DNA of 63,186 nucleotides, counting the filler, from Basidiobolus ranarum (Eukaryota): assembly GCA_040143965.1 (NCBI GenBank). It is 16 parts of 16 records of this genome, joined end to end, with 100 filler letters (N's around TTAATTAATTAA, not from the genome) between each part and the next. Parts side by side here need not be neighbours in the genome. Positions count along the whole stretch, not along the records: positions 55,409 to 59,248 come from JASJQH010009130.1; positions 59,349 to 63,186 come from JASJQH010009131.1; 14 more parts are not named here. One strand, 5' to 3'. The notes below the pieces were generated by a model that had not been told where the DNA came from, ran no database searches, and worked only from the letters and a program-made list of their open reading frames with translations. Positions 1 through 63,186 of the stretch are shown piece after piece; position 1 is the stretch's first letter; the number at the start of each line of letters is the position of its first letter. The position numbers and the translations under genes are program-made.

Positions 1-793
1 ATATCAAAAGTCTCCTATACGGAAAGTTTTTACGGAAAGTTTTGCGAAAAGTAATAAGTTGATCTTATTGGCTTGTGTGACATTTTTCATCTATTCCCCC
101 CATCTAGTATACACTGGCTACTCAACGTGAATGGTAGCTAGAAGTCGTCATTGATCTTAGTGCAGAAACAGATGGCTTGGATTAGATGTAGATGTAAGGT
201 GCTGTAAATAGAAATGGCAATCAAATTTGATCACAGTTCTCCAGCTGTCTCACGCATTTGCAAATATTAGTAGTGAACTCAATATGCCTTGATATACAGT
301 TTTCTTCCATGACTAGACGGTGTGGCTCATTTCCCCTTCTTTATACACTTATGATAAAGTGCATCACCAATACAATGATCCTTGATCTATATCGATAACC
401 ACCGTCATGGCATTGAGGAGTCTATCTACAACAGGGACTTCCTCAAGCCATCGATAGTTATATAATGCCTCGTTCTTTTGATGTCCATGGTATTTACGAT
501 TTGGAAAACACACATACTGTGCACGGTGCTTAATAAATTAATCGCATACTTATTGTAAACAAACCGGATACTGGATCAGCAGTATTTATTGGATCAGGTG
601 CACCGAAATTACTGAGCCAACCGTGACAAATAATATCCAATCAAGTTCTGCTCTTTTGGGTAATTCCTCATTTTGTCACATATATATCAATTTGGATTGA
701 GTCACTCCAGTCAATCTATAAATACAGTCAGTGTGGGCTTACTACAAATCAGTCGTTCTTTGTATCTACCAAACATCATATCTTAAGAACACA

Positions 794-2506
794 ATGTCCA
801 ATATTCGTTCCTCTTTCAAATCTCAAGGCACTGCTACCTCGGAATCCGATCGCGATACTTACAAATTACGTGGTTTGATGCCTGCTGTAGTAGAATCTTT
901 GGAGAAGCAAGTGGCTCGCGCTTTTGAGCAACTTCGCAGTAAGTCCAGCGATTTAGAGAAGTACATTTTCTTAGCATGGCTAAGAAATACCAATACCCGC
1001 CTCTTCTACAAGATGGTTATGAGTTCCCCTGAGGAATTGATGCCACTAATTTACACTCCAACCGTTGGTGCCGCCTGTGTTAATTACTCCCACATTTACC
1101 CTTTCCTCGCGCCTAATGGCTCGTTTGATGGATTGTTCATTTCCATTGACGACATTCCTGTATTAGATCAATTAATCGAAAACTACAAGAATGCTCTCCC
1201 TGATTCCACTCTTACACCAGATATCTCCGTTATCACCGATGGTTCTCGTATCCTCGGACTTGGAGACTTGGGAGTTGGAGGTATGGGTATTCCTGTAGGA
1301 AAGTTACAGTTGTATGTCGCAGCAGCAGGTCTTGATCCTAGAAAGACATTGCCTATCTGTCTGGATTTCGGTACCAACAACCAGAAGAACCTTGAGGACC
1401 CATTGTATCTTGGTCTTCGTAGAAAGAGACCAGAGGGTGATGAGTTCCACCAGGCTGTGGATTCGGTTCTTGCAACTCTGAACAAGGCCTTCCCCAAGAT
1501 GTTGATTCAATTTGAAGATTTCTCGTCTGAGCACGCTTTCGAGCTTCTCGAACGCCATCGTAACCGCTACTTGAGTTTCAATGATGATATTCAAGGTACG
1601 GGAGCGGTTATTCTCTCGGGCTTCATCAATGCAGTTCGTGAAGTAGGAATCCCCGCCAAGCAACACAAGCTTCTTTTCTTTGGAGCAGGGTCAGCGGGTG
1701 TCGGTGTTGCCAAGCAAATCATGGACTATTTTGTCTTGGAACACGGTATGACCGAAGAAGAGGCCAAGAAATTGTTCTGGCTTAATGATTCAAAGGGTTT
1801 GGTAACTCATGATCGTGGAGATAAGCTGGCACAACACAAAGTGTATTTTGCACGTGAAGACAATGAAGGACAACAGTACAAGAGCTTGAAGGAAACAATT
1901 GAGCATGTCCGTCCTACTGCACTTATCGGATTGAGTTCTCAAGGTGGAGTCTTTGATGAAGAAGTTCTCAAACTTTTGTCTGAAATCAATGAAAGACCTA
2001 TCGTATTCCCACTTTCCAACCCAGCCACCCAAGCTGAGTGCTCATTCGAGCAAGCAATGATTCATACCAAAGGAAAGGTTCTGTTCGCCTCTGGAACAGC
2101 ATTCCCTCGTTATGTTGACGAGCACAAGCAAGAGCATGTCCCAGGCCAAGGTAACAACATGTACATTTTCCCTGGACTTGGACTCGGAGCCATTCTTTCC
2201 AGACCATCACGTATCACTGATACGATCATTTACGCATCAGCAGCTGCTCTTGCGGATTCATTGACTGAGGATGAACGTAAATCTCACCTTCTTTATCCCC
2301 GCATTGATCGTATTCGTGAAGTATCAGCAGTTGTAGCCGCAGCTGTATGCCGTCAAGCAGTAAAAGAGAATTTGGCTACTGAGCCATGGATACTTTCCAT
2401 TCTACCTTCTGGGGCATCAACAGAGGTTGGTTCTCCAGCCTGGGAAGAGCTACTCAAATACGTTGAAACCAACATGTGGGAGCCCAGTTATAAAGCGATA
2501 AATTGA
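794..2506 (+). CDS. Malic enzyme (NAD(P)-dependent malate dehydrogenase, decarboxylating), intronless, 570 aa
   Basis: Motifs PLIYTPTVG, TDGSRILGLGDLG, IPVGKLQLY, QFEDF, FNDDIQGTG, GAGSAGVG, PLSNP and GQGNNMYIFPG. The ORF track starts at GTG 731; the first ATG is at 794 (MSNIRSS). Confidence 0.97.
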   Translation: MSNIRSSFKSQGTATSESDRDTYKLRGLMPAVVESLEKQVARAFEQLRSKSSDLEKYIFLAWLRNTNTRLFYKMVMSSPEELMPLIYTPTVGAACVNYSHIYPFLAPNGSFDGLFISIDDIPVLDQLIENYKNALPDSTLTPDISVITDGSRILGLGDLGVGGMGIPVGKLQLYVAAAGLDPRKTLPICLDFGTNNQKNLEDPLYLGLRRKRPEGDEFHQAVDSVLATLNKAFPKMLIQFEDFSSEHAFELLERHRNRYLSFNDDIQGTGAVILSGFINAVREVGIPAKQHKLLFFGAGSAGVGVAKQIMDYFVLEHGMTEEEAKKLFWLNDSKGLVTHDRGDKLAQHKVYFAREDNEGQQYKSLKETIEHVRPTALIGLSSQGGVFDEEVLKLLSEINERPIVFPLSNPATQAECSFEQAMIHTKGKVLFASGTAFPRYVDEHKQEHVPGQGNNMYIFPGLGLGAILSRPSRITDTIIYASAAALADSLTEDERKSHLLYPRIDRIREVSAVVAAAVCRQAVKENLATEPWILSILPSGASTEVGSPAWEELLKYVETNMWEPSYKAIN

Positions 2507-3497
2507 AATATATCAAGTCTATTTGATCATCAGTGATATCGTATTGGAATGACTAGCTTTAGTTGCCTCTCCATTTTTCTTCTGCCCATACACTCATTCT
2601 CAAACTGCATTCATTCTATAGAATATATTCAAACATCCTGCTTAAATCTTGTTTGCTACCCATCATGTAAACCTGCTGACTCTACTCCATCATTGCATTA
2701 CATTTATCTACGTATTAACATTTATTCACATATAATGCCTCCACGATTTACTTTATTCGCAGCACGTGATAATACATTTCAACAAATTCTAAAAGATCGG
2801 ATTTTCAAAAGAGTACTATATATCCTAATTTGTTCTCCTATACAATTCTATCCATTATTCAATGACATAATGTGAGGTACATCCTGTTTAGCATATCCGT
2901 TCTGTATTTGGTGCATATTATGAACCGATTTCAAAGTCGTTGCATATATGCTAGCCTCTATAACTGGTTCACTTTTTTTCATGTATTTTTCAAATGACAA
3001 TATCTCTGCATTCACTCTATATATTAATTTAATACATGTCCCATAGCCTGCACAGAGCCCAATCACTAGCTCTTGATAGTACGAAAGTGATTCCACTACT
3101 CTTGGTGCCATTACATGTATTTATATTTATCACAGTTAATGAATCAGCTTTGAGCGCAACACATTATTTGCACCAAAATTATACATTATTAACTCGATTT
3201 CTAAATGGTAAGTTCTGTAAGATCTATACTTCTGACATTATGGTTTTGGCTACTGTTGTTACATGTTTCATCTACATTGTTTTTGCTAGCACCAATCTAA
3301 TCTCTCAGAATTAATCAATGATGGTTATAAGTCTACCAAATTTTCATTAGTTCAGTATATTAAGTTTTTTCACATTGACAATTAATATATGTTATGGATA
3401 TGGAAAAGATTGTATTTGTTAACAGTCCTAGTATCTAAGGTGACTCCTTAAGTAGCTTATTCCTCAAATATTTCCATAATATTTTAAGTGATATTAC

Positions 3498-3872
3498 TGT
3501 TGAAATTATCATTGCCTAAGCACCTAGCTTAGTATTGGGTTATCCTATATTTCACTAAGATATCACTCATTATTCTCAATCAGAATTTACTTAGAATATT
3601 TCTACCCACTTAGAAGTTCTCAGATATACAAATTTTTCAAACATGTGCACAAAGTTTGGGGCCTCTAGGAAAGTTTGAAAATCTATATATATAAGAACTT
3701 CTAAGTGGGTAATGTTAAAGTATTTGGGAGCCTGTTGGAGGTGGTTTGGAGAATTAGAGGAATTGGTGGTTTTCACTTATTGATTTATTGAGTAGAAAGT
3801 TGACATTTATTGTTTTGTCAAGATGTAAACAAACTAACGTATAGAATATGTTAAGGAAGGTCCCAGGAACAT
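3498..3872. mobile_element. Rearranged LTR pieces of copia family 2
   Basis: Starts TGTTGAAATT. 3498-3645 matches the reverse complement of the LTR at 20863-21210; about 3643-3712 and 3713-3872 match it in the same orientation. Confidence 0.8.
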
Positions 3873-3972
3873 NNNNNNNNNNNNNNNNNNNNNNNNNNNN
3901 NNNNNNNNNNNNNNNNTTAATTAATTAANNNNNNNNNNNNNNNNNNNNNNNNNNNNNNNNNNNNNNNNNNNN
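3873..3972. other. Artificial contig-joining spacer (first of 15)
   Basis: 44 N + TTAATTAATTAA (stops in all six frames) + 44 N. Identical spacers at 7844-7943, 11814-11913, 15782-15881, 19747-19846, 23709-23808, 27665-27764, 31621-31720, 35573-35672, 39524-39623, 43474-43573, 47423-47522, 51367-51466, 55309-55408 and 59249-59348. Contig lengths never increase, running 3872 to 3838. Confidence 0.99.
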
Positions 3973-4220
3973 CATAGCATACAATTTACCTGATTCAACC
4001 AAACAAACTAGTGAGCTTTTTACATCTGGAGAAGAGGCAGCTCCATGGAGCATGCCACCAGAAAGTAATACTGGTTTAACGCATACAACTGCATGACAGC
4101 AACAAAGGCCAACCACAAGAATTATTGAACCTTCCACTTTGTTAGATGAAGATCAGACACCTGAGAGCAATCTATTAATACAGCAATCTGCTACTATGCA
4201 TACCACCAAAGATATCAATT
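3973..4220 (+). repeat. Fragment of the unclassified repeat element also found at about 30690-30970 (opposite orientation)
   Basis: The translations align (EGSIILVVGLCCCHAVVCVKPVLLSG vs EGLIILAVGLCCCCVIVCVKPVCLSG); CpG-poor. Confidence 0.8.
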
Positions 4221-5896
4221 TGATACTCCCTAAACGGTTAGTTCGCCTATCCAGTGAGTGTTGTGATCTTTGCCCATGAGTAAACTTCCTTTTTTGTTCC
4301 CCATAAAACCTATCTACTCAACTTTCTAATTATAGACATGCATAGTAGAGCCTTTGATTGAGCCACTCTTAATTTGATCCGGCTCTCCACAAATTAGGTT
4401 GGATTTCTTTGCCAGCAGATGTCAAATGCCTGAGAGCTTACGAGATATAAATAACTAAGCCATCGAATGAGAGATGGTGGCCAAAATTCTAGGCAATGCG
4501 CCTTTGAATACTCATAGATATAGATATAAGGACTTTCGTTAATTCAAGCATCCATAGGCTATACTCAGTCGCTATACAATGGAACTCCTTGGCTATGAAG
4601 CTATTGAATTCTAACAAGAGATAGAGATTATCAATTGAAGTACGTGGGCCTAAGCTGATCAGTAAAAGGCACTTCAGGTGCTACATTTCTGGCTTCTGCT
4701 CTGAATCACCATAACCCTCTTTATCTAGTAACTGTAACCTCAACATATATTGTCTGTATTCTGCTATCACGTCGGTTCTCTTGATTACAAAACTATCTTA
4801 GTTACACTTCATCTATCAGTGGATAATTCACCAATATAGATGTGGCAAGATCAATGAGTTATTCAAGAAATCTACTCGTTTGTGAAACCTCATTGGCATG
4901 TGATGTATTTACCTAATCTGTATGGATCCACAATGATACAAGCGGTGTAATTGGTAGAATCTCAATGGAAACTTGATTTGGCCGTTTGAATGTGGCCATG
5001 TTAGATAAACTGACGAAACAAATGGTATTTTTAGTTTTCCCGTAACAATTGGTGCGAGGTGAAGATGTAATTTTCTTTGTAGCACAAACCGCACATTGCA
5101 GCACCACATTCTCAATTGTCAGTCCATATCTATAAACAATATTGTATGCAGTGTGCGCTTAGACTTCTAGGGAGCGTTGTTGCTAACCCTGATAGTGCTA
5201 TGAACCACATTTTATCACAAAAGATATACACATACAAAATACCTAGCATATTTCCTCACAATACTCTTTCTGATGAAGGATGCAGTATACTTCATTGCGT
5301 CAGGGAGATAGCTATTGAATATATTCCTTTAATATGGTGTAAGAGTGAGTCCGTGCCATGTAGATATACAAGCGGCACTTGTATACTTAATAGCGTACTA
5401 ATTGTAGAGACTTATCTCAGTTAAACTAGAAATTTTTTCAGTAAGCATGTTATTTGTTGTTAGTAATTTTCCCATTTTAGTGTCATAATAAATATGAATA
5501 GGCGTGTATTCCTTTTGTAATATAAGGAAGGTACCGAATTAGAATTTAAGGACTGTGTCAGCCATAAGAAAGAGCACTTACAATTGCTCTGTGAGTTTGC
5601 ATTATTGTGTAGGTACGTATATTCTGGGAAGTTGCGCAATCATTTACACACTCAATATTAAAACTCCAGAGAGTATTCTGGCTAAATAGGACAATACCAA
5701 TGCCTTAGTGGACCTACCCTTGGTTCTAACTGTAGATCGCTTATATGTTTTTTACTTTAAATATTAGTTGAATGTACATAATCAAGTAGCTTCACTATTT
5801 AATTTAGTAATTCCATTCTCGTAACTTTATTCAATAGCAAGATAAATATAAAATCAATCCCTATAAAAACTCCATAGCACTGTTAATTCGAGAAAA

Positions 5897-7234
5897 TCAA
5901 TTTAGATCACCAAGAGCATCAGCTATAGGAAGAATATGCTTGAGCCATTTTCTGTTTTCTGCGGCATGAAGAGATTCTTTCCATTTCTTCAGTACGATCG
6001 CAGTTCCATCCATAGCAAGGTCCCTTATTGAACCTTGGATACCACTGGAGTCAGCCATGCTGATAAGCCCAGACACAGAAGCGATAGTCCCAGCAACTCC
6101 AATGGCAGAAACGACTCCAGCGGGAATGTTACCTGTGGCGAAGAAACCGATGGTACTGATGATTCCGCCAAGGATCATGGCTATGGAGGCAGGACTAATA
6201 GAAGCACTCTGGAGGTTCACACTGCAGTCCAAGACTTGCATAAATTTATTCTCATCCCACCAATAAAAATCAGCATTGAGAATATTGCCACCATGATTTA
6301 AAAATCTCCACTTGAGGGGATCAGCATCAAACTCGAGATCTTTATCACAGGTATTCTCATAGGGCTCACTACCAGCACCACAACCAACGGTAGGTGAATC
6401 AAGAAAAGCTATTTTGAACCGACCATCTCGTGGAATAGCCACCTCTGTGGCCTCGGTATCAATTGGAATATCCAATTTCTTGACAGCGTTACCGTAACAA
6501 CCAAACTTGGTTTTTTTATCGGAGCTACAAGTAGCCAACAGCATGTAATTGATATTGATAGCTTCTTTTAAGTTAACTCCATTATTCCTTTCTTTGAAAT
6601 ATGGCATCTCCTGAACGAGGTTGCCGTTAATTCGATGGAGGTAAAATTTGGCATTTTTGGAGTCCTCAGTGAGCTCATCAAAGACACCAACTCCATCCAG
6701 AATTAATCCTTGACCATCATCTACAGATTGCAGTGCAATGTTGCCATAGTTGGATTTCTCGGTGATTATAAATATATAGCCGTTCCATCTGTACCATAAC
6801 CCAGCAGGACCACTATTGGTGGGTACCATATGCCAGGGCTTGATATCACGGTAAAGTTTGTCACCTAGGCGGATTGTTAGGGGTTTGTTACGGTCCCAGT
6901 TGGCGACAGCAAGAACTACTAAATCATGTAGATTACGGTCGTAAGCCATTGGCTTTTGGGTCCAGTATTCCTGTAGCTTATTAGGGTTACTTTCAAAGCG
7001 TGACTCCAAGACATTGCGTATACACTTGTCGTAAGGTAGTTGGAAGCCTTTTTCGAACTCGGTTTGGAGTTTAACACTCCTGGATACCAGAGGTTTTGCA
7101 GAGTTACATTTCATGGGTATCGGTGTAGAATCTAACAAAAGGTAACTCTCATCTGTAAGGTTTGCGCATCTCAATCCTTCGAATACTCCACAATTAGCAA
7201 CGGCAATCAGAGGGAAAAAAGCAAGCCAGCGCAT
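5897..7234 (-). CDS. Secreted protein of unknown function, 445 aa, with a C-terminal Gly/Ala-rich hydrophobic hairpin
   Basis: Long intronless ORF in CpG-retaining DNA. Signal-peptide-like start MRWLAFFPLIAVANC, upstream TATATA run at about 7299-7309, several Cys. No family recognised. Confidence 0.88.
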   Translation of the reverse strand: MRWLAFFPLIAVANCGVFEGLRCANLTDESYLLLDSTPIPMKCNSAKPLVSRSVKLQTEFEKGFQLPYDKCIRNVLESRFESNPNKLQEYWTQKPMAYDRNLHDLVVLAVANWDRNKPLTIRLGDKLYRDIKPWHMVPTNSGPAGLWYRWNGYIFIITEKSNYGNIALQSVDDGQGLILDGVGVFDELTEDSKNAKFYLHRINGNLVQEMPYFKERNNGVNLKEAININYMLLATCSSDKKTKFGCYGNAVKKLDIPIDTEATEVAIPRDGRFKIAFLDSPTVGCGAGSEPYENTCDKDLEFDADPLKWRFLNHGGNILNADFYWWDENKFMQVLDCSVNLQSASISPASIAMILGGIISTIGFFATGNIPAGVVSAIGVAGTIASVSGLISMADSSGIQGSIRDLAMDGTAIVLKKWKESLHAAENRKWLKHILPIADALGDLN

Positions 7235-7366
7235 GTTTTTGTAAAAATGAGCTAGGGAAAAGGAGCTTAACGTTCTACAGAATGCTGGTTAGTAGATCTA
7301 TATATATATCAACTTGGACACTCCGTGGCACTACATGTTATAATATTTGAACCCTAAGTAGTGGCC

Positions 7367-7598
7367 GGGCTGATGACCATATACTTGGCTTCATCACGCG
7401 ACTTACTATTGTATTATTACTCCATTAGCATCGAAAGCAAACACAGCAAGAGAAAGCCATAAGCAGTTATTGGGCTGACTATATTATACGTTGCCCCGTG
7501 ACATGCTATATAATTATGCTAAAACTCTACAAAGGTATGAAGGAAGATTTCGGTAAATGAAGACCATAAACAGCTACTGGGCTGATGACAATATACTT
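7367..7598. repeat. Three degenerate direct repeats (about 106-bp period) upstream of the secreted-protein gene
   Basis: GGGCTGATGACCATATACTT (7367), GGGCTGACTATATTATAC (7472), GGGCTGATGACAATATACTT (7579). Copies 2 and 3 also share upstream CCATAA.CAG.TA.T. Confidence 0.7.
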
Positions 7599-7943
7599 TG
7601 TATTCCCTTGCTTGATCAACGAAGAAGTATTGATGCAAAAGCATTACGCTATAGTTGTGGCAGATACAAGTATTACGAATGCCAATACAATTGTCATTAC
7701 TGAATTAATTCAAGGTTGAATCGGAGTACACAAACGATCATAGTTGTCCATTCTCCTAAATAACCGAAATATTCTACAAAAGTACACGCGGAGTTCTTGG
7801 AGATCACTGTATTAGGCTATCTCTTGGGTTGGAATAGTTGCGCNNNNNNNNNNNNNNNNNNNNNNNNNNNNNNNNNNNNNNNNNNNNTTAATTAATTAAN
7901 NNNNNNNNNNNNNNNNNNNNNNNNNNNNNNNNNNNNNNNNNNN

Positions 7944-8658
7944 TCTTGGGAGTAGATAAAATGATTTTCAACACTGAATGTGGAGGATATAATGTTGAAG
8001 GTGCACAGATCAAACGTAACAAACTTGATATCAGAGTAGATCTAGAGTCATCAGTACCGGGACATCAACAGTTCGAAAAAATGACTTCTGGATTGTATAT
8101 CGGAGAGATTGTTCGCTTGGCAATGGAAAACATGGCTTTGGAAGGTACCCTTTTCGAAGGAAAATTTCCAGTCGATTTGAGTACTCGGTACCTCTTTGAT
8201 TCCGAACAGATGATTGCCATGGAGAGGTATGTTTCGTCAGTTTCTATGCGTCAAGTTGAAGTTTTCCCTGACATTTCTTTTTCTACAGTGATAAATCAAC
8301 CGATCTTTTGACTGTGAAACGATTGCTTAAGCACACTCTTAACATCTCCACATCGCTTTCTGATAGACAGATTGTGAGATGCCTATGTCAGCAGGTTTGT
8401 ACTAGAGCATCCAGTCTAGTGGCTGCATGTCTGGCTGGACTTATAGAACAGCACATTCGGAAGGAACCTGAGAGAGTTATCATGGTTTCTCTTGATGGAC
8501 GGGTTCTTCACCGGTATCATCAGTACCGTCATCGTTTGTGCTCTACAATCAGAGAGTTACTTGGGGAAAATGAGAGTAAAGTTCAATTCGATTTAGTAGA
8601 GAACTTGAGTGTAGGAGCAGCAGTTGGGGCAATGCTGCAACTTAAACTTCGACAATAA
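7944..8658 (+). CDS. Hexokinase-family protein, 3' part (5' cut by contig end); exons <7944-8226 and 8289-8658
   Basis: IFNTECG, PGHQQFEKMTSGLYIGEIVRL, CTRASSLVAACLAG. Intron 8227-8288 (GTATGT...CTACAG, 62 nt) joins the two ORF-track pieces in frame. Confidence 0.9.
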
Positions 8659-9648
8659 GTTGATTTGTAATTTTTATATGCAATGGTGTTTGTAACCTAG
8701 TGGGATTGTAATATTTGATCGTTGATATTGAAACAACGTAATAAGTAACAATAGAATAATGGCTGTGATTTGTTTTCGCTCACTTAACACTAAGTGCCAG
8801 ATAGTTACTCACTTATTATATATCTTGTATCCTTTAGTATCGGTTCCTTGTGGACATATAGACTTAATGTTTAATAAAGTTGTGCTTAATAGCTATTCTT
8901 GTAAACTTTTCTCCAGTGATGTCACCCAGATTTCTCTTAAAAATATTAATGTTACGTATCTTGCTATGATTTCACGGAATCCTAGATAGAGCTCATACTT
9001 CTGTCAGACAGATAAATTGGGCAGTTAAGAGTGATAGGCACATGTTAATCTATAGGAAAATGCAGAAATATGTAATTCTTGTCCTGTTATAGCAATGACG
9101 GAGTATGCATTCAATATCCTAATAATTGGCAATTAACAGAAGTATGGGATGTTACATAAGTGCACACTATTTCTACGCACTACGCATTCACCTACTTGGT
9201 GTTCTCTACATTGCTCGCACAATCACTTGAGGTTCACTCCTTTGTGAGTGATATCTATTGTATGAATCTGATTGAAAATACAGTAGTTCAATTTGTAACT
9301 AAATCCTTTAAAATTCCTAGCTATACGCAAGGGGTGCTCTGTAGATCAATCTAGTAGCAGAATATACTAGTTTCCTGTACCTCAAGTTACAGTTACGTCA
9401 ACAGCTGAGATATGTGAAGTCGAGTCAACGTTTGTTTCACAAAATAAATCGATCTCATCACTTGATTCCATTTATAGTTTCAACTCCTATTTTAGTCAGT
9501 CCTCGTGTTGATCATGATCGAAATGATGATGCATTCACTGAATATCATATGGCGTCATCGTATTCTGTCCAATAGTATAAAAGCTCGCCAAACTCTTTCT
9601 GAAACTGACAAAAAATACTCTTTAACCTAATCCTATCTAACCTTCAAC

Positions 9649-9889
9649 ATGGCTCTCACCTGCACTGATATCTTCAAGTTCTTCTTCGCTGTCATCCTTC
9701 CTCCTCTCGGTGTCCTCATGGAACGTGGTTGTGGAATTGACTTGCTCATTAATATTGGTTTGACTCTTCTCGGATACATTCCTGGTTAGTTGATTTTTAT
9801 CGTATTGAGCATTTGATTCGTTACTAATTATTCACCATATTGATTTTATAGGTATTATTCATGCCTTCTACATTATTCTGAAGTACTGA
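9649..9889 (+). CDS. PMP3: Plasma membrane proteolipid Pmp3/UPF0057, 57 aa; exons 9649-9784 and 9852-9889
   Basis: Spliced translation MALTCTDIFKFFFAVILPPLGVLMERGCGIDLLINIGLTLLGYIPGIIHAFYIILKY*. Intron 9785-9851 GTTAGT...TACTAAT...TAG. Absent from the ORF track. Confidence 0.95.
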
Positions 9890-10599
9890 TAGCCGACGTG
9901 ATAATTCACATGTAATCATTATGCTATTTCCAAATATACAGAAATCCTAATTTGTCCTGAGAAATAAACTATCGTTCGTAGAACAATCAACCCGTACCTA
10001 TTATCACATGTTAAGCATTGCTAGTTTATTGATGGAATAGATATAACTATTGTTATCATATACTTTGCAAGGCTGTGTAATCCTGTAAGGAGTAACCTAA
10101 CTGAAATTAACGAGCTTAGTTGCTGAGTATAGTTATGCACTTCTAACTATAATTGGTTAGAGTGTTAGTATTCTGTTAAAATTTAGACCAATCAGACTTA
10201 TCTGTGAGATGCTGCGATTTTGCTAATTATTAGATGCAAAAGGGGATTGAAGAACCCTGGCTTTGTTTATGTTTGGGAGACTGAGTAGAATCATAATGTT
10301 TTGAAATATGAGTATTGTTGCCTTTAGACTTCAGTAGTAACTGAAGTGTTTTCAAATAGATATATTTTACTATTACTACCCGATATATTGTCATCTAGTT
10401 TGTATGAGTTGGTGATTACCCACCTCTTTCCCGCATTAGTCTTGGTGGTCACAAGTGTAAAAACAAGGAACTTTCATTTTTTTATTAATCTTCAATCCAA
10501 TACTCCAATCATGATTCATTAACATTAATACTACAAAAGTAAACATCAAATCTCGTGAAAACAATGGATGATATACACTACAAATAATACCAAGTTACG

Positions 10600-11627
10600 C
10601 TACTCATATTCATCCTCGGCGATCTCATCCAAAATCTCTTCGATATCTTCATCCCTGTTTTGCCGCTCTTCCTCGTCATTTTTGGAGTAAGTATAACACA
10701 GATCTTGGATATCGATTACCTGTGATACTTGGAGCCCAAGTTTAGGTAAATCGTCGTTTAGACTGGCAGATTGACCGTTGATCGTTCTCCCGTTGTACTC
10801 ATTGGATGATAAATGTGAGTTCTGCCAGTCCCACCATACCTTGTCTACATATGCATGATGAATCCAGAATAAAGGACTAGAAAAGTGTATTTAGGTTGTG
10901 GCAGAAGAGTAAATCATATTGGAAAGTATCAATCCTACTCATTCGAACTCCATGTTTCATCCATATCTCCTCCTATAAAATGATGAATGCCGCCATGAGG
11001 CTGTCCTTCAAATAGAGATCGAAGTTCATGATAACTCCTTGCAGAGTCATTGATTTCGTTAATATCTTCGGGAGTGCTGTACAAGTCTTTAGAATCTTCC
11101 CAGTTGAAAGTTCGTTTCAGGCAGTGTCGATTGGGTGTGCTAACAACCCATCCAGCAAAAGGACCAGATGTGACACAACCATCTTTCCATCTCCCATCAC
11201 CTCCAAACCATGTAAACACTGGGGAATCAGCCGGGGAATCAGCATCTTTGGTCCAGTCCTGTTGTATAGCATTCAATCAATATAGTAGGAAGATTCATAT
11301 GAATGCACGACTTACCCAATAAGGCAGAGCAATGTCGGAGTTGATCCTTTGCAGGGCTTGCTCAAATCGACGTATATACAGCCGATGCCACGGAAAAAAC
11401 AATGCCGTCCGGTGAAAGTAGGGATATTCTTCGTTATGGGACCGAGTTATACGATCATATTCACCATTCCGTTTAAGTTGATTAATAGCTCTGATAAAAC
11501 GAAATCGACTTGCCGTGGAAAGTTCTCTAATTTCCTTTCTAGTGTGGATCTTGGAACACTGCGAGGCCCATCCGAAGTCCCAAAGTAATATGAGGACAGT
11601 GTGAAAAAGTACGCTCAGTGAAGACAT
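10600..11627 (-). CDS. Secreted tyrosinase / type-3 di-copper protein, 302 aa; exons 11627-11316, 11258-10939, 10876-10600
   Basis: Signal peptide, RKEIRELS, CuA (SHNEEYPYFHRTALFFPWHR), LPYW|DW across intron 11259-11315, CuB (PHGGIHHFIGGDM...SND|PLFWIHHAYVDKVWWDWQ) across intron 10877-10938, then CYTY and an acidic tail. Confidence 0.95.
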
Positions 11628-11959
11628 AGTGGAGTGAGTTATACCGGGTGTTCTGTAAGTGTGGTGTCAGTTGATGATATTGTGTTATTGGATCGGCTTC
11701 ATATTGAAACATCGTTATCGAATGGGTAATGGCCGTTTCAGAACAGTAAGAAGATTTATTTATAGAAGTAGCATATAGCGCAGTAAAAAGGGTTACACTT
11801 TGTGAACCTGTCTNNNNNNNNNNNNNNNNNNNNNNNNNNNNNNNNNNNNNNNNNNNNTTAATTAATTAANNNNNNNNNNNNNNNNNNNNNNNNNNNNNNN
11901 NNNNNNNNNNNNNGTGCTGCTGATACAAATGGCATAGTACTTAAGTAGCGAGGAATTAT

Positions 11960-12450
11960 AGGGGATGATAGAATTCACTAAAACTGGACTGAAGTTGGGT
12001 GAAGGAGATACTCTTGAGTTTAAACCTCAACTGTTAGATCAGATGAGTAAGTACTCATCCAATGATTACTAATCTAATTGTTATATCAGGTTACAGCTAC
12101 ATCATACTGGGATGGCACAATTGATGGGCAGGATATCCTGTGATGGCACTGCAATTAACTGATTCATGTTGGAGTGGCACAGTCAAGATGACTTAGACCT
12201 GCTAGAAGGGAGGGAAATGATCATGTGGCCTTCCATGGATTATGATCAAAAGAGGATCATGTGAACCACTATGACTGACAACTGGCACATTGTGTGACTG
12301 TTAATTGATGCTGATTAATATCCAGATAACTGCTAACCAATGGTACTAATATATTGATCTGGGGATAATACAAATATACTCACAACACTGAATATTGCAT
12401 AACCTAACTAATACTCAAGCTGCTATGATTAGCAAATGATAACATTACCA
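11960..12450 (+). mobile_element. Decayed 3' end and LTR-like segment of a probable Ty3/gypsy family
   Basis: AAACTGGAC...GAAGGAGATA...GATCAGATGAGTAA is shared with about 22300-22650 (downstream of a GPF-like integrase remnant) and with about 42130-42260 (reverse). Boundaries approximate. Confidence 0.5.
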
Positions 12451-12459
12451 AGTGTGAGT

Positions 12460-12925
12460 GCTTCACTATATTCTGATAGTTAGCAACTTTTCCACCATCA
12501 GTTTGCTTTTAAAGTATATTAATATTGTTGGGTTATATCTGATTAGTTAAGTATATGCATATGCAAAGATTAAACACAACAAGATTCTTGTATTTTTGAT
12601 GCACATTATGGGCAAGAAACAAAGCCTAAGTATCTAACTGAAGGCATGCATAGCAATTCAAATTCCAATTGCAGTATACATGGTATATTGCCATTCAAAA
12701 TTTGTTTTTTCCAATAATTGTTGGAGATAAAATGATGCATACCAAACATGAGGATCAATATTTCACCATGTACAATTACCATAAAGGTATTGTTAAGAAG
12801 CTGCTGTCTCATTATGAAATTTCTGGCACAATCTGAATGAGTAACAGAGCAATGATCTTCTGAGAGTATCGAGCTCCAGAATGGTGGATCTAATCCAGAT
12901 CAAATCAACTTTCTCTTTGATAGGG
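12460..12925 (+). mobile_element. Right (post-transposase) end of the CACTA/CMC-type element
   Basis: Colinear with about 48880-49336; ends ...GATCAAATCAACTTTCTCTTTGATAGGG. Confidence 0.8.
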
Positions 12926-13190
12926 CCAGTCAAGATCACTTTTGGGATAAACCTTTTCAAATTTGGCCCTGTAACATAGACTTTCCTGAACTTTAAAAAA
13001 CAAGATTTAAATAGAGTATGCTAGCTGAATGGTGGATTTTTTTCAAGTTGCTAATACAATATAACACCTGTGATATTAATATTTGTAGAGAAACTCAATG
13101 CAACAGGGAAGATCAGCTACATATGGTTAGAATATATTAGATAAATATCAAAGTATTTGATTTTGCTCTGCTAAGACTCTCCCAATGTGT

Positions 13191-15781
13191 TGATGAAATT
13201 AGATAAATAGCAACTAATTATATAGTAGTTGGTTTATTCATATTCTGCTTATTCAGCACTTAATTCTGCCATTGTGTTTATTGCTCTAATTGATAGAAAT
13301 ATCAATTAGTTCACTTTTACCAATTTTCACTATTTTCTCAAAACTTCTCCAAATCACCTCAAATTTTCACCCATGCTTAACAGGCATTTTTGTTATGATC
13401 TAAGCATGTCCAATATTCCTGTTTCATTGTAAACTATAAATAGGACATATTGAATTCAATAAAATTTAAGTGTCTAATCACATATTGAAATCTTGACCAA
13501 AACACTTCCAAATCCCCTAGGCACTTTTATCAGTTTAAGAGCCCCAAGGTAGCTGTTAAAGGAATGTCTACCCATACTATTACCAAAGTATTTGCATCCT
13601 CAGAAAACTTGATGATGAAGCCATTCACCTTTGGAAGTTCAAGATGCAAATAGTGCTAGAAGACAAGGACCTTTGAGGATTTGTTACAGGAGAAGAAATA
13701 GAGCTAAAGGGACCACCAGATGCTATCCTTGCATTTCACAAGAAGCAGAGGAAAGCACTCTCTACACTTTGTCTACATCTCAGAGACTCTCAATTGAGGC
13801 ACATACAATCAGCCAAAAATGTCCAAAATGCTTGGGAAACACTTGAAGGACTATATGAGACTAAAAGTCTGGCTAATAGGCTATATCTTAGGCAAAAATT
13901 ATTCTCAATTCAGATAAATTCTGATGATTTGATGCTTAATCATATAAATTGGATAAAAACTATGGCAGCAGTTCTCAACCAATGGAGCACCTCTAAATGA
14001 AGATGATGTAGTCATGACACTACTTGGGAGCCTGCCAGACATGTTTGGCAACCTCATAATTGCTCTAGAATCAAGATCAGAGCCATTAACAATCAAATAT
14101 GTAGGCACTAGGCTACTGAATGAGGAATTAAGAAGGTCTAATTTTCAGCTCAATAGTGCAGAACAGGCATTTATTTGAGCTGTAAAACATCCAACTGGCT
14201 TGAATAATGGTGCCCCTAATAGGAAATCAAACATCTGCAAGTATTGTAAGAAACCAGGCCATAATATCAAAGATCGCAGAAAAAGGATTTTTGCTGTAAA
14301 GCTAAAATTGGACCAAGCAAATTATGTAAGTACTGATAGGGATTGTCTATTTGTGTCTGCCCTATCAGTAACCACTAAAGAAGACTCAGAAACACAGTAC
14401 ATTGATTCAGGAGCTTCCCAGTATATGTCAAACAGGAAAGATTGGCTTTCCAGCTTAAAACCAATCCAAGCAAGGAAAGTCTACTTAGGTTATGACTATG
14501 CACTGAATGCAGTTGGTAAAGCCCCGTTGTGTTCAATTTAGACCAAAATTCAGCTACACCATCTGCAAAATTGGATGGAGTACTCTATGTACCAAATATA
14601 GCTAAGAATCTACTCTCAGTAAGCCAAGCAACAACTGAAGGACTAAAGTTTGTGTCTAGTAAGGCTGGATACACTATCACAGATCAGAATGATACTAAAT
14701 CAGCTACTTTTATCAAAGCTCAAAACTTATACAAGCTGGAAATCAACAAATTGTATTCTTAGCATGCAAACAAGGCTACAATTGGTGAAATAAGCTGTCA
14801 AATGTTGCATAGACAAGGAGGCTTCATTGGGGAACAAAAACTGACCCAAATAATCCAAAATCAGCTTGCTTCAGGCTTAGAAATTGTAAATATCATTAAA
14901 TTGAATCTGTGTGAAGGTTGCTCATATTGAAAACATTGCAGACAGCTGTTTTAAAGCTCTGGAGAGGTCAAATTCACTTAGCATTTTTACCTGTTTATTC
15001 TGACTTAAGTGGGCCCATGAAAAACATATCACTAGGTGGGAAAAGGTACTTTATGTCCTTTATTGATGACAAAACAGGATATACTTAGATATTCTTTCTC
15101 AAATCAACATCTGAAGCTTCAACTACATTCAAGCACTACAAAGCAATGGTGGAGAAAGAATCAGTCCAAAAAATAATGGTACTAAGGAGTGATAATGGTG
15201 GAGAATATGGCTTCAAAGACTTTGCTAATTTTTGTTCTAAACATGGAATAAAGCAGCAAACTACTGTACCTTATACTCCACAGCAAAATGGAGTTGCAGG
15301 ATGTGCTAATGGGACCATAGTGGAGATGGCAAGATAAATGTTACATGAGCAAAAGTTAAATTACCAATATTGAGCTGAATCTGTCTCCCCTGCAGTCTAT
15401 ATCAAAATCAGATGGCTAACATGATTGCTACAAAATGCTGTTCCATTTGAAGCCATATATGGATAAACACCAAGTGTGGATCATCTCAAGATCTTTGGTT
15501 CCACAGCATATAGCCCATTTCCTGCTCAAAAATGCTCTAAATAGGAACCAAAAAGCAGCAAATGCATATTTCTTGGTTACTGTAATGGATCAAAGGCCTA
15601 CAGACTGTTTGATACCAAAAATCAGAAGTTAATCAAGTGCAGCAATTTGATTTTTGATGAAAAAGCAGATTTTTCACCTCAAATCACAGTTCTTGATCCA
15701 GAAAACACATCAGCACTATTCAGGAAGTGTCTGACAAAATTCCAGCTGCATCTGAGCCCTATTCACCCAAAATTACTGTCC
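13191..15781 (+). mobile_element. Ty1/copia family 1, 5' half: 5' LTR 13191-13532, PBS 13533-13544, disrupted gag-protease-integrase
   Basis: UBN2-type gag (AWETLEGLYETKSLANRLYLRQKL), zinc-knuckle remnant CKYCKKPGH, protease IDSGAS, VLYVPNIAKNLLSV, integrase LRSDNGGEY and PYTPQQNG; many stops and frameshifts. Confidence 0.95.
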
Positions 15782-15881
15782 NNNNNNNNNNNNNNNNNNN
15801 NNNNNNNNNNNNNNNNNNNNNNNNNTTAATTAATTAANNNNNNNNNNNNNNNNNNNNNNNNNNNNNNNNNNNNNNNNNNNN

Positions 15882-18800
15882 TTTGATTATTGAGGAGTGG
15901 AGAGTTCAATCCAATCTTAGCAACCAGATGTTTATTGGTTTTCTTACACTTTTACCACAGTTGATTGGCAACTGTTGCTTGCCACAGACCTGATTCAAGT
16001 GGAAAACACTTGTCAATTGTATGACTTATAATCCTTCCACAATTAAAGTATCTTCATATTCATATGGCTTTTGGCTTTCACCAGTGATCTGAAAAGCCAG
16101 AAGTCATGTACTGTTTCCACACAATTGACAATCACTGAATCATGTGAATATTGTTCTTATTTGGTTCACATACCATTAATTTGCTATCTTAAAGTTTTGA
16201 TGAAATCACCCAAATATAAATCATTGATCCACTATGGAAGTACTAACTATAAAGCTGAGGGTATTACAAATATACTAGATAGATATCACTACCAGAATCT
16301 GAAAAGTCAAGGTTTCTTTGAGCACACATATAATTCTGCATTTGCATTGGCTCTGGATGGTTTCTCACTAAACAAATATACTATTGGAAAAGCTTGTTGG
16401 TTAATAACTTTAATTAACTTGAATTTTCCTCCTTCTGAATGGTATAAGAGTCATATTATTTTGATACTTTCCATCATATCCGGACCTAAATCATCAGCAC
16501 TTATAGATAGCTTGTTGGAGCTGTTGATTGAGGAATTTTCACAGTTGTATAATGGGATTCATATGGTTGAATATTTTTTTAAAGGTAATATCATTGTATG
16601 TATTGGTGACACTCCTCATGCTTCAACATGCTCACCAAAATCAATTCACCCAGTAGTCAGTTTAACATCAAACTTGGGAACAGCTGTAAGCCTAAGATTA
16701 TATTCCTAAAGGGGATAAGCTGGAGCTAGAGCTTCCCATTAGGCACTATGCACTTACTATTCAACAACATTCCAATGCTACTTACCCAGCTATATAGTAG
16801 AAAATTTAATATAAATGCACCAGTTAAGATAGGATCAAAGGTTAATTTGATTAGGAAAATGCTTGAAAATGTGTAGATACCGTCATATTTTACCAGTACT
16901 CCCATCAATATCCACTCTTCTTGGCACTTTTTCAAAAGCAAAGGCAGAATTATTGGATTTGCATTTCTTCAAGTGGAATCTGAAAGAGATTTCTGCCTGA
17001 GTGGCATTGGCAACATGGCAGTTGTTTGTGGATATTGTTAATATATTTTTACAGCATCAACTCACATTGGCAGCTTTTAGGCAGAAACAGCAACTGTGGA
17101 AAGATTTTGTAATTGGATACAAAAAACTTTATTATAGGCTTAAAGAAAATAGACTGAATCTATGACAGTATTCAATACATTCCCTGCTGCATCTTTCACA
17201 ATGCTTAGATTTTATAGGCCCTTGCTATACATGAGAGGATTTCCCAATGGAGTGCACCTATGGTGAAATGATGCTCTGTGTGAAATTGTCAGTATTACTA
17301 TATGCTAGTCTGATTAACAATGTAACAGCAAAATCAGTGATGGACATAATGCAATGGGTTAAGGAGACTCCAAAGAATATTAACTTTCCAACAATGTGCT
17401 CTTCTTAATGTGCTCATGGGTTTTTGCATTGTTTGAGCACAATAACAGCAACAAAACCCAATTTATGGTCTCACAGTAGGTACCTCTATAATTGAGAATA
17501 ATTTGGTTATTGTGATAATCCAACAGTCTTTCTAGGAAAGCTCAAGACAGTCTTTGTGGTGAGATAGATTGAGATATGCAGTATTATTTTTTTAGCCAAG
17601 GGGTATCTATTCAAGCAATCACACATCTACTTGTGGCAGGATATTTGTTGACTGCAAGTGGAGGATACTTTGGCTGAGTTTTTTATCAAAATTTGCTAAA
17701 ATTAATGGAGTTTACTCTATCAGGCATATATGTTTCTAATATTCAAATACAACACTAAACTCCATGATTTTACCATGGGGAGTCCAGTCAGATTTCTACA
17801 TGATCACTGATAGGACTTGACCAAATAGCCATTCTTATATCAAACTTGGTATTAGACATAAGCCTGAGATTATCTTGCTAGATAAGATCAGCTGGAGCCA
17901 GAGTGTCCCATTAGGTAATATGCACTTGCTATTCAAAAATATTCCAATACTGCTTACTCAGCTATATAGTGGATAACTCAGTATGATTGAGCCCTTTGAG
18001 ATAGGATTTAAAGTGTGAATCAATTGGGAAAATGTTTGAAAACATCACAATACCATCATAATTTTCCAGGGCTCCCATCAATATCCACTTGTCTAGGTGT
18101 TTGGTTGAATGCAAAGACTGGAATTATTGGATTTGTATATTTTCAAGTAGAATCTTGAAAAAACTTCTGCCTGACAAGTATTGGCAACATTGGGAGCTGT
18201 TTATGGATATTCTTAATATATTCTATCAGCATCAACTCACATTGGCAATTCACAGGCAGGCACAACTGTTGAAATCAGGAAAATAGCAACTCATTATTTA
18301 GTAGTGAGTTTATTCATATTAAGATAGTTTAGCACTCAATTCTGTCATTTAAAAGTGGGTGTTTATTTCTCTAATTGATAGAAATATCAATGAGATCACT
18401 TTTAACAATTTTCTCTATTTTCTCAAAACTTCTCCAAATTGTCTAAAATGTTTACCCATGCTTTACAGGCATATGTGTTATGATCCAAGCAAATCCAATA
18501 GTTCTATTTCATAGTAAACCATAAAAAGACATACTGAATTCAATAAACTTGAGCATCTAACTCTCAAATCCAAATCTTTTCTAAAACAATTCTTAATACC
18601 CTAAACACTTTTATGAACAACAACTGTTTAAAGACTTTGTAATTGGATATGCAAACTTTGTTACAGGCTTAAAGAAGATAGATTGATTCTACTCTGGTAC
18701 TCAATACATTCCCTGCTGCCTCTTTCACAATGCTTGGAGATTGTAGTCCCTTACTATACATTCTGGGTGTTCCTAATGGAGTACACCTGTGGTGAAGTGA

Positions 18801-18924
18801 TGCTTTATGTGAAATTTTCAGTTTTATCATTCGCTAATATGATTAACAATGTATCAGCAATATCAGTGAAGGATGTAATGCAATGGGTTAAGGAGACTCC
18901 AGAGTATATTCATCTTCCAACAAT
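15882..18924 (+). pseudogene. Decayed CACTA/CMC (Tnp2/Transposase_21 + DUF4218-like) transposase, several tandem or nested partial copies
   Basis: LALDGF, LINLNFPPSE, ISGPKS, VCIGDTP, MHLLFNNI, HSLLHL...GP...W.FPME.TCG. The segment recurs at about 17700-18920 and 47523-50140. Confidence 0.85.
18267..18616 (+). mobile_element. Solo LTR of copia family 1 with a 5-bp TSD (ACAAC), inserted in the CMC transposase
   Basis: TGTTGAAATC...CTTTTATGA. ACAAC at 18262-18266 and 18617-18621; the flanks rejoin to match 17080-17110. Confidence 0.92.
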
Positions 18925-19746
18925 CCCTAACCAAAAAAATTGATTTGATCTGGCTCAGATCCACCCTTTTGGATAGCAAAATCATCAGAGAACTCTCACA
19001 ATATTTGTGGCTTGCATTCAGCCAGGGATTTAGATGGTGTTATGGTGGCTTCTTGATGGTAATTTGATGGTATTCATACATTGTTAAATATTGATCCACA
19101 CAGTTGACATGCATTATTTAATTTTAGATAATATTTGCAAAAATCTATTTTTTGAATTGCAAATAACTGGGTTTACTGCCCTTGGAATTTGTATTAAAAC
19201 CCATGTCTTTATTTAGCTATTTTAGCCTTGGTATTTCAGCAATAATCAGAATCAAAAAATAGGAGAATCTTGGTGTGTTTAGTCTGTACATATCCCCATA
19301 CTTGACTGATCAGACATAACGTGACAACATTAATATACTTTACCAGAAAACTGATGGTGGAAAAATTGCTAAACATCTGAAATCTTCTATAGTACTGACA
19401 CTTGGCAAATAGATGTCTCTTGTTACTATTCACAATGAGAATAAGCTCTTGGATTTTGCCAAATTTCCATAAAGGATTTGGCCAAAATTTACACAACTTG
19501 TAGTCAAGAAATGTCCTGCCATATGTAGATGTGTTATTGTTTGAACAGATTACCCCATGGCTAAATAAATAATACTGCATATCCTGATCTATCCCACCAA
19601 GAAGTCTGTCTTGCAACTTTCCTAGAAATACCAGCAGATTATCACACCAGCAAATTAGTCCAAATTATAGAGATACTTAACCTATGTCCATGGATTGGTT
19701 TTTGTTGCTCTTATTGTGCCCAAACAATACAAAAACCCATGAGCAC
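18925..19746 (-). mobile_element. Inverted right end of the CMC element inserted into another copy of itself
   Basis: Begins CCCTAACCAAAAAAATTGATTTGATCTGG; reverse complement of about 48520-49336. Confidence 0.85.
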
Positions 19747-20029
19747 NNNNNNNNNNNNNNNNNNNNNNNNNNNNNNNNNNNNNNNNNNNNTTAATTAATT
19801 AANNNNNNNNNNNNNNNNNNNNNNNNNNNNNNNNNNNNNNNNNNNNATATCTTATTACACAAACTCCTGAATATCTCAAACAATCAATTTACTTTTCTAC
19901 TATATAAGTCACCATATACTCTTACAAATAAAGTAACTAAAATACACTATCACAAGTTGCTTCTAATACCCAATGTCTACCCCTATTATGTCAAAAACCT
20001 CCAACCAGATTTAAGCAAACTAACATGGA

Positions 20030-20862
20030 GAATGTGTTCAAGAAGATCCCAGGAGTATATGTGCAAAGTTTGGGGCTTCTAGTGCAAACTTGAAAAATCT
20101 GTTTATCCCAGAACTTCTAAGTTGTTAAAAATATTATAAGTATATTCCAATCATGAATAATGGGTAATATCTTAGTGAATTATGAGATACATAAGTACTA
20201 AGCTATATAAGACTATACAGGTGCTCAGGCAATGCTAATTTCAACATTCTCCCTCAACTAAATAGTCATATACACTAACCATTAGGAAGGTCTGAATATC
20301 GCAAAATTCTGTCTAGCTAAAGGTTTAGTTAAGAAATCAGCAATCATGTCTTCTATAGAACAATACGTAAAGTGTATAAACTTACTCTCTAGAGTCCCTC
20401 TAATGAAGTGATGTCTAAAATCTATATGTTTACTTCTATTTTAAAATGTGGGATTTTTGGCTAATATTTTACAACTTTGATTATCATGAAATATTGTAGT
20501 TGGTGAATTTGATAATAATTTGAATGGTGAAGAAATTTCTTTACCATCTTGCCTTATTTCTTCATCACAGGCAGCCATGTATTTTGCTTCTGTTGTTGAA
20601 AGTATTACATTAGGTTGTTTCTTGCAATTCCAAGAAATAGCTCCATTACAGCAAAGTTAACAGTATCCAGTTGTAGATCTCCTATCTTCAGTGTCTCTAC
20701 CATCATTTGCCTCTAAATATCCTATCAGATAAGTTAGATCCAAAATATGTGTCCTTAAGCACAGATCCACAGTATCTTCAAATATTGGAAAATCCTCTTA
20801 ACTGCTATTATTTCATCAGAGCCTTAATTTTGAAGATATTGGCACATAACTCACACTGAATA
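20030..20862 (-). mobile_element. Ty1/copia family 2, decayed RNase H with PPT and partial 3' LTR (about 20030-20246)
   Basis: Minus strand gives remnants of ISWNCKKQP, STTEAKYMAA, KHIDFRHHFIR and ADFLTKPL; purine tract abuts TGTTGAAATT. Confidence 0.85.
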
Positions 20863-21690
20863 TGTTAAAGTATTTGGGAGCCTGTTGGAAGTAGTTTTGG
20901 AGAATTAGAGGAATTGGTGGTGCTCACTCATTGATTTATTGGGTAGAGAGTTGATATTTATAGTTTTTTCAAGATGTAAACAAACTAATATGTGCAATAT
21001 GTTAAAGAAGATCGCAGGAACATGCGTGCAAAGTTTGGGGCTTCTAGCACAAGTTTGACAAGGCATATATCTGAGAACTTCTAAGTTGGTAAAAATACTC
21101 CAAGTAAATTCCAATTGAGAATAATGCATAATAACTTAGTGAATTATAAGATAACTAAGTACTAAGCTATGTATGACTATATAGGTGTCTAGACAATGCT
21201 AATTCCAACACTCCCCCTCAACTCAATAGTCATATCAACTAATCCCAATCAAGGTCTTAATTTCTCAAATTTCTGTCTAGCTAATGGATTGGTTAATATA
21301 TCAACAATCACATCTTCTATAGAACAATAAGATAAGTCAATAAACTTATTCTCTATGGTCTCTCTAATGAGATGATGCTTAAAATCTATGTCTTTGCTTC
21401 TATTATGAAACATGGGATTTTTAGCAATTTTGATTCAACTTTGATAATCTTGAAATATTGTAGTAGGTGAATTTTGATTACAACCTAACTTTGTTAAGAG
21501 TTTTTTCAACCATGTTGCTTCTTTTGCTGCTTCACAGGCAGCCATGTATTCTGCTTCTGTTGTTGACAGTGCTATGATGGGTTGTTTCTTTCAATTCCAA
21601 GAAATAGATCCATTACAGCTAAGAAATAAATATCTTGTTGATCTCCTGTCTTCAATATCTCTTCCCCAACTTTCATCTTAATATTCCATG
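20863..21690 (-). mobile_element. Ty1/copia family 2, complete 3' LTR (20863-21210), PPT GAGGGGGAG and RNase H remnant
   Basis: LTR reads TGTTGGAATT...CTTTAACA on the minus strand; LSTTEAEYMAACEAAKEATW, KDIDFKHHLIRE. Confidence 0.88.
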
Positions 21691-21699
21691 AATTACTAA

Positions 21700-22800
21700 T
21701 ATTATGATTTATGATAAATTCGTATCACCAGATTACCACAAATAATTTTGCTGGAACTTTGTGGAAGTTATCTTGAGTATTCTTTGGATTTTTAGAAAAG
21801 TGTAAATATGAGCCACATCCTTTCAATAAAATCATCCTGGTTGTCAACTAACAATTACTACTTGTAATCACCCCTTGTCTTGATCACTGCTTATGAGAAC
21901 TTTGAAGAGAAAGCTCAAGAGATACTACTAGCAACAGGTAGAGGCTACTATGTGACTAGAAAGGACTTGATTGGCTCAAAGAAAGTACTGACAGATAGGT
22001 GTTATAGTTCTGATACTTTGCATATGTTTCCTGATGGTGAAGGTAATTACAGTTGGGACCCAAAGATGTGTAGAGCTTTTCCTGATGGGATGTGAAGGAC
22101 CCTGTACAGTATTGGGAATTGATTTTAGGGTAAGACTACATACCACTAGAAAAAGTAACCAATGGGTTGAGATTCATGAATCTTCCAAACAGTGGTCTAT
22201 TGCAAAGCAGTATCTACCACCGGTGCAGAAGCTGAAAGTTTTAACTGTTGTGATTCTTAAGTGGCTGAGAATTATAGAACGTTAAGAAATCTACTATTGT
22301 GTTCACTAAAACTGGACCAAAGTTGATGAAGGGAGATATTTCTGGATTTAGAATTGAACTGAAGGATCAGATGAGTAATGACTTATGTGCTAATTACAAA
22401 TCTAATTGCTATCTCAGGATCTAGCTACATTATAATTGGGTGGCAAAAAAATGGGCTAAGATATCCTGGGGCAACACAACAATCAGTTAATACATGTTGC
22501 AGTGGCACAGTCAATAGGATCATGTGACCTTAGAGAATAACAGCAATATGATCACATCAGCTTCCATAAATTACAAACATAATACTATTATGCAACCCAC
22601 AACAACTAAATAATGGAACATCATGTGACTCCTGACTAATACTAACTCATAACTTGATAACAGTAACTCTTGTTACTGATAATATTGGTTTGGGCACAAT
22701 ACTGATATACTGAAATTACTGATATACTGGTAATATTGAATATTGCCGGACTCAACTGATACTTTGACTGCCAAGATTAAGCTGATTGTTACAATCTCCC
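21700..22800 (+). mobile_element. Highly decayed Ty3/gypsy-like integrase C-terminus, purine tract and LTR-like segment
   Basis: GPCTV (GPF/Y-like) remnant, GAAGGGAGATA purine tract at about 22329, homology to 11960-12450. Confidence 0.45.
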
Positions 22801-22859
22801 TCACTAAGGATGAGAAGACTCTCCTGAGTCTTTCTTCTTGTGGTACCAATATTTGGTAA

Positions 22860-23617
22860 ATCAATCATCTTGTTGAAGTCTGACAACTTTGAGTCAGTTC
22901 CAATGGACTGAGCCTTCTTTCATGACTCCTTGTTAATCCACTAGCTGATATTTCTGCAATGGGGATCCTCTGATAACTTTGGAAGGTCCTATGTGAAGTA
23001 GTTCAATCTTCTTTTTAGTTGTATTCCTCAACAACTCAATATTGCTTCAGTAATTGGTTGGGAGTCAACAGTTCTGTCAAAACAAGTCTTTGTTCCCAAT
23101 GGACTAAGTCTTCATTGATGACTCCTTGTTTATACACTAGTTGATATGTCTGGAATGGGCTTTCTCTGATAACCTGGGAAGGTACCTACATAGAAGGCTC
23201 AAACTTTTTCTTGGTGATAGTTCTTGACATCACAAATGTTCCTTCAGAGATTGGCTGTGCATTGATGGTATTGTCAAAATGTGTTGATACTTTCGAGGCA
23301 CTGGCTACAACTCTGGCTTTTGCGGTGTTTCTCTCCTGGGTAAGTGTCTCCTTGGTTGTGATTTGGCAAAGTTAATCTCCCAGAAGGTTGTAAAGTTTTG
23401 ATTGGAATGGGTCTCCTTCAATTTTTGGGTGACATCCATAGACCAAGTAAATGGGGACTTCTGTGTTATACTATGTAATTGGATATGTCAGGCAAAAATG
23501 TTTTGATCAATGTGCTCTACCCACTGGTTTGTTACTCCACAGGCATACTTTGATAGCATCTTGCCAAAAAGTCCATTAAATTTCTTGATGACTGTATAGG
23601 TTCTTGGATGATGACAG
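22860..23617 (-). mobile_element. Ty3/gypsy integrase remnant followed by a duplication of about 196 bp
   Basis: Minus strand HHPRT...KFNGLFGKMLSKY...W...KSPF/YLVYGCHPK. Direct repeat CCAATGGACT...GACTCCTTG at 22900 and 23096. Confidence 0.7.
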
Positions 23618-23708
23618 TGTTGAAATTATTTAGGGAGAAATATTGGTCTGGCCAGGATTTGAACCTGGGGCCTCCTTCACTCTAGCAAGGTGCTCTAACC
23701 ACTGAGCT
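23618..23708 (-). mobile_element. Truncated second copy of the tRNA-containing LTR (tRNA-like part 23644-23708)
   Basis: Reverse complement AGCTCAGTGGTTAGAGCACCTTGCTAGAGTGAAGGAGGCCCCAGGTTCAAATCCTGGCCAGACCAATATTTCTCCCTAAATAATTTCAACA is near-identical to 61927-62017, ends in canonical ...CAACA, and interrupts a gypsy integrase. Confidence 0.88.
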
Positions 23709-24191
23709 NNNNNNNNNNNNNNNNNNNNNNNNNNNNNNNNNNNNNNNNNNNNTTAATTAATTAANNNNNNNNNNNNNNNNNNNNNNNNNNNNNNNNNNNN
23801 NNNNNNNNGGATACAGATTTATAGGATACAGATTTCATGTATTTTGCTATTTGTGGGGTGCTTAGATATTATCTGATTTAAACTGATGGAAATAGTTTGA
23901 GTGTTTCCGATTTAAGTTCATAATATTCTGATGTGATGCTGATTTAATATCTGTACAATCTCCAATATTGCTGCTTTAATATCTATGTACAATCTCCAAT
24001 TTGGTGATTAGGTGAGTGACTAACTATTTAAAGAAAATCAACATAATAGGTAACTCTCACCCTAAGTAACTGGCAATTATAAAATAGCAATAACAAATAC
24101 ACACGAACAATCAAAGTCAATACCAACTTCAGTAAATACACAAATATATTTTATTAAACAAAACTAATGGACATTGGATTCAAGGTGACAA

Positions 24192-25007
24192 CTACTTGTG
24201 GTTCATCTCTGAGACGAGGTCATTCATGGCACAATTGGCATACTGCAACCAGCCCCCATTCGCGCGATTGCAGTTATCAGACCAAGGATCACTACCGTCG
24301 ATCGACAGAAAGATAGAATCGCCATTGCCAGCTAGCCCAGATCCCCAGCATTTTGCATTTCCCGTCCGCGAAACCTTCCCTCCCCAGTTTGGATAGCAGA
24401 AGTCCCCACCGGCGATGCGATAACACTGCCTTCCAAAGACTCCAGCTCTTGTTTGCGATGGATTACCACCCATGTCATCAACATACTGACTAAGCCCAGC
24501 ACCGTCCCGCAAGCTGTACTGTCCGAAGTTTTGCCCAGTGATATTCGCCATGAATTGCCATTTTTGATCAATCTGAATTGTGGCCTCGAAGACAGTATCT
24601 TGGTCGGAGTGGATTGCATCAACACGTAGTCTGTAACGCTGCCCTGGTTGCCAGTCGACTTTCATCAAAGCCTGCTTACCAGGCTTTTCCTTGGATTTTT
24701 GATAAGCAACATTTGGACCAATATTCGTAACTTCTGCCTTTTGATTTTCACTCTTATCAAAGAGAGAGAAGGTTATCAATCGCTTGGTACCACTGTCGGC
24801 TTGTAAACCAAAGTAGCCATCAGCGAATCCTACAACACCCCAAAGTCCTGGCGATCCATCACCCCCTGAAGGAACTTCAATATCGGACTCGAAACTGGTT
24901 ACAGGACCAATATTCCAACCTGGAAATGAGGTAGCGAGATTTATGTTCATTCCATGGGCCACAGACGATAATGCGGGTAATAACACTAGCGGAAGAAACG
25001 TTCTCAT
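24192..25007 (-). CDS. Secreted DUF3472-like protein A, 271 aa
   Basis: Start MRTFLPLVLLPALSSVAHG at ATG 25007 (signal peptide); GFADGYFGLQ, LITFSLFD, WQPGQRYRLRV, WQFMANI, QYVDD, FGRQCY. Family assigned from remembered motif pattern, not a search. Confidence 0.85.
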   Translation of the reverse strand: MRTFLPLVLLPALSSVAHGMNINLATSFPGWNIGPVTSFESDIEVPSGGDGSPGLWGVVGFADGYFGLQADSGTKRLITFSLFDKSENQKAEVTNIGPNVAYQKSKEKPGKQALMKVDWQPGQRYRLRVDAIHSDQDTVFEATIQIDQKWQFMANITGQNFGQYSLRDGAGLSQYVDDMGGNPSQTRAGVFGRQCYRIAGGDFCYPNWGGKVSRTGNAKCWGSGLAGNGDSIFLSIDGSDPWSDNCNRANGGWLQYANCAMNDLVSEMNHK

Positions 25008-25400
25008 GTTTAATGACTTTATGATGCCAATCTGATGAATATGGTACAGGCAATATGTAGCATTTATATACAGTTGCAGCACAAGTACTAATGTGGCGGT
25101 TCCTTATCTAGACCGGATACCGAGAAAATAAGAGGCTTTCGGAAGGAAAAATGTTTCATCGAGAAATATCTTGCCTAAAACAAACCTTAGACAAGGCTGA
25201 TTTTTTTTAGGTGGCAACTCACCACATGATTGTTGTCCAGGAACAAAACTCCTAAATAGGCGAACCATGTGGTCTTAACGTATTATCAGCCACTCGACCA
25301 TTCCATTTAGAAGAGAGCATGAACTTTTTCCTTCTATAGCAGTGAACTTTTCCCATATAAAGTCTGCGTTCTTGGTTGCTGACTACACTAAAGTTTTATC
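25008..25400. promoter_or_regulatory. Putative bidirectional promoter (393 bp)
   Basis: Divergent ATGs at 25007 and 25401. TATA-like elements face each gene (about 25063-25070 minus, 25356-25361 plus); inverted pair ACCACATG (25221) / CATGTGGT (25266). Confidence 0.55.
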
Positions 25401-26513
25401 ATGAAGTTCAAATTGCTCCTGACAACGACGGTTTCTGCATTCCTTCTTTGCGCCAAGTATATTGATGCCTTGGACGTTTTCCTAAACGGCCCCATCGGAG
25501 GTTCAATCAACGGCTTTCTAACATCAATTGAAATTCCTGTGGGTTATGATGGAGTAAATACGTACTTCTGTGGAGCTGCCTGGTGGCTAGGTTATTTCGG
25601 TTTGCAAAGAGTTGCCGAAAATGACCATAACACCATCTTTACTCTATGGAACATTGGAAATCATACCGCCAAAATTATCGATGCTCATCCTGACGCTCAC
25701 TTTGTAACATGTGAGAAAAATTGTGCGGAGGGTTCGGCTGCGCAAATCACTGTACATGGGGACTTTTGGAAACCCGGCACGAAGTATTGGCTGAAGGTAG
25801 AGATTGATCGGGACGGCAAGGATCTTATATACGTTACTTCTATATACAAGAACAATGAGTGGCAGCTGGTCGGTAAGATACTTGGCCCTGATTATAGTGA
25901 GCTCTTGCAAGTCCCTGCCAATTATTTCTATCAGTTCATTGAGGACTTTAGCAATGGTATGAATTCCGAGGGCTTGAGTGTTCCCAGGCGTGTAATATAT
26001 GGCGATCAGTTTTACAGAGTTGAAGGTTCCGATAAATGGGGACCCATTACACATATCTCTCCTGCGACTTCGCGTCATGCTCAACGTTTATACGATGACT
26101 TCAATTACTCTGCTAATATCACCAAAGGTGGAAATGGCTATGTCCTGGCTCTTGATGGATACTTGCCCAAGGGTGACTATGACCGCACCTACATCCCACC
26201 GTTTAACTATCTTGCCACCAACATCACGCTTCCTTCGTTCTTAGGGATGGACACTGTGAAACTGCCACTTCAATCGTATCTCAAGCAGGATCTCAGAGTT
26301 GTCGACAAAGGCGGACCTTTAGTCGCAGAGTCGTCTGCCACTTGTTCAAGACCAGTGCTTCCTCCAACATACACCTCTCCAGTTGTCCAGGCTACACCGA
26401 CATCTGTTAACAAGAAATTCAGAATATCGAATGACAATGGTATTCAAGTTGCTCATGATATCTCAAGATCCTGTTCAAGGCCAGTTCAACCTCCTACTTA
26501 CACCCAATCGTAG
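25401..26513 (+). CDS. Secreted DUF3472-like protein B, 370 aa, with a Pro/Thr-rich duplicated C-terminal motif
   Basis: Signal peptide; TYFCGAAWWLGYFGLQ, TIFTLWN, WKPGTKYWLKV, WQLVGKI, QFIEDF, YGDQFY; clear paralogue of protein A. Confidence 0.88.
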   Translation: MKFKLLLTTTVSAFLLCAKYIDALDVFLNGPIGGSINGFLTSIEIPVGYDGVNTYFCGAAWWLGYFGLQRVAENDHNTIFTLWNIGNHTAKIIDAHPDAHFVTCEKNCAEGSAAQITVHGDFWKPGTKYWLKVEIDRDGKDLIYVTSIYKNNEWQLVGKILGPDYSELLQVPANYFYQFIEDFSNGMNSEGLSVPRRVIYGDQFYRVEGSDKWGPITHISPATSRHAQRLYDDFNYSANITKGGNGYVLALDGYLPKGDYDRTYIPPFNYLATNITLPSFLGMDTVKLPLQSYLKQDLRVVDKGGPLVAESSATCSRPVLPPTYTSPVVQATPTSVNKKFRISNDNGIQVAHDISRSCSRPVQPPTYTQS

Positions 26514-27764
26514 TCAGAGTAATTTCAATTCAATCTAGCTGTTGTTACGAGTTGATTTGCTTGTTGTTGTTAATAAAGAAAATTTGTTTTATACTGTGTA
26601 TGGTTAAGGACGAATGCATGAATATATTGAGTCAGCTTTGGAATTTATTTTGTTTCGATTTATGTTAGAATGAGGTTCAATGCTGGAACGGGTTGTATCA
26701 ATTTAGCTTACGCACCAACCACTTCTGCCTAATTCCTCGGCATAGTTGTGTTTCCATTTATGGTGAGGAATATGAGATCCAGAATAGCCTCATATATTGC
26801 TAAATATGTAGGAAAGCATCATATGAAACCATTAAATCTCCAAATCTTAGGTGTTGTTGGTTATTCGGTGGCACGGTTGGTATTGGATAGTTTATCCATG
26901 GATAAAACCAAAAGTAAATCTACATTCAGATAAAATTATTCCTGATTAGCCATTTTGAATCAATGCGCTCAGTGATCGCTATTTTCATTTACCGCCAAAG
27001 TGACCAATAGCAAGTAGCTAAAAAACTACTCCTATATTGGTCAAAGATCTCGTTTACCCTGTACATTGAAATTTACTGGGGTAAAGAAGGTCAAACATTG
27101 GGCAATAAAGTATTTTCCGATCCCCTTATCACCTCATTAGGTAGCTCTGGCCCAGGTTAGTTCATTACGAATGTGGCAAGGTGGCTCGGCCAAAACTAAT
27201 CGATGATCTGTGATCACGATTTTCCCGCGATGAAACTACTGCATGCCGATCTGAAATCTAGAGCCATTCGGTAAATGGGTTATCCTATCCTGATGAACCG
27301 ATTGGTGTTACACAGATTTGTGTTTCGCTTTTTCGCCTTTTAATGAATAGTTCTCGGAGTAAGATAATACTAATATTTCTTAGAGTCAGAAGGACTCAAG
27401 ATTTTCAGACTAGCTGTTATCAGTACGTATCTTGTACTCAATGTTCTTCTTATTGCTAATACTCATTTTGTCAGTTAGCTAGAGGTTAAAGTTGATTTGG
27501 TTCTTATTTTTATTGATTCGTTGGTTTAAAAAATACTTTCAAAACTTTCAATTAACCAAAGACCTACAAGTACTGTACACTGTCTCTAATAATCAACTTT
27601 ACACTCACTTTTTTATGTGGTTTCACCTCCCTTTAAGCAGGGTTTGGAAATTAGTAACATTACANNNNNNNNNNNNNNNNNNNNNNNNNNNNNNNNNNNN
27701 NNNNNNNNTTAATTAATTAANNNNNNNNNNNNNNNNNNNNNNNNNNNNNNNNNNNNNNNNNNNN

Positions 27765-29010
27765 GGGCTTTGATGGAGATGTTGATACAAACTTGTGTTG
27801 GGTATGAGCTAAACCTTGGGTATGAAGAACTCTATAAAAATATTAAGGAGAATATATCAAAGAGACTAGTGATTTTGTAGGTGACAAATTAGCATTTAAT
27901 TAGTAATTGTGTAAAATTAGAGTTACATTTTTCTCACATGTGTTGATCCATAGTTCTCTGAGATTGAAGCCAATTGTGTGCAACTATTTTGTGAGATCTT
28001 GAATTATCACTCCTGAAACTGAAAAAATTGATTAAAATCAAATCTAATTTGCCAATTTTATGACAATAAGTAAATGGTGATTCCCAAATGGATTAAAATG
28101 GTGATGGTTTTCCTGCAGTAGCAAACCTCAAATCTCTCTTAGGGAAAGCTGTCTGGACCTACTAGTTTCATTAAAGTTGCATGTCTACTTACATCATTCT
28201 GGTTATATAACTGTGGTAACTCAATGGTTTCTTGACTTTTAGCAGTGTTACCAAAACTTTGAGGCAAAGTGCATCCAGTGGACTCAGTGGGCAAAACTAA
28301 AGTCCATTTTGTGTGCTTATTACTCTTGCTGTTCACCAGGCTTAGTGCAGCTGGTAGCTTTGTACAGAGACCATGCTTATGATTTTTTTTTCCATGAAGC
28401 CTCCAGCTTTTTTAGCACAAGAATTTGTAACAAAGATGGTAAGTCTTCATAAAACAATTGTGTTACAGTATGAGAAGGATATTGATAAGAAAGAGCATCT
28501 CCTTTGCAAGGGTGATACTTTAGGTATAGCCCATCAATATCATCAGCTGATTCCGCAATGGTATTGTAGATGAGTCATCATAGGATTTACAAGTTATTTG
28601 TGGTAATGGATGGCAATTTTAGTTTACTATAAGCTGTTTCTAAGCAGTTGGATTAAGCCAAGTTTACCATCTGCAAATTTAAATGTCAATCACAAAGTCT
28701 TCAAAATCTAAATCATAATTGGCTTCCAAGCAAAAGCCTGCTGGCACAAAAGGAAGAAAACCAGCAAAATCAGAGGACTTCATTGATGATCAGTCTAGCA
28801 ATCCACTATCCACTTTGGAAGGATTTAATATTCTGGTAACTAACTCAAGTAATGATGAAGCATTAATCACTTTACCAAATGTGTTTCTTTCCAGCCATAG
28901 TGCAAGTGAAGAGCTTGTAATCCTCCAATTACATAGTAAATCAATAGTTGAGCAAAGTTTATCAGAAACACCATCAATACTATCAACTACCAAAATGGCT
29001 ACTCTGCCAC
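27765..29010 (-). mobile_element. CMC element pieces: left terminus (ends TTAGGG at 28144) abutting the inter-ORF region and start of ORF2 of another copy (ORF2 reads on +)
   Basis: 27765-28144 matches 36322-36700. 28145-29010 matches the reverse complement of about 52080-52950; SKQKPAGTKGRKPAKSEDF...NDEALI.LP. Confidence 0.8.
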
Positions 29011-29989
29011 CTAATATACCTGTTCCATTGGACCAGGTCAGATTGTGATGCATGATCCAACCTGCTAACACACCATCTAGTGCAATCTGCCAATTATTGT
29101 GGCTAGGTCCTATAGCACTCAATTGAACACTATAAGGTATAACATGGCACTATCCCATATCAATTGGACACAATGATTTTTTTGGAGATATTCTGCCAGT
29201 CCATACCAAGTAACCCCATTTGGTATTCCCAAAATAAGATTTTGGGTACCTGACAAAGCAAGTTCATCCTCTAGTTTATTACATATCAGATATTGAATGT
29301 GTATTAATAAACAATATATACTGTAACTTACCAAATCAGATGTATAACCAACATATTCACATGTTTTTAGGCAAATTGTTTGTCTCTTACTCACTCAATA
29401 CCCTGATCTTCAATAGGGCCTAATGGCTCCTGCATTAGGAAACACCAGTAGTTTTGTCACACCAATGATAAATCACAGTACCTGGTGATGGAAAAATCTG
29501 CATTATGATAGTATTGAACAGGATTCCTTGATTGATCATTTTTAGACCAGCAAATTATTCATTCAATCTTGCTAGCTTCTAATTTGGTGAGAATGCAAAC
29601 AGATTGAGTCATATTGAGCCAATATGGTGGCACAAGTTTGTTATTGACAGACATTTTCATTTAATTGTAGTGAAATTGCTTGTAATAATATGCTATCCAT
29701 GATTTTTTTGATATATGACAATTTCATGATATTAGTACTTTGTAAAGACATAAGCAATTGTGATCTAACTAAAGCAATTTCTGCTATATATAAATGCAAT
29801 ACATATTGCTTTTACGTGATACACTAAGCAGTAAAAATAGGATAATGTATGTTTTAACAAGAGCTTTCAGCAGTTGCCTAGGTTTGAAGCAGTACATGCT
29901 GATTTGCTTCGGTTATTTTTGTTGTGTCCTTGATATTTCCACGGAAGGAACATTGCTTGAAACTCTGCACTGGGTTGATTAGTTTGATC

Positions 29990-30690
29990 CTGCTGAAGTT
30001 CTTCTATCTTATGCCAGCATGAGCTGTGGCTTGAGGTTGAAGCATTGTTGTATGTGTTGGCTTGTCTGGTGTAGTCTGCGGTTTGTTTGTATCTACAGTC
30101 TCTTCTTCACATGTGGAGCCTTCACCTATTGGGTCAACCAGCCATTGCTACTGGCATGCAGCTCTACATGTTCACCTGGAATGTCTCACTTGAGGTTTGT
30201 GCTTGACAGTTATTGATTCTTCAACCATGGTTGAAGCTTCATCTCTTTTGGCTGGCCATGGCCATGGTTGCATGGCAGTATGTGTTGGAGTCATTCATTG
30301 ACCTGGAGGTTTGTATTGGGCAGCTCTTGCCTTTTAACCATGGTAGAAGTTTCATCTCTTTTTACTGGGCTTGGCCATGGTTGCATGGCAGTATGTGTTG
30401 GAGCAAGTATTCTACCATGTGGTTTGTGTTTGGTGGTTGTTCTTTCTTCACCCACAGTGAAAGCTTCATCTCTTTTAACTGGCATTGGCCATGGTTGTAT
30501 TCCAGTATATGTTGGAGTGAGTTGTCTACCTTTAGGTTTGTGTTTGATATTTCTTGCCTCTTCAACCATGGTTGAAGTTTCATCTCCTTTGACTGGCTGC
30601 TGTAACTCTGTTGCATGACACAACACATTGGAACATATTGTCTACCTTGAGGTTTGTGTTTGACTATTGTGGCTTCTTCAAGCTCAGTAA
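29990..30690 (-). repeat. Array of about 6 degenerate 114-bp (38-codon) tandem units inside an unclassified CpG-depleted element extending to about 31620
   Basis: GGTTTGT anchor at 30080, 30194, 30308, 30421, 30535 and 30651. The minus strand encodes repeats such as TSTMVEEARNIKHKPKGRQLTPTYTGIQPWPMPVKRDE. Confidence 0.85.
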
Positions 30691-32194
30691 GTGCTTCACT
30701 ATCTCTCTCAAACACCCATTGTTTTGGTCTTATGGTGATACAAGTTGTAATGGATTGCTGTCTTATTAGACCCTCAGGTGTCAGATCTTTATGCAACAAA
30801 GTGGAAGGTCTGATAATTCTTGCAGTTGGCCTTTGTTGCTGTTGTGTGATAGTATGTGTTAAACCAGTATGTCTGTCTGGTGACATGCTCCTTAGAGCTG
30901 ACTCTTCTCCAGATGTAACAAGCTCACTGGTTGGTTTGGTTGAATCAGGTAAATTGTGCCCCATGTTATGTGAGAATGCGGGCCATCCTCTTTCTGATTC
31001 TTCTTCCACTGCTTGCTCCTCACCAAAAATGGGAGAAATACAATGGACCCTTCCAAGCTGGCATTGCTGTCAATGTGTACTACTAGCTGATGAACCACCT
31101 TGTTAGGCTCTTGCCCTTGTTGGAGGTGTTACCTCTATTCTAGTAGTGAGTTTTGTAGATTCTTCTTGTGAAATAGATACCTTGCCATGGGTTGTCTTCA
31201 AATTAGAGTGATCTAGTAGGTCCGTGCAATGGTCTGGACTGCTCCAATTTGCCTTTGGGAATATCTTCTGATTCACTCACTTGTCTTGCTTTTCTCTTTA
31301 CATCTCTGTTGATTACTCTTACCATCATGTCCTAAAATGTGATTTGGACTCTTCAACCTCCATCAATGGTTGCTGCAAAGTCTCAGTGGAAAGTGGTAGA
31401 TATCTACTTAGAGCTTCTTTGGTCTCTAAAGTTGAGGCTGCAACAGTTGCTTCTGGTCCATACAAGCAAAAACACAATTGGAATTGTATCATTGCAGACT
31501 TGAAATTGAAATACCTATTTCTCAATTCCTGCTTTGTATTCTCATGAGCCTTATTGCATATATTCTTGCAGACTTCAGAAGGCATGAAGATATAGTATTT
31601 GCTCCAAAGCAGAGTCAAAANNNNNNNNNNNNNNNNNNNNNNNNNNNNNNNNNNNNNNNNNNNNTTAATTAATTAANNNNNNNNNNNNNNNNNNNNNNNN
31701 NNNNNNNNNNNNNNNNNNNNCACATTTTTGATAGCTATCTGGCTTATTCTTTTCTTATCCCTGGCAGGTATGACTGCTTCTACTATTTGTGACGCCATTC
31801 TATATTAGTTCTACATTGTTTATATTAGTGAATTTGGACTAGGCTGTCTATAGCATTGATAGTTATTGCCACCCTATATATATATACAGATATTCATAGA
31901 TACACTCCACTTCTCAAACATTCTCAAGCCACATCTGTGTTCACTAGATGACTCATTGTAGGAAATAGTTACTAAAATATAAATGAACTTGACCACTTAC
32001 ATAGTCTTTCAGAGGAAACCAAAGATGATATTTTGGTCACTGAAATGTTGAACAATGAACACATAGCATAGTATCGTAATTTTCACGTGAAGGGGGATTC
32101 TAACCAATCGCTATCTATCCGAAATGTATGATCATATAAATATTGAAGTTATTCAGTTCATGGAATACGAAAATCCTTTGTTAAACCTCTTATA

Positions 32195-33172
32195 ATGGAT
32201 GTATTAAGATTTATGGTTGGTGAATTTCCTGCTTTGGTACGAGACCGCTGGGTGTACCAAAGTTATGACCCAACAGAGCGGTTAGATTCAAAGGTGGTTA
32301 TTGTAACTGGGTCGAATTGTGGTATCGGTTACGAAACGGCTAAAGCTCTGTATCGCTTGGGTGCTCGAGTAATTCTTGCTTGCCGATCCCGAGAAAGAGG
32401 AGAGAAAGCAGTAGAGACCATGATGGAAGAGTGCAAAACTTCATCTGAAGCTATAAAGCCAGAAGTACCTGAGGGTCCAGTAGGAGAAGTAGAGTTTATG
32501 GAATTGGACTTGGCTTCTTTTAAAAGTATTCGTAGGTTTGCTGAGGAATTTTTAAGCTTAAATATACCACTTAATATTTTGATCAATAATGCCGGAGTCG
32601 GAGGGTTTCCTGGTAAAACTGAAGACAACTTTGAAGTCACATTTGGTGTTAACCATTTAGGTCATTACTTGTTAACCCGACTCTTACTAAAGAAACTTGA
32701 CGAGTCCGCGCCATCTCGCATTGTAAACGTTGCTAGTGAAGGTCATTACTATCCCAAAGCCATAGATTTGGATAGCTTTACCAAGGGGTTCAGTGGACTC
32801 GACCTTATCGCTTGTTATTGCCAATCGAAGTTGGCCAATGTACTTTTCACCCGAGAACTTGCCAAAAGATTAGAAGGACACCAAATCAATGTTTACGCCC
32901 CACATCCTGGTGGCGTAGCTTCGGAAATATGGAGAGAGTACCCTGCTATAGTCATGAACCTTTTGAAGAGATTTATGCTCGATAATCAACAAGGTGCTTC
33001 CTGTTCGCTCTACTGCGCTACTTCTGCCGAGACTGCTGATGATACTGGAAAGTATTACGAATTTTGTAAATTGAAAGAGCCAAATCCTGCTGCTCTTGAT
33101 GATGATGCTGCATTAAGACTGTGGGATAAAAGTGCTGAGTGGACTGGTCTCGAGAAAGACATTTGGGCATGA
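32195..33172 (+). CDS. Short-chain dehydrogenase/reductase, retinol dehydrogenase (RDH12/WWOX)-like, 325 aa
   Basis: TGSNCGIG, LACR, LDLAS, NNAG, VNHLGH, catalytic YCQSK, HPG; intronless. Confidence 0.95.
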   Translation: MDVLRFMVGEFPALVRDRWVYQSYDPTERLDSKVVIVTGSNCGIGYETAKALYRLGARVILACRSRERGEKAVETMMEECKTSSEAIKPEVPEGPVGEVEFMELDLASFKSIRRFAEEFLSLNIPLNILINNAGVGGFPGKTEDNFEVTFGVNHLGHYLLTRLLLKKLDESAPSRIVNVASEGHYYPKAIDLDSFTKGFSGLDLIACYCQSKLANVLFTRELAKRLEGHQINVYAPHPGGVASEIWREYPAIVMNLLKRFMLDNQQGASCSLYCATSAETADDTGKYYEFCKLKEPNPAALDDDAALRLWDKSAEWTGLEKDIWA

Positions 33173-33870
33173 GTTAAGAGTACTCCAATATTAACCTAGA
33201 TGTTTGCTTCCTCAAGCTTAAAATAAATCATTCCTTCTTTTACATGGCCAGATCGCTAGATATGCATGAGCTTAAACTATGAAATATCTGGTAATCTTTT
33301 GCAGTCTAACATATGTGCTAATCTAACTATGATTTTAACTATCGTACACTCTGAAGGTCGATATATCCAAGTCATTATGGTTTCAAGTCCAAGTAATGGG
33401 TTTCAATGGAGTTATTTCTCTTCTTGTTTAAGTGGTTGAAAAGATGGTTGTGGCGCTCTATAGAGGCAATACTTAGCGGTGAGAGTAACTACGAGAACAC
33501 AAAGTAACTTGATTTCAAGTAGATATATATTTTATCAAAAAAAATATAAAACGAGGTAGACAGAAGGATTTCTATAATCCAAGGGGATCTCTACAATATC
33601 TTTTCCATAACCAACGCTAAAAGGCAACTAGAGTGGTTATTCCAATGTATTGGTTACGATTGTAATTTTGTTATGTTCTGGACAAGTTTTGATTGCCAGC
33701 TTGATAGTCTTAAGTCCTAGATTTTCAACATAACGACCATTTGAAAGAATTCCTGCTTCATGGATAGATAGAAAGATTATCTCATTGCTGATGGTGGTGC
33801 ATCAGCACGTAATAAACAAGGCATATCGACATGTCCATGAGAGAAACGTTGTTTGAACATCTGCAACCCC

Positions 33871-35031
33871 CTAAAGAAGTACTCTTTTAGCATCTATCGG
33901 TACTTTGAACATGTAGAAAGGTCTGACACCGCTGCCCCGCATTTGGTTGGCAATCCAATACAAATAGCCATCGGTAACATGCATCGTATCAGGCCAAAGG
34001 TTTCGAGGATCACGTACAAAAAGTTCGATTCTACCAGTGTCTGCGTAATACCTATTGATTGAATTATGTTCATAGTTTGTAACATAAAGCCGATCTTTAG
34101 AATCGATTTCTAAGCCATCAGCTGCTCCACCCTTATCTCCATGTTGTGTCACGAATCTTTCTAGTTCTTTATCTTGGTAATTGGGATCAGTCAGCAGATC
34201 TGCGGCAATGCTGTAGAGTGAACGTGATGACAATGCACACCAAAAAAGGCGAGTTCCATTGGTATTTAGAGAAATCCCATCAGCTCCACTAGTCAGATGT
34301 CCATACACTCCATCAATAATAGGTTGAATGGGGATTCCCTCCACAGTCGGGACGAATTTATCGTCAGCCAAGGTGAATGGATGCTCATTGAACCTTCTCC
34401 ATGCTTTCCTAGTTTTCAAATTCACTATAATTAGTCCAGGTCTAGAACTGGAATCGGTTACGTAAGCATAACCACGAGATAAATCAAATCTAACATCGTT
34501 GATGTAGGAAATATCATGAATCAGTGGCTCGTTAAATACGATGGTTTCTACAACTGTGTTGGTTCGAAGATCAAAGCAGAGTAGCTTACATCCTTCATTC
34601 ACCGTCTTTCCACGGAATACGCTACCGGTGTCAACAACCCAAAGCCTGTCCTGCCCATCCAGCTCGATCGCTTGGGCACTGACGATGAGGTCTTTGAAAG
34701 ATCTGTTGGTGACGTTCGCCGATTGAATTTCAGATGTCTGTGGATGCATGGATAAAGATGGGTAGGGTATTTCTTTGCCATTGATTATCTCAGCCACAGA
34801 GTATCTTACATCGTCAGTCCATCTTGGATAGCTGACAAACATACGGCCATCAGAGCTTACTGCCACCCCAGTTGGCAATTGTTGGTAAAATTCATGGACC
34901 ACTTCTAGAGCAGGTCCAAAGGTCATGGGGTCTCTATTGGTGGTAGGCTTGGAAGGGTCAATGAACTCATCGTCACTAAATATCCCTTGACCGCTGAATA
35001 TCAGAATTGAAAGAAGGCTTGCCCACTTCAT
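33871..35031 (-). CDS. Secreted Yellow / major royal jelly protein (MRJP) family beta-propeller, 386 aa
   Basis: Signal peptide; PTGVAVSSDGRMFVSYPRW, IPYPS, DRLWVVDTG, YINDVRFD, AYVTDSS, GLIIVNL, GADGISL, WPDT. Confidence 0.9.
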   Translation of the reverse strand: MKWASLLSILIFSGQGIFSDDEFIDPSKPTTNRDPMTFGPALEVVHEFYQQLPTGVAVSSDGRMFVSYPRWTDDVRYSVAEIINGKEIPYPSLSMHPQTSEIQSANVTNRSFKDLIVSAQAIELDGQDRLWVVDTGSVFRGKTVNEGCKLLCFDLRTNTVVETIVFNEPLIHDISYINDVRFDLSRGYAYVTDSSSRPGLIIVNLKTRKAWRRFNEHPFTLADDKFVPTVEGIPIQPIIDGVYGHLTSGADGISLNTNGTRLFWCALSSRSLYSIAADLLTDPNYQDKELERFVTQHGDKGGAADGLEIDSKDRLYVTNYEHNSINRYYADTGRIELFVRDPRNLWPDTMHVTDGYLYWIANQMRGSGVRPFYMFKVPIDAKRVLL

Positions 35032-35672
35032 TTTTTGATCTAGGTAGACTTTTTAAGCTAGTAACTGTAAAATGGAAATGGAATTACTGATTTGAACTGG
35101 CCTTTCATTTCTCATTTTATACTGATCGGTGCCTTTCTCAGCAACTGCTTAATGTTGTATTAAGCAATTAATCTCTGCATGCCCTCGACCTCGAACCTGT
35201 ATATGCTCGTGATTGGAAACTATGGAACAAATGGAGGTAGGTGGCTGTATCAAAAAGCTATGCACTTGGATTCAACCTGGTCGATGATGTAAGACACCCC
35301 TAGGAGTCTACTGATCGACAGCATCTTAATAACAAAGGTGAACTACAAATCAGGCACTTAATATTTGTACAGTATATGTGTATATTTATTTAACATATCA
35401 TTGATCAACCCTTCTGAACTCCATCCACTTAACACTTCTACTTTCTTAGTATGTCGCATGTATGTGTCACCATTTCTCTAAATTATGAGCATGAATATTT
35501 ATTTAATGCCAGGACAGAAGTACTTACGACTTGCTTCCTACAATTTGCATATTTCCTTTGCTTACGATTCACNNNNNNNNNNNNNNNNNNNNNNNNNNNN
35601 NNNNNNNNNNNNNNNNTTAATTAATTAANNNNNNNNNNNNNNNNNNNNNNNNNNNNNNNNNNNNNNNNNNNN

Positions 35673-37311
35673 AAAAATGTACGCAATTATCAACTTGGAA
35701 AAGAAAGAAAAGCAGCTAAAGAAGTATTGAAGGAGCAGGAAGTTAGTAAACCCAAGGGAAAAGCAAAGGAGCCAGTGAGTTTAGGCTCTACTGTCCCACT
35801 TACCAAATTCTTCACACCATTACAGAGATCTGCATTTCTAGAGTCAGATATACTAGCAAATAAGCTTAATTTCACCATGGAACCAGGTACACCAGTTGGA
35901 AGAGTGCTAAATTTGGAAATATATCCAACACCTGGCACCTTTCAACAAGCAAAGACACCAGCAAATAAAATTCACTGCTCTCCAACCTCAACTGGCACTT
36001 TTCAAAGTGTTGAAATTAGCCCTGAAGTGAAAGGCAAGCAAAAAGCCAAACAAACACTGCAAAGCTCCCTCAGTTGGGTCACACTACAAGAACATACAAA
36101 AATAGTCAATGTGCTTGAGGAGTTTTTTCAAAAGTATAATGGGAATAACGCAGTGCAAGTATGCTGAAAGTAGCTTCAGAAAAAGAACATTCAACTTGAC
36201 ATTCAGTCTGGTTTGGACCTTGCAGATATCTGTGAAGAACTTAATAGAGAGTGGCACAATATTGCAGGGTATCCACCAGATAGCTGGAAGAATGTTGACT
36301 TGGCAATATTGATACAATGGTGGGCTTTGATGGAAATATTGATACAAACTCATGTTGGGTACAAGCTGAACCTTGGATATGAAGAAATCTATAAAAATAT
36401 TAAGGAGAATATATTAAACAGACTAGGGATTTTGAAGGTGAAAAATTAGCATTCGAGTGGTAATTGTGTAAAATTTGAGTTACATTTTTTGCACATGTGT
36501 TGATCCATAGTTCTCCAATATTGTAGCCAATCATGTGCAACTATTTTGTGAGTTCATGAAATTTCACTCCTGAAACTGAAAAAATTCATTAAAATAACTT
36601 TAACTTGACAATTTTATCATGCTAAACTAATGGTTAATCTGAAATGGATTAAATTTGTGTTGCCTTTCCTACTATAAAAATCCTCAAATTTCTGTTAGGG
36701 CATTATAGTCCAATACATATTTTGCCCTGCTAGATTATCATGGTGAAGTTCATATGTATGGTGTTAGATTGATAAAAATCCTGTATGACAATGTATAGAG
36801 GGAGCAGCATGTTGCTGTCGCTCAAGTACAGCATTGCAAAGATCTTGTATCATTGTTGAGTGACTCTCTAACTGTTGCCTAGTTGCTTTGGAATGCTGTA
36901 TTAATTCCAATATTGTGGGGTTATTGCTTGTCATGCCCTGTACAGCAACTTTTTAGTTCTTACTTGTGATTGCAAACATATCATCACAGTGTTTTGCCTG
37001 CAATTCCCTTATTGTAATAATTCTATCCAAATATTCAATGCAGGGTTGTTCAATAGTTGGCAAAGTAGCAATTTTGGAAGTTGATGGTCTTGTTGGTGTT
37101 TCTGTTGAACATAACTCAACTTTTGATTTAATATATAATTGGGGGATTACAATCTCTACACTTGCACTATTGGCTGAAAGGAACACACCTGGTAAATTGA
37201 TCAATGCTTCATCATTACTTTCATTAGTTTCTGGCATCCCAATGCCTTTCAAAGAGGATAGTGAATTGCTAGACTTCTCATAAGTCCTCTCTTCTTGACA
37301 GTTTATTTCCT
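35673..37311. mobile_element. CMC element: ORF2 3' part (+, about 35700-36449) and left terminus (ends TCTGTTAGGG at 36700), abutting an oppositely oriented ORF2 fragment (36701-37311)
   Basis: Homologous to 57440-58468, 50798-51366 (reverse) and 27765-28144. Confidence 0.82.
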
Positions 37312-39523
37312 TGATGAAAGTGTTTAGGGGATTTCGAAGTGTTTTGGACAAGATTTGGATTGGTAAACTAGACACTTAAGTTTTATTGAATTGAATATGT
37401 CCTATTTGTAGCTTACTATGAAATAGGACTATTGGATGTGCTCAGATCATAACAAACATGCCTGTTAAGCATGGGTGAAAATTTGAAGTGATTTGGAGAC
37501 ATTTTGAGAAAATAGTAAAAATTGGTAAAAGTGATCTCATTAATATTTCTGAGAAAATAGTGAAAATTGGCAAAAGAGTTCTAATTGTTATTTCTATCAA
37601 TCAGAGCAATAAACACTTGTCTTTGAATGACAGAATTGAGTGCTAAATAATCAAAATATGAATAAATTAACCACTAAATCATGAGTTGCTATTCACCCAA
37701 CTTCAACATTCTCACTCAACTAATTATTTTTTACTTCTCTTAACCCTAACTTATTTCTTGATAATCCAAGTTGTGATTTAGCTAAAGATTTGGTTAAGAT
37801 ATCAGCTATCATTTCTTCAGTAGGGCAATAGACAAGTTCAATTTTATCATTCTTTATTGCTTCTCTAACAAAAAGATGCCTAATATCTACATGTGTTGTT
37901 CTATCATGAAATGTAAGGTTTTTAGCTAATGAAATACAACTTTGATTAGCTTAAAATACAGTAATAGCATGTTTTTGCAGTTTCCTAAGTCAGTAAATAA
38001 CTTCCTTAACTACATAGCTTCTTGTGTAGTAGCAGAGGCAGCCAGATACTCTGCTTCTGTATTGGAAGGTGCTGTGGTTGGTTGCTTCTTACTATTCCAA
38101 ACTATGGCTCCATTACCATAGAGAAAAGTGTGTCCAGTTGTTGATCTTCTATCATCAAGGTTTCTTCTCCAGTCTTGATCACTGTAGCCTTCAAAATTTT
38201 GTGCATCTGGAGTGGCAGAGTATTCCAGAACTATATCTAGAGTTCCTCTCAAATACCTGAGTAGTTTTTTTAATGCCATTTTGTGCTCTGATCCTGGATT
38301 TTTGATATATTGGCTGACAGTTCCCACTGCCACAGCAATGTCTGGATGTATTCCGACCATTGTATATATTAAACTACCTACCATGGATTAATAAGGGAAC
38401 TCCTGGCTTTGATTGGAGTCATTTTGGGCCAAATTGGCTGATATTTTAATTAATTTCCCATAGGGATCCATTGGTGTTGTTACAGGCTTGCTATTCTCCA
38501 TGTTGAAGCATTTGAGGATGTCTAGGATGTATCTAAACTGAGTCAGCATGATTTTGTGATTGGGCATATCTCTCTAGATTTGGGTTCCAAGAAAATAACT
38601 GGACTTGTACTCTGTGATAGTGCCAGATTGTGCTCTATATATCATATTTGATAAAGTATTATAAAATTTATGTGGCACAATTTGGCACCATCCATCACCC
38701 ACTGGCATGATTAATTTCAATCACATTTACTTTAATATATTGATCCAAGGTCTGATAAATCCAGGCATAATGGAACAAGTCCACAAAATTTACCCATATT
38801 AGTCATCTGATATTGGTTTGATAAGCTGCTTTTCATCTGATTAAGTGCTTCTAGATCATTTGTGGCTATGATTAAGTCATCCACATATAGTGCCAAGATA
38901 AGGATCCTGTTTCTGGTTGTTTTGATGTAAATACTCTGATAAGCTATGCATTTTTGGAATTCCAGATATTCCAAATAGGTATCTATCTTGTTGTACAAAG
39001 CCCTGGGTGCTTGCTTGAGCCTATATAGTGACTGTTGCAGTTTACAGACCATATCAGGATGTTTTGGGTCAACAAATACATCTGGTTGCTCCAGACAGAT
39101 CTCTTCTTCTAGATTTCCTTTCAGAAAAGCTGTTTTTACACTGTTTTGATGTAGAGCAAGGTTATGGATGGCTGAGAGTGCCAGGATTGATTGAATGGAG
39201 CTAAACTTAGCTACCATAGCCAAAGCTTCATTAAGTTCAATTCCAGGAGTCTGGGAATAGCCTTTTGGAACTAAACTTGCTTTGTACCTCTCTATAGTTC
39301 CATCAGCTCAGGCCTTGGATCCATCACAGTAACCAAGAAATATGCATTTTTGGCTTTTGGGTTCCAATTTGGAGCATTTTTGAGCTGAATTTAGGCAATA
39401 TGCTGTGCAACCAAAGAACCTGAGATGATCCACACTTGGTTTGGATCCATATAGGACTGCAATTGGAGTAGAACCATGTAGCAATCTTGGTGGGCATCTG
39501 TTTTTGATATAGACTGCAGTGGT
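37312..39523 (-). mobile_element. Ty1/copia family 1, 3' part: integrase tail, RT, RNase H, PPT and 3' LTR (37312-37708, with an internal duplication of about 44 bp)
   Basis: KTAFLKG, LYVDDL, PDIAVAVG, GYSDQDW, WNSKKQ, TEAEY; internal deletion near 39310. Confidence 0.93.
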
Positions 39524-39623
39524 NNNNNNNNNNNNNNNNNNNNNNNNNNNNNNNNNNNNNNNNNNNNTTAATTAATTAANNNNNNNNNNNNNNNNNNNNN
39601 NNNNNNNNNNNNNNNNNNNNNNN

Positions 39624-40181
39624 TTCAATTCAATAAAACTCAAGTGTCTAATTCACAAATCCAAATCTTGTCCAAAACACTTCCAAATCCCCTAAACACT
39701 TTTATCAGGTAGGTAGTTTGATGTATACAATGGTTGGGACACATCTAGACATTACTGTGGCCATGGGAATTCTCAGGCCATACCTCAAAAATCCAGGATC
39801 TGATCACAGTAATGTAGTAAAACAAATGTTCAGGTATATGAGAGGACCTGTATATTTGGTTATAGAGTACTGTGGCACTTTTACTGCATGAAAAATTTTA
39901 AGGCTACAGTGATACAGACTGGGGAAGAAATTTTGATGATTGAAGATCAACAACTAGGAATACCTTTCTTCATTGTAATATAGCCATAACTTGGATTAGC
40001 AAGAAGCAACAAGCCATAGCACTTTTACTAGAGAAAAAGACAATATGGCTGGCTCTGCCACTACACTAGAGGTTATGCGGTTAAGGAAGTCATTTTCAGA
40101 CTGGGGATACATGCAAAATATGCTATTACTATATTTGAAGATAAACAAAGTTGTGTTTCATTAGCTGAAAACCTACATCGC
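39624..40181 (+). mobile_element. Copia family 1 LTR end (to 39707) abutting a decayed RT/RNase H fragment
   Basis: ...ACACTTTTATCA at 39707; GYSDTDWGRNFDD remnant. Confidence 0.8.
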
Positions 40182-42113
40182 TGATGAAAATGTTTATGGA
40201 ATTTAGAAGTGTTTTGGACCAGACTTGAATTTGCAAATATGACACTTAAGTTTCATTGAATTGAATATGTCCTATTCATAGTTTGCTATGAAATAGGACT
40301 ATTGGACATGCTTAGATCATAATAAACATGCTTATTAAGCATGGGCAAATAATTGAGGTGATTTGGGGGAGTTTTGAGTAAATAGTGAAAATTTGTAAAA
40401 GTAACTTAGTTGATATTTGTATCAATTAGAGAAAAATAACCACACATTTTGGAATGTCAGAACTCAGCACTACCATAATCAAAATATGAATAAACTAACT
40501 ACCAAATAATGAGTTGCCATTTACCTCATTTCAACGTTGCCACTCATGTAAATATTTTGTATCACTCTTAAACCTTACCCATATCTTAATAATTCAAATT
40601 GTGCTTTGGCTAATAGTTTGGTTATGAAGTCAGCATTTATTTCTTCTTTAAGGCAATTGACAAGTTCAATTTTATTATCCACTTTTGCTTCTATAACAAA
40701 TGATGTCTAATGTTAACATGTTTTGTTCTAGCATGAAATGTAGGGTTTTTAACTTAGGAAGTACCACTTTGATCATCTTCAAATACAGTAATAGCATGTT
40801 TTGCCTTGTATCCTAAGTCTGTCAGTGACTTCCTTACCCACAAAGTGTCTTGTGTAGTAGCAGTGGTAGCCATGTACTCTGCTTCTGCAGTGGAAAGTGC
40901 TACACTTGGTTGCTTCTCTCTATTCCAAGTTATGGCTCAATTACAAAAGAAAAAAGAGTACCAATTGTTGATCTTCTATCATCAAGGCTTCTTCCCCAGT
41001 CTGCATCACTGTAGCTTTCAAGATTATGTGCATCAGTAGTGGTGGAGTATATCAGAACTAGACTTGCAGTTCCTCTGAAATACCTGAATAATTGTTTTAC
41101 TGCAATTTTGTACTCAGATCCTGGATTTTTGAGATATTGGTTGACAGTTCCTACTGCCACAGCAATGTCTGGACAAGATTCAACCATTGTATCCATTAAA
41201 CTACCCATGTGTGATGCAGAGAGTACATCATCCAATTTGCAGATGTTGTACTGGATTTGGTCAAAGTTGAGGATAACTGTGCCCTTACTGACCACATCAA
41301 GTGCATAATCATAGAATGATAGCTGATTTGCCATGGCTTGGATCTAATTTGAATATTTGGACATAGAATGACAAGAATTCATCTGAACTAAAATCAATTT
41401 TCATCTAAGATACAGCCCATTAACTAGACTGTTACTCTAATAGAGTCCCTCAAGTGTTTTCCTGGCCTTTTGGAAAATTTTGGTACAGTGTATGAGCCTG
41501 AATTCAGAGTCCTTGATATGTAGACCAAGTGTTAACATTGCTCTCCCCTGCTTCTTGCAAAAGGCAAGGATGGCTTTGGGTGGTCTCTTTGGCTCTATTT
41601 CTTCTCATGTAATCAATCCCCACAGTTACTTCTCTTCCAGCACCATTAATTTCTTGGCCTTTCAAAGGTGAAAGTCTTCACCATCAGACTTCTTTGTGTA
41701 GGCATAATTGTGAATAGTCATACTGGTAGAGATTCTTTCAACAGCTAGCTTAGGGCTCATATCCTAATCAAAGTGTCTAGGGGATTTGGAAGGTCTTTTG
41801 ACAAAATTTGGATTTGTTATTAGGCACTTGAGTTTATTCAACTGAATGTATCTTGTTAATAGTTTACTTTGAAATAATACTATTGGACATGCTTAGATTG
41901 TAACCAACCTGCCTGTAAAGCACAGGTGAAAACTTGAGGTGATTTGGAGATGTTTTGAGAAAATAGTGAAAATTGGTAAAGGTGATCTGGTTGATATTTC
42001 TTTCATTTAGAGCAATACACACACAATTTGAATAGCAGAATTGACTGCTAGGTAATCAGAATATCAATAAACTAACTACCAAATAGTGAGTTGGTATTTA
42101 CCTAATTTCAACA
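40182..42113 (-). mobile_element. Internally deleted copia family 1 element with both LTRs (5' 41765-42113, 3' 40182-40536)
   Basis: PBS GGATATGAGCCC after the 5' LTR, gag start, a protease-region piece fused directly to RT C-terminus/RNase H, then PPT. No matching TSD. Confidence 0.85.
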
Positions 42114-42329
42114 GTCTTGGCCAATTATATTGCATTATGATGTAACAAGATCCTGATAGTGTGATAAGATTAATAATCAGCAGGTGAGTCATTACCCATC
42201 TGTTCTATAAATTCAGAGGTATCTCCCTCAACAAACTTGGGTCCAGTTTTAGTAGCACATATCTATCTTACTCAGCCCAGTATAATTGCTGGTCATACAA
42301 GAGTTATAACATATGAATATAAACAGTTA

Positions 42330-43473
42330 ATTGAGATTTTGTCAGGTTCAATAATATCAATCTCTGTTGCTTCCCAAACAAAATGATACTTAATACCTAT
42401 ACATTTTGTTCTACCATGAGATATAGCTTTCTAGCTAATGAAGTTCAACTTTGATTATCTTGAAATATTGAAATATCACATTTGCATGTATCCCTAGTAC
42501 GTAAAGTACTTGCTTAATCACAGAGCTTTTAGTATAATAGTAGAGGCAATGATTCACTCAGCTTTTTGAGTAAAAGTGCTATGTTTGATTGCATCTTACT
42601 GTTCCATATTGTGGCTCCATTATCATCAATGAAAATATATATTCATTTGTTGAAATACTGTTGTCATGGTTCCTTCCCAAGTCTGCATCAATGTAGCTTT
42701 CAGAAATTTGTGCATCAGGAGTACCAGAGTATTATACCACTAGATCCACAGCTCCTCTCAAATACCTAGATTTTTGTTTTACTTTAGCTTTGTGCTCAAA
42801 TCCTGGATTTATGAGATACTGGCTGGTAGTCCTCACTGCCACAGTAATGCCTGGAGGTTTTCCAGTATACTATACCATATGAACCAAGTGGGGAAAACCT
42901 GGCTTTGATAGTAGTCATTTTGGGCTAAATCCAAAGTTATTTTGATTAATTTCACTTTGGAATCCATATGTGATGATACAGGCTTGCTATTCTTCCTATT
43001 GAAGTGTCTTAAGAAGTCTTAGATGCATGAAGACTAAATCAGCATTATTTTGTGATTGAACTTCCATCTTGATTTGACTTCCAAGGAATTTACTTGATTC
43101 ACCCTCATCAGTAATATGAAATTGGTTTTATAAGTCCCTCCTTGTCTGATTAAGTGCTTCCAGATCATTGGTGGCTATGAGCAAGTCATTGATATGTAGT
43201 GCCAAGATAAGGATCCTGTCTCTAGTGGCTTGGAAATAAACACTGTGATCTGCTCTGCATTTTGGATTGATTCCAAATAAGTGTCCATCTTGTTGTGCCA
43301 TGCTTTGGGTGCCTGCTTGAGTTGATTTAACAATTATTGCAGTTTACAGACCACATCTGGATGTTTTGTTCAAGAAATCCATCAGGTTGTTCCATAAAAA
43401 TGAATTCCTCTATATATATATATACACTCCAGAGCTTGATCCAAAGTCTGTGGCTTGTCACAAAATGCTACAT
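42330..43473 (-). mobile_element. Older, heavily diverged copia family 1 RT/RNase H
   Basis: Colinear with about 45340-46440; LHINDL in place of LYVDDL. Confidence 0.8.
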
Positions 43474-43573
43474 NNNNNNNNNNNNNNNNNNNNNNNNNNN
43501 NNNNNNNNNNNNNNNNNTTAATTAATTAANNNNNNNNNNNNNNNNNNNNNNNNNNNNNNNNNNNNNNNNNNNN

Positions 43574-44873
43574 AATAAACACTTAAGTTTTATTGAATTG
43601 AATATGTCCTAGTTATAGTTTACTGTGAAATAGGATTATTAGACAAGTTGAGATCATAACAAGCATGTCTGTTAAGCATAGGCCAAAATTGGAGGTGACT
43701 TGGAGAGGTTTTGAGAAAGTAGCAAAAGTTGGTAAAAGTGATGTAATTGAGATTTTGATCAATTATAGCAATAACCACACATTTTTAAATGGCAGAATTG
43801 AGTGCTAAATATTGAGAATATGAATAAATTAACTACCAAACAATGAGCTGCTATATACCTAATTTCAATTGACAAGTGTTTCCCACTTGTACCAGGTATG
43901 TGGCAAGCAACAGTTGTCATTCAACTGTGGTATAGTTGTAAGAAAATCTAAAAACCTGGTTGCTAAGATTGGATTAAACTCTCCACTCCTCAACAATTAA
44001 AGCTGCTTCCCTTAAAGCAAGTGTTGCATGCAGAGTAATGCTTGCCAATGAGAAAGAGTCCATAATAAAACCATTGCATTCTTCTTCATCTTTTTCTGAT
44101 GTACAGCCATTAGTACCAGATTAACCAAGGTAAACATCTAGCAGCATGAGCTCAAACATCAGCAAGAACTGAGAACTTAATTGATTAGCAGTCCAGCTAT
44201 CCAATCTCTACTTTGGAAGGCATTAACACACCTGGAACTAACTCAAGTAACAATGAAGCATTAATCAACTAACCAGATGTTCTCCTGTTAAAGCAAAAGT
44301 GAAAGTTAAGTGATTACAATTCCCCACTGACATAGTAAATCAATACTGGAGCAAAGTTCAACAAAAAACCAATCAGATCTTCTACTTCCAATATGCCTAC
44401 TTTGCCAACTATTGAATACAAATCTGTAGACAATTTGGATAGAATTGTTAAAACCAGGGAGTATCAGGCAGTACACTGCATGATTTGTATGCACTCATAA
44501 GCACAAACTATGAAGTAGCTATTCAGGCAATGACAAGCAGTGGCACCACAATATTGCACTTAATGCAGCATTCTGAAGCATCAAGTCAACAGTTAGGGAG
44601 TCACTAAACAATGATACAAGACCATCAAATGCTGCACTTGAGCTACAGTAACATACTGCTCTCTCCATCTATTCACATATGGGATTTTGATCTATCCCAC
44701 ACCATACATATACCCATCACCATGATAATCCAGCGGAGGGCAGTATGTGCTGGATCATTAAGCCTCCACATTGATAAAAATATGCTTGGGCATATGCAAG
44801 TAGAAATCTAGTAAGAAAACCAGTAAACCAGGAGACTGTGAATGTCAGAGCTACTGTCACTTGCTCTGAAAGT
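43574..44873. mobile_element. Partial copia-1 LTR (43574-43868, minus) followed by a CMC fragment joining the transposase 5' region (minus) to ORF2 (plus)
   Basis: 43869-44000 is the reverse complement of 15882-16020; 44040-44160 is the reverse complement of about 52955-53075; 44160-44870 matches ORF2. Confidence 0.8.
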
Positions 44874-47422
44874 TGATAAAAGTGTTTAGGGGATTTTGAA
44901 GTGTCTTGGACAAGATTTGGATTTGTGAATTAGACACTTAGGTTTTATTGAATTTAATAAGTCCTATTTATAGCTTACTATTGAAATAGGACTATTGGAT
45001 GTGCTTAGATCAGAATAAACATTCCTGTTAAGCATGGGTGAAAATTTGTGGTGATTTAGAGAAGTTTTGAGAAAATAGTGAAAATTGGTAAAAGTGATCT
45101 AGTTGATAGAAATATCAATTAGAGCAATGAACACACATTTTTGAATGACAGAATTGAGTGCTAAATAATCAGAATATGAATAAACAAACTACTAAATAAT
45201 GGGTTGTTATTTACCTAATTTCAACATTCCCACTCAACTAATTATTTTGTATTTCTCTTAAACCTAACTTATATCTTAATATTTCATATTGCACTTTAGC
45301 TAAAGGCTTGGTTAAGATATCAGCTATCATTTCTTAGGTAGGGCAATAGACAAGTTCAATTATATCATTCTCTGCAGCATTTCTAACAAAATGATGCCTA
45401 ATATCTATGTGTTTTGTTCTAACATGAAATATGGGGTTTTTAGCTAATGCAATACAACTTTGATTATCTTCAAACACAGTAATCACACATTTTTGCATAT
45501 ATCCTGAGTCTGTAAATAACTTACTAAACCACATAGCTTCTTGTGTAGCTACAGAAGCAGCCATATACTCTGCTTCTGTCATGGAAAGTACTATGGTAGG
45601 TTGCTTATGACTATTCCAAGTTATGGCTGCATTACCATAGACAAAAGCATACCCAGTTGCTGATCTTCTATCATCAAGGTTTCTTCCCCAGTCTGCATCA
45701 CTGTTACCTTCAAAATTTTGTGCATCAGGAGTGGCAGAGTATTCCAGAACTAGATCTACAGTTCCTCTCAAATACCTGAATATTTGTTTTACTGCAGCTT
45801 TGTGCTCAGATCATGGACGTTTGAGGTATTGGCTGACAGTTCCCACTGCCACAGCAATGTCTGTGTGTGTTCCAACCATTGTATACTTAAACAACCAACC
45901 ATGGACTGCTAAGGGAACTCCTGGCTTTCATTTGAGTCATTTTGGGCCAAATTGAATGAAATTTTAATCAACTTCAAATTGGGATCCATTGGTGTTGATG
46001 CAGGCTTGCTATTCACTATGTTGAAGCATTTTAGGATGTCTAGGATATATCCAGACTGTTTCAGCATGATTTTTGGGTTAGGTTTATCTATCTTGATTTG
46101 GATTCCAAGAAAATAACTTAATTCACCCATATCAGTCATCTGAAATTGGTTTGATAAGCCGCTTTTTTTCTGATTAAGTGCTTCTAGATCACATGTGGCT
46201 ATGATTAAGTCTTCCACATATAGTGCCAAGATAAGAATTCTATTTCCAGTTGTTTTAATGTTAATACTGTGATCTGCTGTGCATTTTTGGAATTCCAGAG
46301 ATTCCAAATAGTTATCTATCTTGTTGTACCATGCCCTGGTTGCTTGCTTGAGTAAATAGAGCAATTTTTGCAGTTTACGGACCATATCAGGATGTTTGGG
46401 GTTAACAAATCCGTCTAGTTATTCCATATAGATCTCTTCTTTTGGATTTCCATTCAGAAAGGCTGTTTTTACATTATTTGATTTAGATCAAGGTTATGGA
46501 TGGCTGAGAGTGCCAAGATTGATCTAATGGAGCTAAACTTAGCTACTGGAGCAAAGGTTTCATCCAAATCGACTCCTGGAGTCTGGGAATAGCCTTTGGC
46601 AACTAATCCTGCTTTTTACCTTTCAATGGTTCCATCAGCTTGGTTTTTGACTTTATAGACCCATTTGCAACCTATTAGCTTTCCCCCTGATGGAAAACGA
46701 CCTAAAACCCTTGTTTTATTGTCCTGAAGGGAAGAAAACTCATCTGACGTTGCTTTTTCCCACAATTTTGATTCTGGACTCTCCAGTGCGTCATCTAAAG
46801 TCTGTGGCTTGTCACAGAGTGCTGCATAAGCATATACATCATCATGGAAAGTGTTCCACCAGTTTCTGGGCATATTTCTCCTTTTGGATGATTTTCTAGG
46901 TCCTGAATCTTCCTTTGATGTAATTGGGACTGAAAATATGGTTGAACAGGGCTCAGATACAGCTGGAATTTTGTCAGACACTTTGTGAATAGTGCTGATT
47001 GTGCTTTCCAGATCAAGAACTTTGATTTGAGGTGAAAAATTTGCTTTTTCATCAACAATCACATCTCTGCACTTAATTCACTTCTGATTTTTGGCATCAA
47101 CAGGCTGTAGGCCTTTGATCCAACACAGTAACAAAGAAATATGCATCCACTGCTTTTGGGTTCCAATATTGAGCTTTTTTGAGACGGAATTAGGCAATGT
47201 GCTGTGCAACCAAAGATCCTGATATGATCTACACTTGGTTTTGATCCATATAGGGCTTCCAATGGAGTAGAATTTTGTAGCATTCTTGTTGGGCATCTGT
47301 TTTTGATATAGGCCGCAGTGGAGACAGATTCAGCCTAATATTGGTAATCTAACTTTTGAACATGTAACATTGATCTTGCCATCTCCACTATGGTCCTATT
47401 AGCACGTTCTGCAACTCCATTT
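44874..47422 (-). mobile_element. Ty1/copia family 1, integrase-RT-RNase H, PPT and 3' LTR (44874-45226); best-preserved copy
   Basis: NGVAERANRTIVEMAR, IGCKWVYKVK, SDADWG, EDNQSCIALAKNP, KHIDIRHHFVR. Confidence 0.95.
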
Positions 47423-47522
47423 NNNNNNNNNNNNNNNNNNNNNNNNNNNNNNNNNNNNNNNNNNNNTTAATTAATTAANNNNNNNNNNNNNNNNNNNNNN
47501 NNNNNNNNNNNNNNNNNNNNNN

Positions 47523-50147
47523 TTCAGATGGGTGAATATTTTATGAAAGCTAATATCATTGTTTGTATTGGTGACACCCCTGCCATCAGTAATGTTGGAG
47601 GTTTTTGCAGGCACAATGCACTATCTTGCTGTATATTTTGTCAAATCAATGGAGTTTACTCTATCAGGCATATGCATTACTACTATCCAAATACAACACT
47701 AAACTCCATAATTTTACCATCAAGAGACTGGTCATATTTCAACATGATCTTTGATATCAATTCACTAAATAGTCAGTCTAACATCAAACTTGATATTAGC
47801 CATAGGCCCAAGATCATATTGCTAAAGGGGATCAGCTGGAGTCAGAGCTTCCCATTAGTCACTATGCACTTACTATTCAACAACATTCCAATACTACTTA
47901 CTCAGCTATATAGTAGAAAATTTAATATGAATGAGCCATATGAGATAGGATGAAAGTTTGAGTTGATTGGAAAAATGCTTGAGAGCATCAAGATACCATC
48001 ATATTTTACCAGGACTCCCATTAATGTTCCCTTATCTAGCATTTATTCAAATGCAAGAACTGGAAATATTGGATTTGTATATATTCAAGTTGAACTTTGA
48101 AAAGATTGCTGCCTGATAAGTAGTGGCAACATTGGGAGTTGTTTCTTAGATTGTTAATATATTCTTATAACATCAACTCATGTCGGCAGATCTCAGGCAG
48201 ATACAGCATCTGTGCAAAGCTTTTGTAATTGGATATGAAGAACTTTATTACAGGTTTAAAGAAGATAGACTGAATCTATGCCAGCATTCAATACATTCCC
48301 TGCTGCATCTTTCATAATGCTAAGAGATTATAGGCCCTTGGTATACATTCTGGGAGTTCCCAATGGTGCACACCTGTGATGAAACAATGCTCCATGTGAA
48401 ATTGTGAGTATTACCATATGCTAATCTGACTAACAATGTATCAGCACAAACAGTGATGGATGTTATGTGATGGGTCAAGGAGACTCCAGAGTATGTTAAC
48501 CTTCCAATAAAGGGCTCTTTTCAATGTGCTCATCAGTTTTTGCATTGTTAGAGCACAATAGCAGCAAGAATGCCCAATCCATGGTCAAAGAGTAAGTACC
48601 TCTATAATTTGGACGAATTTGTTTGTGTAATAATCTGAAAGTATTTTAGGAAAGTTGCAAGACAGATTTCTTGAGAGATAGCTCAAGATACACAGTATTA
48701 TTGTTTTAACCATGGGGTAATCTATTCAAGCTTTAACATATCTACTTGTGGCAGGACATTTGTTGACTGTTAGTTGGGTATATATTGGCTGAATTCTTTA
48801 CACAAATTGGCCAAAATTCAAGAACTTATTCTCATTGTGAATGGTGACAAGAGTTAGCTATTTGCCAAGTGTCAGTGCTATTCAAAATTTCAGATGTGTA
48901 GCAATTTTTCCACCATTAGTTTGCTGGTAAAGCATATTGATATTGTTGGGTTATGTCTAATCAGTCAAGTATGTGCATATATAGAGACTAAACACAACAA
49001 AATTCTTGTAATTTTTGATTCTCATTATGGCTGGAATACAAAGCCTAAATTAACTAAATAAAGGCATGAATATTAATTCAAATTCCTACAGCAGTAAACC
49101 CAGCAATTTGCCATTTGAAATTTAGATATTTGAAAGAATTGCCAGATATTGAATAACACATGCCAAATTTCAGGATCAAAAATTTAACATGTATGTATAC
49201 CATCAAAATACTGTCAAGAAACTGCCATCACACCATCAAAAACCCTGGCAGAATGCAAGCCACTAATATTGTGATGGTTTTGCTATTTTGGAGGGTGGAT
49301 CCAATCCAGATCAAATTGATTTTATTTTTGTTAGGGCTTGCAGGCCAATAATTTAATTAACTTAAATCTTCCTCCTTCTGAATGGTATAAGAGTTATAAT
49401 ATTTTGACACTATCCAGCATATCAGGACATAAATCATCAATGCTTATAGATAGCTGGTTGGTGCCTTTGATTGTGGAATTTGAATGATAATCAAATAGCT
49501 TCAGATGAGTGAACATCTTTCAAAGCTATATCTTTGTATGAATTGGTGCCACTCCTGCCATCAGTTAACTTGGGGGTTTTTGTGCTCACAATGCAATATC
49601 TTGCTATAGAAATTATCAAATTAATGGAGTTAACTCTATCAGGCATACACATTACTGCTGTCCAAATACAATACTGAACTCCATGATTTTACCATCAAGA
49701 GCCCTGTCATATTTCAGCATGCTCACTGATATCAATTCAGCAAATAGTCAGTCAAACATCAAACTTGTGATTAGCTGTAAGCCTAAGATTATATTGCTCA
49801 AGGGGATCAGCTGGAGCCAGAGCTTCCCAATAGGCATATGCACTTACTATTCAACAACATTATACTACTACTGACTCAGTGGAAAATTCAACATGAATGA
49901 GCCATTTGAGATAGGAACAAAGTTTGAATCAGTTGGGAAAAGGCTTGGAAATGTCAAGATACAATCAAATTTTACTGGGACTCCCATCAATATACTTATC
50001 TAGGTGTTTATTCAAATGCAAAGACTGGAAGTATCGGATTTGTATATATTCAAGTGGAATCCTGAAAAGTTCTTGGCCTGATAAGTAGTGACTACATTAG
50101 GAGTTGCTTGTGGTTATTGTTAATATATTCATACAGCCTCAACTCAT
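47523..50147 (+). mobile_element. CMC transposase 3' two-thirds and right terminus (TTTGTTAGGG, 49336), followed by a second transposase fragment
   Basis: GDTPAISNVGGFCRHNALSCCIFCQING, MHLLFNNI, DUF4218-like HSLLHL...GP...WEFPM. Confidence 0.87.
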
Positions 50148-50594
50148 TGTAATGATTCTGATCTTGGCATAGATATCCACTGTGATTGGGACTCTTCTAC
50201 TATTAGAGTATGACATCACATCTGCTGTGCCATCCTTACTTGGCAATCTTATGCTAGTACAGCCAGGTTACCTTGTGAGAAAGTTATTTTCTTTGCAATA
50301 TTCATGAAACCTAACCAATCATGTCATCCCACAAAAATTATACTTCTGCCAAGACCTTCTATGCAAGGTCACCTGACAGCATTGCTACGCACTGGCTGAT
50401 TGACTTATTTCCACCTCAAGTTCATGTCTTTACCATTCCACAATTTCTATTTTATTACCCTTATTTGACTTACCCATATTTTCTATCCAATCATATCACA
50501 CCATTAGTATTATCCCTTATTATTTGAGATTTATCAGTATTAACTAACACTAGTCCCATTATTTTCTTGAAAAATTCTACAATATTCTGAAACA

Positions 50595-51366
50595 TTTTGA
50601 AATTAGATAAATAGCTACTCGTTATTTAGTAGTTAGTTTATTCATATTCTAATTATTTAGCACTCAAATCTGCCATTCAAAAACATGCATTTATTGCTCT
50701 AATTGATAGATATATCAATTACATCACTTCCAATCATTTTCACTATTTCCTCAAAACTTCTGCAAATCACCTCAAATTTTCACCCTTAGTTATGATATCC
50801 TAACAGAAATTTGAGGATTGTTATTGTAGGAAAACCATCACAATTTTAATCCATTTGGGATTGACCATTTACTTACCATCATAAAACTGTCAAGTTAGAT
50901 TTGATTTTAATCAATTTTTTAGTTTCGGAGTGAAATTTCAAGATCTTGCAAGATAGTTGTGCATGGTTGGCTAAAATCTCAGAGAATTATGGATCAACAC
51001 ATGTGCGAAAAACATAACTCAAATTTTGCACAATTACCACTTGAATGCTAATTTGTCATCTTTGAAATCCCTAGTCTCTTTGATATATTCTCCTGAATAT
51101 TTCTATAGACTTCTTCATACCCAAGGTTTAGCTCATACCCAACACAAGTGTGTGTCAATATCTCCATCAAAGCCCACCATTGTATTAATGTTGCTTAATC
51201 AACATTCTTTCAGCTATCTGGCAGATACCCTGCAATATTGTGCCACTCTACATTCAGTTCTTCCCAGATAACTGCATGGGCTACACCAGACTGAATGTCA
51301 AGTAAAATGTTCTTCATCTGACGCCACTTTCTGCATACTTGCACTGCGTTTTACCCTTCATACTTT
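50595..51366 (+). mobile_element. Partial copia-1 LTR (about 50595-50786) followed by a CMC left terminus (TCCTAACAGAAATTTGAGG at 50798)
   Basis: Matches 56071-56260 and the reverse complement of 36130-36700. Confidence 0.8.
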
Positions 51367-51603
51367 NNNNNNNNNNNNNNNNNNNNNNNNNNNNNNNNNN
51401 NNNNNNNNNNTTAATTAATTAANNNNNNNNNNNNNNNNNNNNNNNNNNNNNNNNNNNNNNNNNNNNCCAATCTACCTTGCCCTGCTGTCTCTGGTCATGC
51501 CGCTATCCTTAAAGATATCCATACACTATTAACATCCAAGTTGGAGCATGCCTAATCCCAATACAAGAACTTTGCTCATAAGAAAAGAAAGCCTAACCCC
51601 TTA

Positions 51604-53102
51604 TTCTTATTCTGAATATTTAGCACTCAATTCTATCATTCAAAAATGTGTGTTTATTGCTATAATTGATAGAAATATCAATTAGATCACTTTGACCAAT
51701 TTTCACTACTTTCTCAAAACTTTTCCAAATCTTCTCAAATTTTCACCCATGCTTAACAGGCATGTTTGTTATGATCTTAGCATGTCCTATAGTCCTATTC
51801 AATTTAATAAAACTTAAGAGTCTAATTCACAAATCAAAATCTTGTACAAAACACATCTAAATCTCCTAAACACTATTATCAATTCTGAAGGTCTTGTATC
51901 ATTACTGAGCAACCCTCTAACTGTTGACTTGTTGCTTTATAATGCTACACTAATTATCAACTTGCAGCATTACTGGCCTGAATAGCAACTTTGCAGTTTT
52001 TACTTATGATCGCAAACAAATATTCATGGTGTTCTGCCTGCAACTTCATTGCTGTAATAATACTATCAAAATTTCCTATGGTGGGTTGTCAAAAGTTGCC
52101 AAAGGAGCCATTTTGGAAGTTGATAGTCTACATGATGTTTCAGTTGAACTTTGCACAACCATCAAATTACTACTTAATTGGTGAATAAAATCTCATAACT
52201 TGCACTGTTGCTGAAAAGGAACACATCTGGTATGTAGATCAATGCTTCAGTATTACTTGAGTAAGTTTCAGGCATATTAATGCCTTCCAATGTGGATAGT
52301 GGGTAGCCAGACTGGTCATTAATCAAGTCCTCAGTTCTTGCTGGTTTTTTTCCTTTTGATGAGCAGGCTTTTGCTTGGAAGCCAATTTTGATTGAGATTC
52401 TTAATGCTTATTGACTGGCATTGAAAATTTCAGATGGTAAACTTGGTGCACTGAAATTGCTTAGAAACAGATTATATTATCCCAAAATTGCCATCCTTTA
52501 CCAGGACCATCTTGTAAATCCCTTGATGCATCATCTGTGACACTGTCTCAGAATCAGCTGATGATAGTGATGGTCTATACCTAAAGTTTGACCCTTACAT
52601 AGGAAGTGTTCTTTTTTCTAAAATTTCCTTCTCATGCCATAACACAGATATTTAAAGAAGCCCTGCTATTATTATCACAAATTCTTATGCTATACAAGCT
52701 GCAGGCTTCATAGAAGAAATAATTACAAGCATGATCACTGTCCACAGCTGCCAGCTGCACAAAGCCAAGTGAATATTCACTGTAAAAGGTGCACAAAATC
52801 AACTCTGGTTTTGCCTGCTGAGCTCACTGGCTATGCTTTGCCTCAAAACTTTGGTAACACTGCCAAAAGTTAAGATACTGTGGAGTTACCTCAGTGATAT
52901 GACCAGAATGATGTACGTAGAAATGTAGCTTTGTTCATACTAGTGAGTCCAGAGAAGTTTGAGGAAATGCTCCTAGATGTTAACCTTGGCAATTTCAATA
53001 CTAATGGTAGTATATCAGGAGTTGAAGAAAAAGAAAATGGTTTTGTTACAGATTCTTTGTTTTTGGCAAGCATTGGTCCACTTATAACTCTTTCTGTAAA
53101 GA
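51604..53102 (+). mobile_element. Partial copia-1 LTR (to 51881), then the central part of the CMC element (ORF2 5' part on minus, inter-ORF region, transposase 5' region on plus)
   Basis: Continuous reverse-complement match to 28145-29010 and to 44040-44160. Confidence 0.8.
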
Positions 53103-55308
53103 TGATAAAAGTGTTTAGGGGATTTGGAGGTGTTTTGGCCAAGATTTGATTTGTGAATTAGACACTTAAGTTATAATGAATTGAATATGACATATATATA
53201 GTTTACTAAGAAATAGGACTATAGGACATGCTCAGATCATAACGAACATGCCTGTTAAGCATGGGTGAAAATTTGAGGTAATTTGGAGAAGTTTTGAGAA
53301 AATAGTGAAAATTGGTCAAAGTGATCCAATTGATAATTCTATCAATTAGAGCAATAAACACACATTTTTGAATGACAGAAATGAGTGTAAATAATCAAAT
53401 ATGAATAAACTAACTACTAAATAATTAGTTGCTATTTACCCAATTTCATTATTCCCACTCAACTAATGATTTTGTATTACCCTTAACCCTAACTTGTATC
53501 TGGAAAATTCAAAATGTGCTTTAGCTAAAGGTTTGGTTAAGATATCAGCAATCATTTCTTCAGTAGGGCAATTGACAAGTTCAATGATATCAATCTTTAT
53601 TGCCTTCTAACAAAATGATGCCTAATATCTATATGTTTTGCTCTAGCATGAATTTTTGGGTTTTTAGCTAACAAAATACAACTTTGATTATCTTCAAATA
53701 CAGTAATAGCATGTTTTTGCATGTATCCTAAGCTGTGAGTACCTTTCTTAACCACATAGCTTCTTGTGTAGTAGCAGAAGCAGCCATATACTCTGCTTCT
53801 GTAGTGGAAAAGGGCTATGGTTGCTTGCTTCTATAGTTGAAAGTGCTATGGATGGTTGCTTCACACTATTCCAAGTTATGACTCCATAACCATAGAGAAA
53901 AGTGTACCTAGTTGTTGATCTTCTAGCATCAAGGTTTCTTCCCCAGTCTGCATCACTGTGGCCTTCAAAATTTTGTGCATCAGGAGTGGCAGAGTAAACC
54001 AGAATTAGATCTACAGTTCCTCTCAAATACCTGTATGTTCATTTTACTACAGTTTTGTGCTCCAATCCTGGATTTTTGAGACATTGGCTGACAGTTCCCA
54101 CTGCCACAGCATTGTCTGGGCATGTTCCAACCATTATATACATTAAAATACCCACCATGGATTGCTAAGAGAACTCCTGGCTTTGCTTTGAGTCAATTTT
54201 GGCCAAATCACCTGATATTTTAATTGATTTCTCATTAGGATCCATTTGTGTTGATACAGGATTGTTATTTTCCATGTTGAAGCGTTTTAGGATATCTAGA
54301 ATGTATCTAGACTGATTTAGCATGAATTTCTGATTGGTGTTATCTCTCTTGATTGGGATTCCATGAAAATAACTTAATTCACCCGTATCAGTCATCTGAA
54401 ATTGGTTTGGTAAGCTGCTTTTGTCTGATTAAGTGCTTCTATTTCATTTGTGGCTATGATTAAGTCATTCAAATATAGTGCCAAAATAAGGATCCTATTT
54501 CTGGTTGCTTTGATGTAAATACTGTGGTCTGCTGTGCACTTTTGGAATTCCAGAGATTCTAAATAGGTATCTATCTTGTTGTACCATGCTCTGGGTGCTT
54601 GCTTGAGTCCATACACCAATTTTTGCAGTTTACAGACCATGTCAGGATGTTTGGGTCTACCAATCCATCTGGTTGCTCCATATAGATCTCTTCTAGAGTT
54701 TCATTCAGAAAGGCTGTTTTTACTTCCATTTGATGTAGATCCAGGCTATGGATGGCTGAGAGTACCCATATGAATCCAATGGAGCTAAACGTAGCTACTG
54801 TAGCAAAGGTTTCATTAAAATCAATTCCTGGTGACTGGGAATAACCTTTTGCAACTAATCTTGCTTTGTACCTTCCTATGGTTCCATCAGCATAGTTTTT
54901 GACTTTGTAGACCCATTTGCAACCTATTGGCTTTTGCCTGATGGAAGAGGACTTAAGCCCACGTTTGATTGTCCTAAAGTGAAGAAAACTTGTATGACAT
55001 TGATTTTCCCCTAATTGTGATTGTGGACACTCCAGAGCTTGATCTAGAGTCTGTGGCTTGTCATCAAATGCTGCATAAGCATATACATTATCATTGAAGG
55101 TGTTCTACCAGTTTCCTAGCTTATTTTTTCTTCTGGATGATCTTCTGGGTCCTGAATCATTCTTTGTTATAAAGGTAACTGGAATTTTGGTTGAATAAGG
55201 CTCAGATACAGCTGGAATTTTGTCAGACACTTCCTGAATAGTGCTGATTGTGTTTTCTGGATCAAGAACTGTGATTTGAGGTGAAAAATTTGCTTTTTCA
55301 TCAAAAAT
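53103..55308 (-). mobile_element. Ty1/copia family 1, RT-RNase H, PPT and 3' LTR (53103-53451)
   Basis: YGLKQAPRAWY, LYLNDL, SDADWGRNLD; short local duplication at about 53795-53860. Confidence 0.93.
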
Positions 55309-55408
55309 NNNNNNNNNNNNNNNNNNNNNNNNNNNNNNNNNNNNNNNNNNNNTTAATTAATTAANNNNNNNNNNNNNNNNNNNNNNNNNNNNNNNNNNNN
55401 NNNNNNNN

Positions 55409-56422
55409 AATGTATACAATGGTTGGAACACATCCAGACATTGCTGTGGCAGTGAGAACTGTCAGCCAATATCTCTAAAATCCAGGATCTGAGCACAAAA
55501 TTGCAGTAAAAAAAATATTCAGGTATTTGAGAGGAACTATAGATCTAGTTCTGGAATACTCTGCAACTCCTGATGCACAAAATTTGAAGGTTATAGTGCT
55601 GCAGAATGGGGAAGAAACCTTGATCATAGAAGATCAACAACTGGATACACTTTTTTCTATGGTAATCGAGCCATAACTTGCAATAGTAAGAAGCAACCAA
55701 CTGTAGCACTTTCCGCTACAGAAGCAGAGTATATGGCTGCCTCTGCTACTACACAAGAAGCTATGTGGTTGAGGAAGTTATTTACAGACTTAGGACACAT
55801 GCGAAAACATGCTATTCCTCTGCTTGATGATAATCAAAGTTGTATTTTATTAGCTAAAAATCTTACATTTCATGCTAGAACAAAACATATAGATATCAGG
55901 CATCATTCTGTTAGAGAAGCAATAGAGAATTATATGATTGAACTTGTCTATTGCCCTACTGAAGAAATGATAGCTGATATCTTAACTAAACCTTTAGCTA
56001 AAGCACAATTTGAACTATTAAGATACAAGTTGGGTTTAAGAGAAATACAAAATAATCCATTGAGTGTGAATGTTGAAATTAGGTAAATAGCAACTCATTA
56101 TTTAGTAGTTAGCTTATTCATATTCTGATTATTTAGTACTCAATTCTGTTATTCAAAAACATGTGTTTTTTGCTCTAATTGACAGAAATATCATTTGGAT
56201 CACTTTTACCAATTTTCACTATTTTCTCAAAACTTCTCCAAATCACCTCAAATTTTCACCCATGCTTGACAGGCATGTTTATTATGATCTAAGCACATCC
56301 AATAGTCCTATTTCTTAGTAAACTATGAATAGGACTTATTCAATTCAATAAAACTTAAGTGTCTAATTCACAAATCCAAATCTTGTCCAAAACACTTCCA
56401 AATCCCCTAAACACTTTTATCA
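55409..56422 (+). mobile_element. Ty1/copia family 1, RNase H, PPT and complete 3' LTR (56071-56422, 352 bp, TGTTG...TATCA)
   Basis: ARTKHIDIRHH, EEMIADILTKPL; TGAGTGTGAA precedes TGTTGAAATT. Confidence 0.95.
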
Positions 56423-56639
56423 CTTATCACTATTCCCTATGGAAAAAAATGGGAATGAATACCAGAGGAAAATCAGAGAAAACACAAATATAGAGGCAAG
56501 AATACCAAAAGATGATGGGAGGAAAAAAAGAGAGGTAGAGAAAACAACAGAATCTTGTTGCAATACCAGCATAATCCCAGTATCAACCAGTAAGAAAATG
56601 GTATTAAATGCAAATCTAAATTTTTTTGTTAGGGTATTG

Positions 56640-58468
56640 ATTTTCACCAGGCTTGGTGCAGCAAGTGGCTTTGTACAGTGACCATACCTGTGATAATTTT
56701 TTTATCAAACCCAGGGTGGTATTTTTGGTAAGAAGCATCAATCAATTTACCAGATTTGTTCTTTTCTAGCAATAGTACAAGTGAAGAGATTACAATCACC
56801 CAATTACATAGTAGCACAATAGCTGGACAAAGTTCAACAGAAACACCATCAAAATCAACAACTTCCAAAATGCCTACTTTGCCAATTAGTGAACACCCTC
56901 CATTAACAATTTGGATAGAATCATTATAACAATCAAATCTCAGGCAGAATGCAGTAATGATTTGAATATGATCATAAGTAATAGTGAAGAAGATGCTGTA
57001 CAGGCCATCACAAGCAATAATGCCACAATATTGCAATTAATGCGGTGTTCTGAAACAGCTAGTTAACAGTTAGAGAGTCACTCAACAATGATACAAGACC
57101 TTCAGAAAGCTGTACTTGAGCTACATCAACATGTTGCTCCCTCAGTCCATTCATGGGACAATATAACATAACAGAACATATGTTCAATCCTGAAGCCTAC
57201 ACAACAACCCAAAATTGCTTGGGCATGTGAAAGTTGAAATCTCATTGAAAAACAAGCATACCAAAGGACTCTAATGTCAGAGCTGCTGTCACTTGCTCTC
57301 ATGATGAGTGGTTAACATTTTGGAAACCATGTGGAATCTTGCTCAAAATCACCTAATTTGGAGCCAATTGTGAAAAAGCCAAAACCAGGTATTTCTCTGA
57401 AGGTTCTCAACTTATTTCATGAAACATGTCAAAAATGCATGCAATTATTGACTTGAAAAAGAAAGAAAAGCAGGAAAAGAAGTACTCAAGAAGCAGTAAG
57501 TTAGTAAACCCAAGGGAAAAGCAAAGGTGCCAGTGAGATTAGGCTTTACTGTCCCACTTACCAAATTCTTCATACCTTTACAAAGATCTATATTTCCAGA
57601 GTCAGATATACTGCCTGATATATTGACAAAAAGGCTTAATTTTGCCATGCAACCAAGTACACCAGTTGAATGAGAGCTAAATTTGTAAGTTTATCCAACA
57701 CCTGGCATCTCTTGGCAAGCCAAAACATGAGCAAATAAAACTCACAGCTCTTTAATCTCATCTAGTAGTTTTCAAAGCATCAATACTAGCCCCAAACTTA
57801 AAGTGAAGCAAAAACCTACACAAACAATACAAAGCACCATCAGTAGTGTAAAACTACAAGGATATATAAATATAGTAAAAGTGCTTGAGAAGTATTTTAG
57901 AAAGTATGAAGGGATAAATGCTGTGGAGGTATGCAGAAAGTCACTTCAGAAGAAGAAAACTCAACTTGACATACAGTCTGGTGTTGACATGCAGATATTT
58001 AGAAAGAACTTAATAATAAGTGGCACAATCTTGCTAGGTGTCCTCCAGGTAGCTGGAGGAATGTTGATTCAGCAACATTAATAAAATGGTGGGCTTTGAT
58101 GCAGATATTGATACACGCTTGTGTTCAATAGAAGCTAAACCTTGGGTATAAAGACCAATATTCAAAAATTGAGGAGAATATGTCAAAGAAACTAGGAATT
58201 TCACAGGTGACATATTGACATTCTAGTGATAAATGGATAAAATTTGAGTTACATTCTTTGAACATGTAAAGATCTATTACCTACTGAGATTGAAGCCCAT
58301 CACATGAAACAATTTTGCAAGATCTTGAAATTTTGCTCCTGAAACCACACAAAATGATTAAAATCAAATCTAACCTGACATTTTTTGACAATAAGCAAGC
58401 AGTCAGTCCAAAATGTATCAAAATGGTGATGGTTTTCTGACAATAACAGTTCTCAAATTCTGTTAGAG
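56640..58468 (-). mobile_element. CMC element left arm: most of ORF2 (reads on +) and left terminus (TCTGTTAGAG)
   Basis: Links the ALINLP...YLDRII segment to the KPKGKAK...LGY segment and the terminus in one stretch. Confidence 0.82.
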
Positions 58469-58681
58469 ATTGTAGCTTGAAATCTATCAACTTCCACATA
58501 AAAAGTCCTTCAACTAGGTGCAGAAATAATAGTTGCACTAAGTTGAAGTTGGTCGGACTTCAGAAGAGCAGTTTTTTGTTGCCCAAAAGTCTCATCCCCT
58601 TCTTTGGGCTGATGTCCTGCTCTATGAAATAAGGAGTTGGGGTTTCCCTGCTAGCCTACTGGTCAATATGTAATCACATAA

Positions 58682-59160
58682 TCAAAGCTGGAAAAAATAA
58701 TTACCAGCTTGCTTTATAGAGGTTGAGAACTTTGGTTGTACCGAAGTACTGAAGATTCTCCTGATCATAATAAACTGTGATTTTGTGAACCTTCTTGAGT
58801 AAAAGATAACAGGGTGCAATAAGTTGTAATTACCATAGTGTGATTGTACTGCTCCTAGAGCAAAGTCATATGCATCAGTTTCAACAATGAATGGCTTGTC
58901 TAGTTTGGGGAGGGCCATGATTGGTGCCACAGTAAAAGCATTCTTTAATATTAAAAATACTTGTTGGCAAGATAGGTTTCACTCAATTGATAGTTCTTCC
59001 TTGGTAAGGTTTGTAAATTGAGCATATATTTATGGGTATTTCTTGACAGACAATTGGTAAAAATTTGCAAATACAAGAAAAGATTGCACATCCTTCACAT
59101 TCTTGGGAGTATCCCAAGATAGAACAGATTCAACCTTCTTGGGGTCAATAGGCCCAAATG
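58682..59160 (-). mobile_element. Ty3/gypsy RT-RNase H connection fragment
   Basis: DPKKVESVLSWDTPKNVKDVQSFL, AFTVAPIMALP, PFIVETDAYDFALGAV, HPVIFYSRRF. Confidence 0.9.
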
Positions 59161-61735
59161 GTGGTTATTTTTGTTCTTGTAGATCTATAGAGCAAGCTTT
59201 AGGGCAGTGAGTTAGGAGCGTAGCAGATTTTTCTTGTCAAAGATATATNNNNNNNNNNNNNNNNNNNNNNNNNNNNNNNNNNNNNNNNNNNNTTAATTAA
59301 TTAANNNNNNNNNNNNNNNNNNNNNNNNNNNNNNNNNNNNNNNNNNNNGTGTTAGGTTCGATTAATAATCCCCAAACAGAAATGATCAAATTTCCATTTT
59401 CAGCCCATCAATCTATAACTAATTGGTCCTTCCATTCGTAACCTTTCATTCACTACCTATTATTCGCTATCATTCATTCGCTACCTTCCATTTGCTATTG
59501 TGCTTAGAAAGCAAGTTGGAGCAGATATTCGACGAAAAGTGGTTTGTTTTGCTATTCAAATGTCACGCAACCTCAACTTCCATCTAGGCATGCCATCAAA
59601 ATCATCCTTTGACTATTTAGGACGCTTGATAGAAAATCACATTGCTTTTCTCACTTGCCTTGTCATCGGGATGGTGCAGGAGTGCTTCGCTGGATGTTTA
59701 CATGAAAATCCTGCTTGCATAATAGAAGAGAGCGGATTCTAACCCTAAGCAGTGCGATAAAACCTAATTCAGTTTGGCGTTAGTGTTTCTATATCACCAT
59801 TGTTTTGAGTATTTTCCGCTCTCTTCTAAAAGGCCGATTTGTTTGCATTGAAACTTTTGGCGGGGTTCCACTTGCATTCTGATAACTATCTCCAGAAGTG
59901 TGCAATTATTTGTATTATCGTCGTGTATTTGTAATTTTGGTGTGAATTTCCAGTGACAGTCCGTTTGTAGTGGTAGATTTTACTAAATTAGCTGTACGCT
60001 AGTGAGTTTTGGGAAACTCCCATTTCAAGCTTAATGTTATCTTAATCATTCATACCGCATTCTATCAATGCTTGTGCTGGTACCAGACATTTGTCCCGTT
60101 TCATTTGCTACCTAATCTCCCAGTCTTGTGGACTTACCCTAACCCTAACCACAGTCTAGATTCAATAACTCCCCGAACTTAACCAGTGACTCGATGTCTC
60201 TTTTCTGCAGCATCAAGAACTTCCAGGTTGCTGAGATGATGGCGTATCTGGACTATATAGTAATGGCGGTGGATGTTTTATGTTTTTCATGGACAATGTG
60301 ATAACCGCCTCTAGATTGGAAGCCTTTATCTCACCTTGGCGACTCTGAATGCTCTAACTATGATTACTAAAGCTGGAATGATCGCTGATAAGATGTTACC
60401 AGGTGGAACTAATTATGGTAGATCTTTCTGTTCAAGTGATTCAAACTGTTCTGGATCTACTTGTACTTCTACCAGTAAGAAAGCTACTCCTTGAAGATAT
60501 ACTAAACAGAGCAATTATCCAGGCTAATGGGAGGTTCACGAGATTAACAATAGTTTACGTCGTAAACCATATTACAACAGTAAGCACAATAGTGATATAT
60601 TGCTCCGCGGCATAAGTTTAGGTTGAGTCAGGGAGGATGAGAAGCACTAAGTGGTGTGAACTTCACTTAGCTTAAATATTAATCCAAACAAAGCGACATT
60701 TCGGACAGTAATCTCCAAACATAGGGTGGCAGGATAGGATTGTACTCACTGAGGGGAGGAGGATGCAAAGCACCAATAAGGTATGACTTGATTAAATATA
60801 ATCACAAAGTGCCAGAAATAATATCTTATTAAAATAGGCTCTGTTACTTCGGAGTCAAAAATTGAAAAGTAGATTTAGTCTCTATCCATATACACTTTGT
60901 ATACCTTAGTAAGGGTTAGGGCTAGGAATCACTTATTTTTTCTTTGATTTCAATGAAATCATCAATGCATCGAGTCTATAGATTAATATAAGGGTAAATC
61001 GCCAACTCAGTGTTCTAAGCTTGATATACCGGTCTATGCATTTAAATATACATATACTAATAGGCATACATATGTAAGTATTAAACAACTATGCTAAGAA
61101 CACTTGGCTTACTCTTCACTTTGGCATTGCTTGTTTACGTATTAGTCGCCGCTCCTTCTATTGAACACATTTTATTCTTAATCCTGATCTATTACTCAAT
61201 AAGGCAATCATATTCCAAGCGTATTTCATTAAAAGCTTGTTTAGAACTGGAAGTATCCTCACCTATTTTATTGTTAGGAGCTAGCTATTTCGTTTTACAG
61301 AAGAACATAGCAGCTTTGGATGCCTTTTTGCCAGTACAAAAGAATTTTTGCTTCATGAAAATGGTTTCTGTGATACAGTGCGCGGGAGGGAGGGTGCCAG
61401 AATCTTATATTAGCAAACAACTGCTAGTAATGCTAAATTGAGTGAGGCAATAGAATATTCCATTTTCAGGAATAACTCCACATACTCCTTGGAGTCATTA
61501 AGATTTTGTTACTGCTTCAGGGTAGGGGGGTGAAAAGCACCAGGTGGTGTGGACTTTATTTAGCTTACATACCAATCTAAGCAAAGTGACAATCAAGACA
61601 TCAATCTTCCAAGATATTGTGATAATACAGGATCATATCCATACTTAACTTGATGACCAACATAATCAAGTTCTGAGGATGTAAATATAGTGCTAATAGG
61701 CAAAGGTGGTATGCAGAAAGGAAGGTACTCAGTAC

Positions 61736-62017
61736 TGTTGAAAGTCTGGTGACTTGTGGTACAAGCAGTAATTCCCAAAGAGGAAAGTATGGAGTATGGT
61801 GACTGCATCTGAACACAAAGCCTAAGGCCAATCAGTTGCTTGTATAGCTGAAATGCCAAAGTACCATACATTGACAGACTAGGTTAAGGTTCCCTAGCAA
61901 TATAGGCATAGCATACAAGGACTGGTAGCTCAGTGATTAGAGCACCTTGCTAGAGTGAATGAGGTCCCAGGTTCAAATCCTGGCCAGACCAATATTTCTC
62001 CCTAAATAATTTCAATT
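61736..62017 (+). mobile_element. 282-bp solo LTR with a 5-bp TSD (AGTAC) carrying an embedded tRNA-like cassette
   Basis: AGTAC (61731-61735) TGTTGAAAG ... AATTTCAATT AGTAC (62018-62022). The terminal CA is TT here but intact in the copy at 23618. Confidence 0.85.
61919..61991 (+). tRNA. tRNA-like sequence (pseudo-tRNA, nominal anticodon AGA) inside the LTR
   Basis: 73 nt: GGACTGG TA GCTC AGTGATTA GAGC A CCTTG CTAGAGT GAATG AGGTC CCAGG TTCAAAT CCTGG CCAGACC A. Perfect D and T stems, 6 of 7 acceptor pairs, A and B boxes; imperfect anticodon stem and short variable loop. Confidence 0.75.
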
Positions 62018-62299
62018 AGTACAAACTAAATGGACAATAGAACAAAACCTTGGAATAATAGGGACCAAGAAAGGAGTCTTGGAGGCAAGGTATTGCTTCC
62101 AAATATTTAGCTGGAAGTCTATAGCAACAATATTAGGCTTTTGTGTTTCACACAGTAGTAAAAATAATTTGGAAACAACAGAGTCATCTTGTATAAGTTT
62201 CTGCATGACAATGGATTTGATGAAGGTGCTGCAAGTGTTGTGCACCAATATTCAAAGTTGTTTAACATACACCACATCTATACAACCTGCCTGAATATC

Positions 62300-63186
62300 T
62301 GTTTAGTTTATCACTATTGCTAACTAGTCACCTGACCTTATCCAGTAACTTTATCATGTGACCTATCACATGATTAACTATCTATTTTCTTATCCCTTCT
62401 ATCAGATCATATGACCTATCACATGATCCTTATCCAATCAGGATTAACTGCTGAGTCATCTGCCTAGACACAAGTCAATATGAGTCACAAGATTCATAAC
62501 CAATGATCTTTCTCTGCTAAGACTTCAGCTGATGCATGACTCACTTATCTATCTATCTATCAATCCAATCACATTTTCTTTTATCAGAATTAGTCATCTA
62601 ATATCTTGGTGCTGACTAATTCACTTTGCTATCAAAAAGTATAAATAAAGCTAACTGAACCTTTTTGTTTAGTGTGTGTCTTAACAAATATAGGATCTTA
62701 ACATCTCTCAGTATTTCTCAACAAATTCAATATTCCCCTCTCATTTTTATCCAAGCCTAGTATCCATTAGCATCTACAGAACACCAAGCCTAGCTGCCTA
62801 GCAAACATACTCTCTACCATAACATAGCAATCCACTGCTATTCCCTAGACATATATTAGTTAGATCTGCTCTGCTGATATATCCTGCTTAAATAGTTTTA
62901 AGATTCTGCACTTGACTGTTTCTTAGGTTTGGTAAAGTTCAAGACTTTTTATCCACTTTTCTCTTGGACACAACATTTTTTTCATTGAATTCTATTACAC
63001 TCAACCATCAATCCAACACGGCCTTACCTACCAGTACTGTAAGCCTCAACATTTTTGATGATGCCAGAGCAGCCTATGAGAACATATCCCAACAACTCAG
63101 GCAACTTATGTCTGAGAAAGATGCACATGTTTTGGAGTACACTTCCCTTCTTCAATCAAGAGCTGATGAAGAGCAAAGACAAGACC
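62300..63186 (+). mobile_element. Possible LTR plus the start of a gag-like ORF (open about 62985 to window end) of another retroelement
   Basis: CpG-depleted, repeated (G)TCAC/GTGAC motifs like the segment at about 50150-50560, AATAAA, ...TTAACA at 62703; coiled-coil-like DDARAAYENISQQLRQLMSEK. No diagnostic motif. Confidence 0.35.

Follow-up and report, generated by a model that had tools for sequence, protein, structure and literature searches.

Here, we describe a 282-bp unit in Basidiobolus ranarum that is very probably the solo LTR of a Helenus-type element, with a tRNA-like cloverleaf near its 3' end. The window, i.e., the whole stretch of DNA that was analysed, comprises 63,186 nucleotides in 16 contigs of ~3.85 kb each with N spacers between them. 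We favor this identity because the layout of the unit matches that of published fungal Helenus LTRs point by point. The kind of element is already known, and the Basidiobolus family adds no new mechanism. Helenus was described in 2024 in rust fungi and mushrooms (Kojima 2024, Biology 13:119, PMC10886601), and the initial annotation of this DNA, which pointed to tRNA-bearing TRIMs of that name, including in fungi, was correct on this point. In the sections of that paper on the fungal families, Helenus has a tRNA-like sequence in the LTR, a 5-bp target-site duplication, frequent solo LTRs and a tRNA that is mostly nonfunctional; the consensus LTRs in its supplement start with TGTTGAA and have a tRNA-like piece close to their 3' end, a pyrimidine-rich tail and a CA end. 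The unit described here has the TGTTGAA start, a tRNA-like piece close to the LTR 3' end in which the A and B boxes are conserved, the pyrimidine-rich tail, the CA end (in its second copy), a 5-bp duplication, an ill-fitting anticodon and the solo state. Moreover, its length lies inside the published range, in which the longest LTR given is 323 bp.

The 282-bp unit and its second copy

The features are listed in Table 1. The unit (copy 1) begins with TGTTGAAA at 61736 and has TTTCAATT at its right end. As first annotated, it is bounded by AGTAC on both sides and has a cloverleaf ending 26 bp from its right end; coordinates and sequence agree on each of these points. Only two features, the terminal motif and the duplication, set the left boundary, and the right boundary was set where the likeness to copy 2 stops. 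The 5-bp duplication is present in the only copy with both flanks visible (1/1). In a chance control, 7 of the 52,066 anchors in the window had the 5-mer that follows them repeated, together with TGTTGAAA, 100-600 bp upstream; among the anchors preceded by TTTCAA, 1 of 44 fitted this pattern, and that one is the real end at 62017. The last two bases of copy 1 are TT, where copy 2 has the terminal CA, and from this comparison we read the 3' terminus of copy 1 as a mutated CA. The CpG count in 61736-62017 is zero. Solo, CpG-free and mutated at its 3' terminus, copy 1 is a dead relic. No Pfam domain was found in the DNA hosting it, using ORFs and six read-through frames.

Table 1. Positions of the tRNA-bearing LTR, its parts and the local copia LTRs in the window
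Feature	Position	Strand	Basis or remark
Target-site duplication, left copy, AGTAC	61731..61735	.	Read directly
Probable solo LTR, tRNA-bearing, Helenus-type, 282 bp	61736..62017	+	Read directly; right edge via copy 2
Upstream 183 bp of LTR	61736..61918	+	Read directly; U3 label putative
tRNA-like cloverleaf, 73 nt	61919..61991	+	ARAGORN; Rfam RF00005 with alignment
Pyrimidine-rich 26-nt tail and LTR 3' terminus (R end/U5-like)	61992..62017	+	
Target-site duplication, right copy, AGTAC	62018..62022	.	Read directly
Second partial copy (copy 2), tRNA-like positions 9-73 and tail	23618..23708	-	BLAST, Rfam
copia 5' LTR, example, ends TTTTATCA	13191..13549	+	Followed by PBS-like GTTTAAGAGCCCCA, then gag
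Solo copia LTR, TGTTGAAA...TTTTATGA, 5-bp duplication ACAAC	18267..18616	+	

Copy 2 carries the same tRNA and tail and terminates in canonical TTTCAACA at 23618, as the initial annotation had it with its CAACA end. It is 96.6% identical to copy 1 over 89 nt (BLAST, 23620-23708), and the likeness ceases exactly at its CA end. At 23708, it is cut by the contig end, which corresponds to tRNA position 9; because of this cut, only copy 1 shows the 183 bp of the LTR that lie upstream. The two copies lie on different contigs with unrelated flanks, as expected for an interspersed multi-copy family. Neither blastn with word size 7 nor Rfam at E<=1 detected further diverged copies in the whole window, and exact-word scans of metagenome contigs with family-specific cloverleaf and tail words gave 0 matches each. 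Within the window, we found no two-LTR copy, PBS or PPT of the tRNA-bearing element. The gypsy integrase that had been annotated around copy 2 was not recovered, as this DNA matched no Pfam family in ORFs and X-read-through frames and had no meaningful PDB match; the resemblance to gypsy integrase motifs is by eye only. The contig of copy 2 and the contig at 1-3872 have a repeat in common (88% over 162 bp). The latter contig encodes a malic enzyme that is 91% identical to that of Basidiobolus meristosporus, and the next named relatives are ~63% identical.

The tRNA-like module and the nature of the element

Over the whole window, ARAGORN predicts one tRNA, the cloverleaf of copy 1, with an AGA anticodon. 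This cloverleaf scores 49.8 bits against the Rfam tRNA model (gathering score 29), and copy 2 scores 36.5-42.4 bits. In the Rfam alignment, the D stem, the T stem, the A box and the B box of copy 1 are intact, and the same is the case in the visible part of copy 2. Two non-standard pairs are located in the anticodon stem of copy 1 and one in its acceptor stem. The anticodon stem of copy 2 is barely broken because it has one bad pair only; hence, the earlier description of conserved D and T stems and boxes with a broken anticodon stem in both copies holds for the conserved parts, and for the anticodon stem it is an overstatement in copy 2. The nominal AGA anticodon sits on a body with a short variable loop, a mismatch already noted in the initial annotation and found again with both the Rfam alignment and ARAGORN. 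AGA is a serine anticodon, and cytosolic tRNA-Ser has a long variable arm. Because anticodon and body disagree, the tRNA-like piece is unlikely to function as a decoding tRNA. With this disagreement, two mispaired positions in the anticodon stem and another in the acceptor stem, copy 1 resembles fungal Helenus, the tRNA of which is mostly nonfunctional. Searched over its full length with Rfam at E<=1, the window gave no 5S rRNA; besides both tRNA matches, there was a single Plastid-ycf2 match below threshold, which we rejected, as its score is 28.6 bits versus a gathering score of 65.7 and it coincides with the cloverleaf on the opposite strand (61919-61992).

Like tRNA-derived SINEs (SINE2), the family is dispersed and decayed with the A and B boxes kept, and what both copies show is only the tRNA-like piece and the 26-nt tail, copy 2 being cut. 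If the family were such a SINE or a dispersed tRNA pseudogene, TGTTGAAA and AGTAC 183 bp upstream would be coincidental, and the rarity of the combined duplication and terminus pattern among the chance anchors speaks against this. In addition, SINE2 elements have the tRNA head at the 5' end and an A-rich or simple-repeat tail, whereas the Basidiobolus unit has TG...CA ends, a fixed 5-bp duplication and its module 183 bp from the left end, no A run or simple repeat follows, and the likeness between copies stops at an LTR-type CAACA, 26 nt past the tRNA. The duplication enclosing the upstream 183 bp was checked in copy 1, copy 2 being cut there, and no direct repeat flanks 61919-62017 itself. 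Unlike the LINE-driven SINE2, the element would be mobilized by an LTR-element integrase. Altogether, we regard a SINE or pseudogene origin as extremely improbable. Slightly less remote, yet still quite improbable, is that an ordinary protein-coding LTR retrotransposon, i.e., an autonomous or large element rather than a miniature one, has a tRNA-derived stretch in its LTR. Of this family, LTRs and no internal region are seen in the window, and according to Results 3.1 of PMC10886601, a fair number of Repbase LTRs hold tRNA-like sequence, with only some of these being TRIMs. However, this LTR is attached to no TE body in the window, whether copia or other, and with its 282 bp and its layout it agrees with published Helenus LTRs. 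We also rejected a MITE or other DNA transposon, since an LTR accounts better for the TG...CA ends with a 5-bp duplication and for the close agreement with the layout of Helenus LTRs. This rejection leans on the known duplication lengths among transposon superfamilies.

With a Helenus-type LTR as the preferred identity, the element would be a TRIM, small and non-autonomous; non-autonomy is argued by analogy because the window has no internal region of this family. Copy 1 would then have been left by LTR-LTR recombination of a small Helenus-type (TRIMp3) retrotransposon of Basidiobolus, the integration of which would have made the AGTAC duplication, most likely via a Ty1/copia integrase. Cassandra, a plant TRIM, and Ajax of nemerteans are likewise non-autonomous LTR elements and have a Pol III promoter module of small-RNA-gene origin within the LTR, as outlined in PMC10886601; unlike their 5S rRNA-derived modules, the module here is tRNA-like, and the host kingdom differs.

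Whether the tRNA-like piece acts as an internal type-2 RNA polymerase III promoter is, in our judgment, evenly balanced. The initial annotation proposed such a promoter, or a TFIIIC-type boundary, that would help the element to be transcribed in silenced chromatin; the support for either role is confined to the conserved A and B boxes. If transcription started near 61919, then 61736-61918 would be U3 and the tRNA-like piece would be the start of R. The T runs in the 26-nt tail reach TTT only, while many published Helenus families have TTTT, and transcription would continue across a 5' LTR of this kind into the internal region. Because no T run of at least four follows the tRNA-like piece, there is no evident point of Pol III termination by which R could be defined. 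Reverse transcription and integration of the element RNA may then depend on copia proteins provided in trans. We consider it unlikely, though worth serious consideration, that the LTR is of the Helenus type and is transcribed by Pol II from the TATA-like ATATAG at 61900-61905, with the cloverleaf serving as a leader RNA module (stabilizing or packaging the RNA, or letting it escape processing) or as a TFIIIC-bound chromatin boundary. This motif lies 14-19 nt upstream of the cloverleaf, where it may direct a Pol II start, and it fits such a start that no T run of at least four would end a Pol III transcript and that, according to Discussion 4.1 of PMC10886601, no experiment has yet demonstrated that Helenus uses Pol III. 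On the other hand, both copies have kept their A and B boxes and their D and T stems best, and the anticodon stem is decaying, Results 3.5 of the same paper reports this very pattern across Helenus families, and Cassandra, the 5S analogue, is reported there to be transcribed from its own Pol III promoter.

The local copia family as candidate helper

A copia family with LTRs of ~350 bp is present in at least 10 copies in the window. Among the eight LTRs with both ends seen, five start with TGTTGAA, four of them with TGTTGAAA. The body that follows the LTR at 13191..13549 contains gag and RT domains; identity between the copia RT and its nearest relatives does not exceed 59%, and those relatives that are named come from plants and oomycetes. 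The PBS of this local copia is of the GGTTATGAGCCC type, at 13536 and 41764. A search of the whole window for the Helenus/copia-type PBS motif with at most three mismatches gave six matches versus 3.1 expected; only the match at 41751-41764 follows a copia 5' LTR, and none of the six adjoins the tRNA-bearing LTR. Aligned in register, the terminal 21 bases at the 3' end of the tRNA-bearing LTR and those of the copia LTRs agree at 14-15 of 21 positions, which ranks among the best 45 of ~123,000 words. The initial annotation held that the ends of the tRNA-bearing LTR match those of the local copia. This is true for the TGTTGAAA start; the overall terminal likeness is partial because the copia 3' end is TTTTATCA and not the TTTCAACA of the tRNA-bearing family. 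Judged from these termini, it is plausible that the local copia family is the helper of the tRNA-bearing element, because the two have a common 5' motif, a 5-bp duplication and a similar 3' end. The helper proposed in the initial annotation is consistent with the TGTTGAAA starts, the duplication length and the in-register 3' ends. In its part on fungal Helenus, PMC10886601 likewise infers copia-type helpers.

Relation to Helenus of Basidiomycota and host range

The supplement of PMC10886601 contains 200-odd consensus sequences, with which we compared the family by word searches and by eye only. Examples of the closest published elements are Helenus-1_AmAr of Amylostereum areolatum and the Helenus-4-type families of Puccinia, Cronartium and Melampsora. 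With families of Melampsora, Cronartium and Puccinia, the Basidiobolus family has 13- to 17-nt words from the T-arm region in common. With Helenus-1_AmAr, the cloverleaf agrees at ~58 of 74 positions, as counted in a by-eye alignment and not by a tool. The LTR of this Agaricomycete family also has the TGTTGAAA start and the TTTCAACA end, the latter seen here in copy 2; TTTCAACA ends occur at three places in the supplement text. Furthermore, the 'gactgg...' acceptor start, a T-arm word and a similar pyrimidine-rich tail are common to the Basidiobolus family and Helenus of Basidiomycota. The word search found no counterpart of the U3 part among the supplement consensus sequences. Unlike the published families, the Basidiobolus family is known from LTRs alone, with no internal portion, PBS or PPT seen in the window.

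The clearest difference lies in the host. All published fungal Helenus hosts are Basidiomycota (Pucciniales and three Agaricomycetes), while Basidiobolus is an early-diverging fungus outside Dikarya; neither Basidiobolus nor Zoopagomycota or Mucoromycota appear in the main text or supplement of PMC10886601. A reading that would fit the sequence likeness described above, and that we judge rather improbable, is that the Basidiobolus family is a true relative of Basidiomycota Helenus and not an independent invention. If it were a true relative, fungal Helenus would be far older than the ~130 million years proposed for Pucciniales and would predate the split between Dikarya and early-diverging fungi; or else it would have moved horizontally between distant fungi, together with its copia helper. 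For genome annotation, the finding implies that the numbers of 'tRNA-Ser(AGA)' genes given by tRNA predictors for Basidiobolus assemblies will be too high, as was the case in rust fungi. Moreover, with the Helenus-type identity that we favor, the host range of tRNA-bearing LTR elements (Helenus/TRIMp3) would widen from Basidiomycota to an early-diverging fungus, which is relevant to the question of a single or a repeated origin of such elements.

A solo LTR carrying a tRNA-like cloverleaf

We found that the complete LTR unit (copy 1) opens with TGTTGAAA and closes with TTTCAATT, spans 282 bp, is immediately flanked on both sides by AGTAC, a 5-bp duplication, and has its right terminus 26 bp past the end of a tRNA-like cloverleaf. 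This layout had been proposed in the initial annotation and is borne out by direct reading, ARAGORN, and Rfam. By blastn, no second LTR was found within the copy 1 contig, and no PBS-like sequence follows 62017; copy 1, a single LTR flanked by a 5-bp duplication, is a solo LTR. It is also a dead copy, and its 3′ CA is mutated to TT. In a chance control, each window position was treated as a mock right end, and its next 5-mer together with TGTTGAAA was required 100-600 bp upstream. This combination occurred at 7 of 52,066 anchors and at only one of the 44 anchors preceded by TTTCAA, namely, the real right end of copy 1. Because it is so rare, the left boundary is well supported, with the left 183 bp of the LTR being known from copy 1 only.

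Using the Rfam tRNA model, the cloverleaf of copy 1 scored 49.8 bits (gathering score, 29). Pairing is preserved in the D and T stems, with two non-standard pairs in the anticodon stem and a single A-A mismatch in the acceptor stem. The antisense strand gave a sub-threshold match to the Rfam Plastid-ycf2 5′UTR model (28.6 bits; gathering score, 65.7), which we attribute to a tRNA-like shape in the model itself rather than to a plastid element.

A second copy with the same tRNA and tail, also suggested previously, holds up at 96.6% identity over 89 nt. This partial LTR (copy 2) is truncated by the contig end at tRNA position 9 and terminates in TTTCAACA, exactly where similarity to copy 1 ceases. 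Because unrelated sequence and not a PBS comes next in its own orientation, copy 2 is a solo or 3′ LTR. The claim that the anticodon stem is broken in both copies stands for copy 1 but hardly for copy 2, which has one non-standard pair only. Beyond these two, neither further LTR copies nor tRNA-like relics were found in the window (blastn, word size 7; Rfam, E ≤ 1).

Coordinates of the features in the window
Feature	Position	Strand	Basis or remark
Copy 1, LTR	61736-62017	+	
tRNA-like gene, anticodon AGA	61919-61991	+	ARAGORN, sole prediction in the whole window
Plastid-ycf2 5′UTR match	61919-61992	-	Rfam, sub-threshold
Copy 2, partial LTR	23620-23708	-	
copia LTR copies	13191-13535, 18267-18616, 37312-37708, 40182-40533, 41767-42113, 44873-45226, 53103-53449, 56071-56422, and fragments		LTRs of ∼350 bp
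copia RT fragment	38735-39307	-	
CACTA/EnSpm-type transposase fragments	16047-16706, 47525-47950	+, +	Pfam Transposase_21
Divergent ORFs, both with DUF3472	24195-25103, 25392-26510	-, +	
Malic-enzyme ORF, intronless	722-2503	+	

Relation to Helenus and a candidate copia helper

Helenus elements are miniature LTR retrotransposons in which each LTR carries a tRNA-derived sequence (Kojima 2024, PMC10886601). The fungal members have 5-bp duplications and frequent solo LTRs, and their tRNA-like parts are mostly non-functional with conserved A and B boxes (PMC10886601). In the available part of the supplement, Helenus consensus LTRs share the layout of copy 1, i.e., a TGTTGAA start, a tRNA-like piece near the 3′ end, a pyrimidine-rich tail, and a CA end. 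The same text contains the variable-loop/T-arm 13-mer of the window at seven places, the T-arm 17-mer at two (both Cronartium families), TTTCAACA at three, and TGTTGAAA at 10; words from the U3 part and tail of copy 1 gave no matches there. An Amylostereum family likewise opens with TGTTGAAA and closes with TTTCAACA, and its cloverleaf agrees with that of copy 1 at ∼58 of 74 positions in a by-eye alignment of the printed text. The AGA prediction is the same miscall as in rust genomes, where inflated counts of predicted "tRNA-Ser-AGA" are really Helenus LTRs (PMC10886601). Altogether, the observation of a tRNA-bearing LTR is confirmed, and the element most likely belongs to an already known class, Helenus/TRIMp3.

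copia elements are the probable helpers of fungal Helenus (PMC10886601). We counted at least 10 occurrences in the window of a copia family whose LTRs are ∼350 bp long; the LTR copies are 72-88% alike, and gag and RT domains are present. Five of the eight copies with both ends printed start with TGTTGAA, four of these with TGTTGAAA, and the ends are mostly TTTTATCA or a one-base variant. The proposed match to the ends of the tRNA-bearing LTR thus holds as a likeness but not as an identity (TTTTATCA versus TTTCAACA): the last 21 bases of copy 1, aligned in register with copia 3′ ends, agree with them at 14-15 positions, which ranks among the best 45 of ∼123,000 window words. The solo copia LTR at 18267-18616 has a 5-bp duplication, ACAAC. 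Given the similar ends and this duplication, we consider the earlier suggestion that the copia family is the helper reasonable. Two copia 5′ LTRs are followed by a PBS-like GG(T/A)TA(T/A)GAGCCC, which resembles the opening word of many Helenus internal portions in the available supplement (PMC10886601). In the protein collection searched, the copia RT fragment lacks close relatives: its best match has 59% identity, and the named matches are plants and oomycetes, with no fungi.

Proposed transcription

That the A and B boxes persist as the anticodon stem decays points to selection for promoter activity rather than for decoding, and the Helenus paper reads the conserved boxes likewise (PMC10886601). 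From this pattern, we infer a Pol III promoter role for the tRNA-like piece, as is also inferred for the published Helenus elements. A type 2 Pol III promoter would place the transcription start just upstream of the A box and, consequently, the U3/R border near 61919, with a very short U5. It is also possible that transcription starts by Pol II, as a TATA-like ATATAG lies 14-19 nt upstream of the cloverleaf. After the cloverleaf, T runs do not exceed TTT, and the interval 61900-62100 lacks any stretch of at least four T; thus, we propose that, with a Pol III start, the 5′ LTR would be read through and that its transcript would continue into the internal region.

Genomic setting and host lineage

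The 63,186-base window consists of 16 contigs of ∼3.85 kb each, separated by N spacers. Their CpG observed/expected ratios are bimodal, with 0.6-0.7 in host-gene contigs versus 0.03-0.09 in transposon-debris contigs; this pattern fits a methylation-driven CpG decay limited to repeats. The regime can switch within one contig: in that of copy 1, the first 2.1 kb have normal CpG and there is none from ∼61449 to 62948. Therefore, copy 1 sits in a CpG-free block of non-coding DNA, in which Pfam searches of ORFs and of six read-through frames found no domain. The CACTA/EnSpm-type fragments lie in CpG-free contigs, and the contigs at 15882-19746 and 47523-51366 have long repeats in common.

The malic-enzyme protein is 91% identical to one from Basidiobolus meristosporus; identity falls to ∼63% for the named relatives ranking next, which are all early-diverging fungi. 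B. meristosporus has at least four close paralogues (83-91%). The end of the malic-enzyme contig and the copy 2 contig have a repeat in common (88% over 162 bp), which connects the transposon-rich contigs with that organism; for the copy 1 contig, the only links to the others are the common LTR family and the same assembly. In the available literature on TRIMp3 or Basidiobolus LTR retrotransposons, we found no report of tRNA-bearing LTR elements in Basidiobolus. The fungal Helenus hosts are all Basidiomycota (PMC10886601), and Basidiobolus, Zoopagomycota, and Mucoromycota are absent from the available text and supplement of that paper. What is new here is thus the fungal lineage that hosts this Helenus-type element.
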